Source: an uncultured Armatimonadetes bacterium (GTDB lineage: Bacteria; Armatimonadota; Hebobacteria; Hebobacterales; Hebobacteraceae). Taken from it: a stretch of 64,000 bases of DNA. A program made the position numbers and the translations under genes. The notes beneath the pieces were generated by a model that saw only the letters and a program-made list of their open reading frames with translations, was not told the DNA's origin and searched no databases. Below, piece after piece: positions 1 to 64,000 of this stretch (the stretch's first letter is position 1; every line of letters starts with the position of its first letter). The stretch covers positions 2,528,001-2,592,000 of the forward strand of contig OY970296.1 in the NCBI GenBank assembly GCA_963716175.1, written 5' to 3'.

Positions 1-558
1 GTGGAGGTGGCGCGGGGGCAGTCCCGGGGCCTGGTGCCCGTGGTCTTGTCCGAGGAGGGGGTGGTGGACATGATGAGCACTATCCGCCGCCTCGACGACC
101 CCCCCTGGATCGTGTTCATCCACGATTTCCAGGAGGCGTATGAGCAGAGCCCGGAAGGGCCTGAGGCGAAGGTCTTCATTGACCAGTCCGGCGAGCTGAG
201 CCACAACTGGCAGCTCGTGGGCTGGGTGGGAGAGCCCGGCCTGGACTATGCCGGGGCTCACTTCCGTCTGGTGCGCGCTGGCAGCGGCGTCCAGCTCTCC
301 CTGGACCGGGATGTTGGTGTGCCCATCGTCTACCTCGGCTTGGTGGTGACCGCGCTGGGCTCGCTCTTGATCCTCGGAGGCCCGCGCCGGAGCCTGGTGG
401 CTCTCGTCGCCCCGCGTGGTCGGGGCTCCCAGGTGCTGGTGGGTCTGTCCCGCTCCCGTCGGGGCGGGGATGGTGAGAGGTTGCTGGAGCAGCTGCAGTC
501 CGAACTTGGGGCCGCCTCGGAGGCGGGGCCGCCCCGGGAAGGTGAGGAGACCAAGTGA
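1..558 (+). CDS. resB: Cytochrome c biogenesis protein ResB/Ccs1, C-terminal part (5' truncated by window edge)
   Basis: Ends with a GVQLSLDRDVGVPIVYLGLVVTALGSLL transmembrane segment typical of the ResB C-terminus; lies near a CcsA/ResC gene. Confidence 0.7.
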   Translation: MEVARGQSRGLVPVVLSEEGVVDMMSTIRRLDDPPWIVFIHDFQEAYEQSPEGPEAKVFIDQSGELSHNWQLVGWVGEPGLDYAGAHFRLVRAGSGVQLSLDRDVGVPIVYLGLVVTALGSLLILGGPRRSLVALVAPRGRGSQVLVGLSRSRRGGDGERLLEQLQSELGAASEAGPPREGEETK

Positions 559-1544
559 GACGCCAAGCAAGCGAACGGCGGGTCGGCCTGCGCCGCAAGA
601 GCGTGGCCGGGCTGATCCTGGTGGCGGGGGTGGCACTCGCCCTCCTGGCCGGTCCGCCGGCCCGTGGGGGTGTTCCCGCGGGGGCCAGCTATCTGGGCTC
701 GAAGCTGTGCGTCGCCTGCCACCAGGCCACCCATCCGCAAGCGGTGGCCGGGTGGGCGACCTCGGCTCACGCTCACACCCTCTGGCCGATTGAGGAGTCT
801 GACGAGAGCCAGAAGGTGGTGGCCGACTTCGCCAAGAGCGCGTTTCCCAAGGAGCAGGCCGCCTACGTGGTGGGCGCGGGCAACCGCTATCAGGCCTTCC
901 TGGACAAGGATCTCAAAGTGCTCCCAGGCGAGTGGGCGGCCAAGAGCAAGAGCTGGCGGCCCCGCGAGGCGATGGACGCCAGGCAGGACTGCCTGGGCTG
1001 CCACACCACCGGCTATGACCCGGCCGCCGCCCACTGGGTGGAGCTGGACGTAGCCTGCGAGATGTGCCACGGTCCCGGTTCAGTGCACGCCGGCTCCGCC
1101 GACAAGAAGGAGACCATCGTCATGGTGCAGAGCCTCGACCCGGCGCACCAGGCCATGGTCTGCGGGCAATGCCACTCCCAGGGCCGGAGCAAGGACAGCA
1201 AGTATCCCTTCCCGGTCGGCTTCCGCCCCGGGGATGACCTCGACCAGTTCTTCACCTACACTGAGGAAATCCCCAGGGGCGCCATGAACTCGCAGTACAA
1301 CGAGCTTCGCTTCGGCGGGGGCAAGCACCTGGCCTCAGGCACGGTCTGCACCACCTGCCACGACCCCCACGGCTCGGGCGTGCCCAATGAGCTCCGTGCG
1401 CCCGTGAACCAGCTCTGTCAGAAATGCCACACCAAGCTCACGGGGTCCCAGCATAGCAAGGAGGCGCTTGCCGTGGTGACGTGTGCCGTGTGCCACATGC
1501 CCGGTGGCAAGCACACCTTCGTGCCGCCGAAAGGCCTGCCCTGA
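555..1544 (+). CDS. Secreted multiheme c-type cytochrome (7 CxxCH)
   Basis: Hydrophobic signal peptide; CVACH, CLGCH, CEMCH, CGQCH, CTTCH, CQKCH, CAVCH. Confidence 0.9.
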   Translation: MRRQASERRVGLRRKSVAGLILVAGVALALLAGPPARGGVPAGASYLGSKLCVACHQATHPQAVAGWATSAHAHTLWPIEESDESQKVVADFAKSAFPKEQAAYVVGAGNRYQAFLDKDLKVLPGEWAAKSKSWRPREAMDARQDCLGCHTTGYDPAAAHWVELDVACEMCHGPGSVHAGSADKKETIVMVQSLDPAHQAMVCGQCHSQGRSKDSKYPFPVGFRPGDDLDQFFTYTEEIPRGAMNSQYNELRFGGGKHLASGTVCTTCHDPHGSGVPNELRAPVNQLCQKCHTKLTGSQHSKEALAVVTCAVCHMPGGKHTFVPPKGLP

Positions 1545-1561
1545 GCGAAGCCGAAGGGATC

Positions 1562-1634
1562 GTAGGGCGGGATTCATCCCCCCATGCAGTAGGGCGGGTC
1601 CGCGACCTGCCCAAGAACAGGTCCGCGACCTGCC
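1562..1634 (+). repeat. Two GTAGGGCGGG REP-like heads plus a duplicated GGTCCGCGACCTGCC
   Basis: gtagggcggg at 1562 and 1589; ggtccgcgacctgcc at 1597 and 1620. Confidence 0.6.
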
Positions 1635-1649
1635 TAGGAGATTCATCTC

Positions 1650-2609
1650 ATGCTGCGAGCTGAAGAGCTGCTCGTGCAAGCCGCGCTCGGCCTCTACCTG
1701 GCCGCCTTCCTCGGCTACGTGCTAGGGCTTGCGATTGGCTGGAGGAAAGCGGGCAAGGCCGCCACGGCTCTCGCCTGGCTGGGTCTGGTCGCCCAGTCTG
1801 TCATGCTCGTGATGCGCGGCCTGAGCGCCCGGCACGTGCCTCTGGTGAGCATGTACGAATACCTCACCGCTTTCTCCTGGATGGTGGTGCTCGCCTACCT
1901 GGTGTTTCAGGTGTGGGCGGGGCGCGGACCTGCCCTACCGGCCGACAGGGGGGTGCAGGTGGCCACGTCGCCTGAGGCGGCCGCCACGGCGGCCGGAGGC
2001 CTGGCCGCGGCCGCGGTGCCGGCGCTGGCGCTGGCGGTGGGGCTGCTCGCCTACGCCTCCTCCCTTCCCTCCCACCTCAAGCAGGCCGAGAGTCTGATGC
2101 CGGTGCTCAGGAGCGATTGGCTGATCTTCCACGTCTCCGTGGCGGTGATCGGCTACGCCGCCGCCGCGCTCGCCAGCGCTTTGGCGTGCCTCTACTTCGT
2201 CAGCTACTACGGGCTGCGGGCGGGCCCGCAGAGAGGTTCCCCTACGAACTCCAGGAGCTCCCGCTGGATAAGAGATCGGTTGCCTGCCGCACCCCTGCTG
2301 GACGAATACGTCTACCGGGTGGTGCGCTTCGCTTTCCCCTTCCTCACCCTGGTGAATGTGACCGGCGCCATCTGGGCCAACAATGCCTGGGGGCGTTACT
2401 GGGGTTGGGACCCCAAGGAGACCTGGTCACTGATCACCTGGCTGATCTATGTCTTCTATCTTCACGCCCGCCTGCGCGCGGGCTGGCGGGCCCCGCAAAC
2501 CAATGCCGTCGTGGTGGTAGGCATCGGCGCCATCCTGTTCACCTTCCTCGGAGTTAACCAGCTTGCGGCCTTCTCGGACAGCCTGCACTCCTATGCCCCT
2601 GGCGGTTAG
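1650..2609 (+). CDS. ccsA: Cytochrome c biogenesis protein CcsA/ResC (System II heme lyase)
   Basis: WWD motif GAIWANNAWGRYWGWDPKETWSLITWLIY; C-terminal SLHSY; multiple TM helices. Confidence 0.95.
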   Translation: MLRAEELLVQAALGLYLAAFLGYVLGLAIGWRKAGKAATALAWLGLVAQSVMLVMRGLSARHVPLVSMYEYLTAFSWMVVLAYLVFQVWAGRGPALPADRGVQVATSPEAAATAAGGLAAAAVPALALAVGLLAYASSLPSHLKQAESLMPVLRSDWLIFHVSVAVIGYAAAALASALACLYFVSYYGLRAGPQRGSPTNSRSSRWIRDRLPAAPLLDEYVYRVVRFAFPFLTLVNVTGAIWANNAWGRYWGWDPKETWSLITWLIYVFYLHARLRAGWRAPQTNAVVVVGIGAILFTFLGVNQLAAFSDSLHSYAPGG

Positions 2610-2676
2610 CACCGGGAGGGGATCTCAGCACTCTCGCAACCGGGGTGGGCATAGGCGCCAATCCGCTACGCTTCTG

Positions 2677-2721
2677 CTCGCACTTCGCAGCGAGCGAGCT
2701 TCGCTACTACGCAGAGCAGCA
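2677..2721 (+). repeat. 45-nt dispersed palindromic element, copy 1 (others at 3058-3102 and 26070-26113)
   Basis: ctcgcacttcgcagcgagcgagcttcgctactacgcagagcagca aligns with the other two copies. Confidence 0.6.
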
Positions 2722-4521
2722 GTGGCAGCGGCCTGGTGGCTGGCGCTCCTCGCCCTCGCCCGTCCCGGCGGCGCCGCCGTCATCTCGCCTGCTGTGCTGC
2801 GGGACAACAGCTTCTGCCTGGGGTGCCATGGGCCGGGCTCGCACGCCAAGGGCGCCCCCAGAGTTGAGCTCGGCGGCCAGGTCCACCAGACTCTGACCTG
2901 CGTGGACTGCCACCAGGAGGTGCGCAGCGTGCCCCATCAGCCCGCTCCGGTGAAGGTGGACTGCGGCCGCTGCCACAGCGAGGCCGCCCAGGAGGAGCTG
3001 CTGCCGGCAAAGGTCAGGATCGCGCCCGCGCTCAGCACCCATGCCGCCGCCAAGCAGCTCGTGCTTCGTAGCGAAGGAGCTCCGCCACTTCGCAGAGTAG
3101 CAAGCGGAGCTATCGGCAAGCCCGCCACACGGCCGGCGGGCAAGCCGGCCTGCCGCGACTGCCACGGCGATCACGACCTGCGCGCCCCTTCCGATCCCAG
3201 TTCCCGGCTCGGGCGCGAACACGTCGTCAGCACCTGCGGCGCTTGTCATCCCCGGATCGCCGCCGAGTATCGGGAGAGCGTGCACGGGCAGGCGCTGCTC
3301 GCCGGCAATCCCGATGTGCCGGCCTGCGACAACTGCCACCCCGAGCACCCAGCGGCGCAGCGGCTCGGCATCTCCCAGAGGGGGGTAGTTGCCACCTGCG
3401 TCTCCTGTCACGAGGACCCGGGGCTCCAGCAGCGCTACGCCATCCCCGGCAACCGATTGGCTAGCTACCTGGGAAGCTATCACGGAGCCGCCACTCAGCT
3501 CGGCGATAGCAGGACCGCGAACTGCGCCAGCTGCCACACCGCCCACCACATACTCCCCTCCAGCGACCCCCGCTCCTCGGTCAACCCGGCCAACCTGCCC
3601 AAGACCTGCGGCCGCTGCCACCCGGGCGCCACCGCTCATTTCGCTGAGGGCAAAATCCACCTTCAGCCTTCACCCAGGCAAGACCGGCCCGTGTTCTACG
3701 TGAAGGTGGCCTACCAGTTGTTCATCGTGGGCTTGATGACGGCCTTCCTGGGCTATATCGGCCTCGACCTGGCGGCCCGCTTCCAGGGCAAGCTCGGCCG
3801 CGGGGAAGCCCACCGGCATAGCCGGGACGAGCCCCAGTTCCAGCGGCTGACCTTCAACCAGCGCCTCCAGCACTGGGCGCTCATTCTCAGCTTCATCACG
3901 CTCCTGCTCACCGGGCTCCCGCTGGCCTCGCCCAAGTCGGCGGTGGCCCAGGGGTTGATCACTTTCCTGGGGGGTATGGGCGTCCGGTCGGCGCTGCACC
4001 GCGCGGCTGCTATCTTGCTGATCGCCATCGTCGGCTATCACGCCGTCTACGTGCTCTTCTCCCGCAAGGGCTACTGGGAGTTCCGTCAACTTCTGCCGGG
4101 CGCCCACGATGGCCTCGATCTGGCCCAGATGCTGGGCTTCTACTTCGGCCTCACCCCCGTCCGCCCCCGGTTTGGCCGCTACAACTACATCGAGAAGTTC
4201 GAGTACCTGGCCGTGGGCTGGGGTTCGGTAGTCATGATCGCCAGCGGGGCCCTGCTCTGGTCGCCACAGGTCAGCCTGATCTTCTTTCCCAAGTGGGTGA
4301 TGGACATCGCGCTGATCGTGCATGGCTGGGAGGCGATCCTGGCCTTTCTGGCGATCATCATCTGGCATATGTACAATGTGCACTTCAACCCATCGGTCTT
4401 CCCCATGAGCAAGGTCTGGCTCACGGGGAAGGTGGGCCTGCGTGAGTTCCGGGAGAACCATCCTCTGGAGTACGAAGCCTATCTCCGCCAGCGGCCGCAG
4501 GCCGAGGGGGAGCAGCCATGA
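2722..4521 (+). CDS. Multiheme cytochrome c (9 CxxCH) fused to an FdnI-like cytochrome b membrane domain (CbcL-like quinol oxidase); start uncertain
   Basis: Nine CxxCH, then TM helices with RLQHW, LHR, RYNYIEKFEY, HGWEAILA and IWHMYNVH motifs; GTG at 2722 begins a signal-peptide-like stretch. Confidence 0.85.
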   Translation: MAAAWWLALLALARPGGAAVISPAVLRDNSFCLGCHGPGSHAKGAPRVELGGQVHQTLTCVDCHQEVRSVPHQPAPVKVDCGRCHSEAAQEELLPAKVRIAPALSTHAAAKQLVLRSEGAPPLRRVASGAIGKPATRPAGKPACRDCHGDHDLRAPSDPSSRLGREHVVSTCGACHPRIAAEYRESVHGQALLAGNPDVPACDNCHPEHPAAQRLGISQRGVVATCVSCHEDPGLQQRYAIPGNRLASYLGSYHGAATQLGDSRTANCASCHTAHHILPSSDPRSSVNPANLPKTCGRCHPGATAHFAEGKIHLQPSPRQDRPVFYVKVAYQLFIVGLMTAFLGYIGLDLAARFQGKLGRGEAHRHSRDEPQFQRLTFNQRLQHWALILSFITLLLTGLPLASPKSAVAQGLITFLGGMGVRSALHRAAAILLIAIVGYHAVYVLFSRKGYWEFRQLLPGAHDGLDLAQMLGFYFGLTPVRPRFGRYNYIEKFEYLAVGWGSVVMIASGALLWSPQVSLIFFPKWVMDIALIVHGWEAILAFLAIIIWHMYNVHFNPSVFPMSKVWLTGKVGLREFRENHPLEYEAYLRQRPQAEGEQP

Positions 4522-6545
4522 ACCGCCTCAAGCTCTGCCTGCCCTTCGCGCCCCTCCTGAGACGGGTCCGGCTGCCCTTCGTCCGAAGGCGAGTGCCAGT
4601 GTGGGCGCTGGTCGTGATCGCCATTGTGGTGCTGGTGCCAGTCACCGGCGGAGCCATGGTCGCCACCAGCCAGCCCATCTTCTGCAAGTCCTGCCACGAG
4701 ATGAGTTTGCACTACGCCACCTGGAGCCAGTCGGCGCACCGGGACGTGAGCTGCGAGGAATGCCACGTCATGCCCGGCACCGCCAACATGTTCAAGAGCA
4801 AGATCAGGGCTCTCCGGTTGGTGAAGGCGCATGCCGCGGGCGATGTCAAGGCCACCGCCATCCAGGGGCATGTCCCGGATGCCAACTGCAAGCGGTGTCA
4901 CCCCCAGACGCCTGAGCTCGTGACCTATCACGGCCTGAAGATCACGCACCGGGACCATTGGAACATGGGGGTCAAGTGCACCTTCTGTCACGACCGGGTG
5001 GTGCATGGACCCAAGTGGCTCTATACCGGGGTCACCTCCTCCGAGAAGATCAAGGTGGTCTCCACTCCCTACAAGTTCACCCCGCAGATGGAGACCTGCT
5101 ACAAGTGTCACGACGGTAAGCGCGCCTCCAACAAGTGCTCCACCTGCCACGTCACCCTGGGTGAGCGTAAGCCCACCGCCTTCGACCCGGCCTGGGTGGA
5201 GGCCCATCGGGATGAAGTGCGCCGCACCGGGAAACAGGACTGCGAGCGCTGTCATCTGCCCTCCTTTTGCGACGCCTGCCACCGCGCGGCCAATCCCCAT
5301 CCCGGTGACTGGATCGCCCGCCACCCCCAGGAGGCGCGCAGGGATACCGCCGGCTGCTCCTCCTGCCATCTCGCCCCAGGGGAGCAGCGCCCCAAGCAGG
5401 TGAGGGATATGGCCTTCTGCCGGGCTTGCCATGGGCTGCGGCAGGAGCATCGCCAGGCCGACTGGCAGGTGATCCACGGCCGGGAGTCGCTCGCCAACCC
5501 GGCCTCTTGCCAGCGCTGCCACACCCAGAGCTGGTGCTCAGACTGCCATGCCATCAGCCGCCCGCACCCGCAGGAGTGGCTGGCGCGGCACCCCGCGGAG
5601 GCCAACCGCAACCCGGAGAGCTGCCGCGTCTGCCACACTCAGCAGTTCTGCGACGCTTGCCATCACGGCAAGCAGGGCATTCCCGCCTCCCATCAGCAGG
5701 ACTGGCTCACCCGCCACAAGGACGCCGCCCGCCAGGGCCAGGAGACCTGCGCCGTCTGTCATAAGACTGGCTTCTGCCAGAGCTGTCACGCCAAGCAGGC
5801 ACCCACCAGTCACGGCCCCCAATGGCTGAGCCAGCATGGCCCGGCGAGCAGAGCCCAGCCTGCCTCCTGCCTGCTCTGCCACAAAGAACAGCACTGCAAC
5901 CAGTGTCATGGCCTGACTATGCCCCATCCGAAGCTGTGGCTGGCCTCCCATCACAAGGCCGCCGCGCAGAACGAGGCCCTGTGCGAGCGCTGCCATCAGA
6001 AGCAGGCCTGCGACAGCTGTCACCGGGGCGCCTTCCCGGCCTCCCATCAGCCCTCGGACTGGATGAGCCGCCACGGCGCGGAGACGAAGAAGCCCGCCGC
6101 GCAGTGCAGCCTCTGTCACCGCCGGGAGTTCTGCTCCTCCTGTCACGGCGTAGCCATGCCGCATCCCTCCGGATGGAGAGGTCCGCCCCACGGCGCCGCC
6201 GCGCAGAAGGAGCAGACGGTCTGCCTGCGCTGCCATCAGGAGAGCCAGTGCGCCAAGTGCCACGGCCTGGCCATGCCGCATCCGAGCAATTGGATGACCG
6301 AGCATGGGAAGAAGGCGACAGCTTCCCCTGCCCTATGTGGCACTTGCCATGGGCCCGGTCGTCATGACTGCGCCACCTGCCACACTGCCCTGGCCCCATC
6401 CAGCCACCAGCAGGAGAACTGGCGGCAGCAGCACGGCCAAGCAGGAGCGGCCTCCACCGCGCTCTGCTCGCTCTGCCACGGGAAGAATGCTTGCGCTGAT
6501 TGCCACGCGCGGCAGGCCGGGAGGGGCGCCGCAAAGGGCAGTTAG
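4518..6545 (+). CDS. Membrane-anchored NapC/NirT-type multiheme cytochrome with 28 CxxCH and 11 tandem diheme repeats
   Basis: N-terminal TM helix, then TSQPIFCKSCHEM...WSQSAHRDVSCEECH (NapC/NrfH-like); 28 CxxCH counted by eye. Confidence 0.9.
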   Translation: MNRLKLCLPFAPLLRRVRLPFVRRRVPVWALVVIAIVVLVPVTGGAMVATSQPIFCKSCHEMSLHYATWSQSAHRDVSCEECHVMPGTANMFKSKIRALRLVKAHAAGDVKATAIQGHVPDANCKRCHPQTPELVTYHGLKITHRDHWNMGVKCTFCHDRVVHGPKWLYTGVTSSEKIKVVSTPYKFTPQMETCYKCHDGKRASNKCSTCHVTLGERKPTAFDPAWVEAHRDEVRRTGKQDCERCHLPSFCDACHRAANPHPGDWIARHPQEARRDTAGCSSCHLAPGEQRPKQVRDMAFCRACHGLRQEHRQADWQVIHGRESLANPASCQRCHTQSWCSDCHAISRPHPQEWLARHPAEANRNPESCRVCHTQQFCDACHHGKQGIPASHQQDWLTRHKDAARQGQETCAVCHKTGFCQSCHAKQAPTSHGPQWLSQHGPASRAQPASCLLCHKEQHCNQCHGLTMPHPKLWLASHHKAAAQNEALCERCHQKQACDSCHRGAFPASHQPSDWMSRHGAETKKPAAQCSLCHRREFCSSCHGVAMPHPSGWRGPPHGAAAQKEQTVCLRCHQESQCAKCHGLAMPHPSNWMTEHGKKATASPALCGTCHGPGRHDCATCHTALAPSSHQQENWRQQHGQAGAASTALCSLCHGKNACADCHARQAGRGAAKGS

Positions 6546-6720
6546 CTCCCGCGCCGCGGGTGAGGGCCGAATCGCCCAAGACCGCGACGCCCAGAGCAGG
6601 GAACGCGCCGCCAGGCGGACAACCGCGGGGAACGAAGGGACCTTCGTCCAGATGCTGATCGGAAGCTCCAGGGGGGAGGGGGAGCCAGAGGAGGCGCCAG
6701 GCCAGGGATCGGACGCGAGC

Positions 6721-7194
6721 ATGGCCTCGGTCAGCCGCCGGCGGTTTCTCAGCTATCTCAGCGGCTTGCTCACTGGGTTGATCGCGGTGGCCTTGGGCCT
6801 GCCCCTGGTCCGCTTCTACGTGGGCAACGCGTTCCAGCAGAGAGCGGCGCGGTGGCTCAAGCTGGGGCCGAGGGCGGAGGTGCCAATAGGCCGCCCCACG
6901 CTGTTCCGTCTCAGCTATGTGGAGCAGGAGGGGTGGCGGGACACTACCCGGCGGGAAGAGGTCTACGCGGTTACCCAGGATGGGCGGAACTACCTGGTGC
7001 TCTCGAACATCTGCACCCATCTGGGCTGCCCGGTGCGGTGGGATGACAGAGTTCGAGCTTACCTCTGCCCGTGCCACGGCGGTATGTTCGCCGCGGATGG
7101 CCGGGTGCTGAAGGGGCCACCCCCGAGGCCTCTTCTCCGCTTGCCGCACAAGTTCGAGGGCGGCGTTCTCTATGTCCGGGTCGGGGGAGGCTGA
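6721..7194 (+). CDS. qcrA: Rieske [2Fe-2S] subunit of a Rieske/cytochrome b complex
   Basis: Tat-like SRRRFL plus TM anchor; CTHLGC and CPCHGG boxes; GPPPRPL. Confidence 0.93.
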   Translation: MASVSRRRFLSYLSGLLTGLIAVALGLPLVRFYVGNAFQQRAARWLKLGPRAEVPIGRPTLFRLSYVEQEGWRDTTRREEVYAVTQDGRNYLVLSNICTHLGCPVRWDDRVRAYLCPCHGGMFAADGRVLKGPPPRPLLRLPHKFEGGVLYVRVGGG

Positions 7195-7196
7195 CC

Positions 7197-9310
7197 GTGT
7201 TTCGCAGGCTGCTCCGGTGGGTTGACGAGCAGACCGAACTGGTCAGCCTACTCCGCCAGTTCATGGAGGAACCGCTCGCGCGGGGCGTGGGTTGGCCCCA
7301 CGTTTTCGGCGGCGCCGCTCTCTTCCTCTTCATCGTGCAGGCCTGCACCGGCGTGCTGCTGGCGGTCTACTATGTGCCTTCGCCCGTGGCCGCCTACCAG
7401 TCCACCTCCTACCTCAGCATGTCCGTTCCCCTGGGCAGCGTGGTGCGCAGCCTCCACCACTGGGGGGCAAGCGCCATGCTGGTGGTGGTGTTCGTGCACA
7501 TGCTGCAAGCCTTCTTCTGGGGCGCTTACAAGCGGCCTCGCCAGATCGTCTGGGTGATCGGTGTGTTCCTGCTCCTGGCCACCCTGGGGCTCAGCTTCAC
7601 CGGATATCTCCTTCCCTGGGATCAGAAGGCCTACTGGGCCACCGTCGTGGGCACCCGCATCGCCGGCAGCCTGCCGGTGGTGGGAACCTACATCACCACC
7701 CTCATCCGGGGCGGCCCCAGTGTGGGGGCGCTCACTATCACCCGGTTCTTCGGCCTGCACGTCTTGATCTTCCCCGCGCTGCTCATCGCACTGATCGCGT
7801 TCCACATCTCACAGGTGCGCATGAAGGGCATCACCGCGCCCTGGCGCCGAGTGGGTGACGAAGACGCCGTGCCCCACCCCGGGCTCTTCTACCCCGACCA
7901 GGTGTTCAAGGATGTAGTGGCGGCCCTGCTGCTCTTGGCCCTGCTTTTCGCCATTGCCGTCCGCTATCCGGCGCCGCTGGAAGCCATCGCCAACCCCACC
8001 AGCACCGGCTATGTGCCTCGCCCCGAGTGGTACTTCCTGCCCAACTTCCAGCTTCTCAAGTACTTCCCCGCGGCCTGGGGCGAGTGGGGTGAGTTCTCCG
8101 GCGCCATCCTCATCCCGGCCCTGGTAGTGCTGCTGCTCATCTTGTTGCCGTACCTGGACTACAATCCCAATCGGCGGCCCCGCCGTCGTCCTTTCGTCAC
8201 CGCTGCCGCGCTGGCCAGCCTCTTCGGCCTCAGCTATCTGGGCGTCGAAGGCGCGAAGAGTGGGCCCAGACCGGTGACTCTCACCGCGACGCAGGCGCGG
8301 GGCGAGAAGGTGTTCCTGGACCTGCGCTGTCAGTCATGCCATGGCATCAACGGCGGCGGCGGCATGGAGGGAGTGGATCTTGCCCAGGGCGGGCCCCGGG
8401 ACCCCCGGAAGGTGGCCGAGAAGCTGCGCTTCCCCACCAGGTCCAACCCCCGTTCGGTCATGCCCCCGGTGCCCAGCAGCCTCAGCCCGGCCGGCTTCGA
8501 TGCCTTGGTGGCCTTCGCCTCGGCCATTGACACTCGCTTCCAGATGCCGACGGTGGCCCCGGTTGGGCCCACCAAGCCCCTCTCTCACTATGAGGAGAAC
8601 TGGTTCGCCAACCACAAGTACGAGGTGCGCAAGGATCCCACCGTCTGCGCCCAGTGCCATCAGCCCAGCTTCTGTCAGAGCTGCCATCGCAATCGCAGAC
8701 CCGATTCGCACCTGCATCGCTGGCTCGAGTTCCATGCTGGGACCGCGCGCGAGCAGCCCGAGTACTGCCAGGTCTGTCACGAGAAGAGCTTCTGCAACGC
8801 CTGCCACAGCAAGCTGATGCACACCTCCGACTGGCTGCACCGGCATGACGAGGCCGGAAGGACACAGTACGAATGTGCCTGCAGTGCCATCAGGAAGGCG
8901 AATGTACCTCCTGCCACCGGGGCGCGACGCCGGTCAGCCACGCCCGCAAAGACTGGGTACACTCTCACCAAGGGGCAAAGGCGGCGGAATGCCGGACCTG
9001 CCATCGCGAGAGCTTCTGTATCACCTGCCATGAGGGAGCCAGGCCCAGGTCGCACGATGCCAGCTGGCTTTCTCGCCATGGCGCGGCCGCCAAAGCGCAG
9101 CCAGCGGGATGCCGCACCTGCCACGCGGCCAGCTTCTGCAGCAGCTGCCATGGAGGTGTGACCATGCCCCATCCGGCTAACTGGGTGATCGCGCACAGGG
9201 TACAGGCGAGCTTTGCCCCCGGCTCAGTCTGCTATCGCTGTCACCAGTACAAGCAGGACTGCGCCAAGTGCCACGGAGAATGGCCGCCTGAGCCGGGCGC
9301 CGGTGGGTGA
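7197..9310 (+). CDS. qcrB: Cytochrome b(6) + subunit IV fused to a monoheme c domain and six diheme repeats (13 CxxCH); frameshift near 8870
   Basis: RSLHHWGAS, TGYLLPWDQKAYWA and PEWY motifs; 5 CxxCH before the shift and 8 in ORF 8873-9310, which continues the same repeat register. Confidence 0.88.
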
Positions 9311-9361
9311 ACAGAGGGCGGGCATGCTTCTGCCCGCCTGATTGACCGGGAAGGACAACGC

Positions 9362-10549
9362 ATGATCGGTTTCACGAAACTGCTCTGCGGGAAGGCCACG
9401 GTGTCCCGCGCCCTGCGCCAGGCCGCGGGTGGGCTACAACGAGACCCGGCCTTACTGCAGTTCACTACTGCTCACCGTCCCCTCGTGGTCTGGAACACGA
9501 CCGCCCGCTGCAATCTCCGGTGCGCTCACTGCTACAACGATGCCGGGCCTCAGGCCAGCGGCGAACTCAGCACCGCGGAGGCCGAGGGCCTGATTGATGA
9601 TCTGGCGCAGATGGAAGTCCCGGTGCTTCTGTTCTCCGGCGGCGAGCCCGTGCTCAGGGATGACATCTTGCATCTCGCCGCCTACGCCTTTGATCGCGGA
9701 CTGCGCCCTGTGCTTTCCACCAACGGGACGCTGATTGACGCCGAGGTGGCGCAGGCGCTCGCCCGGGCCCGCCTCCAGTACATCGGGGTTTCGATTGACG
9801 GCCTGCCGGACACCCACGATCGCTTCCGCTGCCAGGAAGGGGCCTGCGCCGCGGCTTGGCAGGGGGTTCGCAGCGCCCGCGACGCGGGCCTGCGGACTGG
9901 CGTCCGCTTCACCGTCACGCGCGAGAACGTGGATGAGCTGCCCGGCGTTCTTGACCAGGCCGTCTCGGAAGGGGTAAACCGCTTCTGCCTCTACCACCTG
10001 GTCTACTGCGGGCGCGGCGCCGCGCTCGCCGACCGCGATCTCTCCCCGGCGCGCCGCCGCGAAATGATCCAGTGGCTGGTGCGCAGAACCGAGGAGCTTC
10101 ACCATCAGGGCCGCGAGATCGAGATCCTGACCACCGACCAGCATGCGGACGGCGTCTTCCTCTATCGCCTGATCGCGCAGCGCGATCCCAACCGGGCGGC
10201 CGAGGTGCTAGAGCTGCTGGGCATGCACGGCGGGTGCTCGGCCGGCACGAAGTTCGCCAACATTGATGCTCAGGGCAATGTGCACCCCTGCCAGTTCTGG
10301 GGGCACGAAGCCGTCGGCAATGTGCGCGAGCGCCCTTTCTCTCGCATCTGGCGAGACCCCGATCAACCTGTGCTCTGCGGACTGCGAGAGCTGCAGCAGC
10401 AGCTGCGAGGCCGCTGTCGGGAATGCGCCTACCGGCATTACTGCGGAGGCTGTCGCATCCGCGCCCAGGCCGTCAGCGGCGACCTCTGGGGCCCCGACCC
10501 GGCCTGCTATCTGAGCGATGAAGAGATAGCCGCCGAGGCGGTGTCGTAG
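9362..10549 (+). CDS. ahbC: Radical SAM/SPASM protein, AhbC/NirJ1-type 12,18-didecarboxysiroheme deacetylase
   Basis: MIGFTKLLCG N-terminus; VVWNTTARCNLRCAHCY; YHLVYCGRG; SPASM cysteines; next to ahbAB. Confidence 0.85.
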   Translation: MIGFTKLLCGKATVSRALRQAAGGLQRDPALLQFTTAHRPLVVWNTTARCNLRCAHCYNDAGPQASGELSTAEAEGLIDDLAQMEVPVLLFSGGEPVLRDDILHLAAYAFDRGLRPVLSTNGTLIDAEVAQALARARLQYIGVSIDGLPDTHDRFRCQEGACAAAWQGVRSARDAGLRTGVRFTVTRENVDELPGVLDQAVSEGVNRFCLYHLVYCGRGAALADRDLSPARRREMIQWLVRRTEELHHQGREIEILTTDQHADGVFLYRLIAQRDPNRAAEVLELLGMHGGCSAGTKFANIDAQGNVHPCQFWGHEAVGNVRERPFSRIWRDPDQPVLCGLRELQQQLRGRCRECAYRHYCGGCRIRAQAVSGDLWGPDPACYLSDEEIAAEAVS

Positions 10550-11575
10550 ATGGAGGGAGCGCCGGACCTGGCCCCGGAAGACAAGGCCCTCCTCACGCTT
10601 GCCCAGGCCTCCTTTCCCTTGGTGCAGAGGCCCTTCGCCGCGCTTGCCGGCAAGGTGGGTCTGAGCGAGGAAGCCGTGATCGCCCGGATGACCGCGCTGA
10701 AGGCATCGGGCCTGATTCGCAAGATCGGCCCCGTGTTCGAGCCCGCGCGGCTCGGCCTCACGACTGAGCTGGTGGCGGTGGAAGTGGCGCCGCCAGACCT
10801 GGAGACGGCCGGGGCCGCGGTGGCGGCCTGGCCTCCGGTGACGCATTGCTACGCCCGCGAGCACCGCGTCAACCTCTGGTTCACTGGCGCCGCATCCGGG
10901 GAGGCCTGGTTTGCGTGCGCCGCGGCTCGTGCCGCCGCCCTTCCCGGGGTGTGCGGCGTATGGCGGCTCCCGGCGGTGCGGCGCTTCAAGATCGCGGTCC
11001 ACTTCGACCTGATGGCCGGTCCCGATCCCCCCGCGGGTCGGACTTGCCCTTCACCGTCCGAGACGCCCGCACCGCCTCCGCCCCGGTGGTCTGGCTCCGA
11101 TCTCTCGCTGCTGCGAGCGGTGGAGGCCGATCTGCCTCTATGCCCCGAGCCCTTTGCTGCGCTCGCCTCCTCTCTCGCCATGGCGCCCGAGGACCTCCTG
11201 GGGAACTTGCGCCAGTGGGTGGCCGATGGTCGCATCCGGCGCTATGGCGCATTGGTGAACCACCGGCGCCTCGGGTTCGTCGCCAATGCGATGACCGTCT
11301 GGTCGGTGCCAGATGACCGTCTGGAGACGGTCGGGCGGTGTCTCGCGACCTCGCCCTCCGTCTCCCACTGCTACCAGCGTCCGGCCTTCCCGGATTTCCC
11401 TCACAACCTCTATGCGATGGTGCACGCTCAATCCCGGGCCAGGTGTCTCGACTTGATCCGGGAGCTTTCCCGCAAGTGCGGAGCGGGCGATCCCGTCCCG
11501 CTCTTCTCCACCAGGGAGTTCAAGAAGGCCGCCCCTCGCTACTCCGAGCTGCTTACCTCCGGCCCGTTGCTGTAG
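10550..11575 (+). CDS. ahbAB: Siroheme decarboxylase, fused AhbA-AhbB (NirDL/NirGH-like)
   Basis: Two Lrp/AsnC-like halves: FPLVQRPF...VTHCYAR...NLWFT and LPLCPEPF...VSHCYQRP...NLYAMVH...REFKK. Confidence 0.88.
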   Translation: MEGAPDLAPEDKALLTLAQASFPLVQRPFAALAGKVGLSEEAVIARMTALKASGLIRKIGPVFEPARLGLTTELVAVEVAPPDLETAGAAVAAWPPVTHCYAREHRVNLWFTGAASGEAWFACAAARAAALPGVCGVWRLPAVRRFKIAVHFDLMAGPDPPAGRTCPSPSETPAPPPPRWSGSDLSLLRAVEADLPLCPEPFAALASSLAMAPEDLLGNLRQWVADGRIRRYGALVNHRRLGFVANAMTVWSVPDDRLETVGRCLATSPSVSHCYQRPAFPDFPHNLYAMVHAQSRARCLDLIRELSRKCGAGDPVPLFSTREFKKAAPRYSELLTSGPLL

Positions 11576-11648
11576 GGCGGGCATGTGGCTAGGTCGCCAG
11601 TGGGCGACCGCCATCCCGGCCTTCAGGCCTAGGGACCCATGCCCGCCC
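11571..11648 (+). repeat. GTAG-type REP element overlapping the ahbAB stop codon
   Basis: tgtagggcgggcatg...catgcccgccc. Confidence 0.7.
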
Positions 11649-11755
11649 AGGTGCGAGCCTGGCCCCGCAGACAACCCCTGGTGACCTCGCGCGGCCCCGT
11701 CACTCTTTCTTCTTGCTTTTTTCCCCGAACTTTCGGCGGGCCCGCTCCGGCCGCG

Positions 11756-11818
11756 CTTGACACCGGGCAGCGGGGATGAGATAGTATTTCCGAGTATTCC
11801 GATTCGAAAGATAGGAAA
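11756..11818 (+). promoter_or_regulatory. Sigma70-like promoter and putative Rrf2/IscR-type autoregulatory operator
   Basis: TTGACA at 11756 with an AT-rich -10-like tract about 17-19 nt downstream; imperfect palindrome TTCCGAT-N7-ATAGGAA directly before the start codon. Confidence 0.55.
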
Positions 11819-12265
11819 ATGCTAAAGCTTTCCACTCGATCCCGCTACGCCTTGCGCGCGATGATTGAACTCGCCCGCCACGAGGGCCGCGGCCCGGTGC
11901 TGCTGCGCCGGGTGGCAGAGGCGCAGCGGATCTCCCCAAAGTACCTGGAGCAGCTCACTATCCCCCTCCGCAGGGCTGGGTTGCTGCGGGGTGAGAGAGG
12001 GCCGAGCGGCGGCTACGAACTTGCCAAGCCGGCCCCGGAGATCACTGCCCTGGACATCGTGGCTGCCGTCGAAGGGCCCTTGGACTTGCTGAGCTGTGTT
12101 GGCAACGCGACCGCGTGCGATCGCACCGCCACCTGTGCCGCGCGCCAGCTCTGGGTGCGAGTGGGCGAGGCCATGAGCAGAGCGCTGGCACGGGAGACGT
12201 TGGCCGACCTCAGCGAAAGCCAGCGCGCGGCGAGCCAGGCCGACGCCTTCTCCTACCAGATCTGA
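11819..12265 (+). CDS. Rrf2 family transcriptional regulator (IscR/CymR-like)
   Basis: LSTRSRYALRAM, YLEQL, RGPSGGY; three C-terminal Cys; ends with YQI. Confidence 0.92.
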   Translation: MLKLSTRSRYALRAMIELARHEGRGPVLLRRVAEAQRISPKYLEQLTIPLRRAGLLRGERGPSGGYELAKPAPEITALDIVAAVEGPLDLLSCVGNATACDRTATCAARQLWVRVGEAMSRALARETLADLSESQRAASQADAFSYQI

Positions 12266-12298
12266 CCCTGGGAGAGAGCGACACACCAGGAGGTTCGC

Positions 12299-13468
12299 GT
12301 GGAGCAAGTCTACTTCGACCATGCCGCTACCACCCCGCCTCGACCTGAAGTCATCCAGGCTATGCTGCCTTACCTTGCCGACAAGTGGGGTAACCCCTCC
12401 AGCCTGCACGTGACGGGCGTTCGCGCGCTCGAAGGCATGGAGCGAGCGCGCGAACACGTTTCAGCGCTGTTGGGCGCCCAGCCTGACGAGATCGTGTTCA
12501 CCGGCAGCGGCACCGAGGCCGATAACCACGCCCTGATCGGCGTCAGCCGCGCCCTGCGGGATAGAGGCGACCACATCATCACTTCTGCCGTCGAGCACCA
12601 TGCCGTTCTTCACACCGCCGTTTTCCTCCAGGAGTGCGGCGTACAGGTCACCCTCCTGCCAGTAGACGGGTCGGGCATGGTTGACCCCGGGGATGTGGCG
12701 GCGGCGATCACGGATCGCACCATTCTTGTCTCCATCATGCATGCCAATAACGAAGTGGGCACGGTTCAGCCTATCGCTGAGATCGGCGCCATCTGCCGGG
12801 AGCGAGATGTGCTCTTTCACAGCGATGCCGTCCAGACCGTCGGCCATCTCCCATTGGGGGTGAGAGAAACCCACGTGGATCTGCTCTCCTTGTCTGCCCA
12901 CAAGCTCTATGGGCCCAAGGGCGTGGGCGCGCTGTACGTGCGGCAGGGCACGCGGTTACGCTCCTACCTGCACGGAGGAGGTCAGGAGCGAGGCCGGCGG
13001 GCCAGCACCGAGAACGTGCCGGGCATCATCGGCCTGGGCGAAGCTGCGCGGCTGGCGCGCGAGGATATGACGTGGGAGATTGGCCACAACACTGAGCTTC
13101 GTTCCCTGCTGATCCATGGTGTGTGCGAGCAAGTGACGGATGTCGTCGTGACCGGTCATCCGGACTGCCGGCTGCCGAACAACGCCAGTTTCTGCTTCGC
13201 TGGTGTGGAAGGCGAGTCTATCCTCCTCAACCTCGATCTTGAGGGGTTCGCGGTCTCCTCCGGTTCGGCCTGCACCTCCGGCGCGCTTGAACCATTCCAC
13301 GTGCTGCTGGCAATGGGAATCCCGCATGAGATTGCTCGCGGTTCTGTGCGCGTCAGCGTGGGCCGCGACAGCACCGTGGAACAGGTGCAGCGATTCCTCG
13401 AAGTCCTCCCTCGGGTCGTGGCGCGATTGCGCGGCATGTCCCCGATTGCTCCGGCCGTTTCCCGGTGA
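12299..13468 (+). CDS. nifS: Cysteine desulfurase (NifS/IscS type)
   Basis: YFDHAATTP, SAHKLYGPKG (PLP Lys), SSGSACTS. Confidence 0.95.
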   Translation: MEQVYFDHAATTPPRPEVIQAMLPYLADKWGNPSSLHVTGVRALEGMERAREHVSALLGAQPDEIVFTGSGTEADNHALIGVSRALRDRGDHIITSAVEHHAVLHTAVFLQECGVQVTLLPVDGSGMVDPGDVAAAITDRTILVSIMHANNEVGTVQPIAEIGAICRERDVLFHSDAVQTVGHLPLGVRETHVDLLSLSAHKLYGPKGVGALYVRQGTRLRSYLHGGGQERGRRASTENVPGIIGLGEAARLAREDMTWEIGHNTELRSLLIHGVCEQVTDVVVTGHPDCRLPNNASFCFAGVEGESILLNLDLEGFAVSSGSACTSGALEPFHVLLAMGIPHEIARGSVRVSVGRDSTVEQVQRFLEVLPRVVARLRGMSPIAPAVSR

Positions 13469-13475
13469 AGATAGC

Positions 13476-13712
13476 ATGACGGCCCCTGAGCCCGACGCGA
13501 CCATTGACCTGCGAGGCACCCCCTGTCCCCTGAACTGGGTGAAGACGAAGCTGAGGTTGGAGCGGATGCAGCCGGGTCAGGTGCTGGAGGTGGTCGTGGA
13601 CGATGGCGCCCCTGCCCGAAACGTCCCGCGCAGTGTCGAGGCCGAGGGGCATCGGGTGTTGGCCATGACCAACGGCGCTGGGCGAGTCCGCATCTTGATC
13701 CAACGGCAATGA
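13476..13712 (+). CDS. tusA: TusA/SirA family sulfurtransferase
   Basis: IDLRGTPCPLNWVKTKL...GQVLEVVVDD. Confidence 0.88.
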   Translation: MTAPEPDATIDLRGTPCPLNWVKTKLRLERMQPGQVLEVVVDDGAPARNVPRSVEAEGHRVLAMTNGAGRVRILIQRQ

Positions 13713-13892
13713 CCCTGGAGGGGAGGCGCGGCTTTGGTTGACGGCGATGACTGTCCTTACCCGAGAGCTGAGAGACTGCTACAGTCGGCGCATCCAGGCG
13801 AACGGACTCGGGGGCGGCGGCCAGCCTGGACGCCTGGCCGCCGCCAGAGGCTAGGGGCACTCCCGCCCCAGATGCTGAGCTAGGGCCGATCC

Positions 13893-14879
13893 TTGTCATA
13901 CCCCGTCTTACTGGTGGTCTTTGCAGCCTTCGGCCTCGCCTACGGCCTCGTGCTCCAGCGCAGCCGCTTCTGCTTCGCCCGCGCCGCGTACGAGCTATTC
14001 CTGCTGCGCAGCCGCGATGCGCTCGACGGCGTGATGGCCGCGCTCCTCATCACCACCCTTGGGTTCGGCGCCGTCACCCTGGGCCTTCTCCATCGTGGCC
14101 TCCGGGCCGAAAGCCACCTCCTGATACTCCCGGTTGGCCCCGGAATTGCTCTCGGCGCGTTCGCCTTCGGTCTGGGCATGGCTCTCGTCGGCATGTGCGC
14201 CTCTGGCACGCTCCAGCGGATGGGGGAGGGCTATGCCATCGCCTGGCTGTCATTGGCCGGGATCATCGCTGGCGCCGCCCTGGATCCAGGCCGCGGTGGG
14301 GCCACGGCCTGGCTCAGCCATCCAGGCTACGCGCTCTCGCTGGGCCAGTGGACCAGTCCAGCCGCCGGGTTCCTGCTGACTCTCTCGGCGCTGGCCCTGA
14401 TCTGGGTGGCGCTCACGCGCCGCAGAAGCTCCCGCAGGGCGGAATCTCTCGCTGCGCCTGTCATTGGGGGCGCGCTGCTGGGCCTGCTGAACACTGCTCA
14501 GCTTGCCCTGGCGTCGCCGTGGACGGTCGGCTATCCCCTCGCCCTGGTTCCCTCCCTGTGGTCGCGGCACGCATCAGGGACCGATGTCCGCGGCGCTTTG
14601 CCGCTTCTGGTGCTGGACACCTGCATGGTGGCTGGGGCCCTGGTCGCGGCCGCCGCCCAGGGCGGGCTGCGCCTGCGCTGGCCTCGGCGATTCGGCGAAG
14701 CCTTCCGGGCGCTGGCCGGCGGGGTGCTGATGGGCTTCGGCATCAAGCTCGCGCACGGCTGCAATGTGGGTGGCATCCTCAGCGCCCTCCCTTCGCTCTC
14801 CCTCAGCGCCTGGCTCTATCTTCCCTCCATGCTGCTCGGGGCCTGGTTCGGGGTCAAGCTGATCTCGAAGTGGAGCTAG
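13893..14879 (+). CDS. YeeE/YedE family sulfur compound (thiosulfate) transporter
   Basis: LQRSRFCF, GMCASG and GCNVGG motifs; many TM helices. Confidence 0.88.
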   Translation: MSYPVLLVVFAAFGLAYGLVLQRSRFCFARAAYELFLLRSRDALDGVMAALLITTLGFGAVTLGLLHRGLRAESHLLILPVGPGIALGAFAFGLGMALVGMCASGTLQRMGEGYAIAWLSLAGIIAGAALDPGRGGATAWLSHPGYALSLGQWTSPAAGFLLTLSALALIWVALTRRRSSRRAESLAAPVIGGALLGLLNTAQLALASPWTVGYPLALVPSLWSRHASGTDVRGALPLLVLDTCMVAGALVAAAAQGGLRLRWPRRFGEAFRALAGGVLMGFGIKLAHGCNVGGILSALPSLSLSAWLYLPSMLLGAWFGVKLISKWS

Positions 14880-14884
14880 CGCCC

Positions 14885-14956
14885 GCCGTGGCAGGCGCAT
14901 TTCATGCGAGGGCGTGGTGCGGCCAGCCAGCAGGTAGGTTATGAAATGCGCTCTAG
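14885..14956. repeat. 72-nt dispersed repeat (70/72 identical to 49804-49875) with an internal inverted repeat, ending in CTAG
   Basis: Direct comparison; gcgcatttcat...atgaaatgcgc. Confidence 0.85.
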
Positions 14957-15029
14957 CCGCATGCCCGCCCTACAGGGCTTCGCGGCCGCGCTGGAGGAAA
15001 GCGCCTCAGCACCCAGAAGCTCAAGCTCG

Positions 15030-16145
15030 ATGAAACCTCGCAGGGATCAAGGGTTCGCACGCCGGGATTTCCTGAAGGCCGCCGCGGCCGCCGCGTTGGC
15101 GGTGGCCTTCGCCCCGGCCTGTGGGACTGGCGCAGCGCAGAAGGAGAAGAGAGTGGCCGCTCAGAGTTCGCTGCCGCGGTGGCGCGGGTTCAACCTGCTG
15201 GAGATGTTCACCACGCAGAGTGACGGCAACTGGCAGGAGGATGACTTCCGCTGGATGCGGGACTGGGGTTTCGACTTCGTGCGCCTGCCGCTCTGCTACA
15301 CGCTGTGGATAGAGGGTGACGATGTCTACCAGCTCCACGAACCGGGTCTGGCGAAGGTGGACCGGGCGGTAGAGCTGGGCCGCAAGCACGGCGTTCATGT
15401 GAACATCGCCTTCCATCGGGGCCCGGGCTATAGCGTCAACGAGGAGCGGAAGGAGCCCTTCAACCTGTGGAAGGATCAGGAGGCGCTCGATGCTTTCTGC
15501 TTCCACTGGCAAGCTTTCGCCCAGCGCTACAAGGGCATTCCCTCCTCCCAGGTCACCTTCAACCTGATCAACGAGCCCGCGGCGCCAGTGGCCGAGATGA
15601 CGCGGGAGGACCACAAGCGCGTGGTCAAGACCGCCACCGAGACCATTCGCAGGGTGGATCCCGATCGGCTGGTGATCGCGGATGGGGTGGAGTGGGCGAG
15701 TGTGCCGTGCCCGGAGCTGGCCGACGTGAAGGTGGCGCAGAGCTGCCGCGCCTACACGCCTCACACGCTGAGCCACTATCGAGCGGAATGGGTGGACTCT
15801 CAGGGCTGGCCTCTTCCGAAATGGCCTGGCCAGCCGGAGGAGGATAGGATCTGGGACCGCAAGGCGCTGGAGGAGCACTACCGGCCCTGGGCGGATCTGG
15901 CGCGGCAGGGCATCGGTGTGCACTGCGGGGAGGGAGGCGCCTACAACAAGACTCCGCATCCGGTGGTGCTGGCCTGGCTGCGGGATGTGATGGAGATCCT
16001 GAAGGGGCACAACATCGGCTACGCCCTCTGGAACTTCCGCGGCTCCTTCGGCATCCTCGACTCCGAGCGCGGCGATGTCAGCTACGAAGACTTCCACGGC
16101 CATCAGCTAGACCGGAAGCTGCTCGCCCTTCTGCAGGAGTGCTAG
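15030..16145 (+). CDS. Tat-exported glycoside hydrolase family 5
   Basis: RRDFLK Tat motif; RGFNL, DFVRLP, FNLINEP (acid/base), CGEGG (nucleophile). Confidence 0.88.
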   Translation: MKPRRDQGFARRDFLKAAAAAALAVAFAPACGTGAAQKEKRVAAQSSLPRWRGFNLLEMFTTQSDGNWQEDDFRWMRDWGFDFVRLPLCYTLWIEGDDVYQLHEPGLAKVDRAVELGRKHGVHVNIAFHRGPGYSVNEERKEPFNLWKDQEALDAFCFHWQAFAQRYKGIPSSQVTFNLINEPAAPVAEMTREDHKRVVKTATETIRRVDPDRLVIADGVEWASVPCPELADVKVAQSCRAYTPHTLSHYRAEWVDSQGWPLPKWPGQPEEDRIWDRKALEEHYRPWADLARQGIGVHCGEGGAYNKTPHPVVLAWLRDVMEILKGHNIGYALWNFRGSFGILDSERGDVSYEDFHGHQLDRKLLALLQEC

Positions 16146-16155
16146 CGGCAACGAG

Positions 16156-18085
16156 ATGGCCGTGAGAGGCGCTGGTCGGCCCCTGACACCGCGCTCCGTG
16201 GCCATCGGCCTGGTGGGCAGCGCGGTGGTGACGGTCTGGATCCACCACGCTGAGCTGGTGCTGGGAGGGGACCGCGGCCACACCGCGCTGGCCAATACCT
16301 CCATCCCCGTCGGGGCCTTCGCAGTGCTGGTGGCCTTGGTGGCGGCACGGGTGGTGTTGCCCAGGCTGGCGCTCACCCAGGGTGAGCTGATCGCCGCCTA
16401 CGCGATGATGACGGTCTCGACCGTGCTCGCCTCCAGCGGCGGGATCCACTTCCTGGTGCCCACGCTGGCCGCCGCCTTCCATTTCGCCACCCCGGCCAAC
16501 CAGTGGGCCTACTTCCATCAGTGGATCCCCACCTGGTTTGCCCCGCGGGACAGAGATGCCCTCGATGCCTTCTATGTCGGTGGCTCGCCGGTCCCGGTCG
16601 GCGTCTGGTTGACCCCGTTTCTGGTGTGGGGAGGGTTCCTGCTCGCCTTCGTCTCCGCCAGCCTCTTCCTATCGGCGATCCTGCGGCGGCCCTGGGTTGA
16701 CCACGAGCGGCTGACCTTTCCCACCGTGGTCTTGCCTCTGGAGTTGACTGACCCGGCCGGGTCGCTGCTCCGGGACAAGCTGATGTGGATCGGGTTCGGT
16801 GTGGCCTTCGGCATCGGCACCATCAACAACCTCCACTTGAATTTCCCCGCCATCCCGGGCATCGAGGTGCGCTCTATTGACGTCTCGTCCTGGTTCCCCG
16901 ACCCGCCCTGGAGCGCGGTGGGCTACCTGCCTGTCTCCTTCTACCCCTTCGTGTTGGGCATCGCTTATCTGCTCTCCCTGGAGGTCACGTTCAGCTACTG
17001 GTTCTTCTTTCTGCTGAGCAGGGCGGAGCTGGTGGCCTGCGCCGCGGGCGGCTGGCGGCAGGCCTGGGCGCCGATGGCGACGGACCCGCCCTATCTCCAG
17101 AACCAGGGGGCCGGCGCCTTCCTGGCGCTGGCCATGGTCTCGCTGTGGATGAGCCGCAGCTACCTGGGTCAGGTGCTGAGGCGAGCGGCCGGGGTCAGGG
17201 GAGGGGCGAGCGGAGAGGAACGGGAGCCGCTGCCCTACCGGTGGGCGGTCCTCGGGTTCGCGGCTGCGCTGGGGGCCCTGATCTACTTCTGCTGGCGCGG
17301 CGGGCATGAGCCCGCGGCTGGCGCTGCTCGCCTTCGGGCTGGTGTTCCTCTATCTGATTGCAGCCACCCGCATCCGGGCCGAGGCTGGCAACGCCTGGCT
17401 GTTCGGGCCGGAGATCGACCCCAACACCCTGATCACAGAGACCCTGGGCGCGGGCCACCTCAGGCCCGTAGATCTGACGGTGATGGCCTATCTGCGTTCG
17501 GTGACGACCTTCGACATGCGCTGCGCCTCCATGCCCCATCAGCTCGATGGCTTTCGCATGGCGATGGCGGCGGGAGTCTCGCTGCGCCAGTTGGTATGGG
17601 CCATGCTGGCCGCGGTGGCAGTCGTGATCACCGTCGGCTTCTGGAGCGGGCTGGCGATATGGTACCACCTGGGGGCGAGCGCCAAGACCGACTGGTGGCG
17701 CACAGAAATGGGGATGGTCCCCTTCCTGGAGCTGCAGGCCCAGCTCATCTCGCCCAGCCGGCCCGACTATCTGGCCGCCAGTTTCGACGGCGTGGGCTTC
17801 CTGGTCACCTGCCTGTTGGCCTTCCTGCGCATGCGGTTCCTCTGGTTCCCCTTCCATCCCGTGGGCTATGCCATGGCCAACACCTATGCCTGGGGCCAGC
17901 TCCCCATGCCCTTCTTCCTGGCCTGGCTGACCAAGACTCTGGTCCTGCGCTACGGAGGGATGCGGCTCTACCGGCGCTCCCTGCCTCTCTTCCTGGGGCT
18001 GATCCTGGGGGACTTCGTGAATGGCGCCCTCTACACCCTGATGGGCGCGGTGGTGCAGATGAACGTGTATCCGGTGAACTGGTGA
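16156..18085 (+). CDS. Polytopic membrane protein, DUF6785/DUF6784-like putative oligopeptide transporter; frameshift near 17300
   Basis: ILRRPWVDHERLTFP and WFPFHPVGYA motifs; C-terminal half continues in ORF 17306-18085. Confidence 0.75.
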
Positions 18086-18091
18086 GTCGCT

Positions 18092-18138
18092 TGTAGGGCG
18101 GGTATGCCCCGAAGCCGCAGTGAAGGGGCATGCCCGCC
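18092..18138. repeat. GTAG-type REP element between convergent genes
   Basis: tgtagggcgggtatgcccc...ggggcatgcccgcc. Confidence 0.7.
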
Positions 18139-18186
18139 GCTCTCGTTGGGCAGGATCCTCCCTCCTGCCCCTCCCAGATCGCCGAC

Positions 18187-19167
18187 CTAATCCTTCGCCA
18201 GCTCCGCCCCCAGCTTCACCCCGGCGATGACGCGGGGCAGCCGCTCCTTCTTGGGGTCAAGCGGCTCACCCGCCAGGCCGTTGACGATGTCCGTGACACT
18301 GCCCCAGGTGGTGCACAGGTAGCCGAGCATGAGCGGGCCCGATTCCTTCCTCGCCACCTCGATGAAGCGCCGGATGCTCTTCTCCTGGTTCCAGCCCCCC
18401 GGCCACACCCGGAAGCCCTTGTCCTGGAAGAACCGGATAGAGGGGAACTCCATGTTCACTGTCTCGTAATGCCAATCACACATCACGATATCCTTGGCGA
18501 CCATGTCAATGGCCTGCCAGGTATCGTTCTCACTGCTCTCCCACAGGCCATAGCCCATGGTCTTGGCGTCGAGCAAGCGGTCGCCCCACATCTGCATCTC
18601 CACCTTGCGGCGGCCGACCAGGTGAGAGTGGAGGTCATTGACTGACTTGGCGAAGAGCTGGGCATTGGCCGTGCCCTTGCAGCGGGGGCAATGGCCGATG
18701 ATGAAGACCTCATCCATTCCCACGTGGAAGGCATCGGCGCCGAAGGCATCGAGCAGCTCATCGAAGAGATCGAAGACGATGCCGTTCACGCCCGGGTGGT
18801 TCGGGCACCAGCTCATGCAGTAGAAATCCTTCGCCGTCGCATCCGCGTCGGGCGCTTCATTGAACTCGGGATGCGAGCGCAGCAGCGCCGCGGCCCGCTC
18901 CTTCCACGATTGGTGGCCCAGGCAGTTGTACATGGGGACCAGGCGGATGCCGTTCTTCCGCGCCAGCGCGGCCAGCCTCTGGGCCTCGGCTTTGCTGATA
19001 GCATCCGACTCCGCCGCTTCCGGGTGGCTGGTGTACCGGAAGTGACCGTTGACCTCCACGATCACCCAGTTCAGCCCCAGCGCAGGCGCCACCTCTCCCA
19101 CCAGCCGCTCCAGCGCCGGCACCGCCGACCCGCCCGAGGCCATCACGTGAATCCCTCGCCGCTCCAT
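18187..19167 (-). CDS. Family 20-like glycoside hydrolase (hexosaminidase-type TIM barrel)
   Basis: PMYNCLGHQSW, FHVGMDEV (DE catalytic pair), MWGD, CDWHY. Confidence 0.8.
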   Translation of the reverse strand: MERRGIHVMASGGSAVPALERLVGEVAPALGLNWVIVEVNGHFRYTSHPEAAESDAISKAEAQRLAALARKNGIRLVPMYNCLGHQSWKERAAALLRSHPEFNEAPDADATAKDFYCMSWCPNHPGVNGIVFDLFDELLDAFGADAFHVGMDEVFIIGHCPRCKGTANAQLFAKSVNDLHSHLVGRRKVEMQMWGDRLLDAKTMGYGLWESSENDTWQAIDMVAKDIVMCDWHYETVNMEFPSIRFFQDKGFRVWPGGWNQEKSIRRFIEVARKESGPLMLGYLCTTWGSVTDIVNGLAGEPLDPKKERLPRVIAGVKLGAELAKD

Positions 19168-19241
19168 GCTCTTCTCCTTCCGCTCGCAGTGGTTGCCGCT
19201 GTTCTTGTCCGACCTCCCCCCCTATCCCTGCCTACGGCTGG

Positions 19242-19285
19242 GCTGGAAAGAGGACGGAGTCCGCCTGCCGCGGACTCCGTCCTTT
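19242..19285 (-). terminator. GC-rich hairpin downstream of DUF1559 copy 1
   Basis: aggacggagtccgc...gcggactccgtcct, followed by a short U tract on the minus strand. Confidence 0.55.
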
Positions 19286-19317
19286 GCATCAGGTCACGAA
19301 TACGCTGAGGCAGGACG

Positions 19318-20331
19318 TCAGTACGCCCTGGTCGGGTTGATGCAAACACCCAGCCCCATGATGAGAGGATTGTCCGGGTTGGACGCATAGCCCGACCAGT
19401 TCTCACCTCCGAACAGAATGGTCTCAGAGGACATCCAGGCGGCATGCCCATCAGCGAAGCCGAGGTTCGAGCCGCCGAGGTGACGCGACCGCGCGTGATC
19501 TTTACGGTACTGGGGGTCAGTGGCGAACTGGTAGACGCCTCTGCCGGCCCCGCAGTCCACGGTCGCGGAGCAGTTCGCCCAGTCCGCGCCGCATGTCTCG
19601 TCGCAGGCCACGCTGTCCATCCGACAGGTGTCCGGATAGGCCACCCAGGAGGTGCGGTCAAGCTGTTTGACTTCCACTCCCGCATCCGCGGCGACCACGT
19701 ATTTCACGGGATCTGACATCTGGCTAGTCTTCATGTCAGTCAGCGTCCAGGGATACGAGATGGACCAGTCGAAGCCACCCGTGTCCGGCCCGGCCATCTG
19801 GAGCTGCTTTACGGAGTCAGTGATCGTGCCTCCCCAGCCCGGAGGGAACGAACCAGCGCAGGGCTCTATGTTGGAGCCGCCATCGACACCTGCAAGCCAG
19901 GTGTCCTGGGCATACTGCCACCACTTGCCTGTCCCATACCCCCAGTTGACCCCGAAGACGTTCGCGTATCTCGCGCTCGGGCAGCGCCAGACATCGCGGT
20001 TCTTGATGTACTCATCCAGAATCACAGGCCATCGCAGATACGGGTTGAGCTGGGTCCCCCAGCAGTCGGCGCCGGAATCGCAGCCGCAGGCGTCAACGAA
20101 GTACTGCCGCGGCTCTGCGTCATGGAGCATGGGCGGGAACCGGTCGTAGTCCGTCAGGTACATCTGCGCCGCCATGGCGATGTTCTTCACGTTCGACAGG
20201 CACTGAATCTTGCGCGCCGATTCCCGCGCGCGCGCAAATACCGGGAACAGCATGGCAGCCAGGATCGCGATAATCGCGATCACGACCAACAGCTCGATGA
20301 GAGTGAATCCCTTCTGCCTTCGCACCAGCAT
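19318..20331 (-). CDS. Prepilin-type N-terminal cleavage/methylation protein, DUF1559 / H-X9-DG domain (copy 1)
   Basis: GFTLIELLVVIAIIAILAAMLFPVFARARESARKIQCLSN; RHLGGSNLGFADGHA. Confidence 0.93.
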   Translation of the reverse strand: MLVRRQKGFTLIELLVVIAIIAILAAMLFPVFARARESARKIQCLSNVKNIAMAAQMYLTDYDRFPPMLHDAEPRQYFVDACGCDSGADCWGTQLNPYLRWPVILDEYIKNRDVWRCPSARYANVFGVNWGYGTGKWWQYAQDTWLAGVDGGSNIEPCAGSFPPGWGGTITDSVKQLQMAGPDTGGFDWSISYPWTLTDMKTSQMSDPVKYVVAADAGVEVKQLDRTSWVAYPDTCRMDSVACDETCGADWANCSATVDCGAGRGVYQFATDPQYRKDHARSRHLGGSNLGFADGHAAWMSSETILFGGENWSGYASNPDNPLIMGLGVCINPTRAY

Positions 20332-20762
20332 CTGGTCTCTCCTCACGTCACCGCATATCACTGCCTTGACACAGCTTGCACACCAACGTTGACCTGAGAT
20401 GACTACTAGGTAAGTGCTGTTCCATCACCTCCTTTCCAGTTCCCTCCCGGGCCGTCCCCAGGCAGTGGATGCCCAACCCTGTCTCCGCCGCAGCCGGCCT
20501 CGCCTCAGCCGGCCGAGGCAACTGCGCGGATAGCCGGTTGACTGGCTGAAGCTGAGAGAAGGGCAGGGGACGGCACTACCTGCCGCAAGGCCAGCGGAAG
20601 AGCTCCGGGCGCGGCCTGGCGGCCGCGCGGCGGACCACGGCCACGCCGCCCCTGTGGGCCCGCTGGCATCCCACAGTGCTGCACGCCTACTTACCCGGCC
20701 GTGACTCCCCACGCGCGCCTCCCTCGGGGGCACAGCCCTGCGGCCCAGTCTCGACCATGGCC

Positions 20763-20830
20763 AGTATAGCCCGGAGAAGAGGCCGCGTCATTGGACAAAC
20801 TTGTGGAATTCTTGTAGATTCTTACGGAGA
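20763..20830 (-). promoter_or_regulatory. Promoter (-10 TATACT) with conserved putative AraC-type operator block, copy 1
   Basis: agtata at 20763; block gcgtcattggacaaacttg..gaa.ttcttgtagatt.ctacggaga shared with 22461-22506. Confidence 0.6.
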
Positions 20831-20948
20831 GGCGCCGTAGCAGTGGTGCGGCGCCTCGATTCTGGGCTGCTGCCGCCGCGAGGGAGCCGTCTTGGCCCAG
20901 TTGGCCGCCGCCGCTTCGTCTCGCCGCACTTACCTGTGGCACATAAGC

Positions 20949-20980
20949 GGGCGGAGTCCGCGTGACGCGGACTCCGCCCT
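20949..20980 (-). terminator. GC-rich hairpin downstream of DUF1559 copy 2
   Basis: gggcggagtccgcg tga cgcggactccgccc; paralogous to the hairpin near 19250. Confidence 0.5.
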
Positions 20981-21046
20981 AACATCCGTCAGCCTCGGCA
21001 GCCCGCCAGCGGCGGTGCTGCCGCCAAGCGCTGAGGTAAAGCGGAT

Positions 21047-22042
21047 CTACTCCCTCGAATTCGGTGGCCCCCAGCCACAGGAGGCAGGCCCCTCAAAGAG
21101 AGGAGTGTCGGTCTGGGGCAGCCACTGCGACGGCGGACCGCCGAAGAGAATGGTCTCCGCGTTGAACCAGGAGGCGTGCCCATCGGCAAAGCCGAGGTTG
21201 CTCCCACCGAGATGGCGGGGATTGGCATGCTTCTGGCGATAGGTGGGATCGAGCTGGAAATCCGCCACGCCTGCGCCGCATTGCTGCGTGTCAGAGCAGT
21301 TCACCCAGTCCGCTCGCCCGCCCGGGTAACACGATGCGCACTCGATGCGGCAGTAGTCCGGGTAAGCATACCAGGACATTCTGTCCAGGGAGTTCACTTC
21401 GGTCCCAGCATCCCCGCAGACTATGTACTTCGCCGCGTCCTCGATCTGGCTGGTCTTCAGGTCCTTGGCGTTCTTGGTGACGCCGATGGACTGATCGAAA
21501 CCACCCGTGTTCGGGCCCGCGCACACTCCGCCTTGGACAATAGAGTCGGTGACGCTGCCTCCCCATCCCGCGGGGAAGGGGGTGCTGCAGTTAGTGGGGC
21601 TGCAGAACTGGTAGTCGGAGTTGTTCTGCCACTCCCTGAACCAGTCCGGGTCCCCGTAGACGCCGAAGGTCTTGATGAACTTCGCGCTCGGGCAGCGCCA
21701 GACATCGCGGTTCTTCACGTACTCGTCGTAGATCACCGGCCACCGCAGATAGGGGTTGGCCTCGGTGGCCCGGCAGTCGGCCCCCTCATCGCAACCGCAT
21801 GCGTCAACCCAGAGCGTCCTTACCTCCGACCGGTGCTCGTTCGGGGGGAATCGGTCGTAGTCCGTGAGATACATCTGCACCGCCAGGGCGATGTTCTTCA
21901 CGTTCGACAGGCACTGGATCTTGCGGGCCGATTCCCACGCTCGCGCAAACACCGGGAACAGCATGGCAGCCAAAATCGCGATAATCGCGATCACTACCAA
22001 CAGCTCGATCAGCGTGAATCCCTTCCGCCTTCGCAACATCAT
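21047..22042 (-). CDS. Prepilin-type N-terminal cleavage/methylation protein, DUF1559 / H-X9-DG domain (copy 2)
   Basis: GFTLIELLVVIAII...; RHLGGSNLGFADGHA; clear paralog of 19318-20331. Confidence 0.93.
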   Translation of the reverse strand: MMLRRRKGFTLIELLVVIAIIAILAAMLFPVFARAWESARKIQCLSNVKNIALAVQMYLTDYDRFPPNEHRSEVRTLWVDACGCDEGADCRATEANPYLRWPVIYDEYVKNRDVWRCPSAKFIKTFGVYGDPDWFREWQNNSDYQFCSPTNCSTPFPAGWGGSVTDSIVQGGVCAGPNTGGFDQSIGVTKNAKDLKTSQIEDAAKYIVCGDAGTEVNSLDRMSWYAYPDYCRIECASCYPGGRADWVNCSDTQQCGAGVADFQLDPTYRQKHANPRHLGGSNLGFADGHASWFNAETILFGGPPSQWLPQTDTPLFEGPASCGWGPPNSRE

Positions 22043-22438
22043 CTGCTCTCTCCTTAGTGCATACTACTGGCTGGCGAACCTCGCACACCAACGCTGACCT
22101 GAGGCAACTACCCCTGCGTCACCTCCTTTCCTCTCCCCTCGCGGCCGTCGCTACGAAGCGAACGCCCAGCGCGGTCTCCACCACGACCTGTCTGATCCCG
22201 GCGGCCAAGACAGGCCCGGCGATCATCACTTGACCGGCTGCGACTGGGCGAACGGCGGAGGAGGGCGCAACCGAACACAAGGCCTGCGGGGACGCTCCGG
22301 GCGCGGCCTGGCCGCAACCACACCGCCCCTGTGGGCGAACTCGAATGCCACAGCGCTGCACACCTACTCCCCCGGCCGCGAGTCTCCACCCGGCATTCCC
22401 TCACGGGCACGGCCCGGGGCCCGATCATAGTCAGCATC

Positions 22439-22506
22439 AGTATACCCCCGGCAAGAGGTGGCGTCATTGGACAAACTTGCGAAATTCTTGTAGATTCCTA
22501 CGGAGA
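22439..22506 (-). promoter_or_regulatory. Promoter (-10 TATACT) with conserved putative AraC-type operator block, copy 2
   Basis: agtata at 22439; block shared with 20785-20830; abuts a divergent AraC gene. Confidence 0.6.
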
Positions 22507-22518
22507 AGAGCCATAAGA

Positions 22519-23406
22519 GTGATAAGGGGCCTCAACTCTGTGCTGCCGACGCCGGTGGACAGCGGCCTTACGCCAGATGATCCCTTCAACGGGGGCATAT
22601 TCCCACAGCCCTACCCATACCCGCTGGCGACGGACATGCACCAGGCGTTTGAGGTGGCGGTAGTGCTGAGCGGCCAGGAAGATAGGCACTGCCAAGGCCT
22701 GGTGCTGACGCTAGACCCAGGGGATGTCTGGCTGAGCCCGGCGTGGGAGCCTCACGGCTGGCGCGCCACTGCTCCCGACACACGCGAGCTGCTGCTCCAG
22801 TTCCTGCCTGAGTTCCTGGGGGAGGAGACGTTCGAGGGCATGTCGTGGCTCAGCCTGTTCTCAACTTCCCCCCACCATCGCCCGCGCGTCGGCGGCACGC
22901 GAATGCGGGAGCAGGTGCTGTCCCTCGCTCATGAGTTGAGCCAGGAGATAGCCCAGGAACGACGCGGCTGGGCCACCGCAGTCCGGTTCTCCATACTGCG
23001 GTTGCTGTTCCTGATCAGCCGCAACTGGGAGCCCCCGGGGTTGGCCGATCGGCGGCGTCATGTGCGCACCAGCAACCTCGCTCGCATCGCCCCCGCGGTG
23101 GAACTGGTGCACCTGCACCCGGAGCGCCGCCTGACCTTGGCCGAGGGGGCGGCCGCCTGCTCTCTGAGCGTCTCCCACTTCTGCTTTGTCTTCCAGCAGA
23201 CCATGGGGTTGAGCTTTGGGAAGCTCGCCCTGCGCGCCCGCCTGGCCTACGCAGCCCACCTGCTGCTGAGCACGGACTCATCCATGGAGGCCATCACCCA
23301 GCGCTTTGGCTTCGTGGATGTCAGCCACTTCCATCATGCCTTCACCAGACACTACGGCCTGACCCCGGCCCGCTATCGAGAAGACGGCCAGCGCCGTCGC
23401 GGCTAG
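22519..23406 (+). CDS. AraC family transcriptional regulator (start uncertain)
   Basis: Cupin-like DMHQAFEV...EPHGW; C-terminal HTH GFVDVSHFHHAFTRHYGLTPARYR. Confidence 0.9.
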   Translation: MIRGLNSVLPTPVDSGLTPDDPFNGGIFPQPYPYPLATDMHQAFEVAVVLSGQEDRHCQGLVLTLDPGDVWLSPAWEPHGWRATAPDTRELLLQFLPEFLGEETFEGMSWLSLFSTSPHHRPRVGGTRMREQVLSLAHELSQEIAQERRGWATAVRFSILRLLFLISRNWEPPGLADRRRHVRTSNLARIAPAVELVHLHPERRLTLAEGAAACSLSVSHFCFVFQQTMGLSFGKLALRARLAYAAHLLLSTDSSMEAITQRFGFVDVSHFHHAFTRHYGLTPARYREDGQRRRG

Positions 23407-23558
23407 CCTCCGCCTCAGCGGAAGAAGGCTGCGGCGGCGGCCGCAGTGGCTACTGTCGGTCTCGCGTTACATCGCTCACCGGACTCGTGCTTGGTAGCGA
23501 ATGACACTGCTCCGCTGAAGCTGGGCCGCCCAAAGGGAAGGCTTCGCCACTTCCCAGA

Positions 23559-26036
23559 GTGGCAGAGGACCTGTCGGGCCTGTGGAGAACGGCCCTTGCA
23601 TTCGCGACTTGGAGAGCGATAGTGTCGGGACAGCGCAGCCCGGTAGTCAACCTCTGCGCGGGTGATCCCTCCCTCTGGCAGGTGGAGCCTACCGGCGGCG
23701 CGGCCGTGGGCCCGCTACAGGGGGCGCGGTCAGGCCTTCACACCCCGGGCCTTCGCGACGGGTCTCCGTGCACGCTTACGCTCCCGGGCCCTGGCCGCTG
23801 GAAGACCGCGCCCCGGCATGTGGAGCCCGACCAGCCTTACCTCCTGGAGTGCGATGTCAAGGGGAAAGGCCGGATCGGCCTGGTCTGGGTGCGGGAGGGC
23901 AGACCCGTGGCTGAGGCTGGAGGGGCGGCAGGAGCTTCCGCTCCTGCCCAACAGGCGGAGATCTGGACCTCTCCCGATGGCACGCCTCGGTTCGGGCAGT
24001 TGGCCGAGATCGCTGCCGTCTGGTCGCCAGAGGTGGAGGCCGGCGATTGGCAGTCGGTGACAGTGGAGGGAGTCAGCCCCCGCACCGCTAATCGGGTGCA
24101 GGTGGTGTTGGAGGCCTCGGGCGAGGAGCAGACCGCTTTCGATCACCCTTACCTGGATGGCTTGGGCGCCGTCCCGGTCGAGATCGTCGTGCCCTCTGGA
24201 TACCATGCCAACGGCAGCAAGGTGGCCATGATTGCGTCTCGGGAAAGGGCTTCCCGGGGCCGGTTCGCGCTGCTCTCTGGGGAGCAGGTGGTGCTCTCCG
24301 CTCCCTTGATCTCCTGGGGTTGGTATCTCTGGGGGCGGCAATACTGGAAGGCGGACTTCACCGGTGTCAGGAAGCTGGGACGCTACCGGCTGCGGGTCGA
24401 GTTCGAGGACGGGCGCCAGGCCACCTCGTCCGAATTCGAGATCAACCCGGAGCTCTACCTGGACCTGGCCAACCTCACTCTCACCTGGTACTACACGCAG
24501 CGGTGCGGGATGGAAGTGCCGGGCTGGCATCCGCCCTGCCACCTCGACGACGCGCTGCTGGGCCGCAGCCGCAACCGGCCCTTGGGGCCGGGCGGCGAGT
24601 GGACCATCACCGGCGAGGCCGACCTAACCGGGGGCTGGCATGATGCGGGAGACAACCACAAGTACATCTGCTGGTCCTATCTCGCGCTCTGGGGCCTGGC
24701 CCGACTCCAGGGTATTCAGAGCACTGAGCTGCGCCGCTTGGGCGAGGCCTTGCCCGACCCGCTGGCGGAGGCCTGCTGGGAGGCGCGATTCCTGCTGAAG
24801 ACGGCGAGCGAGGATGGCCTGTTCCCACTCGGGGTGATCTCGCGCTTTGGGTGGGTCAACACTCCCATCCACCAGGAGACCGACAATATCCGCGGCAGCG
24901 GCGACGAGCGCGCGCTGCCCGACCCTCGCGAACGCATCTGCGACATTCCCACTTACGGGCCGGAGCTGACCTCGGCCCTGGTGTCTAGCTCCCTCGCGGA
25001 CCTGGCGTCCGCGCTTCGGGGTTACGACGACGAGCTTGCCCAGGCCCTGGTTTCGACCGCGCGGCTCACCTGGGACCGCCATCATGAGGCCGAGCCGCCC
25101 GATGCCGAGTACCTTCGCTGGCACGCGGCCTTCGCTCTGCTCGATGCCTCGCTCTATCGTCATGCCCCCAGGCCGGAGCTGGCCGACGACTTCGAGGCGC
25201 GGCTCACGCGCATCATCTCACAGCAGAAACCGGAGGGGGTCTTCCCCTTTCCCAAGGACTGCGCCGACTATCGTGACCAGGTCCTGGGCGTGCCGCCGGA
25301 GGAGCGCGCCAAGCTCCCGGATCTGTCACCCCAGAAGAGCCGCTACACCATCTCGCACGAAGCCTGCGGCGTTGATTACATCCCCGCTCCCTTCACCTAC
25401 CTTCATGCCCTGCTGGATTACCTGGAGCTCTTCCCGGAGGGAGCACAGGCGAAGCCGGCGCGTCGGGCGCTAGGCCTGGCCATGGATCTGGCGCTCTCGC
25501 TCACGGAGAAGACGCCGTTCGGCCAGCTGACGGAGTGGACCTTCGCGCCGGACGCGGTCAACTTCGTGCACATGTTCCATGGCTACAATTGCGCGCTGCT
25601 GTCGTTGGCCGTGGTTGCTTGCCGGGCAGCGACTGCGCTGAACCGGCCGGAGTTGCTGGAGTTAGCGGAGCGTCAGATGCAGTGGGTGCTGGGACGCAAT
25701 CCCAGGGCCGCCAGCCTCGTCTGCGGGGTGGGCCACAAGCAGCTCGGCATCTACCACACCGGGCTCTGCCACTACCCGGAGCACCGGACCGGGGCCCAGC
25801 CGGGCGGGGTGGTGAACGGGTTTGTCTCCCTGGGCGCTCCCCGCTTCACTTACTCCGGTCCCAGCTATCCCTGGGACTTCCCCTATCTTGATATCCGGAG
25901 CCCGGCCGAGGAGGCCGGATGGATGGGGGTGGATGCTGATTGGTGGACGAATGAGACCTGGGTGCCCAACTGCTCCTGGTTCATCCTCGCCGCGGTCGCG
26001 CTGCACCGGGCGCTGTCGGGCGATGCCTCGCCGTGA
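23559..26036 (+). CDS. Glycoside hydrolase family 9 protein with N-terminal accessory/Ig-like domains
   Basis: QRCG, DLTGGWHDAGD, WVLGRNP...CGVG, WWTNE. Confidence 0.8.
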   Translation: MAEDLSGLWRTALAFATWRAIVSGQRSPVVNLCAGDPSLWQVEPTGGAAVGPLQGARSGLHTPGLRDGSPCTLTLPGPGRWKTAPRHVEPDQPYLLECDVKGKGRIGLVWVREGRPVAEAGGAAGASAPAQQAEIWTSPDGTPRFGQLAEIAAVWSPEVEAGDWQSVTVEGVSPRTANRVQVVLEASGEEQTAFDHPYLDGLGAVPVEIVVPSGYHANGSKVAMIASRERASRGRFALLSGEQVVLSAPLISWGWYLWGRQYWKADFTGVRKLGRYRLRVEFEDGRQATSSEFEINPELYLDLANLTLTWYYTQRCGMEVPGWHPPCHLDDALLGRSRNRPLGPGGEWTITGEADLTGGWHDAGDNHKYICWSYLALWGLARLQGIQSTELRRLGEALPDPLAEACWEARFLLKTASEDGLFPLGVISRFGWVNTPIHQETDNIRGSGDERALPDPRERICDIPTYGPELTSALVSSSLADLASALRGYDDELAQALVSTARLTWDRHHEAEPPDAEYLRWHAAFALLDASLYRHAPRPELADDFEARLTRIISQQKPEGVFPFPKDCADYRDQVLGVPPEERAKLPDLSPQKSRYTISHEACGVDYIPAPFTYLHALLDYLELFPEGAQAKPARRALGLAMDLALSLTEKTPFGQLTEWTFAPDAVNFVHMFHGYNCALLSLAVVACRAATALNRPELLELAERQMQWVLGRNPRAASLVCGVGHKQLGIYHTGLCHYPEHRTGAQPGGVVNGFVSLGAPRFTYSGPSYPWDFPYLDIRSPAEEAGWMGVDADWWTNETWVPNCSWFILAAVALHRALSGDASP

Positions 26037-26197
26037 CCAGGCGGCGTGGGTGCTGTGGGGGCCGCGCTGCTCAGCACAGTAGCAGAGGAGCTTTGCTGCC
26101 TCGCGGAGTAGCAGAACCATATCGCGTGGTCGGGCCCGGCTGGGAGCCCGCCAAGAAGCCGGCGGGCAGGCCTGGGCTACCGTAGGCTGCTCGGGAG

Positions 26198-27259
26198 ATG
26201 GAGATGGTGACGCTGTACGTTGCCTCCAGTGACCAGTACTCGGGCAAGACTCTGACTTGTCTCGTGCTGGGTACTCGCTGGCGGAACCAGGGCCGCCGGG
26301 TCGGGTTCATGAAGCCGCTTGGCATGCTGCCGGTGACGGTGGGAAATGAGGTCAGCGACGAGGACGCGCTGTTCGTGGCGCGGCAGCTTGAGTTCGAGGC
26401 CCCACCTGCTCGCCTTTGCCCAGTGATGACGGGGGTGGAGCTGTGCCGCGCGGACCCCGAGCAGCTTCGCCGCCGCGTGCAGGAGGCTTTTGCGGCGAAC
26501 GCGGCCGGGCAAGAGATCATGCTGGTGGGCGGGCTGGGATCGGTCCTGACCCGGGGCAGCACCTTCGGCCTCGACGGGCTATCGGTGGCAGAGATGCTCG
26601 ACGCGAAGGTGCTGCTGGTGGCGCGGGCTGAATCATTCCTCGCTCTGGACAGCATCATCGCCGCCCACCGCGCTCTGGGGGATCGCCTGGTGGGGGTGAT
26701 CCTCAACCGGGTGTCGGTCCGCCACCGGGAGGCGATCGAGGGGGAGGTTGCGGGCTGCCTGGCCCGGCGCGGCATCTTTGTGCTCGGGCTGATCCCCGAG
26801 GATCCTCTGCTGAGTTCGGTGAGCATCCGGGAGCTGGCCGAGGCCACCGCGGGCGAGCTGCTCTCGGCGCCTGAAGCGGCCGATGAGCTGGTGGAGAACT
26901 TCGTCCTGGGCGCCATGGGTGTGCACGCCGCGCTGCGGTATTTCCGGCAGAGCCCCCGCAAGTGTGTGATCACCGGCGGCGACCGCACCGACATTCAGTT
27001 CGCGGCCTTGGAGACTTCCACTCGCTGCCTGGTGCTGACCGGCAGCATGCGCCCCAGCCACCAAGTGATCGCGCGAGCGGAGGAGCTCAAGGTGCCGGTG
27101 ATGCTGGTGAGCGGGGACACGCTCAGCACCGTCACCGCGATCGAGCAGCTTCTGGGCAAGCAGCGGGTGCGCGAGGCCAAGAAGATAGATCACGCCCTGC
27201 AGCAGTTCGAGGCGCTGCTGGACCTGGCGAAGCTCGACCGCGCGCTCGGTCTCACCTGA
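26198..27259 (+). CDS. Phosphotransacetylase N-terminal-like protein (BioD-like P-loop + DRTGG), no catalytic PTA domain
   Basis: YSGKT, VGFMKPLG, ITGGDRTDIQ. Confidence 0.85.
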   Translation: MEMVTLYVASSDQYSGKTLTCLVLGTRWRNQGRRVGFMKPLGMLPVTVGNEVSDEDALFVARQLEFEAPPARLCPVMTGVELCRADPEQLRRRVQEAFAANAAGQEIMLVGGLGSVLTRGSTFGLDGLSVAEMLDAKVLLVARAESFLALDSIIAAHRALGDRLVGVILNRVSVRHREAIEGEVAGCLARRGIFVLGLIPEDPLLSSVSIRELAEATAGELLSAPEAADELVENFVLGAMGVHAALRYFRQSPRKCVITGGDRTDIQFAALETSTRCLVLTGSMRPSHQVIARAEELKVPVMLVSGDTLSTVTAIEQLLGKQRVREAKKIDHALQQFEALLDLAKLDRALGLT

Positions 27260-27260
27260 G

Positions 27261-27354
27261 GAGCTTCGCCGAATGAAGTAACACGGCGAAGCTCAAGAAG
27301 CGGCCCAGACAGGCACAGGGCGATGTTCGCACATTACTTCGTTGTGCGAACATC
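27261..27354. repeat. Pair of inverted hairpins with complementary loops
   Basis: gagcttcgccg-aatgaagtaaca-cggcgaagctc and gatgttcgcaca-ttacttcgt-tgtgcgaacatc. Confidence 0.7.
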
Positions 27355-27418
27355 ATTAAGATGAGCGTGATGGGAGCGGGCGGCGGGTAAGCTCAAATCG
27401 TGAAAGCATGAGGCTGCG

Positions 27419-28180
27419 GTGGCCCTGAAGATAGCAGTTGCCGGCAAAGGTGGGGTGGGGAAGACGACGGTGAGCGCGGCTCTCGCTCAGTCGCTGCGGC
27501 GCGCTGGCGAGCGGGTGCTGGCCGTGGATGCGGATCCCAACAACTGCTTGGGGCGAGCGCTGGGCTTTGCGGAGGAACGGCTAAGCGGGGCGACCCCGCT
27601 CTCGGAGATGAAGGAGCTGTTGGCCGAGCGGGCCGGCACCGCGTCGGGAGGTGGCTTCTTCGCGCTCAACCCGCCGGTGGAGGACCTGCTTGCCGCCTAT
27701 CAACTGGAAAAGGATGGCATTTCGCTTCTGGTCATGGGGACGGTGGACGAGCCGGGCGCCGGGTGTGTGTGCCCGGAATCCGCGGTGCTGAAGGCGCTGT
27801 TGCGGCATCTGGTTGGGCTGGAGGCGACCTCCCTGGTGTTGGACATGGAGGCCGGGCTCGAGCACCTGGGGCGAGGCACCGCCCAGCACGTGGGGGCGCT
27901 GCTGATCGTGGCCGAACCCACCGCCGCCAGCGCGCGCACCGCGGCCCGCATCGCAGTGCTGGCCCGCGGGCTCGGGCTGCGCCTGCCGGGAGTGGTGGTG
28001 AACAAGGCGACGTCACCAGGAGACACCCAGAAGGTTCGTCCCTATCTGGAGGGGCTGGAGATCATGGCCACGCTGCCGCTCGATGTCTCGGTTGCGGCCT
28101 CCGAATCGGTGCCCTCGTCCGGGCCCCTGGTGCAGGCGGTGGATGAGCTCAGACAGCGCCTGGCCGCGCGGCTGAACTGA
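27419..28180 (+). CDS. cooC: CooC-type nickel insertion ATPase for CODH
   Basis: GKGGVGKTT, DADP, GCVCPE, DMEAGLEHLGRGT. Confidence 0.92.
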   Translation: MALKIAVAGKGGVGKTTVSAALAQSLRRAGERVLAVDADPNNCLGRALGFAEERLSGATPLSEMKELLAERAGTASGGGFFALNPPVEDLLAAYQLEKDGISLLVMGTVDEPGAGCVCPESAVLKALLRHLVGLEATSLVLDMEAGLEHLGRGTAQHVGALLIVAEPTAASARTAARIAVLARGLGLRLPGVVVNKATSPGDTQKVRPYLEGLEIMATLPLDVSVAASESVPSSGPLVQAVDELRQRLAARLN

Positions 28181-28181
28181 C

Positions 28182-28946
28182 ATGGGACAAGTGATTGCGG
28201 TGACTGGGAAGGGAGGGGTCGGCAAGACCACGGTCGCGGCACTCATGGTGCGGCTGCTCGTGGAGGCGAAACGGGGTGCGGTGCTTGCCGTGGATGCCGA
28301 TCCCAACCTCAACCTGAACGCGGCCCTGGGCGTGGAGGTGGCGGAGACGGTGGGCGATCTTCGCGAGGAGGGCTTGGTTCGCGCCTCTTCTCTCCCAGGG
28401 GGCATGGCGAAGAGCGAGTTTCTGCAGATGCGCATTCAGCAGGCCCTGGTCGAGTCCGCCGGCTTCGATCTGCTGGCGATGGGGCGACCGGAGGGGCCGG
28501 GCTGCTACTGCTTCGCCAACTCCATTCTGCGCGCGTGCGTGGATCGCATCGGCAAGCAGTACGCCTATCTGATCATTGACTGCGAGGCCGGGCTGGAGCA
28601 TCTGAGCCGGCGCACCGCAGGCGATGTGGACCTCCTGCTGCTGCTCTCCGACCCCAGCCTACGTTCCCTGGACACCGCGGTGCGGGTGCTGGAGCTGATC
28701 GAGGAACTGCACACCGGAGTCGCGAAGAAGGCCTTCGCCTTCAGCCGCGTCACCGACGGCCTGCCTCCGGAGCTGGCCCAGGCGGCGCGGGCGAGGGGGC
28801 TGCCGGATCCCTTCATCGTCCCAGAGGACGCCGAAGTAAGGGAGCTAGACTTGCGCGGCCTGCCCTTGGTCGGAGTGAAGGCCCAGAGCCCGTGTCTGGA
28901 GGCGGTGCGGACGATCATGCAGGCCACTGGGTTGCTGCCGGCCTGA
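28182..28946 (+). CDS. cooC: Second CooC/AcsF-type nickel insertion ATPase (ACS maturation type)
   Basis: GKGGVGKTT, MGRPEGPGCYCFAN, DCEAGLEHLSRRT. Confidence 0.92.
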   Translation: MGQVIAVTGKGGVGKTTVAALMVRLLVEAKRGAVLAVDADPNLNLNAALGVEVAETVGDLREEGLVRASSLPGGMAKSEFLQMRIQQALVESAGFDLLAMGRPEGPGCYCFANSILRACVDRIGKQYAYLIIDCEAGLEHLSRRTAGDVDLLLLLSDPSLRSLDTAVRVLELIEELHTGVAKKAFAFSRVTDGLPPELAQAARARGLPDPFIVPEDAEVRELDLRGLPLVGVKAQSPCLEAVRTIMQATGLLPA

Positions 28947-29095
28947 CCCGATCCCGCCGGCCATTGCGGCCGCCTTGCTCGGAGCCCACGATGGCGCGCG
29001 CGGCGAGCCGCGCGGTGCGGCTCGGATAGGTTTGTGAAACTTTTCGCGGGCGGGCAGGAAGTCGGCCTTCCAAGAGGAAAACAGGCTTAGTTGGG

Positions 29096-29257
29096 TATGC
29101 TTATTAGGGTTGCGATGAAGCCCGCCTGGCCCTGGGGCAGGCGGGTTCGCATGACCAACGGGGCCTGGCGCTTGGTGGCCCGCTTGGTCACCGTCCTCAT
29201 CGCGGCCACCCCGAGCGCGGTGTTGGGGATTATCAGCGCGCGTGTGGGGAGAGAAAC
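29096..29257 (+). promoter_or_regulatory. Putative -10 (TATGCT) followed by a structured 5' leader of the CODH/Wood-Ljungdahl operon
   Basis: Three-helix junction readable by hand at 29108-29207, plus a hairpin at 29209-29228 before the RBS. Confidence 0.5.
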
Positions 29258-29448
29258 ATGTGCGAGTCCAAAGTCTTTCTGGCAACACCGGAGGGCGAGA
29301 AGCTGGTACTGGAGGAGGTGGCCGCGATCAGGCCGGAGGGGACGGCTACCGGCTGGTGACGCTGTTCGGTGAGCAGGCGCACGTCCGGGGCCGGATCAAG
29401 GAGATAGACTTGCTGCAGCACCGGGTCGTGCTGGAGGCGATGCCCTGA
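29258..29448 (+). CDS. cooT: CooT family nickel-binding protein; frameshift in a G run near 29340
   Basis: MCESKVFL...LVLEEVAAIRPEG, then GDGYRLVTLFGEQ...IKEIDLLQHRVVL in another frame. Confidence 0.8.
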
Positions 29449-29550
29449 TGCGCCTCCGACCTCGTAGGCTTGGGTGGTGTCGTCTCGCTGGGATGGAACC
29501 GAGATGGCGACTGCCCTTTCCCCGATAAGGCGGAGTGAAGGAGTCTGACC

Positions 29551-30060
29551 TTGGCCAAGGCCATTGTGGTTGATGTCAATAAGTGCTATGCCTGCCTTGG
29601 CTGCGTGGTGGAATGCGCCTACCACCAGGCCCGGGCCGGTCAAGACGTATCCCTCAGCTCGGGGGTGCTGTCCTTCGCTGGCTGCGATGTGGTGGCAGTG
29701 GACAGAGAGCCGGTGCCGCTGGTGTGCAATCACTGCGAGGACGCCCCCTGCATGCGGGTCTGTCCCACCAACGCTATCAAGCGGGCGGCCGAGGGCGGGC
29801 CTGTGCTGCTGGAGGCGGAGCGCTGCATTGGCTGCCGGGCCTGTGCCATGGCCTGCCCCTTCGGCATGATCCAGATGCGCCCGGACGGCGTCACCGCGAT
29901 CAAGTGCGACCTGTGCGCAGATCGTACCGCCAAGGGCTTGCCGCCGGCCTGCGTCGCCGCCTGCATCACCGGCGCCCTGGAGCTGAGAGAGATAGACGAC
30001 GTGATCGCCGAGGCGAGAAAGCGCGCCGCGGCCTTGCTGGCGCGCAGCGGGAAGGGGTGA
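29551..30060 (+). CDS. cooF: CooF-like 4x[4Fe-4S] electron transfer protein
   Basis: CYACLGCVVEC, CNHCEDAPCMRVCP, CIGCRACAMACP, KCDLC...PACVAAC. Confidence 0.85.
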   Translation: MAKAIVVDVNKCYACLGCVVECAYHQARAGQDVSLSSGVLSFAGCDVVAVDREPVPLVCNHCEDAPCMRVCPTNAIKRAAEGGPVLLEAERCIGCRACAMACPFGMIQMRPDGVTAIKCDLCADRTAKGLPPACVAACITGALELREIDDVIAEARKRAAALLARSGKG

Positions 30061-30097
30061 CCTGCGCGGCTCACTGGTTCGATCGGCGAGTAGTCCC

Positions 30098-30601
30098 ATG
30101 ACGATAGAGACCGCCCCTGATTACCGTGGTGCCGTCGAGGCCGTGATCGCAGTGTACGGCCGCGACCCGGGCTTCCTGATCCCGATGCTGCAGGATGTGC
30201 AGCGCGAGTTCGGATACTTGCCGGCCGAAGCCATGAGGACGATAGCCGAGCTGCTCGGGATTCCCGTGAGTCAGTGCTACTCCGTCGCGACGTTCTACAC
30301 CTCACTCAGCCTGGTCCCGCGGGGGCGGCACCTGATCACCCTCTGCCTGGGAACGGTGTGCTATCTGAAAGGGGCCAACGAGATTGCGGAGACCATTCAG
30401 CGGCGCCTCGTTGTCCAGGTCGGCGGCACCACCGCAGATCGCCTCTTCACCTATCAGCCGGTGAACTGCCTGGGGGCCTGCGCCCTGGCGCCGGTGATGG
30501 TGATAGACGAGGAGTATTTCGACAAGGTCAAGGTGCGCCAGGTGCCGGATATCCTGGCCAAGTATGCCAAGCAGGAGAATCCCCTTCGCGATGGTGACTA
30601 G
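30098..30601 (+). CDS. NuoE/HydC-like [2Fe-2S] subunit
   Basis: [32 protein letters not shown]. Confidence 0.92.
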
Positions 30602-32450
30602 ACAGCTCACAAGCGCAGCTGATCTCGCGCGTTGGCAAGATGAGATCAGTGGGCGAGCGGGAGAAGCGAAGGTCACGGTAACGGTGTGCCTCGGCACCGG
30701 CTGCGGGGCCAAGGGTGCGGCGCGGGTGATTGAGGCCTTGGAGGCAAAGGTCAGGGAGCTGAACGGCGACGCGCAGGTCAAGGTCAAGCCCACCGGGTGC
30801 CACGGCTTCTGCGAACGGGGGCCCATCGTAGTGGTCTCGCCCGGTGACATCTTCTACCAGAATGTGCGGGAGGAGGATGTCGCGGAGCTCGTCCAGGAGA
30901 CCATCCTGGGGGGCCGGGTGGTGGAACGCCTGCTCTATCAGGATCCGGTGACCGGCGAGAAGATCACCACCAGCCGGGGCATACCGTTCTACAGCAAGCA
31001 GATGCGGCTGGTGCTTCGGCACAACGGCATCACCGACCCGAGCCGGATCGAAGAGTACATCGCCGTGGGCGGGTACACCAGCCTGGCCAAGGTGCTGACC
31101 AAGATGACGCCGGAGGAGGTCATCGCGGAGGTGGACCTCGCCGGGCTGCGGGGCCGAGGTGGGGGCGGCTTCCCTACGGGCCGCAAGTGGCGCACCTGCC
31201 GGGAGGCGGAGGGCGAGCCCAAGTACGTCATCTGCAACGGCGACGAAGGAGACCCCGGGGCCTTCATGGATCGCTCCATCATGGAGGCCAATCCCCATGC
31301 CGTGATCGAGGGGATGATCATCGGAGCGTATGCGATCGGGGCCCACCAGGGCTACCTCTACGTGCGAAACGAGTACCCGCTTGCGGTCCGCCGCTTGAGG
31401 AAGGCCTTAGACGACGCGGGTGACCACGGCCTCCTCGGCGAGGACATCCTGGGCAGTGGCTTCTCATTCGACATCCGCATCAACCGCGGGGGTGGAGCGT
31501 TCGTGTGCGGCGAGTCCACCGCGCTGATGGCCTCGCTCGAGGGCAGGCCGGGCGAGCCCCGGGCGAAGTACGTCCATACCGTAGAGGCGGGGCTCAACAA
31601 TAAGCCTACGAATCTGAACAATGTAGAGACCTGGGCAAACGTGCCCCTGATCATCGAGCGGGGCGGGAGATGGTTTGCTTCCATCGGCACGGAGCGAAGC
31701 AAGGGCACGAAGGTGTTCTCTCTGGTAGGGAAGGTGCGCAACACCGGGCTGGTCGAGGTGCCCATGGGCATGACCCTGCGTGAAATCGTGTTTGACATCG
31801 GCGGCGGGATCCCCGATGACAAGGCCTTCAAGGCGGTGCAGACTGGCGGCCCCTCCGGGGGCTGCATCCCGGCCCAGTTCCTCGACACCCCGGTTGACTT
31901 CGACGAGCTCTGGAAGCTGGGCTCGATGATGGGCTCCGGCGGGCTGATCGTGATGGATGAAGACACCTGCATGGTGAATGTGGCCCGCTATTTCCTGGAC
32001 TTCCTCCAGAAGGAATCCTGCGGCAAGTGCACCGCCTGCCGGGAGGGGGTGGCGCAGATGCTGCATCTGCTCAACGGCATCTGCGCGGGCAAGGGCCGGG
32101 AAGGCGATGTCGAGCTGCTGCTCGAGCTCTGCGACATCCTGGAGGATGCCGCGCTCTGCGGGCTGGGCAACACCGCCTGCAACCCGGTGCGGAGCACGAT
32201 CCGGTACTTTCGCGACGAGTACGACGCCCACATCCGGGAGCGCCGCTGCCCGGCCCGGCAGTGCCGCGGGCTGTTCCGCTACGAGATCGTCGCCGAGAGC
32301 TGCAGGGGCTGCGGGATCTGCCTCAAGGAATGCCCGCAGGAGGCAATCTCGGGCGAGGCCAGGAAGCCGCACACCATTGACCAGAGCAAGTGCATCAGCT
32401 GCGGCCTGTGCTTCGCGGCCTGCCGCTTCGACAGTATCGCCAAGGTGTGA
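30591..32450 (+). CDS. NuoF/HydB (BfuB)-like FMN/NAD-binding subunit with N-terminal [2Fe-2S] and C-terminal 2x[4Fe-4S]
   Basis: [51 protein letters not shown]; two C-terminal ferredoxin motifs. Confidence 0.95.
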
Positions 32451-32485
32451 ACAGGGACGGGCGCTGATACGGGTGACATCTGCCG

Positions 32486-33253
32486 ATGGCTAAGCTGACC
32501 ATAAACGGACGTGAGGTCGAGGCGAAGGAAGACCAGAGCGTGCTGGAGGTGGCGCGGGCCGCGGGGATCTACATCCCGGCCTTGTGCTATCACCCCGCGG
32601 TCTCGCCCTATGGCTCCTGCCGGCTGTGTCTGGTGGAGGTGAAGGCGGGTAACCGCACCCGCATGGTAACCTCGTGCTGCTATCCCGCGCGAGGCGGGAT
32701 TGAGGTGTTGACGGACACGGAGAAGGTGCAGAGAACCAGACGCGGGGTGATGGAGCTGCTGCTGGCGCGGGCGCCGGGGTCAGCTTCGCTGCGCGCGCTG
32801 GCTGCTTCCCTGGGCGTGACGGAGCCGCGCTTCCCGACCCTCACCCGGGGCGAACGGGACTGCATTCTCTGCGGGTTGTGCGTCAATGTCTGCCGAGAGG
32901 TGATGGGCGCGGCGGCAATATCGTTCGCCAACCGAGGGGTTGATCGCACGGTGGTGGCCCCTTTCCTGGAGTCATCGGAGGCCTGCATGGGGTGCGGCGC
33001 CTGCGCCGCGGTGTGCCCGATGGGAACGGTTGAGCTTCGCTGGACGGAAGCAGAGGTCGAGGTCGCGCCCTTCAAGAACCGGGTGCCGCTGATGCGCTGC
33101 CGGAACTGCGGGCGGCCCATCACCGGCGCGCCCTTCAGCCAGCAAGTTGAAGGGCGCCTGGGAGATAAGCTGGCCTCGGCCGTCACCTTGTGCACGGCGT
33201 GCAAGCGCAGTGCCGCCGCGCTGGCCGCGAAGAAGGCAGCAGTGGCAAGCTGA
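32486..33253 (+). CDS. NuoG/HydA N-terminal-like Fe-S subunit without a catalytic domain
   Basis: IPALC...GSCRLC...TSC; CILCGLCVNVC; CMGCGACAAVCP; C-terminal CxxC...CxxC. Confidence 0.88.
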   Translation: MAKLTINGREVEAKEDQSVLEVARAAGIYIPALCYHPAVSPYGSCRLCLVEVKAGNRTRMVTSCCYPARGGIEVLTDTEKVQRTRRGVMELLLARAPGSASLRALAASLGVTEPRFPTLTRGERDCILCGLCVNVCREVMGAAAISFANRGVDRTVVAPFLESSEACMGCGACAAVCPMGTVELRWTEAEVEVAPFKNRVPLMRCRNCGRPITGAPFSQQVEGRLGDKLASAVTLCTACKRSAAALAAKKAAVAS

Positions 33254-33337
33254 ACCTGAAGTGGTGGGGCTGGCATGCCTATGCCAGCCGGGCGCGCATA
33301 CAGAGACATGCCCGCCCTACGGAGGAAGAGTGAGACG

Positions 33338-35269
33338 ATGAGTGATAGCAAGAATCGGATGAGAGATGCGGCGAGCCAGGAAGCCTTGGAGGAGGCCTGC
33401 GAGCGCGGCATTCTGACCGCCCTGGATCGCTACGAGCTGCAGCAGCCCAGCTGCAAGTTCGGGCAGGAGGGCATCTGCTGCCGCATCTGCAACATGGGGC
33501 CGTGTCGAGTGATCAGCACGGCTACGGAGGGAAGGTTGGGAGTGTGTGGCGCCAGCGCCGACACCATTGCCGCCCGCAACCTGCTGCGCATGATCGCGGG
33601 CGGAGCCGCGGCGCATTCCGACCATGGTCGAGATGTGGTCAACACCTTCATCCTGATGGCCAAAGGGGAGGCGAAGGATTACCGCATCAAGGATGAGATC
33701 AAGCTGCGCCGGCTGGCCCAGGAGTACGGGGTGGCCATGGATGGCAAGTCTCCGCTCCAGATCGCGCAGGGCCTGGGCGAGCGCATGCTGGCCGAGTTCG
33801 GTCAGCAGGAGGGGGAGCTGAGGACGCTGGCGCGGGCCCCGCAGCGCCGCCAGCGGCTGTGGCGGGAGCTGGGAGTGGCCACCCGGGGCATTGATCGAGA
33901 GATCGTAGAGAGCATGCACCGTTCCACCATGGGGGTGGACGCAGATTACAGAGACCTGATGCACCACGGCATCCGCACCGCGCTGGGCGATGGCTGGGGC
34001 GGCTCCATGATCGCCACCGACTTGCAGGACGTGATGCTCGGCTCGCCCGTGCCGGTGCGGGCCAAGGTCAACCTCGGGGTGTTGAGCGAGGACAAGGTCA
34101 ACATCCTGGTGCACGGGCACGAGCCTATTCTCTCGGAGATGGTGGTGGAGGCCTCCCGAGATCCGGAGCTGCTGAAGCTGGCGGAGGAGAAGGGGGCCAA
34201 GGGTATTCAGCTCAGTGGCATCTGCTGCTCCGCCAACGAGGTATTGATGAGGCAGGGGATTCCGGTAGCGGGGACGTTCCTGCAGCAGGAGCTGGCCCTG
34301 GCCACCGGCGCGGTGGAGGCGATGGTGGTGGACGTGCAGTGCCTGATGCCCTCCTTGCCGCAAGTGGCAGCCTGCTCGCACACCGAGCTCATCACGACCT
34401 CGCCCAAAGGCCGCATGCCGGGGGTGCGCCACATCGAGTTCGAGGAGAAGCGCGCGCTGGAGGTGGCGCGGGAGATCGTCCGGATCGCCATCGAGAACTT
34501 CCCGAACCGCAACCGGGAGACCGTTCACATCCCCAAGCAGTCCATGGACCTGGTCGCCGGTTTCACCACCGAATATGTCTTCCGGTTGCTGGGGGGGCGC
34601 TTCCGGCCCTCCTACCGGCCTCTCAACAATGGGATCATGGAGGGCCGTCTGCGCGGCGTGGCCGGGGTAGTGGGATGCTGCAACCCGAACTTCCAGCCGG
34701 TCGACTCCGGGCACATCGAGATGGTGAAGGAGCTGATCCGCAACGACGTGCTGGTGGTGCAGACGGGCTGCTCGGCCATCGCCTGCGCCAAGGAGGGACT
34801 GCTGGTGCCGGAGGCGGCCGCCCAGTACGCGGGGCGCGGCCTCCAGGAGATCTGCGAGGCCGTGGGCATCCCGCCCGTGCTGCACGTTGGCTCCTGCGTT
34901 GATAACAGCCGCATCCTGATCGCCTGCTGCGAGATGCTGAGAGAGGGCGGGCTGGGCGAGGATATCAGCGACCTGCCGGTGGCGGGGGCGGCGCCCGAGT
35001 GGATGTCGGAGAAGGCGGTGTCGATCGGGATGTACGTGGTGGCCTCGGGCATCTTCACCGTTTTCGGGACTCCGCTGCCGGTGCGGGGGTCGCAGGCGCT
35101 CTACGATTATCTGACCAAGGAGATGGAGCAGGAAGTGGGGGCGGCCTGGGCCTTCGAGAGGGACCCGGTGGCGGCCGCCCGGTTGATGATCGCGCGCATA
35201 GACGAGAAGCGCGCGGCCCTGAAGCTGCGACCCATGCTGTATGAAGCGCGAGAGCTAGTGCCTGCCTAG
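33338..35269 (+). CDS. cooS: Anaerobic Ni,Fe carbon monoxide dehydrogenase catalytic subunit (CooS/AcsA)
   Basis: CKFGQEGICCRICNMGPC, HGHEP, GICC, DVQC, TGC, GSCVDNSR, WMSEKA. Confidence 0.97.
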   Translation: MSDSKNRMRDAASQEALEEACERGILTALDRYELQQPSCKFGQEGICCRICNMGPCRVISTATEGRLGVCGASADTIAARNLLRMIAGGAAAHSDHGRDVVNTFILMAKGEAKDYRIKDEIKLRRLAQEYGVAMDGKSPLQIAQGLGERMLAEFGQQEGELRTLARAPQRRQRLWRELGVATRGIDREIVESMHRSTMGVDADYRDLMHHGIRTALGDGWGGSMIATDLQDVMLGSPVPVRAKVNLGVLSEDKVNILVHGHEPILSEMVVEASRDPELLKLAEEKGAKGIQLSGICCSANEVLMRQGIPVAGTFLQQELALATGAVEAMVVDVQCLMPSLPQVAACSHTELITTSPKGRMPGVRHIEFEEKRALEVAREIVRIAIENFPNRNRETVHIPKQSMDLVAGFTTEYVFRLLGGRFRPSYRPLNNGIMEGRLRGVAGVVGCCNPNFQPVDSGHIEMVKELIRNDVLVVQTGCSAIACAKEGLLVPEAAAQYAGRGLQEICEAVGIPPVLHVGSCVDNSRILIACCEMLREGGLGEDISDLPVAGAAPEWMSEKAVSIGMYVVASGIFTVFGTPLPVRGSQALYDYLTKEMEQEVGAAWAFERDPVAAARLMIARIDEKRAALKLRPMLYEARELVPA

Positions 35270-35358
35270 CGTGGAGCCGCGCCGGAGCGCGGAGCACCCG
35301 GTTGCCTGCTGGCAGCCTGCCGGTACCATCATATACTCAAAGGGGCGAGGAAAGGAAC

Positions 35359-37053
35359 GTGAAGAGCGACCTGGAGATTGCACAAGCCGCCAGCATGCGG
35401 CCCATCTTGGAGATCGCTGACCATCTCGGCATTGCCGAAGATGAGCTCGACCTGTATGGGCGCTACAAAGCCAAAGTTCATCTCAACATCCTGGAGCGGC
35501 TGAAGGGCCGCCCCAATGGCAAGTACGTAGACGTCACCGCCATCACTCCCACCCCCCTGGGCGAGGGCAAGACGGTGACCACCATCGGGGTATCGCAGGC
35601 GCTGGGCTATCTGGGCAAGAGGGTGATCACCTGCATTCGCCAGCCCAGCCTGGGCCCGGTGTTCGGGATCAAGGGGGGCGCGGCCGGCGGGGGCTACGCC
35701 CAGGTAGTGCCGATGGAGGATTTCAACCTTCACCTCACCGGCGATGTTCACGCCGTGGGCATTGCCAACAACCTGCTGGCGGCGATGATAGACGCTCATC
35801 TCAAGCACGGCAATCAGCTCAACATTGACCCGCGCACCATCTCCTGGCGGCGAGTGATAGACCTCAACGACAAGTGGGGCGTTTACAACATCGTCGCCGG
35901 CCTGGGCGGCGAGAACCGCGTGCCCCGGGAGACGGGGTTCGACATTACAGTGGCGAGCGAGGTGATGGCGATCCTGGCGCTGGCCACCAGTCTGCAGGAC
36001 CTGCGCCAGCGGCTGGGCCGCATCGTCATCGGCTCCACCTACGCCGGCGAGCCGGTGACGGCCGAGCAACTCCAGGCGGCCGGCGCCATGTGCGTGCTGC
36101 TGCGGGACGCGCTGATGCCTAACCTGATGCAGACTCTGGAGAACACGCCGCTGTTCGTGCACGCCGGGCCCTTTGCCAATATCGCCCATGGCAACTCCTC
36201 CATCGTCGCCGACCAGATCGCTCTCAAGCTCGCCGATTACGTGGTTACCGAGTCCGGCTTTGGGGCGGACTGCGGGATGGAGAAGTTCTTCAATATCAAG
36301 TGCCGCGTCAGTGGCCTGGCCCCCAACTGCGTGGTGATCGTGGCCACCGTGCGGGCCCTCAAGATGCACGGCGGCATTGGCACCGTGAGGCCCGGCCGGC
36401 CTCTGCCCAAGGAGTTGATCGAGGAGAACCTGCCGGCCCTGGAGAAGGGCGGCGAGAACCTGGTCAAGCACATCGAGAACGCCCGCCTGTTCGGGGTGCC
36501 GGTGGTGGTGGCGGTCAACCGCTTCACCCAGGATACCGAGCCTGAGATCGAGCTGATCCAGAAGATGGCGGTGGGGGCGGGAGCAGAAGGCGCCTATGTA
36601 TCAGAGGTCTGGGCGCATGGAGGCAAAGGCGGCACCGAGCTGGCTCAGGCCGTGATCGCGGCTTGCGAGAAGCCGACCGACTTCAGGCTCCTCTACCCGG
36701 ACGACCTGCCCATCAAGCAGAAGATCGAGACCATCGCCACCAAGGTCTACGGGGCGGATGGCGTGGACTACGACGCGGTGGCCGAGCGGAAGATCGAGGC
36801 CTTCACCAAGTGGGGGCTGGACAAGCTCCCCATCTGCATGGCCAAGACCCACCTCTCACTCTCCCATGACTCCAACCTGAAAGGCCGGCCGCGGGGCTTC
36901 CGGGTGCCGGTGCGAGACATTCGACCCAGCGCGGGCGCGGGGTTCCTCTACCCGCTCTGCGGCGCCTTCACTACCATGCCCGGGCTGCCCAGCCGGCCCG
37001 CGGCAGTGGTTGTTGACGTAGACAAAGATGGGAAGATCGTGGGGCTGTTCTAG
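35359..37053 (+). CDS. fhs: Formate--tetrahydrofolate ligase
   Basis: TPTPLGEGKT, GIKGGAAGGGYAQV, HAGPFANIAHG, CMAKTHLSLS, TMPGLP. Confidence 0.98.
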   Translation: MKSDLEIAQAASMRPILEIADHLGIAEDELDLYGRYKAKVHLNILERLKGRPNGKYVDVTAITPTPLGEGKTVTTIGVSQALGYLGKRVITCIRQPSLGPVFGIKGGAAGGGYAQVVPMEDFNLHLTGDVHAVGIANNLLAAMIDAHLKHGNQLNIDPRTISWRRVIDLNDKWGVYNIVAGLGGENRVPRETGFDITVASEVMAILALATSLQDLRQRLGRIVIGSTYAGEPVTAEQLQAAGAMCVLLRDALMPNLMQTLENTPLFVHAGPFANIAHGNSSIVADQIALKLADYVVTESGFGADCGMEKFFNIKCRVSGLAPNCVVIVATVRALKMHGGIGTVRPGRPLPKELIEENLPALEKGGENLVKHIENARLFGVPVVVAVNRFTQDTEPEIELIQKMAVGAGAEGAYVSEVWAHGGKGGTELAQAVIAACEKPTDFRLLYPDDLPIKQKIETIATKVYGADGVDYDAVAERKIEAFTKWGLDKLPICMAKTHLSLSHDSNLKGRPRGFRVPVRDIRPSAGAGFLYPLCGAFTTMPGLPSRPAAVVVDVDKDGKIVGLF

Positions 37054-37055
37054 CA

Positions 37056-37700
37056 ATGGCCTACTTGGAAGAACCGCTCAAACACTACTCCGACGCGCTG
37101 GCCAGCGGCAGGCCTACACCTGGCGGAGGGAGCGCGGCCGCCCTGGTAGGCGCGTTGGGGGCGGCCCTCAACAGCATGGTCGCCAACTTCACCGTGGGCC
37201 GGGAGAAGTTCGCCGCGGTGGAGGCAGAGGTGCGGGAGTTGCTGGCGGAGAGCGAGCGCCTGCGGGCCGACCTGGAGCGGCTGACTCAGGCCGACACCGA
37301 GGCCTACGGCATGGTCTCCCGCGCCTACCGGATGCCTCGGGAGACGGAGGAGGAGAAGGCGGCGCGAGAGGCGGCGATCCAGGAGGCGCTGAAGGCGGCG
37401 GCCGAAGTGCCCCGACAGGCGGTCGGCGCCTGCCGCGCCGTGCTGAAGATCGCGGCCCAGCTCCTGGAGAAGGGCAACCCGAACCTGATCACCGATGTGG
37501 GTGTGGCTGCGAAGTTCGCGCTGGCCGGCATGGAGTGCGCCACTCTGAATGCCGAGATCAACTTGATCCACATCAAGGATAGCGCCTACGTGGAGGCCGC
37601 CTTCAGCTCCATGAAGCCGCTGATCGAGGAGGGAGAGAGGTTGGCGCAGCAGGTGTGGCACGAAGTGATCCATCGCATGAGGCAGGGGGTGAAGAAATGA
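37056..37700 (+). CDS. fchA: Formiminotransferase-cyclodeaminase C-terminal-like / methenyl-THF cyclohydrolase
   Basis: LASGRPTPGGGSAAAL, GNPNLITDVGV, LNAEINL. Confidence 0.9.
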   Translation: MAYLEEPLKHYSDALASGRPTPGGGSAAALVGALGAALNSMVANFTVGREKFAAVEAEVRELLAESERLRADLERLTQADTEAYGMVSRAYRMPRETEEEKAAREAAIQEALKAAAEVPRQAVGACRAVLKIAAQLLEKGNPNLITDVGVAAKFALAGMECATLNAEINLIHIKDSAYVEAAFSSMKPLIEEGERLAQQVWHEVIHRMRQGVKK

Positions 37701-38620
37701 GCGCGCGACTATTGGAGGGCAGGCCCATTGCCGAGGCCATCCGCGGGAAGGTGAAAGCGGATGTGGAGGCCTTGAAGGCAAAGGGGGTCACGCCCAAGCT
37801 GGTGGCAGTGCTGGCCGGCGACAACCCCGGCGCCAAGTTCTACGCGGGCGCCCAGGAGAAAGCCTGCCAGGAAGTCGGGATCGCCTACGAGCTGGAGCAG
37901 CACCCCAGCGAGATCACCCAGGCCGAGCTGGAGGCGGTCATTGCACGGCTGAACGGGGAGGCCTCGGTGCACGGGATTCTGCTGCTCATGCCGGTGCCCA
38001 AGGGGCTGAACGGCCCAGCCGCCCAGGCCCTGATTGATCACCGCAAGGACGTGGACGGGGTGAGCCCTGCGAACCTGGGCCGGGTGGTGCTGGGGCAGCC
38101 CCGCCTGGCGCCTTGCACGGCCATGAGCGTGATCGAACTGCTCCGCTCCAGCGGTGTGGACGCCTATGGCAAGGAGGCGGTGGTCGTGGGCAGCAGCGAG
38201 ATCGTGGGCAAGCCGGTGGCGCTGCTGCTGATGGACAAGTACATCACCACCGATGCCGGCGGGAAGACCGACAGGCTCGCCGGTGCCACCGTCACCGTAT
38301 GTCACATCGGCACCAGTGAGCGGGGAGACCTGGGTGCTCACACCCGCCAGGCCGATATCCTGGTCACCGCGGTGGGGGTGAAGCCCGGCCTGATCTCAGG
38401 CGATATGATCAAGCCGGGCGCGATCGTGATAGACGTGGCCACCATCCGGGTGAAAGACGCGGAGACCGGGAAAACTAACACCTACGGCGACGTGGATTTC
38501 GCGGCCGCCAAAGAGAAGGTGGCGGCGATCACGCCGGTGCCTGGTGGAGTGGGGGTCGTAACCACCGCCATCCTGCTGCGCAACACGGTGGAGGCCGTGC
38601 GCTGGCAGCATGGCCTGTAG
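37697..38620 (+). CDS. folD: Methylene-THF dehydrogenase/cyclohydrolase
   Basis: KDVDG, PCTA, VVGSSEIVGKP, GDVDF, ITPVPGGVG. Confidence 0.95.
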   Translation: MSARLLEGRPIAEAIRGKVKADVEALKAKGVTPKLVAVLAGDNPGAKFYAGAQEKACQEVGIAYELEQHPSEITQAELEAVIARLNGEASVHGILLLMPVPKGLNGPAAQALIDHRKDVDGVSPANLGRVVLGQPRLAPCTAMSVIELLRSSGVDAYGKEAVVVGSSEIVGKPVALLLMDKYITTDAGGKTDRLAGATVTVCHIGTSERGDLGAHTRQADILVTAVGVKPGLISGDMIKPGAIVIDVATIRVKDAETGKTNTYGDVDFAAAKEKVAAITPVPGGVGVVTTAILLRNTVEAVRWQHGL

Positions 38621-38700
38621 GGGCGTGATTCATCACGCCCTCATCGGGGGACGCAATGGATTGCGCCCCCACGGAAGGTAATCGCGAGGAGCGAAGTCGA

Positions 38701-39360
38701 ATGACCATTAGCGAAGCCAAGTCCCTGGAGGAGATCCTCCGCAGCCTGGAAGGGCAAGGCAAAGTGTTCCTGGTCGGCTGCAGCGAGTGTGCCACGGTGG
38801 TGCAGGTCGGAGGCGAAGACCAGCTCAAGGCGATGGCCGAGGAACTCACCCAGCATGGCAAGACCGTCACCGGCACGCTGGTCGCCGACCCCGGCTGCCA
38901 TCTGCTCAACCTCAGGCGAGAGTTCCGGGAGCGCCGGCAGGAGATCGAGGGCTCGGACGCCATGCTAGTCCTGTCGTGTGGGACCGGAGCGCAGACCGCG
39001 GCCCAGGCCACCGCCAAGCCCGTGCACGTCGGCACCAACACCCTCTTCCTGGGGTGCGTGGAGCGCTTCGGCCAGTTCCGCGAGTACTGCTCGGCGTGCG
39101 GGGACTGCAGCCTGGAGCAGACCGGCTACATCTGCTCGGTCACCCGCTGCTCCAAGGGCCTGCAGAACGGGCCCTGCGGGGGCACGACGGCGGAGGGAAA
39201 GTGCGAGGTCAATCCCGAGACAGACTGCGGCTGGCTGCTGATCTACAACAAGCTCAAGGAGCAGGGCGGGCTGGACTCCCTCAAGACCTACCAGCCCCCG
39301 AAGGAAGCGCTGCCGCACCCGGGGCAGCGAACGCTCTCGCGGGAGGGGAAAGAGGAATGA
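38701..39360 (+). CDS. metV: Methylene-THF reductase small subunit MetV
   Basis: VGCSECAT, SCGTG, CSACGDC...CSVTRCSKGLQNGPCGG...CEV...CGW. Confidence 0.92.
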   Translation: MTISEAKSLEEILRSLEGQGKVFLVGCSECATVVQVGGEDQLKAMAEELTQHGKTVTGTLVADPGCHLLNLRREFRERRQEIEGSDAMLVLSCGTGAQTAAQATAKPVHVGTNTLFLGCVERFGQFREYCSACGDCSLEQTGYICSVTRCSKGLQNGPCGGTTAEGKCEVNPETDCGWLLIYNKLKEQGGLDSLKTYQPPKEALPHPGQRTLSREGKEE

Positions 39361-40271
39361 GCCTGCGCTCCGTCCTGCAATCCGATAAGTTCATCGTTAC
39401 CTCGGAGGTGGGCCCTCCCAAGGGCACCAACATGGGGCACGTGTTGGAGGAGGCCAAGCTGCTGGTCCCGCTGGTGGACGGGATCAACGTGACCGACATC
39501 CAGGCCGCGGCGATGCGCATCGGCTCCATGGCCACCTGCCACCTGATCAAGGACCTGGGCGGAGAGCCGGTGCTGCAGATGGTCTGTCGGGATCGCAACC
39601 GGCTGGCCCTGCAGAGCGACCTGCTGTCGGCCTGGGTGCTGGGGATCGAGAACGTGCTCTGCCTCACCGGGGATCACCCCACCCTGGGGGACCACAAGGG
39701 TGCGAAGGCGGTCTATGATCTGGATTCGGTGCAGCTTCTGAAGGTGGCCAAGGGCCTGAACGAAGGCCACGATATGATGGGCAATGAGCTGGATGGCAAG
39801 CCGGACTTCTGCCTTGGGGCAGTGGTGACCCCGGGCGGCAACCCGGTGGAGATGCAGATCATGAAGCTGGAGAAGAAAGTGGAGGCGGGGGCGGAGTTCG
39901 TCCAGAGCCAGGCGGTCTATGATGTGGCTGCCTTCGCCGAGTTCATGGAGCAGGCGAGTCAGATCAAGGTGCCGGTGCTGGCCGGCATCGTGCTGCTGAA
40001 GTCGGCCGGCATGGCCCGTTACATGAACAAGAATGTGGCTGGCGTCACCGTGCCGGACGATCTGATCAAGGAGATGGCCCAGGCCGGGGAGGCGGACAAG
40101 GCGGCGAAGGCGGAGGGGAAGAAGGGCGGCCATCAGGTGAAAGCCAGCATCGAGATCGCCGCCCGGCTGATCCGGGGCCTGAAGCCGCTGTGCCGGGGCG
40201 TCCATCTCATGCCCCTGGGCTGGGGGCACCAAGTGCCGGCTGTGCTCAAGGCGGCGGATCTGCGGGCATAA
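39357..40271 (+). CDS. metF: Methylenetetrahydrofolate reductase
   Basis: TSEVGPPKG, NVTD, CRDRNRLALQSDL, LTGDHP, YDLDS. Confidence 0.95.
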   Translation: MSLRSVLQSDKFIVTSEVGPPKGTNMGHVLEEAKLLVPLVDGINVTDIQAAAMRIGSMATCHLIKDLGGEPVLQMVCRDRNRLALQSDLLSAWVLGIENVLCLTGDHPTLGDHKGAKAVYDLDSVQLLKVAKGLNEGHDMMGNELDGKPDFCLGAVVTPGGNPVEMQIMKLEKKVEAGAEFVQSQAVYDVAAFAEFMEQASQIKVPVLAGIVLLKSAGMARYMNKNVAGVTVPDDLIKEMAQAGEADKAAKAEGKKGGHQVKASIEIAARLIRGLKPLCRGVHLMPLGWGHQVPAVLKAADLRA

Positions 40272-40312
40272 CAGGCTGTGTCTGAGAGAATCGCTGGGAA
40301 GGTTGAGGATCA

Positions 40313-42548
40313 ATGTCAAGGATAGTCGCTGCTGCCGCTATACGCGGGTCACATGTGGTCGTGGCCGAGGCCGAGGAGAAGCTGGAGGCCGCCATCGCAA
40401 AGCACGGGGAGAAGCAGCGTCTCGAGTTTCCCGAGACGGCGTTCTTCCTGCCCATGGCAAACGCACTGCTGGGCCTGGATGTGAGCACCCTGGGGGAGGC
40501 GCGGCAGGTGCTGGAGACGGCCCAGAGTCTGCTCACCGACGAGCCCTCAGAGCAGGTCTGGCTGCCCTACCTCTCCGGCGCCCTGGACGCGGGCATCGCC
40601 ACCCTGCTGGGCGAGGAGCTGATCAAGGCGCTCGCTACCTGGAGGGAGAGGAGCCGAAGGAGGGCTGGCACGGCTTCATCTCCGACACCATCCTGCGCAC
40701 GCTGGGCATCCAGCTGGTGGACGGCCGGCTGCCCGGCTTCGCCGCCATCGTGGGCGCGGCGCCCGGACACCGAGACCGCGGTGAACGTCGATCCGGGAGC
40801 TGCAGAAGCGCAACATCCTCACCTTCCTGATCGGCAATCACCGAGGGCCGCACCATGCGCGACCAGCTGATCGAGGCCAAGGTGCTTCCCAAGGACGCCA
40901 CCGAGACCGAGGACGGCGATCTGAAGAAGGCCTGGTGGGGCCGCTACATCGTCCCCCTGGGCCCGGACACGGAGTCCATCATCTATGCCCTGAACTGGGC
41001 GATCCGCGGCGCGCTCACCTTCGGCGGTCACAAGAAGGGCCAGTGGAGAGAGTGCCTGAACTACACCCGGGCCCGCATCTTCGCCTTCGGCCTGGGCCTG
41101 GGCGACCTGGACGACCTGAAGTACGCCAGCGGCGCCGGGGCGATCAACATGGGCTTCCCGGTGATCGCGGACACGGAGATCCCGGAGATCCGGCCCACCG
41201 GCGTCTGCACCTACGAGGAGCTGGTGCGGGAGCTCGACCACCGGCGCATCGTAGAGACCAGTGTCGAGGTGCGCGGGGTCAAGGTCACGGTCTCCAAGAT
41301 CGACATTCCGGTGCCGGTGGCCGCCGCCTTCGAGGGAGAGACCGTGCGCCGCGAGGAGATGCAGGTCCAGTTCGGCGGCAAGTACAGCGCCGCCTTCGAG
41401 TACCTGCGCATGCGGCGAGATGGACGAGGTCGAGGACGGCAAGATCGAACTGATCGGGGCGGACTGCGACAACGTCGAGGTGGGCGGGGCCATGCCCCTG
41501 GGCTTCCTGATCGAGGTGGCCGGTCGCAAGATGCAGAAGGACTTCGAGCCCATTCTGGAGCGGCAGGTGCACACCATCGTCAACCACGCCATGGGCGTGT
41601 TCCACATGGGCCAGCGCAACCTGACCTGGGTCCGGATCAGCAAGGACGCCTTCAAGGCCGGCTTCCGCCTGCGGCACTTCGGCGAGCTGTTGCGGGCCGA
41701 ATACCTGCAGAAGTTCCCGGCCCTGGTGGACAAGGTGCAGGTGACCATCTTCACCGACGAAGGGGCAGATGCCGCCAGTGCTGGCTGAGGCCCGCCAGGT
41801 CTGCGCAGGCGCGCGACGCGCGCGTGGCCGGGATGACCGACGAGAGCGTGGACACCTTCTACTCCTGCACTCTCTGCCAGTCCTATGCCCCCAACCACGT
41901 CTGCGTCATCAGCCCGGAGCGGCTGGGGCTCTGCGGCGCCTACAACTGGCTGGACGGGCGCGCCGCCTACGAGATCAACCCGGCCGGCGCCAACCAGCCG
42001 GTGGTCAAGGGCCGGGTGATAGACCCGGTGAAGGGGCAGTGGGAGGGAGTGAACGAGTTCGTCTACCAGACCTCCAACAAGAGCGTGGAGCGGTTCAACG
42101 CCTACTCGCTGATGGAGGACCCCATGACCTCCTGCGGCTGCTTCGAGTGCATCATGGCCATCCTGCCCGACCTCCCGGCCAGGCGCACGGGGTGATGATC
42201 GTGAACCGGGAGTACCCTGGCATGACTCCTTGCGGCATGGCCTTCACCACCCTGGCGGGAAGCGTCGGCGGCGGCCTCCAGACCCCGGGCTTCCTGGGCA
42301 TCGGTCGGCTCTACATCGTCAGCCGCAAGTTCATCTCGGCCGAGGGCGGGCTGCCTCGCATCCTGTGGATGCCCAAGGAGCTGAAGGAGGCGCTCGCCGA
42401 CGGAATCAAGGCGCGGGCGGAGCAGTTGGGGATACCGGATCTCTACGATAAGATCGCGGACGAGTCCGTGGCCACGGATATCGAGCAGCTCACTCCCTGG
42501 CTCCAGGAGCGGGACCATCCGGCGTTCAAGATGGAACCTTTGCTGTAG
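40313..42548 (+). CDS. acsB: Acetyl-CoA synthase (bacterial AcsB), broken by at least seven frameshifts as assembled
   Basis: MSRIVAAAAIRG, FYSCTLCQSYAPNHVC, ERLGLCGAYNWLD, PMTSCGCFE, TPCGM...GGGLQTPGF; the pieces alternate between reading frames. Confidence 0.92.
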
Positions 42549-42584
42549 GGCGGGCATGCCCGCCGACTCACCGGAGGTAGAACC

Positions 42585-43928
42585 TTGGGCCTAACAGGTA
42601 TAGACATCTTCAAGCAGCTCCCGAAAACGAACTGCCGCGAGTGCGGGCAGCCGACCTGCCTCGCCTTCGCCATGAAGCTGGCGCAGAAGCAGGCGAGCCT
42701 GGATCAGTGCCCCTACGTCTCAGAGGAGGCGAAGGCGGCGCTGGCCGGGGCCTCGGCCCCGCCCATCAAGCTGGTCACCATCGGCGCCGGGGAGCGCAAG
42801 CTGGAGGTCGGCAACGAGACCGTGCTCTTCCGCCACGACGAGACTTTCTACCATCCCACCGGGCTGGCGGTGCTGGTGGACGCCGCCCTGCCAGAGGCGG
42901 AGCTGGCGGCCCGCATCACCGGGGTAGGGGAGGTGGAGTTCGAGCGCGTGGGCCAGAAGCTGCGGTTGGACGCGGTGGCGGTGAAGGGCGATGGGGAGGC
43001 CTTCGTGAAAGCCGCCGGTGTGGCCGCGGAGAAGTCCGCGGTGCCGGTTATCCTGATGAACGAGGACCCGGCGGTGATGGGGCAGGCGCTCTCCACCTAT
43101 GCCGGAAAGCGCCCGCTTATCTACGCCGCGACCGCGGACAATGTCGAGGCCATGGCAGCTCTCGCGAAACAGCACTCCTGCCCGCTGGCGGTGCGAGGCC
43201 GGGACCTGGCCTCACTTGCCGAGCTCTCCGAGAAGGCCCAGGCCGCCGGCGCCACCGACCTGGTGCTCGATTCGGGCGCCCGCACCACCGCCGAGGTGCT
43301 GGCCAACGAGACCGCCATCCGGCGGGCGGCGATCCGGAAGCGGTTCCGGCCCCTGGGCTTCCCTACCATCACCTTCACGGAGGCCGCCGACGCCGCGCAG
43401 GAGGCGCTTCAGGCCTCCACCTACATCATGAAGTACGCTGGCCTGGTGGTGCTGGGCCGGATGGAGGCCTGGGAGCTGCTGACCCTGATCACCCTGCGCC
43501 AGAACATCTTCACCGACCCTCAGAAGCCCATCCAGATCGAGGAGGGGCTCTACCAGATCGGCACCCCGGATGAGAACTCGCCGGTGTTGGTCACCACCAA
43601 CTTCTCCCTCACCTACTTCACGGTGGAGGGGGATGTGGAGGCGAGCCGGGTGCCGGCCTGGGTGGTGGTGGTTGACACCGAGGGCACCTCGGTGCTGACC
43701 GCGTGGGCGGCCGAGAAGTTCACCGCCGCGGTGATCGCGCAGAAGGTGAAGGCCTGCGATGTGGGCAGCAAGGTCAAGCATCGCAAGCTGATCATACCCG
43801 GTCATGTGGCGGTGCTGAGCGGCAAGCTGGAAGATGAGCTGGGGCAGGAATGGAAGGTGATCGTGGGCCCGCGGGAGTCTTCCGGCATCCCGAGCTTCCT
43901 GCGGACCTCCTGGTCGGCCCAGGGGTGA
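42585..43928 (+). CDS. acsC: Corrinoid iron-sulfur protein large subunit
   Basis: LPKTNCRECGQPTCLAFAM, RQNIFTDPQKP, TTNFSLTYF, SVLTAWAA. Confidence 0.97.
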   Translation: MGLTGIDIFKQLPKTNCRECGQPTCLAFAMKLAQKQASLDQCPYVSEEAKAALAGASAPPIKLVTIGAGERKLEVGNETVLFRHDETFYHPTGLAVLVDAALPEAELAARITGVGEVEFERVGQKLRLDAVAVKGDGEAFVKAAGVAAEKSAVPVILMNEDPAVMGQALSTYAGKRPLIYAATADNVEAMAALAKQHSCPLAVRGRDLASLAELSEKAQAAGATDLVLDSGARTTAEVLANETAIRRAAIRKRFRPLGFPTITFTEAADAAQEALQASTYIMKYAGLVVLGRMEAWELLTLITLRQNIFTDPQKPIQIEEGLYQIGTPDENSPVLVTTNFSLTYFTVEGDVEASRVPAWVVVVDTEGTSVLTAWAAEKFTAAVIAQKVKACDVGSKVKHRKLIIPGHVAVLSGKLEDELGQEWKVIVGPRESSGIPSFLRTSWSAQG

Positions 43929-43969
43929 GCGGCCGCACAAACCCAGGAGGCCGACGACGGTGCGGTGTG

Positions 43970-45872
43970 ATGAGCAGCTACATCGTAGTGTTCCTACCCG
44001 ACGGCGCGTGCGTGGAGGCGGAACCGGGCCAGACCATCCTTGAGGTGGCCAGCGCGGCCGGGGTGGCGATTGACTCGGCCTGCGGGGGCCAGGGGACCTG
44101 CGGCAAGTGCAAGGTGATCGTGCCCCTGGGCCGGCCTGGTGGCAGTCCAGGTGACCAGCTTTCCCCTGAGGAGCGAGAGCGAGGGGTGGTCCTCGCCTGC
44201 CAGGCCACCGTGGAGGATGACCTGGTGGTGGAGGTGCCCCTGGAATCGCAGCGAGGCGAGCTGCAGATCCTCATCGGCCACCCCGAGCCGGAGTCCGCGC
44301 TGGTGGAGGCTGATATCCCGCTGGCGGAACGAGTTCCCCTGGCGCTGGACCCGCCGGACCTGAGCCGGAGCTATGGCGATGACGAGCGCCTGCTGGGGGC
44401 ACTGCGGGCCAGCCGGGGCGACCGCTTCTCCGACTGCTCGGTTGATCTGAGTGCCCTGCGGGCCTTGTCCCGGGTGGCGCGACTAGAACAGGGCGAGCTG
44501 GATGCCCTCGTCGGCGACTTCGATGGTGCGGGCCGGGTTTTCGGCCTGGAGGCGACGGGCACCGCGGGAAGCTATGGGCTGGCGGTGGATGTGGGCACCA
44601 CCACCGTCGTGGTGCACCTGGTTGACCTGGCCACCGCAGGCTTTCTGGACGCGTGCGCTTCGCTCAACGACCAGGTGGTGCACGGGGAGGATGTGATCTC
44701 GCGCATCATCTACACGCAGGAGCGCGCGGGAGGGCTGGCGGAACTGCGGCAGGACGCCCTCGCCACCATCAACCGGTGTGTGCGCGAGCTGGTGCAGAGG
44801 CAGGAAATCAGCGCGGACAGCATCCTGGCCGCCGCCTGCGTGGGCAACACCGTTATGACCCATCTTCTGCTGGGGATTGATCCCGCCTCCATCCGGCGGG
44901 AGCCGTATGTCCCGGCGGTGAGGTCCGTGCCCACGCTGCGGGCGGAGGAGGTGGGACTGGAGATGAGAGCCGGGGCGCCGGTCTACCTGGCGCCCTGTGT
45001 GAGCAGCTATGTGGGCGGAGATGTCACCGCGGGGGTGCTGGCGACCGCGATGGGCGACTCACCCCGGTTGACCCTGTTCATTGACCTGGGCACGAACGGG
45101 GAGATCGTGATCGGCAATCGAGACTGGCTGGTGTGCTGCTCGTGCTCGGCGGGGCCGGCCTTCGAGGGCTCGGGGGTGGAGTATGGGATGTACGCCACGG
45201 TGGGAGCGATCGAGCGGCTCTCCTACCACGCACAGACCGACCGCGTGGAGTACATGACCATCGGGGAGGCGAAGCCGCGCGGCATCTGCGGGTCCGGCCT
45301 GGTGGACGCGCTGGCCACCCTGATGCGGGCTGGGGTGATAGACCGGGCGGGCCGCATTAACCTGGGCTTTCCCAGCAGGCGGGTGCGCGTGCGCCAAGAG
45401 CGGCCCGAGTTTGTGCTGGTCTGGGGGGAGGAGGTGGGCCGGGCCGATGATATCTCGCTGGGGGAGGACGGCATCCAGAATCTGATTCGCGCCAAAGCCG
45501 CGGTCTACGCCGGGGCGGCGACGGTGCTGGAGAGCCTGGGGTTGAAGGCGGCCAGCCTGGAGCAGATCCTGGTGGCCGGCGCCTTCGGGAATTACCTCGA
45601 TGGCGAAAGCGCGGTGATGATCGGGCTGCTGCCCGATGTGCCGCTGGAGCGGATCCGCTTCGTCGGTAACACCGCGGTGGCGGGAGCGCGGTCAGCTCTG
45701 CTCGGGCGAGCCGCGCGCAGGCGGCTGGAGGAGCTGGCCGGGCGGATGACCAACTTTGAACTCAGCCTGGTGCCGGGATACATGGAACGGTACGTCGCTG
45801 GTCTTTTCCTGCCGCACACCGATCTCCGGCTCTTCCCTTCGGTGGCCGGCAAGCTGGAGCTGCGCGGCATGA
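43970..45872 (+). CDS. acsV: ASKHA-domain reductive activator of corrinoid Fe-S protein (RACo/AcsV); runs in frame into the next gene as assembled
   Basis: CGGQGTCGKC [2Fe-2S], DVGTTT, GEDVISRI, DLGTNGE, AGPAFEG, GICGSG. Confidence 0.9.
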
Positions 45873-46979
45873 GCCCGCCACTCTACATCGCCTCCGTGAA
45901 CTCGTACGCGGGGAAGTCGCTGGTCGCGCTGGCTTTGGGCCTGGAGCTGAAGCAGGCTGGCTTTCGGGTGGGCTACATGAAGCCTCTGGGCACGCTGCCC
46001 CATGCGGTGGGCGGTGTCATCACCGATGAGGATGCCTACTTCATCACCCAGCAGTTGAACCCTGACGGCCCCCTGGAGGCGATCTGCCCGGTGCTGCTCA
46101 CCTCGGAGCTGACGCAGCAGGTGCTCACGGGGGAGGCCACCGGACTGGCGACCCGGATCCAGGAGGCGTACGCCCGGGTGGCGGCGGGGCGGGACGTAGT
46201 GATCGTGGGCGGAGTGGGCGATCTGGCGCGGGGTTCGCTGGTGGGGTTGTCGGCGCCCGCCGTGGTGGAACTGCTGGGGGCAAAGGTGGTGGCGCTGGCG
46301 AAGTCCGCCTCCGATGCCACCGTGGAAGAGGTGCTGCTGGCGGGCCGGCTGCTGGGAGAACGGCTCGCGGGCGTGATCTTCAACTTCGCCGGGCCTGACG
46401 ACCAAGAGGCGCTGCGCGGGCCCCTGGGGCAACACTTGGAGCGCCGCGGCATCCCAGTGTTGGGCGTGCTGCCGCCGGACGAGGTGCTGGGCGCGATCAC
46501 GGTGCGGGAGCTGGGCGAACTCCTTCCCGCGAAGCTGCTCTGCTGTGAGAAGGCGCTGGACGAGCTGATCGTGCACTTCGTGATCGGGGCCATGGGTGTG
46601 GCGAGCGCGTCGAAGTACTTCCGCCGAGCGCGCCGACAAGGCCGTGATCACCGGCGGCGACCGGGCCGACATTCAGCTCGCGGCCCTCCAGACCGCGACC
46701 AAGGCGGTCGTGCTGACCGGCAACATCTACCCCAGCGCGGTGATCGTGAAGCGCGCCCAGCAGCTCGGGGTGCCGCTGCTGCTGGCGCCGCACGATACCC
46801 TCACGACGGTGGCGCGAATCGAGCACATCACCGGCCGCCTGCGCATGCGGGAGCGCGCGAAAGTGGTGCGGGCGCAAGCGCTCTTTCAGAGACACGTTGA
46901 TCTGGGCCGGCTGCGCACGGTGGCCGGACTGGCCGGCGCGCCCGGTGCCAGCCAACCAACCGCCGGAAAGGGAAACTGA
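45869..46979 (+). CDS. Second Pta N-terminal-like (P-loop + DRTGG) protein; frameshift near 46630
   Basis: YAGKS, VGYMKPLG, then ITGGDRADIQ in ORF 46596-46979; paralog of 26198-27259. Confidence 0.82.
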
Positions 46980-46981
46980 CC

Positions 46982-47947
46982 ATGCCGTTCGAGATGCCGG
47001 TCGAGAAGTGGGCGAGCGCGGTGAACAGCGTGACCATCGGGGCCACCGCGGCGGAGGGCGGCACTCGCACCTCCCTGGTCACCGTGGGCGGGGATACCAG
47101 TCTGCCCTTCCTCCATTTCGAGGGCAAGACGCCGCACCGGCCGGCCATCGCCATGGAGGTGCAGGATATCCCACCGCAGGATCTCCCCGCTCCCCTGGCC
47201 GAGGCGCTGGGCGACGTGTGCAGCGATCCCGCGGCCTGGGCGCACAAGTGCGTGGAGCAATTCGGGGCCGATCTCATCTGTCTCCGCTTGCTGGGGGCCC
47301 ACCCCGAGCGAGGCGACCGCTCGCCGGAGGCCTGCGGCCAGGCGGTGAAGTCGGTGCTGCAGGCGGTGGGGGTTCCTCTCATCATCTGGGGATGTGGCCA
47401 GGCGGACAAGGACAATGAGGTGATGCCCCGCTGCAGCGAGGTAGCGGCCAGCGAAAACTGCCTGCTGGGCACGGCCAGTCAGGACAGCTACAAGACCATC
47501 ACCGCCGCCTGCCTGGCCGATGGGCACAAGCTGATCACGGAGGCCCCGCTCGACATCAACATCCAGAAGCAGGTGAACATCCTGGTCTCCGAGGCGGGGA
47601 TTGACCTGTCTCGCATCATCATGTACCAGGCCACCGGCGGGTTGGGCTATGGCCTGGAGTACGCCTACTCCATCATGGAGCGCACCCGGCTGGCGGCCCT
47701 TTCCGGTGACCGCATGCTCGCCATGCCGATGCTGGCCCTGGTGGGGTCCGAGTGTTGGCGGGCCAAGGAGGCTCGCACCCCGGAGGAGACGGCCCCGGGG
47801 TGGGGCGCGGCGGCCGACCGAGGCGTGATCTGGGAAGCAACCACCGCCACCAGCTTCCTGCACGGCGGCACTCACATCTTCGTGATGTGGCATCCCAGGG
47901 CGGCCGCGCTGCTGCGCGAGATGATAGATTCCCTCATGAGTCCCTAG
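46982..47947 (+). CDS. acsD: Corrinoid iron-sulfur protein small subunit
   Basis: LPFLHFEG, APLDINIQKQVN, GLGYGLEYAYSIMER, MWHP. Confidence 0.96.
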   Translation: MPFEMPVEKWASAVNSVTIGATAAEGGTRTSLVTVGGDTSLPFLHFEGKTPHRPAIAMEVQDIPPQDLPAPLAEALGDVCSDPAAWAHKCVEQFGADLICLRLLGAHPERGDRSPEACGQAVKSVLQAVGVPLIIWGCGQADKDNEVMPRCSEVAASENCLLGTASQDSYKTITAACLADGHKLITEAPLDINIQKQVNILVSEAGIDLSRIIMYQATGGLGYGLEYAYSIMERTRLAALSGDRMLAMPMLALVGSECWRAKEARTPEETAPGWGAAADRGVIWEATTATSFLHGGTHIFVMWHPRAAALLREMIDSLMSP

Positions 47948-48004
47948 GCCCGAGGGCCGGGATCGCGGCCTGCGGAGCAGGCCCAGCCACAAGGAGGCTT
48001 GAGC

Positions 48005-48797
48005 ATGTACGCCATCGGTGAACGCATCAACGGGATGTTCCGCTCCGTGGGCGCGGCCATCGGGGAGAAGAACCCTGAGCCCATCCAGCAGCTGGCGCGG
48101 GCCCAACTGGCGGCCGGGGCCACCGCCCTGGATGTCAATGTGGGCCCGGCCGCAGCCGATCCTCTGGCCGCCATGGCATGGCTGGTGAAGAGCATCCGCG
48201 AGGTCACCGACGCGCCCCTCGCCATAGATACCACCAAGCCGGAGGTGATGCAGCGCGGCCTGGAGCTGGCCGGCCCGGGCTCCATCATCAACTCCACCAA
48301 GGGCCAGCAGGAGCAGCTCGACATCTTCCTGCCCATGGCCAGGGAGCACCAAGGCCTCCGTCATCGTGCTCACCATTGACGAGAACGGCATCCCACGCGA
48401 CGCCAGCGGCCGCAGCGAGATCGCGCTGCGGGCGGTGGCGGCGGCCATGGAGCACGGCCTGGACCTGGACCGTTTGATGATTGATGCCGTGATCCTCCCC
48501 GCGAACGTCGCCCAGCCCACCGCGGGCCACGTGCTGGAAACTATCCGCAACGTGAAGCTGATTGCCGAGCCGCCGCCCAAGACCGTGCTGGGCTTGAGCA
48601 ATGTCTCGCAGGGGACCACGCAGCGGGCGCTGATCAACCGCACCTACCTGGTGATGGCCCTGGCCGCGGGGCTGGACGCCGCCATCCTCGATGTTCTCGA
48701 CACCGCCATGATGGACGCCATGATCACGGCCGAGCTGCTGATGAACCACGCCGTGTACTGCGATGATTTCCTGCGAGCCTATCGCTCATCGCAGTGA
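48005..48797 (+). CDS. acsE: Methyl-THF:corrinoid Fe-S protein methyltransferase; frameshift near 48350
   Basis: IGERING, LDVNVG, LAIDT, IINS, then GLSNVSQ...LINRTYL...GLDAAI. Confidence 0.92.
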
Positions 48798-48859
48798 GGC
48801 CGAAGGGGCGAATCCTGGGCGGCGGGCCCTTGAACCCGCATCTGATACTGGAGGCTGAA

Positions 48860-49576
48860 GTGCGTGTGGAGATCGTGCATACCGGGGGCCGGTACGTGGA
48901 GCGCGTGCTGGCCTACCTGTCGGCCGCCTCGCCCGGCGATGTCACCGCCTACCAGGTGCCGCGGGGACTGCCTCCGATCCTGGATGACGGCGCCGAATAT
49001 CTGCCTGCCGAGCTGGGCGCTGCCGAGGTGATCATCGCCATCAACATCCACCCCGAGCTGCTGCTGGGCATTCCCGATCTGGTCAAAGGGCGCAACGCCC
49101 GCGGGTTGATCGCGCCCATCGAGGACCCGAACTGGATCAAGCCGGGCCTCGAGCGTCAGGTCACGCAGGCCTGCGTCCGGAGTGGCATCGAGTCGGCCTT
49201 CCCCAAGCCCTTCTGCGCGCTGGAGGGCAGCTCGCCGGTGATCGCGGAGTTCTCCCGGCTCTACCGGGTCGGCGCGCCGCTGCTCAGGATCAGCCAGGCC
49301 GAGGGCAAGGTGGTGGCAGTCGAGGTGCTGCGGGGGTCGCCTTGCGGCCTCACCGATTTCGTGGCCAAGAGTCTGGTGGGGCTGCCCGCGGATGAGTCCT
49401 TGCCGGAGAAAGCGGGCCAGCTCCATCATGCCTATCCCTGCCTCGCCAGCATGGGCCTCGATCCGGCCACCGGGGACACCATCATGCACGCCTCCCTTTA
49501 CCTGGTCAGGGAGCGGGTGGCGCAAGCGCTGCGCGCCTCCGGGGGTGCGGCGGAGCCGCAGCCCAAGATGCGGTAG
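48860..49576 (+). CDS. DUF166-like protein
   Basis: LPPILDD, IHPEL, FPKPFCAL, VLRGSPCG, HHAYPCLASM...DTIMH. Confidence 0.7.
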   Translation: MRVEIVHTGGRYVERVLAYLSAASPGDVTAYQVPRGLPPILDDGAEYLPAELGAAEVIIAINIHPELLLGIPDLVKGRNARGLIAPIEDPNWIKPGLERQVTQACVRSGIESAFPKPFCALEGSSPVIAEFSRLYRVGAPLLRISQAEGKVVAVEVLRGSPCGLTDFVAKSLVGLPADESLPEKAGQLHHAYPCLASMGLDPATGDTIMHASLYLVRERVAQALRASGGAAEPQPKMR

Positions 49577-49743
49577 CTCGGAGCAAGCGTGCGCCGATGC
49601 CGCTCTCTGGAACAGCCTCACTATCTATGGAGTCCCTGGAATCATGGGAATAGCACATGATCCCAGAAACTCCTCAGAAGCAGGAGTAGGGCTCGTGAGG
49701 CCAGTTCTCTTGCCTCATGGTTGTTACCGAGGCAAGAGAATCG

Positions 49744-49875
49744 CTAGAAGCTGTTTCATAACCTCCCCTGAGGAGGCTATGAAACAGCACTGCACAACGT
49801 CAGGCCGTGGCAGGCGCATTTCATGCGAGGGCGTGGTGCGGCCAGCCAGCCGGTAGGTTACGAAATGCGCTCTAG
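49744..49875. repeat. CTAG-flanked MITE-like composite palindrome containing the 72-nt repeat
   Basis: Left end CTAG-AAGCTGTTTCATAACCT; right end reverse complement CTAG-AGCGCATTTCGTAACCT. Confidence 0.55.
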
Positions 49876-50029
49876 TGCGATGGGCGCACGCCCGGCCTGA
49901 AGGCAAAGCCGCGGGCGCGAAGAAGTAAAAGGCCGGGTTGAGCCGATTCTCTTCGGCTCCGGTCAGAGCAGGCCGCTCTGGCGTCGGCCGAGCGGGGCGA
50001 GCGCCATCACTATTGGGAGGTAGAAGAGC

Positions 50030-51211
50030 ATGCTGACAATTGGCCGAGCGGAAGCAGATGCCGCAGCGCGGGTGATCATGAGTGGGCGGTTGTTCCGGTT
50101 TGGCACGGGCAGCGAGTGCGCCAAGTTCGAGCGCGAGCTGGCGAAGAAGACCGGGACGAAGCATGCGCTCCTGGTGACCAGCGGAACGGGTGCGCTGATC
50201 TGTGGGTTGGCCGGGCTCGGGGTGGGACCGGGAGATGAGGTGATAGTGCCGGCCTACACCTTCATGGCCACCCCGGCGGCGGTGGTGGCGGTGGGGGCGA
50301 TCCCGGTGATAGCCGAAGTTGACGAGTCGCTGATGCTGGACGCCGCGGATACAGAGGCCAAGATCACACGGCGCACCAAGGCCATCATCCCGGTGCACAT
50401 GGTGGGGCTGACGGCGGATATGAATGGCATCATGCGAGTGGCGCGCCGGCACGGGGTCAAAGTGCTGGAGGACGGATGCCAGGCCGATGGCGGTTCCTAT
50501 CGGGGCAAGCGGCTGGGTTCGATCGGACATGTGGGGGCCTTCAGCTTCAACTACTACAAGAACATCACCTCCGGCGAGGGCGGCGCGGTCGTCACCAATG
50601 ACGACGCAGCCTACGAGCGCGCCATCATCATGCACGACCCGGGGACGGCCTTCCGCGCCCACCGCGCAGACTTGAGCATTGAGCCCTTCATCGGGATGGC
50701 ATTCCGCATGAACGAGATCCAGGCCGCGGTGCTGCGGGTTCAGCTCAAGCGAATAGACGGCCTGCTGGCGAAGCTGCGGGCTAACAAGAGGAAGATCGTG
50801 GCCGGGATCGCCGACACCGGGCTGACCCTGACCAAGAACAACGACGTGGAGGGGGACTGCGCCACCACGCTTGCCTTCACCTTCAAGACCCCGAAACAGG
50901 CGCGCACCTTCATCAGCTTGCTGGAGAAGCAGCGGGTAGGCGCCAGCACCCCGATAGACAGCGGGCGCCACGTCTACTCGAACTGGGATCCTATCCTGCA
51001 GCGGCGCGGGGCCCATCACAAGGCCATGAACCCCTACCTGCGGCCGCAGAACCGGGGCTCCAAGGTCAGGTACACGAAGACGATGTGCCCGCGGACCACG
51101 GACCTCCTCAGCAGGTCGGTGTTCACTGGCATCAGGCACAACTGGACGGCCGCGCAGTTGAAGCGGCGGATCAAGGCGATCGGGCAGGCCGCCGCCGGGA
51201 TGAAACTGTAA
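50030..51211 (+). CDS. DegT/DnrJ/EryC1/StrS PLP-dependent aminotransferase
   Basis: SGTGAL, GDEVIVPAYTF, EDGCQA, FSFNYYKNITSGEGG. Confidence 0.93.
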   Translation: MLTIGRAEADAAARVIMSGRLFRFGTGSECAKFERELAKKTGTKHALLVTSGTGALICGLAGLGVGPGDEVIVPAYTFMATPAAVVAVGAIPVIAEVDESLMLDAADTEAKITRRTKAIIPVHMVGLTADMNGIMRVARRHGVKVLEDGCQADGGSYRGKRLGSIGHVGAFSFNYYKNITSGEGGAVVTNDDAAYERAIIMHDPGTAFRAHRADLSIEPFIGMAFRMNEIQAAVLRVQLKRIDGLLAKLRANKRKIVAGIADTGLTLTKNNDVEGDCATTLAFTFKTPKQARTFISLLEKQRVGASTPIDSGRHVYSNWDPILQRRGAHHKAMNPYLRPQNRGSKVRYTKTMCPRTTDLLSRSVFTGIRHNWTAAQLKRRIKAIGQAAAGMKL

Positions 51212-51307
51212 GGTGGCGAGACCCGGCCCGCGGCCGGCCGCTGTGCGCGGGCTGTTGGGCAGGGCGCCCGAGGCGCCCTGCCCATGTGCTATGGGGGAGT
51301 GAGGGAT

Positions 51308-52432
51308 ATGAGGATCACCGACTGGACGGTGCACACGCCGGACCGCAACTATCACGTGTTTGTCGAGCTGCACACGGATGCCGGGGTCACCGGGTGGGGC
51401 TCGGCCTTCTCTCAGACCCCGCAGCTGGTGGGCGCGCTGGGGTGGCTGAAGCGATTCGTCGTGGGCGAGAATCCGCTTGAGATCGAGCGAGTGACCGAGA
51501 AGCTCCACCAGCTTACCTTCTGGCACGGACGCGGGGGCGCCATGACCCATGCCATCAGCGCCATCAACATCGCGCTCTGGGACCTGACCGGAAAGGCGCT
51601 GGGGCAGCCGGTGAGCGTGCTGCTCGGGGGTCGGTACCATCACGCGGTCCCGGCTTATGGTTCGGTGCTCTTCCATCCTGTGGACACTCTTCCTCAGCGG
51701 ATCGCGGCCATGAGGGAGCGGGGCTTTCGCGCGATGAAACTGGGATGGGACCCGTTTGGGCAGCAGAGCCTGGGCGAGGATGAGAAGCTGATCGAGACCG
51801 CGCGCCAGGCCGCGGGCGACGAGACCACGCTGCTGGTGGACGCGGGGGGCAGCAACCCATACTGGACGAACCGGCTCAAGGACGCGCTGGAACGGGCGAA
51901 GATGTTGGCCGACTACCGGGCCTACTGGTACGAGGAGCCGCTGCCGCCGGATGACCTCGACGGATATGTGCGGCTGACGGAACTCTCGCCCATCAAGATC
52001 GCCCATGGCGAGGTGCTGACCCGCCGCCAGTCGTTCGTCCCCTACTTCCGGCAGCGAGCCATGGACATCGTCCAGCCGGATGCCACGAAGGTCGGTGGGC
52101 TGTCGGAGGTGCGCCGCATCGGCTGGATGGCCGAGGAGCACGGCATCGAGCTGGTGCCCCATGGTTGGAACACCGCGCTCGGGGTGGCCGCTGACATCCA
52201 CCTGGTCTCCTCGCTCTACACCAGGTCGTTCGTCGAGTTCAACGTGGGCAATCCGATGGTGGAGGAGATCGTTGATCCTCCCCTCCGCTTGGACGAGAAC
52301 GGCTGCTTAGCGGTTCCGACCGGCCCTGGCCTGGGCGTGAACCTGGATCGGGAACGGCTGAGGCACTTCCAGGAGTCCGGCTTCTCCAGCGCCTCCTGGA
52401 CCTGGGAAGAGACCGGGCAGTTCGAGGCCTGA
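51308..52432 (+). CDS. Mandelate racemase/muconate lactonizing enzyme family (acid-sugar dehydratase-like)
   Basis: ALWDLTGKALGQP, LLVDAG, WYEEP, AHGE, QPDATKVGG, PH. Confidence 0.9.
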   Translation: MRITDWTVHTPDRNYHVFVELHTDAGVTGWGSAFSQTPQLVGALGWLKRFVVGENPLEIERVTEKLHQLTFWHGRGGAMTHAISAINIALWDLTGKALGQPVSVLLGGRYHHAVPAYGSVLFHPVDTLPQRIAAMRERGFRAMKLGWDPFGQQSLGEDEKLIETARQAAGDETTLLVDAGGSNPYWTNRLKDALERAKMLADYRAYWYEEPLPPDDLDGYVRLTELSPIKIAHGEVLTRRQSFVPYFRQRAMDIVQPDATKVGGLSEVRRIGWMAEEHGIELVPHGWNTALGVAADIHLVSSLYTRSFVEFNVGNPMVEEIVDPPLRLDENGCLAVPTGPGLGVNLDRERLRHFQESGFSSASWTWEETGQFEA

Positions 52433-52468
52433 CCACCGGCCGCCGGAGGCGGCCCGAAGGGGGATGCC

Positions 52469-53422
52469 ATGCGCGTATTCGCTGTCATCAATGGCTACAC
52501 CGGTGCGCTCTGTCTGCGAGAGCTGATCGAGCAGGGACACGAGGTGGTGGGAGTGGTTACCGCAGCAGCGCACCGGCCCGGGGACCCCGAGGAGACTGTG
52601 ATCGGTGTCGCCGCGCGGCATCTGTTGCCGGTGTATATGCCTTCGGTTGATCTGGTCAAGGAGCCAGCGAGGGAATTCGTGGACCTGGTGCGTGCCGCGC
52701 GGCCCGATCTGATCGTCTCCATGCACTATCCAGCTATCTTCAAGCCGGTCCTCTTGGAGATCCCACCCCTGGGCTGCGTCAACATCCACCCGTCGAAGGT
52801 GCCGGAAGGACGGGGCATGACTCCCTCCTTCTGGTATCTCTATCTGGGCAGAGATACCGCCTGGACCGCGCTGCACTACCTGGACCCGGGTGTGGATTCA
52901 GGGGACGTGATCGCCCTTGCCTCTGTCCCCATCACCCATGACGATACCGGCGCCACCGTCTCGCGGAAGCTCTCCGAGGCCGCCTGGATGCTGTTTCGCG
53001 AGCATCTCCCGGCCATTGTGTCAGGGAAGGCGCCCCGCCAGAAGCAGGATCTCTCGCAGGGCAGCTACCTCCGTTCTGGTTTCGACTGGAACCTGATCCG
53101 ATGGTCGCGGGAGGCGCAGGGCATCCGGGGCCAGATCCGATGCTTCACCAACAGCGGAAGCCCGGCCTACACCTTCGTCAGCGGCGCCAAGCTTACCATC
53201 AATGATGCCGAGGTGGCGGCGGCCGAAGAGCGCGTTGCGGCGCACGAGGAAGCGGTGCCCGGCGAAGTGCTGGCGGCCATAGGCAAGGGCCCACTGGTGA
53301 AGACCGGAGACGGCCAGTTGGTGCTGACCGATTTCGCCCTGGAGGGTGGGTCGGCGGGCAGGCGAGACATGCCCGCCCTACAGATCCTCGTCGGGGGCCG
53401 GGCGCGGGTGGTGTTGGGCTGA
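52469..53422 (+). CDS. 10-formyl-THF-dependent formyltransferase (Fmt/ArnA-like)
   Basis: NIHPSKVPEGRG, LHYLDPGVDSGD; C-terminal Fmt domain PGEV...VKTGDGQL. Confidence 0.85.
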   Translation: MRVFAVINGYTGALCLRELIEQGHEVVGVVTAAAHRPGDPEETVIGVAARHLLPVYMPSVDLVKEPAREFVDLVRAARPDLIVSMHYPAIFKPVLLEIPPLGCVNIHPSKVPEGRGMTPSFWYLYLGRDTAWTALHYLDPGVDSGDVIALASVPITHDDTGATVSRKLSEAAWMLFREHLPAIVSGKAPRQKQDLSQGSYLRSGFDWNLIRWSREAQGIRGQIRCFTNSGSPAYTFVSGAKLTINDAEVAAAEERVAAHEEAVPGEVLAAIGKGPLVKTGDGQLVLTDFALEGGSAGRRDMPALQILVGGRARVVLG

Positions 53423-53456
53423 GTCGTCTTGTAGGGCGGGCGTGCCCACGCCCGCC

Positions 53457-54272
53457 TCACAGCAGCGTGCCGGGCCGGGCGGCGAGGATGCGCTCGGCGT
53501 TGCCGTGCAAGATCGCGTGCCGGTCCTGGTCGGTAATGCGCGAGAAGCAGACCGAGCCGATCGCCCAGTGGGGATCGAACCAGGGGAGGTCTGTCCCGAA
53601 CAGGATCTTCTGCGCTCCCACTTCCTTGACCATGCGCTCGATGATACCGTTCACCCGGTAGGCAGCGCAAAGATCCAGGTGCACATTGTCGTGCTCTTTG
53701 GCGGCAGCAAAGGCTGGCTCCCATTCCCCGTATCCAGAGTGGCCCATGATGAAGGTGACGTGTGGGTACTTCTCGGCCAGGGGCGGGATCATACGTGGGC
53801 CATCATACTCGCTGTGGCCCCAGGTATGGGTCAGCACGATCAGCCTGTGCTCCTCAGCGTATTCCAGCGCCGGGGAGTAGCCCTCTCCGGTCAGCCGGTA
53901 GGAATGCTGATCCGGGTGGAACTTGAATCCCACGAAGCCCGGGTCCTGCGGGAAGCGATCCACCTCTCTGCGCGCAGGCTGGGGATAGTTCGGGTTCACC
54001 ACCCGATAGCCGTAGAACCGGCCGGGGTGATCTCTCACCACCTCCGCCATCTCCTGGTTGCCCCGCTCCTGGTCAACCAGCGCTGAATGCGAGCTGCAGG
54101 CAGTGGCGGAGACCCCACAGCGGTCCATGCTGTCCAGCATTCCCTGGGCATAGGGCTTCGGCAGATAGATGCCCCAGAAGGGCCCGTAGTGGCCGTGCAT
54201 GTCAATCACCGGGCAGCTCTCCGACCGGCCCCTGCTCAGAAACTCCTTCGCCAGCGCCGAGCTGTTGTTCAT
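53457..54272 (-). CDS. Amidohydrolase family protein
   Basis: IDMHGH, GFKFHP, MGHSG, ILFGTDLP, GNA. Confidence 0.9.
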   Translation of the reverse strand: MNNSSALAKEFLSRGRSESCPVIDMHGHYGPFWGIYLPKPYAQGMLDSMDRCGVSATACSSHSALVDQERGNQEMAEVVRDHPGRFYGYRVVNPNYPQPARREVDRFPQDPGFVGFKFHPDQHSYRLTGEGYSPALEYAEEHRLIVLTHTWGHSEYDGPRMIPPLAEKYPHVTFIMGHSGYGEWEPAFAAAKEHDNVHLDLCAAYRVNGIIERMVKEVGAQKILFGTDLPWFDPHWAIGSVCFSRITDQDRHAILHGNAERILAARPGTLL

Positions 54273-55006
54273 AGCTTCACCTCCGCCAGCAGGCGGCGCA
54301 GGTTGCCTCCCGCGATCGCCACTCTGGCCTCGTCACTGATATCGGCCGTGGCCACCATCATCAGCGACCCGCCCATTTGCAGTTCCGGGAATCCGCTGCC
54401 ATAGACCAGCCGATCGGGGCCGTACTTCCTGACCGCGTCGGCTATGCCTCCATCGAGCGCGTAGTTCGATGTGTCCACGTGGAAGCCGGGGTAGTGCTCC
54501 AGCAGGGGCCGGTAATAGCGGTCCTCTCCCCAGCTCCCATGCCCGGTCACGATGACGACAAGCCGCGGGAATTCCGCCAGCAGAGCGGTGACGTTCCTCC
54601 AGTCCGGCCCCAGGATCAGCGGGATGCGGCGCGTGATCATCTCCTCCAGCAGCGGCCCGAAAGTGAGACCGTTCAGCAGATAACGGTGCTGCTCGGGATA
54701 GGCGATGAGCGCTTTCACGCCCTGCTTCCGCATTCCCTCCAACCATTCCGCCACAGTCCCCATCTCCCCCGTCTGCGGCGGCAGGATGGCCCAGGCCGGA
54801 TGCAGGCGCGGCAGGCCACGCGTCTCCCCCACCACCAGGCGATTCCCGGCTTGCGCCGACTCGTCCCGCATGGCGGCATGCCAGACCAGGGCCGCCGCCA
54901 CGCCGCAGGAATCCATCTCCTTCAGCAGTTCCTGGGCGGTGGCCGCGAAGGGCCCCGGCGGCACTCGCGCCACCCCGAAGCCGATGTTGCAGTCAAACCA
55001 TTCCAT
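54269..55006 (-). CDS. Amidohydrolase-like protein lacking the usual HxH metal ligands
   Basis: FDCNIGFG in place of DxHxH; RLVYGSGFP; GGNLRRLL; translationally coupled to the neighbouring amidohydrolase. Confidence 0.75.
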   Translation of the reverse strand: MEWFDCNIGFGVARVPPGPFAATAQELLKEMDSCGVAAALVWHAAMRDESAQAGNRLVVGETRGLPRLHPAWAILPPQTGEMGTVAEWLEGMRKQGVKALIAYPEQHRYLLNGLTFGPLLEEMITRRIPLILGPDWRNVTALLAEFPRLVVIVTGHGSWGEDRYYRPLLEHYPGFHVDTSNYALDGGIADAVRKYGPDRLVYGSGFPELQMGGSLMMVATADISDEARVAIAGGNLRRLLAEVKL

Positions 55007-55292
55007 GCTCGCTCCTGCTTGGCGGCGGGCCTGGGCTTGTCCGCCTCTGGCGGCGATGCCCGCCCTACAGGTCCCATGTTTTCCGCAAACGCCGGCGGGA
55101 ACCCTTCGCTTTCACTCGCGGCGCGCTCTTCGGCTTCGCGGAGGGCAGGCCTCGGCGGCCGCTCGCGAGCACGTTGCCTGGCCACTCGATCTGCTGTAAA
55201 CTGGAAGACGCACGAGCGGATCGCCCAATGGCTGTGTGCTGTTCTGGCTGCTTCGCCCGGCCGTAAGGTTCACGAGAGGAGAAGAGATTGGC

Positions 55293-57116
55293 GTGAACTC
55301 CCTCACTCTGCTGATCGCTGCCGCCTGCTGCTTCGTGCTGGGCTATCGCTACTACTCGGCTTTTCTGGCCGCCCGGGTGGCGATGGTGGACCCAGACAGG
55401 CCAACGCCCGCGCACCAGTTGGAAGATGGCAAGGACTACGTGCCCACGAACCGCTACGTCTTGTTCGGGCATCACTTCGCCGCCATCTCCGGGGCCGGTC
55501 CTCTCATCGGGCCGGTGCTGGCTGCGCAGTGGGGGGTGTTGCCCGGCGCCATCTGGATCGTGGTGGGAGCGGTGCTGGCGGGGGCCGTGCACGACTTCAT
55601 CATCCTGGTGGCCTCCGTGCGCTGCCGGGGCATGTCTCTCTCTGAGATCGCCGGCGCGCATATCGGCCCCACGGCGCGGATCATCACCAGCGTCGCCATC
55701 CTCTTCATCATCACCACCGCGCTGGCGGGCCTGGCGATCTCGGTGGTGAAAGCTCTTGCCGACAGCGCGTGGGGCACCTTCTCCATCGCCTGCACTATCC
55801 CCATCGCCCTGCTGGTGGGGCTGTACCTGCACGTGCTGCGGCCGGGCAAAGTGGCCGAAGCGAGCGTCATCGGGGTAAGCCTGATGGTGGCCGCGGTGGT
55901 GTTCGGGGCCCAGGTGCCTCACACTTCCTGGGGACAGCACTTCCTCCTGACCGAGACGCAGCTCAAGCTGCTGCTCCCGACGTACGGCTTCATCGCCTCG
56001 GTGCTGCCGGTGTGGATGCTGCTTTGCCCGCGCGACTACCTGAGTTCTTACATGAAGATAGGCACCATCGCGCTGCTGGCAGTGGGGATCGCGCTGGTGC
56101 ACCCGCAGTTGCGCATGCCGCTGACCACTGACTTCCTGCGCGGAGGTGGAGTGGTGGTCCCCGGGACGGTGTGGCCCTTCGTCTGCATCACCATCATGTG
56201 CGGTGCGATCTCTGGATTCCATGCCCTGATCGCCTCGGGCACCACCCCCAAGATGATCAGCTCCGAGGGGGATCTCCGGTTCATCGGGTATGGCGCCATG
56301 CTGATGGAGGGCTTCGTCGCCATCACCGCCCTGATCGCGGCCTCCTCGCTGCTCCCTTACGACTACTTCGCGATCAATGCCAGGTCCACGGCCCTCATCC
56401 CCGGCTGGGCCGGAACCGGAGGCAATCTGCAAGCGCTGACCGGCATGGTGGGGGAGCAGCGGCTGGTGGGCCGCACCGGGGGCGCGGTCTCGCTGGCTGT
56501 CGGCATGGCCCAGATCTTCTCTGGCATCCCCGGCATGCGCGGCCTGATGGCCTACTGGTATCACTTCGCCATCATGTTCGAGGCCCTGTTCATCCTCACT
56601 GCGGTGGACACTGGCACCCGGGTGGCCCGCTTCATCGTGCACGAGTTCCTCCGCCTGCGCCGGGCCGCCGCCTCCACCGCCGGCCCTGCTGGCTACGGCG
56701 TCATCATCCTCACCAGTGGGGTGGCCTGCTTCTTCTGGGGCTATCTGCTCTACGGCAACGACATCATGAGCATCTGGCCCATGTTTGGCATCGCCAACCA
56801 GTTGCTGGCCGCGATCGCGCTCGCCATCGGCACCACCGTGATCCTGCGGACCACCGCTCACAAGTACGCTCTCACCACCGCCTTGCCGCTGGCTTTCGTG
56901 CTGGTCACAACCCTGTACGCAGGGGAGCTGAACGTCACGCAGAACTACCTGCCGCAGCGATCCTACCTCAACGCGGGACTCACCCTGGCGATGATGGTGA
57001 TGGCGGTGCTGATCACGCTGGATTCGGTCCGGGTCTGGGTGAAGATCCTCGTCGGCAAGGAGGTTCCCGCCGTGCCGGAGCCTGCGGCCGAGCCCGCCTC
57101 CGGCGGCGCCTCCTGA
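55293..57116 (+). CDS. cstA: Carbon starvation protein A family peptide/pyruvate transporter
   Basis: DGKDYVPTN, FGHHFAAISGAGPLIGP, LPVWMLLCPRDYLS, CGAISGFH. Confidence 0.95.
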   Translation: MNSLTLLIAAACCFVLGYRYYSAFLAARVAMVDPDRPTPAHQLEDGKDYVPTNRYVLFGHHFAAISGAGPLIGPVLAAQWGVLPGAIWIVVGAVLAGAVHDFIILVASVRCRGMSLSEIAGAHIGPTARIITSVAILFIITTALAGLAISVVKALADSAWGTFSIACTIPIALLVGLYLHVLRPGKVAEASVIGVSLMVAAVVFGAQVPHTSWGQHFLLTETQLKLLLPTYGFIASVLPVWMLLCPRDYLSSYMKIGTIALLAVGIALVHPQLRMPLTTDFLRGGGVVVPGTVWPFVCITIMCGAISGFHALIASGTTPKMISSEGDLRFIGYGAMLMEGFVAITALIAASSLLPYDYFAINARSTALIPGWAGTGGNLQALTGMVGEQRLVGRTGGAVSLAVGMAQIFSGIPGMRGLMAYWYHFAIMFEALFILTAVDTGTRVARFIVHEFLRLRRAAASTAGPAGYGVIILTSGVACFFWGYLLYGNDIMSIWPMFGIANQLLAAIALAIGTTVILRTTAHKYALTTALPLAFVLVTTLYAGELNVTQNYLPQRSYLNAGLTLAMMVMAVLITLDSVRVWVKILVGKEVPAVPEPAAEPASGGAS

Positions 57117-57238
57117 TTGCGCCCGCCATCTGTTGGGCAGGAGCCGGCCTCCTGCCTGTCGTTGGACGGCAGGTATCGGTCTGTAGGGCGGGCGCGTCTT
57201 CGCATGCCCGCCGTCGCACCAAGCTCAGAGGAGTCGCC

Positions 57239-58126
57239 ATGCTCGTGCTTCGCGTTCTCGTGCTGTCGTGCGGATTGCTTATCAGCGCGCCGCTGCTCAC
57301 CTTGGCCTTTGCTCGGCCGGCCGACGATGTCGAGCGTCTGGTGCTCATTGACGGCCGGTCACTGGACGGCTGGGAAGCCGAGGAGGCAACGCTCACTCCG
57401 ATGGTCGTGGAGGGGACGCCCGCCCTTGCTTTCCGCGTGGTTGTCAACTGGCACGAGGGGGAGGCTCGCTATCCCATCGGCTGGCCCAGGATCGGGAAGA
57501 GCGTGCCGGAGGGCCAGGGGGATTGGTCAGCATGGGAGCAGATGCGGCTGAGGGTCCGCGCGGAAGCAAGCGTTGATGCTCTGCCCTACCAGCCACTCGG
57601 CGTCTCGCTCAGCACCGGTGGCGGCAACGCGAACTGGGAAAGAGAGGCCGAAGGTTTGCGCAAGGATCAGTGGATGGAGTTCACGTTCGACCTCAGCGAC
57701 GTTCCGCAGCGAGAGCGCGTGGATCACGTCGGGCTCTTCATCTCGGAAGCGGACTATCCCGACGGCGCCGAGCTCCAGTTCGGCATCGCGGATCTCGAAC
57801 TGGTGCGGTATCGGCGCCCTACGCTCGTGGGCCTGGAGCCGCTGGCGAGGGTGGCTTTCGCCGATGCCAAGGCGCTGCCCCTGGCGGTGAAGATGTACGG
57901 CCTGTCGGCGGGTGCGACAGCCCCAGTGCAGATCATGCTGCGCCAGGGCCAAAGGGTTGTTACCGAAGACCGGCTCCAGGCGCAGGAGGGCAGCACACAG
58001 CTTTCGCTGTCCCTGCCCGCCGGCCTGGCGCCGGGTGGCTACTCGCTCGTGGTCAGCGGCGGAGGCCGGGAGTTTTCCGAGGCGATCAAGCTGGCGGCCT
58101 CGCCCTGGAAGGAAGGTAGACGATGA
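57239..58126 (+). CDS. Secreted hypothetical protein (possible carbohydrate-binding beta-sandwich)
   Basis: RBS gaggag, signal peptide, coupled to the next gene; no diagnostic motif. Confidence 0.65.
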   Translation: MLVLRVLVLSCGLLISAPLLTLAFARPADDVERLVLIDGRSLDGWEAEEATLTPMVVEGTPALAFRVVVNWHEGEARYPIGWPRIGKSVPEGQGDWSAWEQMRLRVRAEASVDALPYQPLGVSLSTGGGNANWEREAEGLRKDQWMEFTFDLSDVPQRERVDHVGLFISEADYPDGAELQFGIADLELVRYRRPTLVGLEPLARVAFADAKALPLAVKMYGLSAGATAPVQIMLRQGQRVVTEDRLQAQEGSTQLSLSLPAGLAPGGYSLVVSGGGREFSEAIKLAASPWKEGRR

Positions 58127-60387
58127 AGGCCCTGCTGCTGGCTCTCTTTGCGCTCGCCCTCAGCCCCCTGATGACAGGCCCGGCCGCAGCCCAGGTCCTG
58201 ATCTTCGATTTCGGCAGCGACAAGTCGGCCCTGTGGCCAGGAGCAGAGAGGGTGGCGGCCGCCCACCCAGGCTGGCGCTCGCCCAAAGGCCTGGAGGAAT
58301 ACGACGCGCCCGGCACTGGTGATCCCATCTGGACCAATGCCCTCGACCAAGACTGCATCATGGACGCGCAGCCGAATAGCTTCGGCTTCCCCGCGGCCGC
58401 GGGCCAGTGGAAGGTCTATGTCCTGTCCGGGATTGGCGGCCGCTGGGATGGGGACAATTCCCAATACTGGGATTTCGACATCACGGTGGGGCAGGAGACC
58501 CGGCGCTGCCAGATCGAGGCCCCGCAATGGAGCGGCCCGTTCCGATTTGAGCATCATGTCTTCTCGGCCGCCTCCGATGGCCGGATTGACGTGAAGCTGA
58601 GCCCGCGAAGCAAGTGGACCGTGTGCGGCCTGATCGCCTGGCAGCCCGGGGACGAAAGTGCTGCCCAGCGGCTCGTCGAGCAGGTCGAGCGCTGGGCCCC
58701 GGAGGAAGAGATCGCCAAATGGAAAGAGGATGTGCGACCGCCGGCCGGACCCGAGCCTGCGATCAGCGCGGCTGACCGGGAGCGCGGTTTTCTGGTGTGG
58801 CATCGCCACTGGGCAACTCCCATCTACCCCTGGACCAACCCGACGCCTGGTGAGCTGGACCCCACGCTCCGTGTCTTTGCGGCCCCGGGCGAATACGAGC
58901 CCATCACCTTCACCGTGCGGCCGCTTAGCGATATCCGCCGCGCCGAAGTGAAGGTGGCCGACCTGGGCCCGGTGCCCGCGCGCGAGATCGAGACGCGCAA
59001 GGTGCGCTACCTCAGGGCCCGGCCCAATTACGATCGGCGTGGTCTCTATCGCATCGTCCCCGATGTCCTGGACCGCTGGCAGGGCGGGCCGCTGGCGGCC
59101 GGCGAGAACGCTACCTTCTGGCTGACCCTGCACGTGCCGGATGAGGCGCCGCCGGGACTCTATCGCGGCCACCTCGAGTTCGTCGCCGACGGCCACGCAG
59201 TCGAGCTGCCTCTGCTGCTCCGCATTCTCGACGTGCGGCTGGAGGAGGACCCGGCGCATACCTACGGCATCTACTACAACAATCCCCTCTCCCGGGTGGA
59301 GGGCGCGCCGGACGAATGCTCTCGCCAGCACTGGCAGCGGAAGTCGGAGCTGGAGCACGCAGATATGGCGGCGCATGGCACGCGGAACGTGACCCTGGAC
59401 TGCTGGTCCGGGCCGGCCGACGCGCAGGGGAAGTTCAACGTGGCCGAGGCGTTTGGGCTGCTCGAGGCCGAGCTGGAGATGGCGCAGCGTTTCGGGTTCC
59501 AGCCGCCTTACGTCTGCAGCATCAACTCTGAGTCGGTCTATGAGAAGCACATGAAGCAGCCGCTGAAGGAGCACTTGCAGGGAGTGCAGATGCCCCCCGA
59601 TGCCTGCTTCGCCGAGATCACCGCCATGGTGCGGGCGATCGAGGAAGAGCGGAAACGCCGGGGATGGCCCGAGTTCGTCTATCAGCCTTACGACGAGCCC
59701 AATTCGGACCCGGAGGTGGTGCAGTTCATGGTCCGACTCTTCCAGGCCGTCAAGGCCGCGGGGGTTCGCACCTATACCACCGCCTCCCCGGAGAAGCCGG
59801 GCTACCAGCCGTTCAAGCCATTCGTTGATGTCTGGTGCACCCAGACCTTCCTGCCAGAACACGACGCGGTGGTGGCCGATATGAAGGCCCGCGGTGTGGA
59901 GTACTGGTGCTATCCCAACGATATCTCCGGGGAGAATGACCACACCCCTGTCGCCGGCGCTCGCATGACCTATGGCTTTGGCTTCTGGCGCTCGGGCTTC
60001 AGGCGGCTGATCCCGTGGATGTACCAGGACATCACCGGCGACCCGTTCAACTACCTCGATGGGCGGATGCAGGACTTCATGGTCCGCAGCGAACCCGACG
60101 GGACCCCGATCCCGGTCGCACTCTGGGAGGCCTACCGGGAGGGCTACGACGACCTGCGCTACATCTACAGCCTGCAGCAGGCCATCGCGCGGGCCAAGGT
60201 GTCGCCGTCAGCAGAGGTGCGGCAGGAGGCGGCCCAGGCCGAGAAGGCCCTGGATTCGATCTGGAACGCCATTCCCGTGCGCCCTCAATACCAGTACCGC
60301 GGGTTCTGGTCGCCCGAGGAAATGGACGTCCACCGCTGGCTGATCGCGGAACGGCTGGAGCGGCTGACCAAGCTGCTGCGCCTGTAG
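58123..60387 (+). CDS. Secreted putative glycoside hydrolase (DUF4091/GH123-like)
   Basis: Signal peptide; PGEYEP, FWLTLHVP, YDEP, WEAYREGYDDLRY. Confidence 0.7.
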   Translation: MKALLLALFALALSPLMTGPAAAQVLIFDFGSDKSALWPGAERVAAAHPGWRSPKGLEEYDAPGTGDPIWTNALDQDCIMDAQPNSFGFPAAAGQWKVYVLSGIGGRWDGDNSQYWDFDITVGQETRRCQIEAPQWSGPFRFEHHVFSAASDGRIDVKLSPRSKWTVCGLIAWQPGDESAAQRLVEQVERWAPEEEIAKWKEDVRPPAGPEPAISAADRERGFLVWHRHWATPIYPWTNPTPGELDPTLRVFAAPGEYEPITFTVRPLSDIRRAEVKVADLGPVPAREIETRKVRYLRARPNYDRRGLYRIVPDVLDRWQGGPLAAGENATFWLTLHVPDEAPPGLYRGHLEFVADGHAVELPLLLRILDVRLEEDPAHTYGIYYNNPLSRVEGAPDECSRQHWQRKSELEHADMAAHGTRNVTLDCWSGPADAQGKFNVAEAFGLLEAELEMAQRFGFQPPYVCSINSESVYEKHMKQPLKEHLQGVQMPPDACFAEITAMVRAIEEERKRRGWPEFVYQPYDEPNSDPEVVQFMVRLFQAVKAAGVRTYTTASPEKPGYQPFKPFVDVWCTQTFLPEHDAVVADMKARGVEYWCYPNDISGENDHTPVAGARMTYGFGFWRSGFRRLIPWMYQDITGDPFNYLDGRMQDFMVRSEPDGTPIPVALWEAYREGYDDLRYIYSLQQAIARAKVSPSAEVRQEAAQAEKALDSIWNAIPVRPQYQYRGFWSPEEMDVHRWLIAERLERLTKLLRL

Positions 60388-60412
60388 GGCGGGCATGTCT
60401 CGCATGCCCGCC
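60383..60412 (+). repeat. GTAG-type REP element overlapping a stop codon
   Basis: tgtagggcgggcatgtctcgcatgcccgcc. Confidence 0.75.
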
Positions 60413-60417
60413 GGCCG

Positions 60418-63261
60418 TCACATCGCCGGCGTCAGCTCATACCAGACCGTATTGCTGTCTCCGATCGCCAGCGCCTCCCCGCCCTCGTGTGCCGTCGGGC
60501 TCATCTCCTGGAGACGCTGGCCCGAGGGCGCAAGCGGGAAGGCCTTGAGCTTGCGGCCGTGCCAGATTACCCTCCCCCGCACCGGCTCGGCCAGCACAGG
60601 TCTCTTGCCGGCGGTGGCGGCAAAGTCGTCTGCCGGGCTCGCCTCCCAGCTCTGCCCAGTGTCCTCCGCCCGGCCTACGGCGGTGAGCAAGATGCGAGAT
60701 GATTCCTTCAGGGGCCGGCCATCCAGCGAGCAAAGGCTGACCGCGGCGAAGGGTGCCTGCGGTTTTCCCTCAGCAGCATCGAGTTCGATAGTGAAGTCGG
60801 CGAGCTGAAACGTCCTGCCGGCCAGAAAGCCGATCGCCCCCTGGAGCTGCGGCGTGTTGACGGTGAGGGTGCCGTTCTCGGTGTCCCACGACAGTTGCCC
60901 GGTGTCGCTTAGCAGCGTGGTTGCTCCCGGTTCCGGTAGGTCGGCTAGCTTCAGCTCGCGCATTCTCTCTCGCACCAGCCGCCAGATCAGATCGGCATCG
61001 GCTTTGGCCCCTGCTATCGGGTCCTCGACGGTGATCACATCGGGGTTGTCCTGATCGCCGGGGCTCTTCGCCGCGGCGGTCTGAAGCACTAGGTCGGCCT
61101 CATGCGCACCTGCCTCCTGGTACCGGCTGCGCACCTGACACAACAATGGCAGAACCGCAAAGGGCGAGTTCCCCCGAAGCTCATTCCAGCTCAACTGCCA
61201 GATCCAGTTGGGTTCAGCTAGCACCTCCGCATCTGACAGCCGCACATCAACCCTGGTCTTGCCAGGGGAGATGTAGCTGTTGCGGAAGGCCAGGGAGGCG
61301 GCGCCGAACTGGGCCAGCAACACAGGGTTGTCCCGCATCGAGAACATGGGTGTGGTCCCGAGGAATTCCCTGTAGCCGCCGGGCTGGTCCCCGCTGTCGG
61401 CGTAATCCCACCAGAGGACGGCATCCCAGTCTTGGAGGGAAGCATAGGCCGCGGTCAGCAGCAGTCCTTCTCCTCTGTAGCTGGTGTCACAGTAGTTGAC
61501 CTCGGTGATGGCGAAGGGCTTGCCCGATTCCGCCGCGGCCGCCATGGGCAGGATAATGCCCCCCCGCTCCTTGAGCATGGGCCGGTTCCGGATCCAGCGC
61601 CAGTCCCTGTGAGGATGATCCCAGTAGATGTTGAACTCCACATGATCTCCCACCAGGGCCTGCAACCGCCCGTGCGCCGTACTAGCGATCATGTTGGTGC
61701 CGGCGATGGGCGTCTTGACACCGATGCTGCGCAGGTAAGTCTTCATGCGCTCCAGATAGCTGGCCTCGGTCTCAGCGAGGAAGCGTAGCCAGGCTCCGCC
61801 CGGGTGCCCTGCCCGCCACTCCTGATATCGCGCCTCCAGCGCCTGGCGGCTGGTCTCCGTCATCCGGCGAGGTGCAAAGAAGATGGTGTTCTCGTTCACG
61901 ATCCCGATGAACGCGAGCGCCGGATCATCCACGTAGCGGAGCTTGGTGTACGGGTTCTGGTGCAGCAGCAGCTTGTCGGCGAACTCCCTGTGCAGCTCCT
62001 CGATCCGCGGCTGGAAGTACATGGCAGGGCCGCCGCAGTACGGCTGTTCCTCCCCCTCCATCAGAGGCACATCCACCCCATCCCCAGGCTTGAATCTCCG
62101 GTAGTGCATCAGGTCCAGCCGGATGTAGATGCCATGCTTTTCCAGGCAGGAGATGAAGTAGTCCATCCGGTCCACCATGGCCGGGTCGAACTGCCGCGTG
62201 TCGTTGCCTTCGGCGATGAGGCCCTCGGGGGCGACTGAGTCCAGTGTGAAGCGGACCATGTTCACTCCCAACTGGGCCATCCGCCGCGCAATCAACGGGG
62301 CGTGATCCTTCTCCGGGAGACTGGTTGCGCCGTCCAGATTCACGCCCCAGAACTTCACTGGCGTACCATCCGCGAAGACGAAATGCTCACCGTCCGCCTG
62401 CAGGAACCCATGCTTCCCGGCCGGCTTGTCCAGCGAGGCCGAGAAATCCACTGCTCCCTGGAACCCGCCCTCGCCAGCTTCAGGCACATCCGGGGGCAGA
62501 TCGAAGGGGAACCACCCGCTGCTGTCCGTCTGGGATCGGATCGTGGGCTGAAAGATCACCTTCTTCATCTCCTCTGACTCCACTCTGAGAGATTGTCTCA
62601 ACACGGTGCCAGCCGGTAAGGCTCTGGCTTGGTCGCTGTGGAACAAGTGAAAGCTTAACGCAAACGACGGGTCTCCCCACTCCCGGTTGTCCTGCAGCTC
62701 GATCTCCGCTTCCTGGGCGAGGGAGAAGGTGAGCTCGCCCGCCCGTAAGGATACTACGACCCGCTTCCCGCGGCCGTAGTATGGGTTCGGATTGCCGGCG
62801 TAGGTTCGGCCCGGGAGCGACAGCGTCTTGTCCTGGAACACCACCTCGCGCCCGGCGAAGCGCCGAGCCGGCATCTGGAAGCGGACGAAGACCGCGTTCA
62901 GCCTCAGCTCCCGCTCCGCCCGGAACTCGTAGCTCAACTCCACCCCATTCTGCAGGGCCCTGGCCACCAGGGTGTAGTCCAGGCTTCCGGGCTGCTCCTC
63001 CGGGCGTAGGCTGCCGGCGTACTGCCAGACATCGGCGGAGACCTGCTTCGGGAATCCCTCCTGAGTCTGCTCCTCGAAGCCGCTCCAGTTCGGCCCGTAG
63101 AGCCCAGGATCAACCTGGCCTAAGCTCCCTCGGTCAGCCAGCATCAGTACCATCTTGCCCCCATCTCCCAACCAGGCTGAGAGATCCTGAGCGCGTGCCG
63201 TGCCGCTCACCGCGAGCACCAGTGTCAGGCAAACCGACGCCATCCCTGCCAGTCTGAGCAT
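60418..63261 (-). CDS. Secreted clan GH-A glycoside hydrolase (GH5-like)
   Basis: Signal peptide; PAGKHGF...FWGVN, GVNMVRF, HQNPYT...DDPALA...VNEN, AITEVN. Confidence 0.8.
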   Translation of the reverse strand: MLRLAGMASVCLTLVLAVSGTARAQDLSAWLGDGGKMVLMLADRGSLGQVDPGLYGPNWSGFEEQTQEGFPKQVSADVWQYAGSLRPEEQPGSLDYTLVARALQNGVELSYEFRAERELRLNAVFVRFQMPARRFAGREVVFQDKTLSLPGRTYAGNPNPYYGRGKRVVVSLRAGELTFSLAQEAEIELQDNREWGDPSFALSFHLFHSDQARALPAGTVLRQSLRVESEEMKKVIFQPTIRSQTDSSGWFPFDLPPDVPEAGEGGFQGAVDFSASLDKPAGKHGFLQADGEHFVFADGTPVKFWGVNLDGATSLPEKDHAPLIARRMAQLGVNMVRFTLDSVAPEGLIAEGNDTRQFDPAMVDRMDYFISCLEKHGIYIRLDLMHYRRFKPGDGVDVPLMEGEEQPYCGGPAMYFQPRIEELHREFADKLLLHQNPYTKLRYVDDPALAFIGIVNENTIFFAPRRMTETSRQALEARYQEWRAGHPGGAWLRFLAETEASYLERMKTYLRSIGVKTPIAGTNMIASTAHGRLQALVGDHVEFNIYWDHPHRDWRWIRNRPMLKERGGIILPMAAAAESGKPFAITEVNYCDTSYRGEGLLLTAAYASLQDWDAVLWWDYADSGDQPGGYREFLGTTPMFSMRDNPVLLAQFGAASLAFRNSYISPGKTRVDVRLSDAEVLAEPNWIWQLSWNELRGNSPFAVLPLLCQVRSRYQEAGAHEADLVLQTAAAKSPGDQDNPDVITVEDPIAGAKADADLIWRLVRERMRELKLADLPEPGATTLLSDTGQLSWDTENGTLTVNTPQLQGAIGFLAGRTFQLADFTIELDAAEGKPQAPFAAVSLCSLDGRPLKESSRILLTAVGRAEDTGQSWEASPADDFAATAGKRPVLAEPVRGRVIWHGRKLKAFPLAPSGQRLQEMSPTAHEGGEALAIGDSNTVWYELTPAM

Positions 63262-63470
63262 ACTAGGACCTCCCTATGTCACACCTGCGGACCCGTTCAC
63301 GGCCTACTGCTTCGCCGGGTACCGCCTGCTTCCTCCGGACCGGAGGGCCTCTCGTCTGGTCGCCTCTGGCGACCCGCAGCCTGCAGACCGATGGCAGTCT
63401 CTCCTCCGGGGGAAGGTCCGCCCATTGCTCCAGGAGAAGACAGACGCCGCGCGGCAGGAGGCGAGATCCT

Positions 63471-64000
63471 ATGATCGTGGACGTCCACACTCATCTCGTG
63501 GATCTGGAGACTGACTGTCGCCCCCAGGTGCTGGACGACATGCGCCGCTGCGGCATTGACCCGGCGCAATGGAGGTTCGCTGCGGAGGATCACCTGCGGG
63601 CCACCGCCGCGGCCGACGCCGCCGTCGTCTTCGGGCTCCAGGCGGCGAAGACGGGTTGGCAGGTCCCGAACGACCGGGTGGCCGCGCATGTGGGCCGGAC
63701 TCCCCACCGCCTGATCTTTTTCGCCTCCATTGATCCGGGACAGGAGGGCTTCCTGGCCGAGCTGGAGCGCTGCCATCAGCAGCTCGGCTGCCAGGGAGTC
63801 AAGCTTGCGCCCATCTACCAGGGAGTCCATCCTCTTGACAGGCGCTGCCGCGAGATCTACGGCTACTGCCAGCGCCATCGCCTGCCCGTCATCGCGCATA
63901 TGGCCACCACTTTCAGCAGCGGCGTGCCGCTGGACTATGCCCGCCCCGCCCACATGGATCAGGTGGCCTGTGAGTTCCCTGACCTGAGAATCGTGCTGGC
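63471..64000 (+). CDS. Amidohydrolase family protein (3' truncated by window edge; absent from the ORF track)
   Basis: RBS aggagg; MIVDVHTHL...LIFFASIDP...GVKLAPIYQG...IAHMATTF. Confidence 0.85.
   Translation, partial: MIVDVHTHLVDLETDCRPQVLDDMRRCGIDPAQWRFAAEDHLRATAAADAAVVFGLQAAKTGWQVPNDRVAAHVGRTPHRLIFFASIDPGQEGFLAELERCHQQLGCQGVKLAPIYQGVHPLDRRCREIYGYCQRHRLPVIAHMATTFSSGVPLDYARPAHMDQVACEFPDLRIVL

Follow-up and report, generated by a model that had tools for sequence, protein, structure and literature searches.

A conserved multihaem cytochrome gene cluster of uncultured Armatimonadota with a possible role in extracellular electron transfer

The multihaem gene cluster at one end of the 64,000-nucleotide stretch of DNA analysed here (the window), which comes from an uncultured Armatimonadetes bacterium, appears on balance to encode the inner half, in the cytoplasmic membrane and periplasm, of an extracellular electron transfer system kept in an uncultured clade of Armatimonadota. 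In the mechanism we propose, three membrane modules would join the (mena)quinone pool to chains of c-haems on the outer face of the membrane. The first would be an NrfH-type tetrahaem quinol dehydrogenase extended by 24 haems into a rod-like haem wire with a single anchor, and the second a CbcL-like protein in which nine c-haems are coupled to a dihaem b-type membrane domain. The third would be a Rieske/cytochrome b6-type complex in which a single fusion protein combines cytochrome b, subunit IV, a monohaem cytochrome c and a further twelve haems, the latter apparently in the same type of dihaem repeat as in the 28-haem protein. Electrons might then pass, directly or by way of a 7-haem cytochrome, to an outer-membrane conduit, which in relatives is a fused MtrA-like decahaem/MtrB-like barrel protein and here would probably be encoded beyond the window edge. 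The flow is most likely outward, with Fe(III)/Mn(IV) minerals, humics, electrodes or a partner cell as the respiratory acceptor; an earlier note on this DNA spoke of quinol "exits", a word that presupposes a direction which sequence alone cannot give. That the three modules might work at different potentials is an analogy with Geobacter. No published description of the cluster was found in a literature search, in keeping with the earlier view of it as a possibly undescribed EET or DIET module; the findings are not specific to DIET.

Gene order and haem motifs of the cluster

Positions 1–11575 of the + strand encode, in this order, a ResB fragment, a 7-haem cytochrome, CcsA, a 9-haem/dihaem-b protein, a 28-haem NrfH-like protein, a Rieske protein, a cytochrome b6/subunit-IV/cytochrome c fusion, AhbC and AhbAB (table 1). 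Both this order, claimed previously as a single run on one strand, and the claimed total of 57 CxxCH motifs are borne out; the motifs are spread over five reading frames (7+9+28+5+8) that represent four genes, one of them frame-shifted, and all 57 lie on the + strand of positions 1–12000. The other 52 kb of the window hold one CxxCH in six-frame translation, no CxxCH occurs in its 41 other predicted proteins (16,582 aa in total), and the concentration of motifs in the cluster is not due to chance. The run had been placed at 555..11575 with resB as its first gene; the order stands, but resB lies outside that start and is truncated by the window edge, leaving only its C-terminal piece. Because G+C is even along the window (0.64–0.69), the "respiratory island" of the earlier note can mean a gene cluster only. 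Nor is the earlier description of the cluster as self-contained supported: in addition to the cut resB, AhbD and the early steps of haem synthesis are absent from the window, and no outer-membrane component, terminal reductase or acceptor, or acceptor-specific gene is visible in it.

Table 1. Features of the multihaem gene cluster and the adjoining regulator in the window
Position	Strand	Feature	Basis
1..558	+	ResB (Ccs1) C-terminal fragment, system II cytochrome c maturation	Weak Pfam ResB, synteny
555..1544	+	7-haem c-type cytochrome, 329 aa, N-terminal signal/anchor helix	7 CxxCH
1650..2609	+	CcsA/CcsB, haem-handling protein of system II	Cytochrom_C_asm, TIGR03144
2563..4521	+	CbcL-like protein: signal peptide, nine c-haems, transmembrane b-type domain of the FdnI/HydC kind	9 CxxCH, Ni_hydr_CYTB
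4518..6545	+	28-haem membrane-anchored cytochrome	28 CxxCH, NapC/NirT N-terminal region
6652..7194 (ORF 6304–7194)	+	Rieske [2Fe-2S] protein, twin-arginine signal/anchor	Pfam Rieske 4.2e-10
7197..8869	+	Cytochrome b6-like and subunit-IV-like domains, monohaem class I cytochrome c, first two dihaem repeats	First frame of broken gene
8866..8873	+	Frame break, one base gained or lost compared with intact orthologs	tblastn with L010 protein
8873..9310	+	Final four dihaem repeats of the cytochrome b fusion, with 8 CxxCH	Shifted frame
9362..10549	+	Radical SAM/SPASM enzyme, AhbC-like (12,18-didecarboxysirohaem deacetylase)	Radical_SAM, SPASM domains
10550..11575	+	AhbA+AhbB fusion, sirohaem decarboxylase	Both equivalogs above cut-offs
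11757..12265 (site 11757–11785; regulator 11819–12265)	+	Promoter-like site and Rrf2-family regulator	Rrf2 6e-39

The ResB fragment, which has one predicted transmembrane segment, matches Pfam ResB below the cut-off (e value 0.002, profile positions 419–477 of 486); it is 43–46% identical to the matching region of the gene in the same position in two Armatimonadota relatives, L001 and L010, and the L001 piece matches ResB at 9.4e-14. CcsA has at least six predicted transmembrane segments and a WGWD motif, and matches Cytochrom_C_asm (7e-43) as well as the NCBIfam CcsB equivalog (219.8 bits, cut-off 187.6). The AhbAB fusion contains two NirdL-like HTH and two AsnC_trans_reg2 domains and scores 230.7 bits with AhbB (cut-off 125) and 175 with AhbA (cut-off 140). 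For the radical SAM protein the top match is TIGR04546 AhbC at 445 bits, under the cut-off of 650, and NirJ1 (420) and NirJ (382) are likewise under their own cut-offs. These system II and Ahb genes are co-oriented with the three membrane modules, in agreement with the dedicated haem synthesis and attachment proposed earlier, and the run is probably transcribed as one unit with its own ResB/CcsA and AhbC/AhbAB genes. The sole promoter-like site in positions 1–14000 and the Rrf2 regulator probably mark the start of the next transcription unit. The head of the L010 cluster carries an Rrf2 protein 61% identical to this regulator, which is possibly tied to the multihaem cluster.

The 28-haem, CbcL-like and 7-haem proteins

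The 28-haem protein is composed of an NrfH-like tetrahaem module (residues 1–165) with one transmembrane helix (residues 30–48), two more haems and eleven dihaem repeats (residues 242–675, about 5241–6542 in the window) of 38–51 aa each, the last of which is partial with 26 aa. It shares the tetrahaem quinol-dehydrogenase module with NrfH but carries 24 additional haems, 22 of them in the repeats. It matches Cytochrom_NNT with 37.8 bits (cut-off 24.1), its N-terminus matches NrfH (2j7a_C) at 6.5e-8 with the CxxCHxM motif aligned, and Foldseek relates its model to NrfH only (probability 0.92). We found 292 homologs; those with a named source and at least 36% identity belong to Armatimonadota and Eremiobacterota MAGs. 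In an alignment of 64 sequences the CxxCHxM of the first haem is invariant; 21 of the 28 CxxCH motifs are strictly invariant, in six at least one of the three residues reaches only the 90%-or-more class, and one (C331, C334, H335) has residues in both classes. Among the 20 distal histidines assigned to repeats 1–10 in the same sequences 13 are invariant and five nearly so, with H630 and H639 in neither list. The model is haem-free and of moderate confidence (pLDDT 71, pTM 0.37), and its dihaem repeats matched no solved fold in Foldseek, so the rod shape is put forward tentatively.

In the CbcL-like protein, for which ATG 2593 is an alternative start, the nine c-haems precede the b-type domain (residues 433–608), which has predicted transmembrane segments and matches Ni_hydr_CYTB (44.7 bits, cut-off 30.1), the formate dehydrogenase gamma model (7e-14) and FdnI in the PDB (1kqf_C, 1.8e-5). 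The genes for this protein and the 28-haem protein lie within a few kb of each other in all 12 of the 12 closest loci. The 7-haem cytochrome, whose hydrophobic segment spans residues 16–34, matches Paired_CXXCH_1, Cytochrome_C7 and Cytochrome_C554, and its PDB sequence matches are 6qvm_A (3.9e-8), 6r2q_A (6.7e-8) and 6i5b_A (4.5e-6); it resembles cell-surface cytochromes of the OcwA/OmhA group. All three modules show features of quinol-interacting proteins, as previously claimed: in the NrfH-type protein a transmembrane anchor and a CxxCHxM first haem, in the second an FdnI/HydC-like b-type domain joined to nine c-haems, and in the third a Rieske protein and a cytochrome b with PEWY and the b6-type spacings H-x13-H/H-x14-H.

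Relatives, the outer-membrane conduit and the direction of electron flow

The complete gene order is repeated in two Armatimonadota genomes, L001 and L010 (ResB, 7-haem homolog, CcsA, CbcL-like, 28-haem, Rieske, cytochrome b fusion, radical SAM), and in both a gene for a fused MtrA-like decahaem/MtrB-like barrel protein lies immediately upstream of resB. The 975-aa product of this gene in L010 matches chain A of the Mtr complex (5.6e-39), and its C-terminal 676 aa form a confident predicted barrel (pLDDT 84, pTM 0.81) whose top structural match is 6r2q_B (e value 1e-22, TM 0.71/0.73; runner-up TM 0.42). The same fusion is present in seven more proteins of 962–1017 aa, L003 encodes the decahaem as a separate gene followed by a protein matching MtrB_PioB, and L007 encodes an MtrC-like 8-haem protein beside its own decahaem. 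The link between the window and the MtrAB-like fusion is synteny in two relatives with 59–67% identity. Because the conduit of these relatives lies directly upstream of resB, the lack of a porin in the window, correctly stated in the earlier note, probably reflects where the window was cut, and synteny suggests that the MtrAB-like conduit of this genome probably lies just past that edge, upstream of resB. The fusion also lends support to the earlier reading of the cluster as an extracellular electron transfer module. The Geobacter counterparts GSU2203 (OmcK) and GSU2204 are increased with haematite and magnetite according to Table 2 of PMC4070692.

No MtrC-like extracellular cytochrome was seen adjoining the conduit in L001 and L010, a pattern of decahaem and barrel that is shared with MtoAB and PioAB. 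MtrAB-type conduits that lack such a partner are given as typical of Fe(II) oxidizers in the excerpted text of PMC5566968, where the inner-membrane protein proposed to reduce quinone together with MtoAB/PioAB is of the NapC/NirT type or a b-c fusion. Inward flow therefore fits this conduit as well as outward flow: the same hardware could import electrons, with Fe(II), reduced minerals, a cathode or a syntrophic partner as the donor. The electrons would enter by the MtrAB-like conduit, travel along the haem wires and reduce menaquinone at the NrfH-like and CbcL-like modules, with the Rieske/cytochrome b complex perhaps running in reverse, driven by proton-motive force, and the uptake ultimately feeding CO2 fixation by the Wood–Ljungdahl pathway. 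A complete-looking Wood–Ljungdahl cluster is indeed encoded 15 kb downstream (26186–49576), and b cytochromes of the FdnI type, a domain present here, are quinone reducers in their best-known setting, formate dehydrogenase-N. However, electrons at the potential of menaquinone cannot power ferredoxin-dependent CO2 reduction unless another source of energy is available, and no gene for an oxidase, nitrate reductase or photosystem can be seen. Moreover, Wood–Ljungdahl genes and multihaem cytochromes are described in literature excerpts as also marking Fe(III)-reducing CO/acetate oxidizers among Bacillota, and L007 does have an MtrC-like protein beside its decahaem. We therefore regard electron import as unlikely.

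Distinctly unlikely is a function in periplasmic respiration of a soluble acceptor (nitrite, hydroxylamine, sulfur oxyanions, selenite or tellurite), in which the 7-haem cytochrome would be the catalytic reductase and the long haem arrays electron reservoirs rather than trans-envelope wires. NrfH, the type to which the quinol module belongs, has the nitrite reductase NrfA as its textbook partner, the cytochrome b fusion scores best in NCBIfam with ExtP, a model from a selenite/tellurite reduction operon, and the 7-haem protein resembles members of the OcwA/OmhA group. The excerpted text of PMC7829351 describes OcwA as resembling, in its structure, octahaem enzymes of nitrogen and sulfur metabolism. 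However, the cut-offs of the NrfH equivalog (52 vs 134 bits) and ExtP (226 vs 290 bits) are both missed. No NrfA, HAO, molybdopterin, copper or sirohaem reductase adjoins the cluster in the window, and neither these nor any other adjoining soluble-substrate reductase was found among the Pfam-scanned ORFs of seven relatives (L001, L003, L005, L007, L009, L010 and L012); L004 was covered by ORF and CxxCH counts. Furthermore, a soluble periplasmic substrate would hardly account for 24 extra haems on a single anchor or for the adjoining MtrAB-like fusion in relatives.

The Rieske/cytochrome b complex and its frame break

The Rieske protein, whose likely start is 6652 or 6721, contains CTHLGC, CPCHG and SRRRFL and matches the Rieske models for bc1 and b6f complexes (8e-19 to 1e-17), in each case short of the model's cut-off. 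The cytochrome b fusion, with a GTG start at 7197 preceded by GGGGGAGG, matches Cytochrome_B (3e-44), Cytochrom_B_C (3e-10) and Cytochrom_C (5.8e-5), and its seven transmembrane segments (six scored, the seventh by eye at about residues 335–352) would put the c-haem tail outside. Rieske centres normally feed high-potential acceptors, whereas chains of bis-His haems tend to have low potentials, which leaves the energetics of this module unexplained and weighs against the proposed mechanism.

A cytochrome b with 13 c-haems, as described in the earlier note, exists as a single 707-aa ORF with 13 CxxCH in L010, whereas in the window the gene is frame-shifted and the motifs are divided 5+8. In tblastn the intact L010 protein follows one frame to about 8869 (68% identity) and another from 8871 (54% identity of the second piece with the L010 C-terminus); the frame from 7197 encodes five CxxCH and then nonsense as far as 9161, and the public gene call for the broken gene, P0145, is a 654-aa protein. 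Were the shift real, one of the three membrane modules would be dead in this organism, but a true mutation that leaves this module or the whole operon non-functional is very improbable: although the gene is broken as sequenced, the shifted 145-aa piece lacks both a signal peptide and a predicted hydrophobic segment, and the L001 copy is likewise broken, DUF6785 is split alike in the window (profile 1–379 in one frame, 374–498 in another), ACS and a pterin-binding protein look split too, and the source, a 4.56-Mb contig, fits an insertion/deletion-prone long-read assembly, as we infer the sequencing method to be. In addition, G+C by codon position, with the frame 8873–9310 itself left out, is gene-like past the break, all eight haem motifs beyond it are intact, and all other genes of the run align near full length with their orthologs. 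The cytochrome b/multihaem fusion occurs in about 85 full-length clusters, all named ones from Armatimonadota.

The cytochrome gene run and its cofactor supply

The first 11.6 kb of the window form a single co-oriented gene run on the + strand, in which neighbouring genes nearly abut or overlap (4521/4518, 7194/7197, and 10549/10550). Six-frame translation gave 57 CxxCH motifs (7 + 9 + 28 + 5 + 8) on the + strand of positions 1–12000, which reproduces the total proposed in an earlier note made from the sequence alone, and one in the other 52 kb, located within 60001–64000; the window's 41 other predicted proteins (16,582 aa) contain none. The density of CxxCH motifs in the run is far above chance. 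G+C content is even across the window, so that the cluster bears no mark of foreign DNA, and the idea of a horizontally acquired island, which finds no compositional support, was dropped. In a consensus scan, which is not tuned to this phylum, the sole promoter-like site (11757–11785) precedes the Rrf2 gene that follows the run, and no internal promoter or terminator within 555–11575 rose above the shuffled expectation. The position of the sole promoter-like site 3' of the run is weak evidence that positions 1–11575 may be one transcription unit. Nowhere in the window did an Rfam family attain its gathering score.

Features of the cytochrome run and of the Wood–Ljungdahl region, in window positions
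Feature	Positions	Strand	Basis or genes included
ResB-like protein, C-terminal end only, cut at window edge	1–558	+	Pfam/NCBIfam and relatives
7-CxxCH cytochrome, 329 aa	555–1544	+	Pfam/NCBIfam
CcsA/CcsB	1650–2609	+	Pfam/NCBIfam
9 CxxCH, then b-type cytochrome membrane domain	2563–4521	+	Pfam/NCBIfam
28-CxxCH protein, 675 aa	4518–6545	+	Pfam/NCBIfam
Rieske protein	about 6652–7194	+	Pfam/NCBIfam
Cytochrome b	7197 onward	+	Pfam/NCBIfam
AhbC-like radical SAM enzyme	9362–10549	+	Pfam/NCBIfam
AhbA/AhbB fusion, sirohaem decarboxylase	10550–11575	+	Pfam/NCBIfam
Wood–Ljungdahl genes	26186–49576	+	CooC-like ATPases, NuoE/NuoF-like and Fe–S proteins, CODH, formate–THF ligase, FolD, methylene-THF reductase C-domain, ACS, both corrinoid Fe–S subunits, RACo, pterin-binding methyltransferase

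The maturation and haem-synthesis genes of the run appear, from these assignments, to be dedicated to the cluster. Both parts of the system II maturation machinery are encoded: the CcsA/CcsB protein with its WWD domain (WGWD in the translation) scores 219.8 bits against the CcsB equivalog cut-off of 187.6, and ResB/Ccs1 is present as a cut fragment only. The AhbA/AhbB fusion scores above the cut-offs of both equivalog models, and the radical SAM enzyme encoded before it has AhbC as its best match, below the cut-off (445 versus 650 bits), with NirJ-type models close behind. The window holds no second, AhbD-like radical SAM gene; one each is found at L001, L007, and L010, three loci of relatives that carry a homolog of the 28-haem protein. 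At L010 the cluster is framed by Rrf2 (61% identical to the window's), HemA, and HemC (L010:2–1780 and L010:19188–20192); HemA is glutamyl-tRNA reductase and HemC porphobilinogen deaminase, and early haem-synthesis genes thus travel with the cytochrome genes there. In the window, genes for an Rrf2-family regulator, for a cysteine desulfurase of the NifS type (534 bits; cut-off 531), and for a sulfur transporter resembling YeeE/TsuA come after the cluster (11819–14879, +), and their products may supply Fe–S clusters for the Rieske and radical SAM proteins.

Three putative quinol-interacting modules

Three membrane modules, a 28-haem NrfH-type protein, a nine-haem CbcL-like protein, and a Rieske protein with a cytochrome b fusion, bear sequence marks of quinol-interacting proteins, each with c-haems predicted on the outer face. 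The 28-haem protein has one transmembrane helix (residues 30–48) and a NapC/NirT-type tetrahaem region (PF03264, 37.8 bits against a cut-off of 24.1, residues 31–163), its first four CxxCH lying at residues 56, 79, 124, and 154; with this single N-terminal anchor and profile-recognised tetrahaem domain it belongs to the NapC/NirT/NrfH family. Like NrfH and CymA, it has one transmembrane helix at the N-terminus, four CxxCH within about 160 aa, and the CxxCHxM motif, whose Met reportedly ligates the quinol-site haem in NrfHA structures. A sequence search aligns the tetrahaem region with Desulfovibrio NrfH (2j7a_C, E 6.5e-8), the NrfH-type first haem site reading CKSCHEM here and CTSCHIM in 2j7a_C, and C56, C59, H60, and M62 are invariant among 64 sequences. 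The protein nevertheless falls outside NrfH proper (TIGR03153, 52 bits against an equivalog cut-off of 134.2), and it differs in size, with 675 aa and 24 additional haems compared with about 140–190 aa and 4 haems in NrfH and CymA. It also differs in its surroundings: NrfA, the partner of NrfH, is absent beside it, and neither the window nor the Pfam-scanned ORFs of seven relatives contain a candidate.

The tetrahaem region is followed by two haems and then by eleven dihaem units of 38–51 residues, the last shortened to 26, with the pattern CxxCH-x4-CxxCH ... H ... W ... H, which gives the protein a haem density of 24 residues per haem. In an alignment of 64 homologs with 38–77% identity, 21 of the 28 CxxCH motifs are strictly invariant, six have at least one of their three residues only in the class conserved in at least 90% of sequences, and the remaining one (C331, C334, H335) is split between the two classes. 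Thirteen of the 20 distal His named in repeats 1–10 are invariant in this alignment and five nearly so; H630 and H639 are in neither of its conservation lists, yet they reach 90% in an 18-sequence alignment. The conserved distal His fit bis-His ligation of the repeat haems, as judged from the sequence. The AlphaFold2 model (pLDDT 71, pTM 0.37) is haem-free; in Foldseek its N-terminus matches NrfH only (probability 0.92) and its repeats have no significant match, GSU1996 being returned from the PDB at a nonsignificant E of 6.3. With the whole protein as query, a PDB sequence search also returned NrfH only. A solved nanowire- or MtrA-type fold was considered for the repeats and set aside for want of a Foldseek match, a result that, with a haem-free model of moderate confidence, is uninformative either way. 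As the model is haem-free, that the protein is a rod-like haem wire is something we infer.

The nine-haem protein combines a signal peptide and nine c-haems with a Ni_hydr_CYTB/FdnI-like membrane domain that carries several conserved-looking His (PF01292, 44.7 bits against a cut-off of 30.1; FdnI 1kqf_C, 1.8e-5; about 5 transmembrane segments predicted). It shares the architecture described for CbcL, nine c-haems plus an FdnI/HydC-like dihaem b domain; the available part of one source describes CbcL of Geobacter as nine His–His c-haems on a membrane b-type cytochrome (PMC13591261). In the ESM Atlas this architecture is widespread in Acidobacteriota, Myxococcota, Gemmatimonadota, and Planctomycetota. 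The 7-haem protein encoded nearby has weak but significant sequence matches to 6qvm_A, 6i5b_A, and 6r2q_A, which we take to be OmhA, OcwA, and MtrA.

The third module has the features of bc1/b6f-type complexes: in translation, the Rieske protein carries SRRRFL and both Rieske boxes (CTHLGC and CPCHG), and the cytochrome b carries H-x13-H and H-x14-H pairs, PEWY, and a subunit-IV-like C-terminal domain, with PF00355, PF00033, PF13631, and PF00032 all above their cut-offs. The H-x14-H spacing marks b6-type cytochrome b. Six hydrophobic segments were scored in the cytochrome b and a seventh was read by eye, and with seven segments the c-haem tail would sit on the outer face. Its twelve extra haems belong to the same repeat type as those of the 28-haem protein (30–44% identity between repeats). 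The best NCBIfam model for the N-terminal part is ExtP (E 3.9e-67, 226 bits against a cut-off of 290). Fusions of cytochrome b with a multihaem part form about 85 full-length clusters of 660–906 aa, and every named one is from Armatimonadota.

In the window the reading frame of this gene is interrupted. From a GTG start at 7197, preceded by GGGGGAGG, the frame encodes the cytochrome b, the subunit-IV-like domain, a monohaem cytochrome c, and two dihaem repeats (5 CxxCH), followed by ~97 nonsense residues up to 9161; the other 8 CxxCH lie in a different frame (8873–9310) that has no signal peptide. At L010 the ortholog occupies one ORF of 707 aa that contains 13 CxxCH, and a tblastn search with it gave 68% identity to about 8869 and 54% from 8871 in the shifted frame, which places a one-base insertion or deletion at about 8866–8873. 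This break is probably an assembly error, a judgement based on other split genes in the window and on the kind of assembly suggested. The DUF6785 gene is split, with profile positions 1–379 in one frame and 374–498 in another (about 17282–17300), and two more genes appear to be: the N-domain of ACS and the remainder of that protein are in different frames (about 40831–40870), and a pterin-binding domain is shortened beside an overlapping ORF (about 48249–48379), which suggests an indel-prone assembly. P0145, the window's own public cytochrome b gene call of 654 aa, is on a contig of 4.56 Mb, suggestive of long-read assembly. Gene decay through a real mutation is possible for the cytochrome b gene only, where it is favoured by the L001 copy, which is likewise broken in a chromosome-level MAG; against it, at least one other window gene, that for DUF6785, is split in the same way.

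Relatives and an outer-membrane conduit

In a large protein collection the 28-haem protein has 292 homologs, of which those named at 36% identity or more come from Armatimonadota and Eremiobacterota MAGs and are labelled only "NapC/NirT family cytochrome c". In the ESM Atlas, the large clusters nearest to it have 257–386 aa (one 718 aa) and are mainly from Actinomycetota and Bacillota. From a scan of species-representative genomes we kept 79 loci with homologs of the 28-haem protein. The twelve closest are mostly from Armatimonadota MAGs, two carrying the titles Bacillota bacterium and metagenome and three the title bacterium alone, and more distant loci (24–31% identity) are from Actinomycetota and Bacillota including cultured Neobacillus species. 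The distant NapC-like proteins are shorter and carry 10–12 haems in the five loci examined (two from Neobacillus, others from Carboxydothermus and Actinomycetota); a search for a functional clue from cultured relatives found no paper on Neobacillus multihaem proteins. The NrfH-type proteins of eight annotated loci carry 26, 28, 28, 28, 28, 28, 32, and 37 CxxCH. At L009, from an unclassified MAG, three haem-rich genes with 22, 37, and 22 CxxCH stand in a row (L009:4683–6815, 10004–12370, and 14504–16039), next to a split Rieske/b6/subunit IV set and two CbcL-like genes; no other locus that we saw has a denser version of the module.

A CbcL-like gene lies within a few kb of the 28-haem homolog in all twelve closest loci, five of which also have a Rieske gene. 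Synteny, which the earlier note had named as a check on its proposed respiratory island, proved to be conserved: the full gene order ResB, 7-haem homolog, CcsA, CbcL-like protein, 28-haem protein, Rieske protein, cytochrome b fusion, and radical SAM enzyme recurs at L001 (67% identity) and L010 (59%). The same note had seen no porin in the window, and indeed we found there no porin family match, no further CxxCH-rich gene, and no decahaem cytochrome encoded together with a large barrel; in L010 and L001, however, an MtrA/MtrB-like fusion is encoded upstream of resB. Because the window begins inside resB, an equivalent conduit gene would lie just outside it. In relatives, linkage of the cluster to an MtrAB-like conduit is conserved.

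The gene directly upstream of resB in L010 (L010:1786–4710) encodes 975 aa that join an MtrA-like decahaem part to an MtrB-like barrel, and a homolog 40% identical to it occupies the same position in L001 (L001:1–2634). Its N-terminal 300 residues match 6r2q_A (5.6e-39), chain A of an entry that we take to be an Mtr complex, with MtrA as chain A and an MtrB-type barrel as chain B. The N-terminal region of P0238, a homolog of 985 aa that is 60% identical to the C-terminal part of the L010 fusion, passes the DmsE-family decahaem cut-off, and the tenth CxxCH of the L010 and L001 fusions lies inside the barrel part. The C-terminal 676 residues of the L010 protein end in ...RKQF and match the GSU2204-family model (2.6e-35) and, weakly, Porin_4. 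Modelled from an alignment of 61 sequences, the barrel part is almost all-beta (pLDDT 84, pTM 0.81), and its best Foldseek match is 6r2q_B (E 1e-22, TM 0.71/0.73), followed by a TonB-dependent transporter (TM 0.42). Scores stay below the cut-offs of the GSU2203 (238 versus 325 bits) and GSU2204 (142 versus 350 bits) models. In the accessible portions of two sources, the GSU2204 family is tabulated as an MtrB/PioB-family barrel (PMC13188914), and GSU2203 (OmcK) and GSU2204 rise with haematite and magnetite (Table 2 of PMC4070692).

Seven further proteins of 962–1017 aa share the decahaem–barrel fusion. Whereas MtrCAB, MtoAB, and PioAB have the decahaem cytochrome and the barrel on separate polypeptides, the relatives at L010 and L001 have one polypeptide of about 960–1017 aa. 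The literature that we found describes no such fusion; the only fused porin–cytochrome that appears in it is Cyc2, which has a single haem (PMC5566968). Two other loci differ in arrangement: at L003 a separate decahaem cytochrome precedes a protein of 613 aa that scores above the MtrB_PioB cut-off, and L007 has a decahaem cytochrome, a 555-aa protein, and an MtrC-like 8-haem protein. The 555-aa protein is at most a candidate porin, with no Pfam or NCBIfam match at relaxed thresholds and a nonsignificant E of 0.061 against the L003 candidate.

Electron flow and comparison with known systems

In the outward reading that we prefer, menaquinol would be oxidised at the NrfH-type, CbcL-type, and Rieske/b6-type sites, electrons would cross the periplasm along the haem chains to the conduit and leave to an insoluble or extracellular acceptor, and the Rieske/b module would add a proton-motive Q cycle. 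The ten haems of MtrA extend over roughly 8 nm and the twelve of GSU1996 over roughly 12 nm; by analogy, we estimate that 24 single-file haems would span on the order of 20 nm, about the width of the periplasm. A bolder proposal, which we put forward tentatively and consider unlikely, is a hard-wired trans-envelope circuit without diffusible periplasmic carriers, in which the single-anchor 28-haem rod would bridge the periplasm and plug straight into the one-polypeptide MtrA–MtrB conduit, and the Rieske/cytochrome b6 complex, through an arm of 13 haems of its own, would tie a proton-motive Q cycle to that outlet as well. If it were true, a Wood–Ljungdahl-bearing Armatimonadota lineage would gain an energy-conserving and possibly reversible link from its quinone pool to minerals, electrodes, or partner cells.

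Inward electron flow is a serious rival to the outward reading. A decahaem cytochrome and barrel without an MtrC partner is the pattern of MtoAB and PioAB in Fe(II) oxidisers, according to the available part of one source (PMC5566968), and a complete-looking Wood–Ljungdahl cluster, a possible electron sink or source for the cytochrome cluster, lies 15 kb downstream of the run. A periplasmic system acting on a soluble substrate is less likely, since neither the genes adjacent to the run in the window nor the Pfam-scanned ORFs of seven relatives include a reductase for such a substrate.

With electrons flowing outward, the system would by analogy work like the Geobacter quinol:cytochrome c oxidoreductases that feed porin–cytochrome conduits and like CymA–MtrCAB of Shewanella. 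Geobacter (ImcH, CbcL, CbcBA, and predicted Cbc3–6) also has several quinol-linked multihaem modules per organism, which, as far as the accessible text goes, serve acceptors of different potential (PMC13591261). It uses small soluble periplasmic cytochromes, whereas two of the window's modules have 13- and 28-haem extensions of their own, and unlike the Geobacter set the modules here are clustered in one run with maturation and haem-synthesis genes. By curated cut-offs, the proteins of the window and its relatives are not members of NrfH proper, ExtP, GSU2203, or GSU2204; ExtP, from a selenite/tellurite operon of Geobacter, has a model of 205 positions compared with about 704 aa, subunit IV, and 13 c-haems for the window gene. 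In Kuenenia, Rieske/cytochrome b complexes (Kustd1480–1485 and Kuste4569–4574) are reported, in the part of the source available, with separate hexa- or octahaem subunits, a multihaem c replacing cytochrome f or c1, and cytochrome b–c fusions are noted in Gram-positive bacteria (PMC12954380). The likeness is that a multihaem cytochrome c accompanies subunit IV and a cytochrome b of the b6 kind. The difference is that b6, subunit IV, a monohaem c, and 12 haems make up one polypeptide here, whereas the multihaem subunits of Kuenenia are separate; the window's run contains no NAD(P) oxidoreductase or HAO-like subunit.

Among the Gram-positive metal reducers (Carboxydothermus ferrireducens with OmhA and SmhC; Thermincola potens with OcwA), the 7-haem protein resembles cytochromes through its matches to 6qvm_A and 6i5b_A, at low similarity (E 1e-6 to 1e-8 over about 180 residues). 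These organisms lack an outer membrane, whereas the relatives at L010 and L001 encode an MtrB-like barrel. For C. ferrireducens, a putative quinol oxidase with 20 haems is described and large membrane-associated multihaem proteins are proposed as quinol oxidases, the candidates in the available text having CISM-family anchor domains, in contrast to the NrfH-type module here (PMC7829351).

Four elements appear to be new: an NrfH-type anchor extended by 24 haems, a single chain that unites b6, subunit IV, c, and 12 haems, the grouping of three quinol modules with the genes for their cofactor supply, and, in relatives, the decahaem–barrel fusion. Full-text searches, whose coverage lay outside subscription journals and supplements, returned no description of the cluster, the 28-haem NrfH-type family, or the 13-haem cytochrome b fusion, and papers on Wood–Ljungdahl-bearing Armatimonadota do not mention these elements in the portion available (PMC10290634). 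The literature searched likewise held nothing on extracellular electron transfer in Armatimonadota. What is understood of this process comes mainly from Shewanella, Geobacter, and a few thermophilic Gram-positive bacteria. If the outward or inward reading is true, a widespread phylum, most of it uncultured, would be added to the lineages that respire minerals or electrodes or that consume electrons, and this with a different design, in which membrane-anchored quinol dehydrogenases with very long haem wires of their own are combined with a fused decahaem–barrel conduit. It would also provide a natural example in which a long low-spin haem chain is fed by a Rieske/cytochrome b complex, and this matters for the amount of energy that a cell can conserve when it exports electrons. 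The dihaem repeat (38–43 residues, 18–24 residues per haem) would be a compact building block of interest for protein-based conductors.

Elsewhere in the window, two large ORFs of 755 and 951 aa (58120–60387, +, and 60418–63273, –) have gene-like codon-position G+C and no Pfam match at 1e-5. Two proteins (19318–20424, –, and 21047–22063, –) combine an N-terminal methylation motif with DUF1559, a pairing that is typical of and abundant in Planctomycetota and Armatimonadota and so agrees with the taxonomy to which the best homologs point. Glycoside hydrolases of families 5, 20-like, and 9, one with a twin-arginine signal, are encoded at 14904–16145, 18187–19221 (–), and 23505–26036, and these enzymes suggest a polysaccharide-degrading lifestyle.

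What the first reader, a model, noticed from the sequence alone, without database searches (positions are those of the whole stretch)
4518..9310. One modular diheme repeat builds two separate heme wires (11 and 6 units)
Seen: a unit of about 35-40 aa, H-x3/4-W-x3-H-x~10-CxxCH-x4-CxxCH, occurs 11 times after the NapC-like head (e.g. SHQQDWLTRHKDAARQGQETCAVCHKTGFCQSCH). It occurs 6 times after the cytochrome b/c domains (e.g. SHDASWLSRHGAAAKAQPAGCRTCHAASFCSSCH). Nearly every unit supplies two extra His for its two hemes. Inference: a stackable bis-His diheme module forming single-chain nanowires whose length is tuned by repeat number and which are grafted onto different quinol oxidases.
Basis: partly seen in the sequence, partly recalled or inferred. 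Interest (0 to 1): 0.85.

Follow-up and report, generated by a model that had tools for sequence, protein, structure and literature searches.

The report
Repeated two-haem module builds cytochrome wires
Two neighbouring respiratory genes each carry a long tail built from a repeated 40-residue unit that binds two haems, probably making membrane-anchored electron wires of 28 and 13 haems in an uncultured anaerobic bacterium.

Summary
Gene 4518-6545 encodes a membrane anchor, an NrfH/NapC-like four-haem head and 24 more CxxCH motifs. These form eleven recognisable units (H-x3/4-W-x3-H-x~10-CxxCH-x4-CxxCH, 38-50 aa) plus one degenerate pair. The downstream Rieske/cytochrome b gene ends in a monohaem c domain and six such units. 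However, it is split by a frame break at about 8872-8875, inside unit 3; a 59%-identical relative is intact.

A profile of 16 units finds 1325 protein clusters at E<=1e-10. Among relatives, haem number changes in whole units: 24-32 on the NrfH head and 12-17 on cytochrome b. The unit is fused to three quinol-oxidising scaffolds: NapC/NirT, cytochrome b/b6 and cytochrome b561.

No Pfam or NCBIfam model and no solved structure captures the unit. The repeats hold 2.3 kDa of peptide per haem and enough conserved His for bis-His ligation.

Best reading: peptide-minimised, membrane-anchored electron conduits. The 28-haem chain is about the length a published rule gives for crossing a periplasm.

Verdict: a new variant of a known kind (modular multihaem cytochromes), of moderate to high interest.

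The parts
4518..6545 (+). Gene for the 28-haem membrane-anchored cytochrome (P0001, 675 aa): NrfH/NapC-like head plus 12 haem pairs. Its ATG overlaps the stop of the upstream gene (ATGA at 4518-4521).
   Evidence: Translation. 28 CxxCH. Pfam PF03264 scores 37.8 bits against a cut-off of 24.1. Start/stop overlap.
4605..4661 (+). Single N-terminal transmembrane helix (residues 30-48).
   Evidence: Hydropathy 2.64 over 19 residues. The AlphaFold2 model has a helix at 28-50.
4518..4991 (+). NrfH/NapC-like four-haem head (residues 1-158), with CxxCH at residues 56, 79, 124 and 154. The first motif is CxxCHxM.
   Evidence: PDB NrfH 2j7a_C matches at E 9.4e-8 over residues 33-140. Foldseek to 2j7a_C gives target-normalised TM-score 0.64 and probability 1.00. 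M62 is invariant in 66 of 66 sequences.
4992..5150 (+). Degenerate haem pair A0 (residues 159-211): H-x3-W kept, long spacer, CxxCH-x8-CxxCH.
   Evidence: H163, G164, C194-H198 and C207-H211 are invariant.
5151..6506 (+). Eleven dihaem units A1-A11 (lengths 44, 50, 39, 38, 42, 40, 38, 41, 39, 40 and 41 aa), 22 haem sites, 20.5 aa and 2.27 kDa per haem.
   Evidence: A repeating three-helix pattern per unit appears in the AlphaFold2 model.
6653..7194 (+). Rieske 2Fe-2S subunit with a twin-arginine signal (SRRRFL). The start is at 6653 or 6721.
   Evidence: Pfam PF00355 scores 39.9 bits against a cut-off of 20.3. Sequence read.
7197..8872 (+). First frame of the cytochrome b6 + subunit IV + monohaem c + dihaem-unit gene. 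Start is GTG 7197, behind GGGGGAGG at 7182-7189. It contains the PEWY loop, CxxCH at residue 420 of P0002, units B1 and B2, and the first half of B3.
   Evidence: Pfam PF00033 151.5 bits, PF00032 40.7 bits, PF00034 24.8 bits. Start context. Transmembrane helices.
8556..8872 (+). Units B1 and B2 and the H-x3-W-x3-H half of B3.
   Evidence: alignment A3.
8870..8876 (+). Frame break inside the spacer of unit B3, consistent with one base missing or two extra. The His-to-Cys spacer is 10 residues in both relatives but 9 plus a broken codon here.
   Evidence: The L017 orthologue is one intact 707-aa ORF. L001 is broken at a different place.
8876..9310 (+). Second frame: CxxCH-x4-CxxCH half of B3, units B4-B6, and the stop codon. 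Holds 8 CxxCH.
   Evidence: AlphaFold2 model of 8873-9307 has pLDDT 77.0.
2563..4521 (+). Context: a nine-CxxCH cytochrome c domain fused to a cytochrome b561/FdnI-type membrane domain (P0005). This is a third quinol-linked cytochrome without the dihaem unit. Its start codon is uncertain.
   Evidence: Pfam PF01292 44.7 bits, PF14522, PF09699 31 bits. TIGR01583 at E 7e-14. A b561-type ORF abuts the wire gene in 15 of 18 loci L001-L018.
555..2609 (+). Context: a seven-CxxCH cytochrome (555-1544) and a CcsA-type cytochrome c assembly protein (1650-2609).
   Evidence: Pfam; CxxCH count.
9362..11575 (+). Context: a radical-SAM/SPASM protein (9362-10549) and a NirD/L-type sirohaem decarboxylase (10550-11575). 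These are candidates for the sirohaem-dependent haem synthesis route.
   Evidence: Pfam. The pathway assignment is recalled knowledge, not tested here.

Best explanation
**What the proteins are.** The region encodes two membrane-bound quinol:cytochrome c oxidoreductases. Their periplasm-facing ends are extended by tandem copies of one 40-residue dihaem module.

**The module.** Each module attaches two c-type haems through CxxCH-x4-CxxCH. Its H-x3/4-W-x3-H helix most likely supplies the two distal histidines. All repeat haems would then be low-spin bis-His, at about 2.3 kDa of peptide per haem.

**The first protein.** An NrfH-type head, anchored by one helix and with a CxxCHxM first haem, oxidises menaquinol. 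It feeds electrons into 24 further haems.

**The second protein.** A Rieske/cytochrome b6-subunit IV core passes electrons through a fused monohaem c domain into 12 further haems.

**How the tails act.** The tails act as fixed electron conduits from the cytoplasmic membrane towards a distant acceptor, instead of diffusing carriers. By the published haem-number versus length rule, the 28-haem chain is about 200 A and the 13-haem chain about 100 A. Length changes by gain or loss of whole units.

**Shown here:** the motifs, their conservation, the heads, the topology, copy-number variation, the fusion partners and the operon context.

**Inferred:** haem ligation, a continuous extended chain, outward direction of electron flow and the identity of the acceptor.
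For: **Anatomy**
- 28 and 13 CxxCH motifs, and the unit alignment with invariant W, His and both CxxCH.
- 2000 shuffles never exceeded 3 CxxCH.

**Ligands**
- Both unit His are invariant or at least 90% conserved in units A2-A10 across 66 sequences.
- There are 47 His and 6 Met for 22 haems, and 27 His and 2 Met for 12 haems.

**NrfH-type head**
- PF03264 scores above its cut-off.
- NrfH 2j7a_C matches at E 9.4e-8, with CxxCHxM aligned.
- Foldseek gives a target-normalised TM-score of 0.64.

**Topology**
- P0001 has one helix.
- The cytochrome b part shows 6 strong hydrophobic helices plus a weaker seventh (residues 373-390, read by eye from the sequence), with PEWY between the fifth and sixth. 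This puts the c-type tail on the outer side.

**Modularity among the 66 aligned homologues**
- 41 have 4 + 12x2 haems.
- 12 lack the last unit.
- 8 have an extra unit at A9.
- 6 have an extra C-terminal unit.

**Modularity in the cytochrome b tails**
- Relative L001 has exactly one extra 37-aa unit in its cytochrome b tail.
- Cytochrome b fusions carry 12, 13, 13, 13, 13, 15, 15, 17 and 17 CxxCH. These are P0111, P0104, P0110, L017, the window, L001, P0163, P0088 and P0147.

**Spread**
- The unit profile finds 2659 clusters at E<=1e-3 and 1325 at E<=1e-10, with 4-31 matched stretches in the best 150.

**Fusion partners among the 72 proteins with at least 3 strict units**
- NapC/NirT head: 11.
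- Cytochrome b/b6: 2.
- Cytochrome b561: 2.
- Monohaem c only: 3.

**Peptide-minimised build**
- 2.27-2.33 kDa per haem.
- The review PMC7096707 (passages) states that such cytochromes show a linear relation of haem number to length, and that about 27 haems would cross a roughly 200 A periplasm.

**Regular structure**
- The same three-helix pattern recurs in each unit of the AlphaFold2 model. Local confidence is moderate (pLDDT 74.4) and pTM is low (0.44), as expected of a chain without long-range contacts.

**Context**
- The operon holds cytochrome c maturation and haem synthesis genes.
- Wood-Ljungdahl genes in the same window point to an anaerobe.
Against: - No coordinates were available, so neither an extended shape nor a continuous haem chain was measured. 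Low pTM is only indirect evidence.
- Haem ligation by the H-x3-W-x3-H histidines is inferred from conservation and stoichiometry alone.
- No outer-membrane or extracellular partner was identified in the window, which starts inside the operon. The acceptor is therefore unknown.
- The cytochrome b fusion is frame-broken here, so in this genome the second wire may not be made.
- Only 3 of 18 close loci (L001, L002, L017) keep the Rieske/cytochrome b gene next to the 28-haem gene. The pairing of two wires is therefore not a conserved feature.
- Many apparently stand-alone unit arrays in the databases look like gene fragments, which inflates the apparent range of copy numbers.
- Bis-His haems are usually low-potential (recalled). 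This sits oddly downstream of a Rieske centre unless the whole chain is menaquinol-adapted.
Confidence: 0.6

Rival explanations
1. The same proteins act as electron stores (capacitors), or as a compact redox buffer at the membrane, rather than as through-conduits. The many haems would hold charge when no acceptor is at hand, and the fold could be compact or ring-like.
For: 28 low-spin haems on one anchored chain could store 28 electrons. No terminal partner was found in the window. Shape was not measured. Repeats of about 40 residues can also close into rings (recalled from the classification of tandem-repeat proteins).
Against: The haem number in the 66 aligned NrfH-type homologues is narrowly spread: 41 have 28, and the range is 24-32. 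This lies close to the roughly 27 haems predicted for crossing a periplasm (PMC7096707 passages). That fits a distance requirement better than a storage one. With 2.3 kDa per haem there is little peptide to bury a three-dimensional cluster.
Confidence: 0.15
2. The wires run inward. They would collect electrons from an outside donor (Fe(II), a partner cell or a mineral) and deliver them to the quinone pool, supporting CO2 fixation by the Wood-Ljungdahl pathway encoded nearby.
For: The window carries CODH/ACS, formate-THF ligase, FolD, MTHFR and RACo genes at about 33-47 kb. Multihaem chains are reversible in principle. The review PMC7096707 (passages) notes 21-24-haem periplasmic cytochromes in iron oxidisers.
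Against: NrfH/NapC-type heads and Rieske/cytochrome b cores are best known as quinol oxidases (family knowledge; ImcH and CbcL passages in PMC12307469). Quinol-level electrons cannot reduce CO2 without further energy input (established thermodynamics, recalled). Nothing in the sequence sets the direction.
Confidence: 0.15
3. Nothing new: the tails are ordinary members of the existing cytochrome c7/c3/doubled-CXXCH families, and the unit is a by-product of haem-motif density.
For: Whole-protein Pfam hits to Cytochrome_C7 (70.5 bits), MtrC/MtrF domain II/IV (61.8 bits) and Cytochrom_c3_2 (25.7 bits). The nearest ESM Atlas clusters carry the same generic names.
Against: - Cytochrome_C7 has no individually significant stretch in P0001.
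- PF09699 is below its cut-off (17.1 against 20.6 bits) and is matched by only 3 of 16 single units at E<=1.
- TIGR04257 gives no hit.
- The unit profile finds no solved chain with a significant full-length stretch: the best single-stretch E-value is 1.7.
- Foldseek finds nothing for the tail model (0 matches at E<=10), and only NrfH for the whole protein.
- The H-x3-W-x3-H half is conserved but is not part of any of those models.
Confidence: 0.1

Closest known systems
GSU1996-type dodecahaem cytochrome of Geobacter sulfurreducens (PDB 3ov0; c7-type trihaem repeats, NCBIfam TIGR04257)
   Same: A single polypeptide built of tandem haem modules, with little peptide per haem, described as a natural nanowire (description recalled). 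Both are in the Pfam Cytochrome_C7 clan.
   Different: - Its unit is a trihaem domain, against a 40-aa dihaem unit here.
- TIGR04257 does not match P0001.
- Foldseek to 3ov0 gives E 8.3 and target-normalised TM-score 0.18.
- The profile search gives E 0.003 for the whole sequence, with no significant stretch and long inserts between the CxxCH.
- GSU1996 is soluble and not fused to a quinol oxidase (recalled).
NrfH / CymA / ImcH (NapC/NirT family quinol dehydrogenases)
   Same: One N-terminal helix, a four-haem head and CxxCHxM at haem 1. PF03264 scores above its cut-off, and there is sequence and fold similarity to NrfH 2j7a_C. ImcH is a NapC/NirT-like menaquinol oxidase feeding extracellular electron transfer (PMC12307469 passages).
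   Different: Those proteins hold 4 haems (7 in ImcH, recalled) and hand electrons to soluble carriers or to NrfA. Here 24 more haems are fused on. The protein is below the NrfH equivalog cut-off (52 against 134.2 bits), and no NrfA gene is nearby.
Cytochrome b-linked multihaem quinol oxidases: Geobacter CbcL and CbcBA, and anammox Rieske/cytochrome b complexes
   Same: A b-type membrane core joined to multihaem c domains. Geobacter uses several such oxidases in one organism for different redox windows (PMC12307469 and PMC7096707 passages). This operon likewise holds three different cores.
   Different: Here the b6, subunit IV, monohaem c and 12-haem array form one polypeptide in intact relatives, 697-810 aa long. 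The array is made of the dihaem unit. Nothing like this was found in the ten literature searches run.
Long periplasmic multihaem cytochromes proposed to bridge the two membranes (21-24 haems in iron oxidisers; predicted 27-haem nanowire in Desulfuromonadia)
   Same: A haem number near the roughly 27 estimated for a 200 A periplasm, and a peptide-minimised build (PMC7096707 passages; PMC11492766 passages).
   Different: Those are described there as periplasmic or extracellular proteins. This one is anchored to the cytoplasmic membrane through its own quinol-oxidising head.
Magnetochrome domain (Pfam PF18509)
   Same: A very small haem-binding unit, about 20 residues per haem, with the distal His a short distance upstream of CxxCH (recalled).
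   Different: Only 1 of 16 units matches, at E 0.64. The unit here is a fixed pair with a conserved Trp.

Membership tests
NapC/NirT/NrfH quinol dehydrogenases (Pfam PF03264) | Pfam model score above the gathering cut-off | tested here: met
   37.8 bits against a cut-off of 24.1, residues 31-163.
NapC/NirT/NrfH quinol dehydrogenases (Pfam PF03264) | Single N-terminal membrane helix followed by four CxxCH | tested here: met
   Helix at residues 30-48 (model helix 28-50). CxxCH at residues 56, 79, 124 and 154.
NrfH subfamily (NCBIfam TIGR03153, equivalog) | Equivalog score cut-off | tested here: not met
   52 bits against a cut-off of 134.2.
NrfH subfamily | CxxCHxM at the first haem (feature recalled from the NrfH structure literature) | tested here: met
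   Residues 56-62 read C-x-x-C-H-x-M. M62 is invariant in 66 of 66 sequences. It aligns with the same motif of 2j7a_C.
NrfH subfamily | Adjacent NrfA nitrite reductase partner gene | tested here: not met
   The Pfam scans of P0001-P0005 and of 16 of the larger flanking ORFs between 1 and 26036 show multihaem, b561, Rieske/cytochrome b and haem-synthesis genes only. All CxxCH-bearing ORFs of the window except one single-motif ORF lie in 546-9307.
GSU1996-type c7 nanowire (NCBIfam TIGR04257) | Trihaem c7-type repeat domain | tested here: not met
   No TIGR04257 hit for P0001 at E<=0.01. The unit holds two CxxCH. Foldseek to 3ov0 gives E 8.3.
Doubled CXXCH motif (Pfam PF09699) | Pfam gathering cut-off | tested here: not met
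   P0001 scores 17.1 bits against a cut-off of 20.6, with no significant stretch. 3 of 16 single units match at E<=1, best 0.0043.
Cytochrome_C7 clan (Pfam PF14522) | Pfam gathering cut-off for the whole protein | tested here: met
   70.5 bits against a cut-off of 24.8, but 0 stretches are significant on their own. This is a generic multihaem signal and does not define the unit.
Rieske/cytochrome b complexes | Rieske 2Fe-2S domain, cytochrome b N- and C-terminal domains, c-type acceptor domain | tested here: met
   PF00355 39.9 bits, PF00033 151.5 bits, PF00032 40.7 bits and PF00034 24.8 bits, all above their cut-offs. The PEWY loop is seen (motif name recalled).
Rieske/cytochrome b complexes | Uninterrupted reading frame of the cytochrome b fusion | tested here: not met
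   Frame break at about 8872-8875. The L017 orthologue is intact at 707 aa.
Magnetochrome (Pfam PF18509) | Pfam model match | tested here: not met
   1 of 16 units matches, at E 0.64.
Haem nanowire (functional class) | Continuous, extended chain of closely packed haems | not testable with these tools
   The two AlphaFold2 runs return no coordinates and no haems. Only indirect hints are available: pTM 0.44 and 0.53, and 2.3 kDa per haem.

The most novel reading that the evidence does not exclude
The 28-haem protein is a hard-wired molecular ruler. One polypeptide would oxidise menaquinol at the cytoplasmic membrane and carry the electrons across the whole periplasm to the outer envelope without any diffusible carrier. 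The number of 40-residue dihaem units would be selected to match envelope width. That would explain the sharp mode of 28 haems in Armatimonadota (41 of 66 aligned sequences) and the 5-18 haems of the head-bearing relatives in loci titled Actinomycetota, Coriobacteriia or Thermoleophilia. The same plug-in unit would be a general length-extension cassette for three unrelated quinol oxidases.
Probability: 0.3. Interest if true: 0.8.

Novelty: new variant of a known kind. Interest (0 to 1): 0.6.

Why it matters
How respiratory electrons cross the 20-nm gap between the cytoplasmic membrane and the cell surface is usually explained by diffusing small cytochromes. A membrane-anchored chain with almost exactly the haem number predicted to bridge that gap would be a concrete, testable alternative.

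The 40-residue dihaem unit has about 2.3 kDa of peptide per haem, and no family model or solved structure describes it. It is one of the most economical natural haem-wire building blocks. It is found in over a thousand protein clusters from several phyla.

The finding also points to extracellular or long-range electron transfer in anaerobic, Wood-Ljungdahl-encoding Armatimonadota, a phylum whose cultured members are known as aerobic heterotrophs.

Tried and rejected
**Programmed frameshift: rejected.** The break is not conserved. L017 is intact, and L001 is broken at another place, between the cytochrome b and c parts. A sequencing or assembly error and a real inactivating mutation cannot be told apart here.

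**Recent duplication or gene conversion between the two genes: rejected.** No DNA tandem repeat was found, and only short imperfect matches occur. Still, units of the two proteins are no more alike within a protein than between proteins. Outside the invariant columns, mean identity is 18.8% within A, 20.3% within B and 19.4% between A and B. A8 and B5 share 47%.

**Match to a solved structure: none found for the repeats.**
- phmmer of P0001 found only NrfH and a marginal flavocytochrome c3 hit.
- The unit profile against the PDB gave 72 hits at E<=10. The best was 6f0k_A at 5e-4, with no single stretch better than E 1.7.
- Foldseek of the full model gave 22 matches at E<=10 and none at E<=0.001. 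NrfH took the top three places, and the rest were unrelated helical-repeat (solenoid) proteins and weak multihaem hits.
- Foldseek of the 145-aa tail model gave 0 matches.

**ESM Atlas:** only generically named multihaem clusters. No structure search was possible.

**Measuring linear versus compact shape:** not possible, because no coordinates are returned.

**Stand-alone arrays as evidence for free wires: set aside.** Inspected examples (P0137, P0149, P0208, P0242) look like fragments of the two fusion types.

**Literature:** ten searches found no description of this unit or of these fusions. The searches for '28 heme' and for 'Hebobacterum' led nowhere relevant.

**Not used:** Complex prediction, because no binding claim is made.

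**Not checked:** Metagenome contigs and viral contigs (closed), and bioRxiv supplements (closed).

Full report
**What is there**

The plus strand of window 546-9310 is one cluster of cytochrome genes. All multihaem ORFs of the 64-kb window lie in it, with 7, 9, 28 and 5+8 CxxCH. The finding concerns two of these genes.

Gene 4518-6545 (P0001, 675 aa) starts with one hydrophobic helix at residues 30-48. A four-haem head follows. It matches:
- the NapC/NirT family, PF03264, at 37.8 bits against a cut-off of 24.1;
- the solved NrfH chain 2j7a_C, at E 9.4e-8;
- the same chain by fold, with target-normalised TM-score 0.64 and probability 1.00.

Its first haem motif is CxxCHxM, and the Met is invariant in 66 of 66 aligned homologues. 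It scores below the NrfH equivalog cut-off (52 against 134.2 bits), and no NrfA gene is nearby. It is therefore an NrfH-like head, not an NrfH.

Behind the head come 24 more CxxCH in 12 pairs:
- one degenerate pair, A0;
- eleven units, A1-A11, of 38-50 aa.

**The second gene**

A Rieske protein (start 6653 or 6721, end 7194, twin-arginine signal) is followed by a gene that starts at GTG 7197 behind a GGGGGAGG ribosome-binding site. It encodes in one chain:
- cytochrome b6;
- subunit IV, with the PEWY loop;
- a monohaem cytochrome c domain (Pfam);
- six dihaem units.

Six strong hydrophobic helices plus a weaker seventh place the c-type part on the outer face. This matches the known b6/subunit IV topology, which is recalled rather than tested.

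The frame breaks at about 8872-8875, inside the spacer of unit B3. The remaining 144 codons, 8876-9307, lie in another frame. Two relatives have a 10-residue spacer where the window has 9 residues plus a broken codon. This fits one missing base or two extra bases. The L017 orthologue is an intact 707-aa ORF. L001 is broken at a different place. The break is therefore not a conserved recoding signal. Whether it is an assembly error or a real mutation cannot be decided here.

**Is the repeat real?**

Yes.
- In the alignment of 16 units (B3 omitted), the Trp, the second His and both CxxCH are invariant. The first His is present in 15 of 16.
- In 2000 shuffles of P0001 the most CxxCH seen was 3 against 28 observed, and the most tight pairs was 1 against 10.
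- Across 66 aligned homologues, both extra histidines of units A2-A10 are invariant or at least 90% conserved. These 66 are P0001 plus 65 of the 120 listed hits. I left out P0036, which is partial, and P0072-P0125, which are shorter or distant.
- The repeat regions hold 47 His and 6 Met for 22 haems, and 27 His and 2 Met for 12 haems. Bis-His ligation of every haem is therefore possible, and His/Met ligation cannot be general.
- Peptide per haem is 2.27-2.33 kDa, or 20.5-20.8 aa.
- At DNA level there is no tandem repeat and no long shared stretch, so the units are old.
- Units of the two proteins intermix. Mean identity outside the invariant columns is 18.8% within A, 20.3% within B and 19.4% between A and B. 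A8 and B5 share 47%, and A9 and B6 share 37%.
- Two subtypes are visible by eye, one with 'M-P-H-P' and one with 'S-H' before the Trp.

**Relatives and modularity**

The homologue search scored 8000 candidates, found 292 at E<=1e-3, and listed 120. The closest is 77% identical. Named relatives are mostly Armatimonadota genomes assembled from metagenomes (MAGs).

Patterns in the 66-sequence alignment:

| Sequences | Pattern |
|---|---|
| 41 | the window's pattern, 4 + 12x2 |
| 12 | lack unit A11 |
| 8 | carry an extra unit at A9 (5 of these also have an extra C-terminal unit) |
| 1 | extra C-terminal unit only |
| 1 | lacks A3 |
| 1 | lacks A9 and A11 |
| 1 | unit-length deletion spanning A5/A6 |
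| 1 | 25 motifs |

Changes are thus almost always whole units. L001, 67% identical in the 28-haem gene, has exactly one extra 37-aa unit in its cytochrome b tail. Cytochrome b fusions carry 12 to 17 CxxCH.

A profile of the 16 units was searched against 1.84 billion representative proteins.
- It found 2659 at E<=1e-3, 1325 at E<=1e-10 and 106 at E<=1e-30.
- The best 150 had 4-31 matched stretches.
- Of the 138 proteins not seen before, 72 have at least 3 strict units.

In these 72, Pfam finds:
- a NapC/NirT head in 11;
- cytochrome b/b6 in 2;
- an N-terminal cytochrome b561 domain in 2;
- a monohaem c domain alone in 3;
- only generic multihaem families, or nothing, in 54.

Several short 'stand-alone' arrays are evidently gene fragments. 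The low end of the copy-number range is therefore unreliable.

**Genome context**

The genome scan matched 278 stretches, confirmed 160 and kept 79 loci. Among the 18 closest loci, L001-L018:
- a b561-type ORF abuts the wire gene in 15, as in the window, where the stop of P0005 overlaps the ATG of P0001;
- the Rieske/cytochrome b gene follows the wire gene directly in only 3 (L001, L002 and L017);
- it lies elsewhere in the locus in L007, L013 and L018.

More distant loci, titled Actinomycetota, Coriobacteriia or Thermoleophilia, have head-bearing ORFs with 5-18 CxxCH, often several in tandem.

**Structure**

| Model | Alignment depth | Mean pLDDT | pTM |
|---|---|---|---|
| P0001 | 66 sequences | 74.4 | 0.44 |
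| Tail ORF 8873-9307 | 24 sequences | 77.0 | 0.53 |

In the P0001 model the same three helices recur in each unit. No coordinates are returned, so the key question of extended versus compact shape could not be measured. Low pTM with fair local confidence is what an elongated repeat protein would give, but this is weak evidence.

Comparison with solved structures found nothing for the repeats:
- Foldseek on the whole model finds only NrfH.
- Foldseek on the tail model finds nothing at all.
- The unit profile finds no solved chain with a significant full-length stretch.

Single units do not reach any Pfam model: PF09699 matches 3 of 16 at E<=1, and magnetochrome matches 1 of 16 at E 0.64. TIGR04257 does not match.

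**How it probably works**

Shown: two quinol-oxidising cores, an NrfH-like head and a Rieske/cytochrome b core, are each extended on the outer face by an array of a conserved dihaem unit. Array length varies by whole units, and the same unit is also fused to b561 cores.

Inferred:
- Each CxxCH carries a haem, matured by the ResB/CcsA-type system encoded in the operon.
- The H-x3/4-W-x3-H helix gives the distal ligands.
- The haems form one chain.

The review PMC7096707 (passages seen) states that peptide-minimised cytochromes show a linear relation between haem number and length. It also states that about 27 haems would be needed to cross a roughly 200 A periplasm. On that rule the 28-haem protein is about 200 A long and the 13-haem tail about 100 A.

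The operon holds three different quinol-linked cytochromes: NrfH-like, cytochrome b561 with nine haems, and Rieske/cytochrome b. This recalls Geobacter, where ImcH, CbcL and CbcBA serve different redox windows (passages in PMC12307469 and PMC7096707).

The same window encodes Wood-Ljungdahl enzymes and radical-SAM and sirohaem-decarboxylase genes. The host is therefore likely an anaerobe. PMC10290634 (passages) describes anaerobic Wood-Ljungdahl-bearing Armatimonadota but, in the passages seen, not these cytochromes.

Outward electron flow to a distant acceptor is the simplest reading. Inward flow, or a storage role, cannot be excluded.

**Novelty**

The principle is in print: modular multihaem cytochromes, single-chain 'nanowires', quinol dehydrogenase fusions and long periplasm-bridging cytochromes. 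I saw passages in PMC9250108, PMC11492766 and PMC7096707. A 2026 preprint on peat cytochromes mentions modular architectures with doubled-CXXCH and quinol-oxidoreductase domains (one passage).

Ten full-text searches found no description of any of the following:
- this 40-residue dihaem unit;
- a 28-haem NrfH fusion;
- a cytochrome b6-IV-c-dodecahaem single chain.

Subscription journals and closed supplements were not searchable. I therefore file it as a new variant of a known kind.

Noticed in passing
window 8870-8876: Frame break inside the cytochrome b-multihaem fusion gene. One relative (L017) is intact, and another (L001, a closed MAG chromosome) has a break at a different site, between its cytochrome b and c parts.
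   Followed up: yes
window 2563-4521: A nine-CxxCH cytochrome c domain fused to a b561/FdnI-type membrane cytochrome. This resembles Geobacter CbcL in layout (layout recalled). Its stop overlaps the start of the 28-haem gene, and this adjacency is kept in 15 of 18 close loci. In L017 the two halves are separate ORFs.
   Followed up: partly
window 30564-46900: A Wood-Ljungdahl gene set: NuoF-like flavoprotein, CO dehydrogenase (prismane family), formate-THF ligase, FolD, MTHFR, ACS/CODH beta and delta subunits and the RACo activator. CooC-like ATPases lie just upstream at 27419-28946. This suggests an anaerobic acetogen-like or acetate-oxidising lifestyle for the host.
   Followed up: partly
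window 9362-11575; L017 12829-17958: Radical-SAM/SPASM and NirD/L-type sirohaem decarboxylase genes lie directly after the cytochrome genes. In L017, sirohaem synthase and porphobilinogen deaminase are also present. Haem synthesis genes are thus co-located with a 57-CxxCH operon.
   Followed up: partly
window 7071-7400 (cytochrome b N-terminus): Where b6-type cytochromes carry the CxGG motif for haem c_n (motif described in PMC5600118, passage seen), this protein appears to read F-G-G. Haem c_n may therefore be absent. This was judged by eye only.
   Followed up: no
window 24000-26000: The cumulative GC skew reaches its minimum here (-0.37), and the skew changes sign from negative to positive. 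This could mark a replication origin or a strand-switch region. It was not examined further.
   Followed up: no
window 14904-26036: GH5 and GH9 cellulase-family genes, a DUF6785 membrane protein and two prepilin-type N-methylation/DUF1559 proteins. The last are typical of Armatimonadota and Planctomycetota genomes (recalled).
   Followed up: no
L017 14-2713: An 899-aa protein heads the orthologous operon. It has nine CxxCH, three doubled-CXXCH domains and a large non-haem part, and it is a candidate distal or surface partner. The window begins too late to show whether it has one.
   Followed up: no
window 46886-63261: Several long ORFs (585-947 aa) have no Pfam match at E<=1e-5.
   Followed up: no

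Follow-up and report, generated by a model that had tools for sequence, protein, structure and literature searches.

Gene organization of the operon

In the window, the whole 64,000-nt stretch of DNA analyzed here, the genes cooC-cooC-cooT-cooF-bfuCBA-cooS follow one another inside a single Wood-Ljungdahl operon (Table 1). The five genes from cooF to cooS are located where a first-pass annotation of this DNA had placed them, all on the + strand; the frameshifted cooT between cooC and cooF (~29252-29436) was missed by that annotation. From cooF to fhs, the genes overlap or are separated by 22-38 nt, and no terminator-like site was found on the + strand in 26000-45900. The first ~36 residues of the bfuB ORF and the first ~20 residues of the cooS ORF do not align with homologues, so that the true starts of both genes may lie further in.

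Table 1. Genes of the Wood-Ljungdahl operon (window positions).
Feature	Position	Strand	Product length	Basis or remark
cooC-like P-loop ATPase pair	27419-28180 and 28182-28946	+		PF01656 (CbiA), AAA_31 and ParA-type matches
cooT-like gene (Ni chaperone)	29252-29436	+		split by a 1-nt frameshift near 29341-29347
cooF, polyferredoxin	29551-30060	+	169 aa	PF13247 (Fer4_11), E 6.7e-22
bfuC (HydC/NuoE-like), [2Fe-2S] subunit	30098-30601	+	167 aa	PF01257, E 4.6e-48
bfuB (HydB/NuoF-like)	30564-32450	+	628 aa	PF01512, PF10589, PF10531, partial PF01257, Fer4
bfuA, Type 2, WorA-like (NuoG-N/HydA-N-like)	32486-33253	+	255 aa	PF13510 and two 4Fe-4S motifs
cooS/acsA, Ni,Fe-CODH catalytic subunit	33275-35269	+	664 aa	PF03063, E 6.6e-169; TIGR01702
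fhs, methyl branch	35302-37053	+		PF01268
fchA, methyl branch	37056-37700	+		PF04961
folD, methyl branch	37655-38620	+		PF02882/PF00763
metV, methyl branch	38656-39360	+		PF12225
metF, methyl branch	within 38787-40271	+		PF02219
acsB, carbonyl branch	40313-42548, several frames	+		Pfam; frame pieces compared with intact AcsB
acsC, carbonyl branch	42585-43928	+		Pfam
RACo-like activase and AAA_26 domain, one fused ORF	43850-46900	+		Pfam
acsD, carbonyl branch	46982-47947	+		Pfam

The two cooC-like ATPases are candidate Ni-insertion chaperones for the CODH. Neither of them (27419-28946) matched a CooC-specific model, and the name CooC is taken from the context; cooC-like genes were found by tblastn to flank cooS/acs genes in related loci. 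With the CooT-domain protein (PF10133) of locus L142 as the tblastn query, cooT was recovered in two frames, with 73% identity over 29252-29341 and 80% over 29347-29436.

The acsB gene is broken into at least four frame pieces and cooT into two, as would be seen if the pathway were being lost in this strain and the module had no present function. Such decay is hardly credible. Near-identical contigs from four public runs of four studies show 1-nt indels at eight places from 40635 to 42174, including all four acsB frame-break points, which points to assembly errors. Furthermore, cooF, bfuCBA, cooS, fhs, fchA, and folD are full-length and conserved, and NuoG of the same genome is split too. It should be mentioned that, with assembly indel errors in acsB and cooT, the single-residue claims made below rest on noisy sequence.

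CooS and CooF

CooS scored 637.5 bits against TIGR01702 (cut-off 478) and is the sole CODH of the genome, with one PF03063 match in the 4.56-Mb single contig. CooF has four [4Fe-4S]-type Cys motifs followed by a helix-like C-terminal extension. Sixteen Cys residues (Cys12/15/18/22, Cys59/62/67/71, Cys92/95/98/102, and Cys119/122/134/138) are invariant in nine orthologues.

B and C subunits

BfuB carries sites for FMN/NAD(H), an N-terminal [2Fe-2S] cluster, a NuoF-type [4Fe-4S] cluster, a five-ligand B2 cluster, and two C-terminal [4Fe-4S] clusters. Pfam matches include a partial PF01257 domain in the N-terminal region (residues 35-112) and C-terminal Fer4 motifs (574-625). The GAFM (232-235), FVCGE (313-317), and GGPSG (428-432) motifs are present, as are Cys42, Cys47, Cys79, and Cys83 of the N-terminal [2Fe-2S] site; the motif positions were counted from alignments to PDB chains. 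Every feature that the first-pass annotation had described for this subunit, including the B2 ligands and the two [4Fe-4S] motifs, was recovered.

Cys469, Cys507, and His556-x5-Cys562-x4-Cys567 align with Cys438, Cys476, His525, Cys531, and Cys536 of NiFe-HydB (7t2r_B); in other words, the B2 ligand sets are identical. These residues are named as the B2-cluster ligands by Schut et al. (2022, PMC9304861), in whose account the His/Cys set is absent from non-bifurcating homologues. In WorB, the B subunit of the WorABCSL complex described below, the position of Cys507 is occupied by Thr. This difference means that BfuB fits the five-ligand [2Fe-2S] B2 site of NiFe-HydB and not the Zn site of WorB.

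The top PDB matches of BfuB were 9mqx_B (828 bits) and 7t2r_B (784 bits), followed by HydB chains of FeFe hydrogenases, whereas non-bifurcating NuoF chains reached at most 391 bits and covered only residues 150-564. The full-length BC core is conserved in NiFe-HydABCSL and FeFe-HydABC (PDB 7t2r, 7q4v, 8a6t, and 7p5h; 677-784 bits). These enzymes differ from the window in their A subunits, which have A3, A5, and a hydrogenase domain or partner. The best PDB match of BfuC was 9mqx_C (E 1.8e-40), and the next were HydC subunits of bifurcating hydrogenases.

A subunit and comparison with WorABCSL

BfuA contains the [2Fe-2S] cluster site A1, two [4Fe-4S] sites (A2 and A4), a zinc-finger-like tail with four Cys, and a C-terminal helix. 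As the first-pass annotation had stated, no H-cluster, NiFe, or molybdopterin domain was found among its Pfam matches. The His-ligated A3 motif is also missing, as had been noted: BfuA has no PF10588 match, in contrast to NuoG from the same genome, and shows a gap opposite that stretch of 7t2r_A. The extra CxxC...CxxC tail is real, since Cys205, Cys208, Cys236, and Cys239 are conserved in every one of the 24 family members aligned. However, the view of this subunit as unusual did not hold, because Type 2 BfuA and WorA are defined by, or known for, the lack of A3 and a Cys tail. The trio comprises a genuine Bfu-type BC core and a Type 2 A subunit.

The closest known complex is WorABCSL of Acetomicrobium mobile, a solved bifurcating complex (PDB 9mqx; Feng et al. 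2025, PMC12318220), which gave the best PDB match for the A, B, and C subunits of the window; CooF matched its polyferredoxin WorS (9mqx_E, E 7.8e-20). According to the description of that structure (PMC12318220), WorA is similarly short (247 aa vs 255 aa), lacks A3, and carries a four-Cys zinc finger where A5 would be, together with a C-terminal helix that docks the CooF-like WorS. WorS has four [4Fe-4S] clusters and a C-terminal helix of its own, as CooF seems to have. The identity between WorA and BfuA is only ~36%, and the catalytic subunit of WorABCSL is a tungsten aldehyde oxidoreductase, unlike the Ni,Fe-CODH of the window.

An AF2 model of BfuA, of moderate confidence (mean pLDDT 72.8; below 50 in the cluster regions), has a predicted helix at residues 237-254. 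In a Foldseek search with this model, 9mqx_A came out on top (E 5.1e-19). It was also the only chain aligned across residues 1-254 of the model (Z 16.1; 226 aligned residues; rmsd 7.0).

Candidate partners in the genome

Binding of the trio to a distal formate dehydrogenase or hydrogenase had been named in the first-pass annotation as an outcome that would speak against its reading, and this objection was not borne out. No formate dehydrogenase was found in the genome, where PF00384 matched only NuoG and an ActB-like protein, and there was no genomic match to PF02906 (FeFe hydrogenase) or PF03116 (Rnf). The one NiFe hydrogenase is located elsewhere, with its own FAD/NAD subunit, and the second NuoF is encoded in an ordinary nuo operon. 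The most likely partner of the trio is the CODH, since bfuCBA is sandwiched between the cooC-cooC-cooT-cooF genes and cooS.

Conservation and distribution

Related BfuA loci were surveyed in public species genomes. Among the best 16 of the 80 loci, 13 have cooS and/or acsB/acsC/RACo/acsD beside bfuCBA; in the other three, the sequence ends at or just past bfuA, and cooF lies upstream. Three lower-ranked loci (L060, L072, and L076) are likewise linked to CODH/ACS. The cooF gene is upstream of bfuC in all 19 related loci that cover this side, and cooF-bfuCBA beside cooS/acs genes was seen in Planctomycetota, Spirochaetota, Chloroflexota, Firestonebacteria, and others. A same-phylum sample of 401 genomes contained 13 with a full-length short BfuA: 10 linked to cooS/acs, one cut by a contig end, one with the cassette alone, and one of another type. 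A BfuB tree of 67 rows places the window in a clade of 13 with SH-aLRT 100, in which 11 members are CODH/ACS-linked and two are truncated loci with cooF; placement in the BfuB phylogeny had been proposed in the first-pass annotation as a check of its reading.

That annotation had also considered that the module might serve MetVF. This methylene-THF reductase would then receive electrons from NADH and ferredoxin. The metV and metF genes lie in the same operon, 5 kb downstream, and MetFV-type reductases of acetogens borrow NuoF-like or Hdr-like partners. Nevertheless, such a role is very improbable: most related loci pair bfuCBA with cooS/acsB and lack metVF, the constant neighbor being cooF and not metV, and the metV-adjacent Bfu loci (L062 and L071) carry a BfuA of another type, fused to an HdrA-like domain, with BfuB in a different clade.

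The cassette is dispensable. CooS was present in all 14 same-family genomes (65-86% identity), and a close BfuA in only five of them. The absence of the cassette from the other nine counts against an obligatory link with the CODH; in three of them (G169, G058, and G220), fhs follows cooS directly. Another of the nine, G106, has cooS-cooF'-FNOR-fhs at the same place. CooF' (146 aa) is 39% identical to CooF of the window and has ~10 residues after the last cluster motif, compared with ~26. CooS-CooF-FNOR clusters are cited (as Whitham 2015 and Geelhoed 2016) by Inoue et al. (2019, PMC6344411). They resemble the window in combining a CODH, a CooF, and a pyridine-nucleotide-linked flavoprotein; FNOR, unlike Bfu, consists of one FAD protein (Pyr_redox_2) that lacks a ferredoxin-binding domain. 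An alternative pyridine-nucleotide-linked partner in the slot of the cassette is in favor of a dedicated-partner reading.

The same slot is compatible with a functional equivalent of CooS-CooF-FNOR, that is, an NAD(H)-linked CODH without bifurcation, in which electrons would pass to NAD+, or from NADH to the CODH aided by low CO, ferredoxin being optional. By the potentials given in Schut et al. (2022, PMC9304861), NAD+ alone suffices as acceptor to make CO oxidation exergonic. However, this arrangement is quite unlikely, because BfuB retains the whole set by which these authors tell bifurcating from non-bifurcating homologues. The N-terminal [2Fe-2S] cluster, the His-containing B2 site, and the ferredoxin domain with 2x[4Fe-4S] at the C-terminus are part of this set, and they would be costly to maintain if unused.

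In G115, unrelated genes follow the cassette, and CooS is on another contig. In several loci, regulators (PAS and PP2C) separate cooF from bfuC, and cooS may lie either upstream or downstream. Together with the CooS orthologues that have no cassette, this would fit a free-standing CooF-BfuABC NADH/ferredoxin module that shares the operon for joint expression of redox supply and demand and is not bound to the CODH, for example an NADH-dependent ferredoxin reductase with some other third partner. We consider this unlikely. A catalytic domain is missing from Type 2 BfuA (Schut et al. 2022, PMC9304861), so a module for the third substrate is required, and the genome offers no adjacent formate dehydrogenase, FeFe hydrogenase, or WOR-type partner; cooF, cooS, and the acs genes are the only conserved neighbors. 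Moreover, three loci of Bathyarchaeia encode, within the cdh operon, a fusion of BfuB with CdhB, the epsilon subunit of CODH, which argues independently for attachment of Bfu cores to CODH/ACS.

Proposed electron transfer

We somewhat favor the reading that the products of cooF-bfuC-bfuB-bfuA serve the Ni,Fe-CODH of the operon as its dedicated redox partner, in the form of a Type 2, WorABCSL-like Bfu complex. This is based on which genes are present, on the cofactor ligands that they encode, on the homology to WorABC and WorS, on the conserved cassette and its linkage to cooS/acs, and on the genome offering no other candidate partner. CooS, which would be the CODH of CODH/ACS, might take the place of the tungsten subunit, and CooF may bind BfuA by analogy with the docking of WorS on the C-terminal helix of WorA. 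Electrons would then move from the C-cluster of CooS via the B- and D-clusters to the four [4Fe-4S] clusters of CooF, the putative wire to BfuA, and on through A4, A2, and A1 to the B1/FMN core of BfuB with BfuC. There they might be split, one share going to NAD+ at FMN and the other to ferredoxin at the two [4Fe-4S] clusters in the C-terminal part of BfuB. In the reverse mode, electrons from NADH and reduced ferredoxin would be merged and CO2 reduced at the C-cluster for acetyl-CoA synthesis. If the proteins cooperate, the energy accounting of the ancient Wood-Ljungdahl pathway would change.

To our knowledge, a Codh-Bfu enzyme has yet to be purified or assayed. With E0' of CO oxidation at -520 mV (Table 1 in Schut et al. 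2022, PMC9304861), NAD+ and ferredoxin can be reduced uncoupled, which puts the benefit of bifurcation in doubt unless CO is very low.

Relation to reported CODH-linked clusters

The first-pass proposal of a CODH wired directly to a Bfu module stands in that the trio is of the Bfu type and the CODH its likeliest partner, but the concept itself is not new, having been published as a prediction. "Codh-Bfu" is an uncharacterized Type 2 Bfu class predicted from four Firmicutes sequences (Schut et al. 2022, PMC9304861). As in the window, the BfuABC genes are interleaved with those for CODH and a [4Fe-4S] protein, and CO/CO2 is proposed as the third substrate. As described there, the class differs in being confined to Firmicutes and BfuB clade 49, in having the Codh genes between bfuB and bfuA, and in being read as a stand-alone CO oxidizer; in the window, cooF-bfuCBA is upstream of the CODH of a CODH/ACS operon. 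It is this setting that sets the present case apart, along with the single CODH of the genome, the absence of matches to FeFe hydrogenase, formate dehydrogenase, and Rnf, the occurrence of the cassette in several phyla, and the well-supported BfuB clade. The same authors asked if the Codh proteins of such clusters are genuine subunits of the complex or form an independent CODH next to BfuABC.

The co-location had also been noticed in two surveys, which, in the passages concerned, record that the genes occur together but offer no interpretation as Bfu, no subunit anatomy, and no phylogeny. NADH:ubiquinone oxidoreductase-like genes (COG1034/1894/1905) were reported in the "WLP group" of Ni-CODH contexts (Inoue et al. 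2019, PMC6344411), and nuoEF near CODH/ACS in NPL-UPA2 (Suzuki et al. 2018, PMC6305446).

Gene organization and sequence quality

The window lies in the single 4.56-Mb contig of its genome, G000 (C1:2528001-2592000; G+C about 66%), and also encodes DUF1559/N-methyl proteins, which are typical of Planctomycetota. The cooF, bfuC, bfuB, bfuA, and cooS genes (Table) are contiguous; in other words, the genes for the catalytic and [4Fe-4S] subunits of CODH are clustered with bfuABC, as in the Codh-Bfu class. The genes from cooF to fhs overlap or are separated by 22-38 nt, and the whole row is tight. No terminator-like site was found on the + strand of 26000-45900. The same region has three promoter-like sites, compared with 1.7 ± 1.3 in shuffled sequences, and none of them is upstream of cooF. 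Rfam gave no match at the gathering threshold in 26000-50000.

Table. Genes of the CODH/ACS row in the window
Feature	Position (nt)	Strand	Remarks
Two cooC-like genes	27419-28946	+	
cooT	~29252-29436	+	Between cooC and cooF; frameshifted, split near 29341-29347
cooF	29551-30060	+	
bfuC (NuoE/HydC-like)	30098-30601	+	
bfuB (NuoF/HydB-like)	30564-32450	+	
bfuA (NuoG-N/HydA-N-like)	32486-33253	+	255 aa
cooS	33275-35269	+	
fhs, fchA, folD, metV, metF		+	After cooS in the same row
acsB, acsC, RACo-like activase gene, acsD		+	After metF in the same row

The acsB gene (40313-42548) is broken into at least four frame pieces when compared with intact AcsB. Contigs that nearly match the window, taken from four public metagenome runs (four studies), differ from it by 1-nt indels at eight places (40635, 40761, 40789, 40844, 41417, 41767, 41804, and 42174), which cover all four breaks. 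The cooT and nuoG genes of G000 are also split. This means that the assembly contains indel errors; the breaks in acsB are most likely such errors rather than signs of a pseudogene, and the Wood-Ljungdahl pathway of G000 is probably intact.

The listed ORF at 29242-29448 is only the second half, in one of two frames, of the cooT-like Ni-chaperone gene. A single 1016-aa ORF at 43850-46900 encodes a RACo-like corrinoid activase, with Fer2, RACo middle, and C-terminal domains, and continues into a P-loop domain of the AAA_26 type. RACo of relatives is followed by a separate cooC-like gene. The joined ORF of the window is a natural fusion or else a further indel artefact.

B and C subunits

The BfuB motifs reported in the first-pass annotation were all located on PDB alignments: GAFM at 232-235, FVCGE at 313-317, GGPSG at 428-432, the N-terminal [2Fe-2S] cysteines at 42, 47, 79, and 83, and two C-terminal [4Fe-4S] motifs. 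C469, C507, H556, C562, and C567 align with the five ligands of the B2 site in the B chain of the NiFe-HydABCSL structure (7t2r_B; C438, C476, H525, C531, and C536). BfuB matches PF01512, PF10531, and PF10589 and has Fer4 motifs at 574-625, which we take to be the Pfam counterparts of the InterPro domains defining BfuB. These domains are IPR011538, IPR019554, IPR019575, and IPR017896 (Schut et al. 2022, PMC9304861). According to the same source, the B2-site histidine is missing in only 8 of 1558 BfuB sequences and is absent from non-bifurcating homologues. In the window's BfuB, this histidine is kept together with its cysteine partners. At position 507, the window's BfuB shares Cys with the NiFe enzyme, while the FeFe enzymes and WorB of the bifurcating tungsten enzyme WorABCSL (PDB 9mqx) have Thr. 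The NiFe enzyme has a true [2Fe-2S] cluster at B2, and zinc was seen in the Thr-containing enzymes (PMC9304861, PMC12318220).

BfuC matches PF01257 over residues 14-156 (E 4.6e-48) and is thus a NuoE-type thioredoxin-like [2Fe-2S] protein (IPR002023). Its best PDB matches are BfuC/HydC chains, the top one in 9mqx (E 1.8e-40). The best match of BfuB is in the same structure (E 3.9e-248).

A subunit

BfuA contains PF13510, PF00111, PF12838, and PF14697, that is, the 2Fe-2S and 4Fe-4S ferredoxin-type domains of the Bfu family. As the first-pass annotation claimed, Pfam and PDB alignments reveal neither a catalytic domain nor a His-ligated cluster motif; a gap is opposite the A3 motif of 7t2r_A, and PF10588, PF00384, and the alpha/beta C-terminal domain are missing. 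In Type 2 Bfu enzymes, namely Wor-, Bam-, Por-, and Codh-Bfu, BfuA is described as lacking A3 and A5 and as being fed via A4 by extra subunits (Schut et al. 2022, PMC9304861). By the absence of A3 and the probable absence of A5, BfuA of the window is, as judged from its sequence, a Type 2 subunit.

WorA, as seen by cryo-EM (9mqx), has 247 residues, lacks A3, and forms a zinc finger with four cysteines that elsewhere bind A5; its C-terminal helix docks the polyferredoxin WorS, bringing the S4 cluster to 10.7 Å from A4 (PMC12318220). The best PDB match of BfuA is also in 9mqx (E 5.9e-45), as for the other two subunits, and CooF matches WorS (E 7.8e-20). The tail of BfuA has four cysteines, invariant in all 24 aligned relatives, which correspond to the zinc-finger cysteines of WorA in an end-to-end alignment with 9mqx_A. 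The AlphaFold model of BfuA has a mean pLDDT of 72.8, with the tail blocks of 181-250 scoring 73-91 and a terminal helix at 237-254. WorA is the top Foldseek match of this model (E 5.1e-19) and the only chain aligned over its residues 1-254 (Z 16.1; 226 residues; rmsd 7.0 Å). By analogy with WorA, a candidate zinc finger is preferred for the tail cysteines, and a fifth Fe-S cluster, as A5 in hydrogenases, was set aside. The missing His-ligated cluster and the Cys tail are real and no anomalies, both being traits of Type 2 BfuA and WorA.

The C-terminal tails of BfuA (KRSAAALAAKK, …KRSAAALAAKKAAVAS) and CooF (KRAAALLARS, …KRAAALLARSGKG) are alike, much as the C-terminal helices of WorA and WorS resemble each other. 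This likeness is a weak hint only and may be due to chance, since both tails are Ala-rich in a genome of 66% G+C.

The trio might instead be the NADH module (NuoEFG) of respiratory complex I, to which its subunits are related. NuoG of that module carries the His-ligated cluster and a molybdopterin-like domain, and its genes are part of a nuo operon. NuoF of that module has no extra Fe-S domains, whereas the window's BfuB has additional ones at both termini and falls below all three NuoF equivalog cut-offs (477 vs 559, 384 vs 749, and 367 vs 389 bits). These features and the lack of PF10588 and PF00384 in BfuA led us to reject this identity. Furthermore, the genome has genuine nuoEFG genes in a complete nuo operon, located about 114 kb upstream.

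Phylogeny and gene context in other genomes

Placement in the BfuB phylogeny, proposed in advance as a check, was made with our own tree of 67 sequences (quick maximum likelihood, SH-aLRT, no bootstrap, midpoint-rooted). The window's BfuB falls in a clade of 13 with an SH-aLRT of 100; 11 members are CODH/ACS-linked, and the other two are truncated loci with cooF. A Wor-linked clade is near this clade in the midpoint-rooted tree. A second small CODH/ACS-linked pair (loci L025 and L072) and an archaeal set are elsewhere. In the 57-clade scheme of Schut et al. (PMC9304861), the Codh sub-clade of BfuB clade 49 is described as Firmicutes.

BfuA-family loci were sought in one genome per species and 80 were kept; the window's proteins were mapped on them by tblastn, and Pfam was run on unexplained genes. 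The 16 best of these loci are from metagenome-assembled genomes labelled Pirellulales, Phycisphaerae, Sedimentisphaerales, Planctomycetales, Planctomycetia, Planctomycetota, Anaerolineales, Spirochaetaceae, Spirochaetales, and one "Epsilonproteobacteria". In 13 of these 16, cooS and/or acsB-acsC-RACo-acsD directly adjoin bfuCBA; the remaining three end at or just past bfuA and have cooF upstream, one of them (L020) also with fhs and cooC. Further CODH/ACS-linked loci among the 80 are L060, L072, and L076. The rest are other Bfu types, for example with BfuA fused to HdrA-like, GcvH, TPP-enzyme, or FrhB domains, or with glutamate-synthase-like or HdrA/MvhD neighbours. WorS-WorL-bfuCBA was confirmed by Pfam in L069, and L087 and L091 are similar by tblastn only.

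A full-length short BfuA is present in 13 of 401 sampled genomes from the same phylum: 10 with cooS/acs linkage, one at a contig end, one of another type, and one unlinked. In the unlinked case (G115), cooF-bfuCBA is followed by unrelated genes, and CooS is on another contig. Wherever related loci extend upstream (nine from public species and ten from the same phylum), cooF is found with bfuCBA. The unit that is conserved is therefore a cassette of four genes, cooF-bfuC-bfuB-bfuA.

Two Pirellulales/Planctomycetota relatives have additional genes between cooF and bfuC (L012, 4532-6499; L024, 3476-6037): a small thioredoxin-like [2Fe-2S] ORF (weak PF01257), a gene encoding a PAS-domain protein, and, in L012, one encoding a SpoIIE/PP2C phosphatase. 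The window has none of the three. Their presence in the relatives suggests redox-sensing regulation of the cassette.

Among genomes of the same family, CooS is found in all 14 (65-86% identity) and a close BfuA in five. Two cassette-free genomes (G169 and G058) have cooT and hyp genes upstream, followed by cooS-fhs-fchA-folD; a third (G220) has cooS-fhs. In G106, which shares a genus code with the cassette-bearing G160, the order is cooS-cooF'-FNOR-fhs-fchA-folD (L144, 4922-8638), where FNOR is a 431-aa protein with Pyr_redox_2 and Rubredoxin_C domains. CooF' (146 aa) extends about 10 residues past the last cluster motif, and the window's CooF about 26. CooS-CooF-FNOR is a known CODH gene context, as cited by Inoue et al. 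(2019, PMC6344411). The cassette is thus an exchangeable accessory and no fixed part of CODH/ACS, because CooS orthologues occur without it in the same family and FNOR takes its place in G106. This displacement supports a role of the slot occupant in linking CODH to pyridine nucleotides. An occupant with a non-bifurcating function would fit the displacement equally well.

Three Bathyarchaeia loci (L039, L049, and L078) encode a fusion of BfuA with an FrhB (F420-type) domain. The order in L039 (5104-14461; Pfam) is cdhA, BfuA-FrhB, bfuC, BfuB-CdhB, cdhC, cdhD, and cdhE, where CdhB (PF02552) is the epsilon subunit of CODH and the BfuB-CdhB protein has 814 aa. The other two have 823-aa BfuB frames and neighbours as in L039 by tblastn. 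The BfuB-CdhB fusion provides direct genetic evidence for a Bfu core as a possible part of a CODH/ACS complex, and these cdh operons point to a Bfu core built into the archaeal enzyme. Our literature search found no paper describing these fusions in cdh operons.

NADH:ubiquinone-oxidoreductase-like COGs in the Wood-Ljungdahl context group of Ni-CODHs are reported by Inoue et al. (2019, PMC6344411), and nuoEF near CODH/ACS in one candidate phylum by Suzuki et al. (2018, PMC6305446). Codh-Bfu was named from four Firmicutes sequences, and coupled NAD+/ferredoxin reduction by a CODH-linked Bfu is a prediction of the same work (Schut et al. 2022, PMC9304861). Besides one further paper, a full-text search for Codh-Bfu or bifurcating CODH found only this prediction; an eLife 2026 paper on CODH contexts (PMC13056359) has no occurrence of bifurcat, NuoE, NuoF, Bfu, or HydABC. 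Since the earlier reports consist of survey co-occurrence and a four-sequence prediction, the window's cassette is regarded as a variant of a known, uncharacterised class. What seems new is the association, in several phyla, of the CODH of CODH/ACS with a predicted Type 2 Bfu cassette of the WorA type.

Possible partners in the genome

The window's cooS is the only PF03063 (CODH/HCP) match in G000; this means that, if ACS works, CooS of the window is its CODH. The only other NuoF is encoded in a complete nuo operon, together with a NuoG of the normal kind. G000 has two complex-I-type operons (L147, C1:2349000-2366000, and L009, C1:2438000-2456000). One includes nuoEFG, with NuoG in two ORFs; the second consists of nuoA, B, C, D, H, I, J, L, M, and N and has no nuoEFG. 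The complex encoded by this second operon may take electrons from ferredoxin.

A distal formate dehydrogenase or hydrogenase had been named beforehand as the partner that would speak against a link of the trio to CODH. The genome does contain a single NiFe hydrogenase, presumably group-3b-like, and it has its own Fer4_22 and FAD/NAD-binding subunits. FeFe hydrogenase (PF02906) and Rnf/Nqr (PF03116) gave no match in G000. Formate dehydrogenase was not found there either, since the PF00384 matches are NuoG and an ActB-like protein beside an NrfD-like gene. FeFe hydrogenase, formate dehydrogenase, and Rnf were thus rejected as distal partners of the trio, and no distal candidate was found in G000, whose completeness of 90.85% (CheckM-type) makes these absences "not found", short of proven. 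Four POR_N matches and one PFL-like match are present. Formate could come from the PFL-like gene, and the full Wood-Ljungdahl gene set is present.

Proposed electron transfer and energetics

By analogy with WorABCSL, electrons would pass from the C-, B-, and D-clusters of CooS to the four clusters of CooF, then through A4, A2, and A1 of BfuA to B1/FMN of BfuB, with C1 of BfuC. At this core they would be split between NAD+ and, via B2, B3, and B4, ferredoxin. In the reductive direction, the same route would be reversed. Such a CooS-CooF-BfuABC path is considered the most likely one.

Schut et al. (2022, PMC9304861) asked why electrons should be bifurcated from a couple of -520 mV and suggested very low CO. 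In CODH/ACS, CO is a channelled trace intermediate between the C- and A-clusters. For a CO2:CO ratio of 1e5, the potential obtained from the Nernst equation is about -372 mV (our estimate; E0' -520 mV, Table 1 of PMC9304861), and the NAD(H)/ferredoxin midpoint is about -390 mV, from physiological values of -280 and -500 mV (Schut et al. 2022, PMC9304861). We propose that, with CO at a trace level, the working CO2/CO potential would come near this midpoint. A possible, if rather doubtful, extension is that the whole CODH/ACS, beyond a stand-alone CO oxidiser, serves as the third-substrate module of the Bfu enzyme. In that case, NADH would provide half of the electrons for the carbonyl branch in acetyl-CoA synthesis, and cleavage of acetyl-CoA would give back NADH and reduced ferredoxin. 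Such an enzyme would have arisen at least three times, in the main bacterial clade, in the L025/L072 clade, and in Bathyarchaeia (BfuB-CdhB fusion), and would represent the first attachment of a Bfu core to a multi-enzyme complex for carbon fixation.

In the Wood-Ljungdahl pathway, the high cost lies in the carbonyl branch, which requires electrons of very low potential. In ATP-yield models of acetogens and acetate oxidisers, reduced ferredoxin alone is assumed to pay for it. If CODH/ACS takes or gives NADH and ferredoxin together, these balances would change. The enzyme would then serve lineages without Rnf and bifurcating hydrogenases, and would explain how redox pools are balanced in Rnf-less, hydrogenase-poor lineages such as Planctomycetota, Spirochaetota, Chloroflexota, and Bathyarchaeia of sediments and wetlands. 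The conserved four-gene cassette is a clear target for expression and cryo-EM.

G000 has PFOR-type and PFL-like genes, glycoside hydrolases, and two complex-I-type operons, so that either direction is conceivable: an acetogenic sink for NADH and reduced ferredoxin, or acetyl-CoA oxidation yielding both. Upstream in the window, 555-9161 encodes multihaem cytochromes c, a cytochrome c assembly protein, a cytochrome b561-like fusion, and a cytochrome b/b6, followed at 9362-11575 by siroheme-decarboxylase-like and radical SAM/SPASM genes. Together, these blocks point to an anaerobic respiratory chain and an alternative route of haem synthesis.
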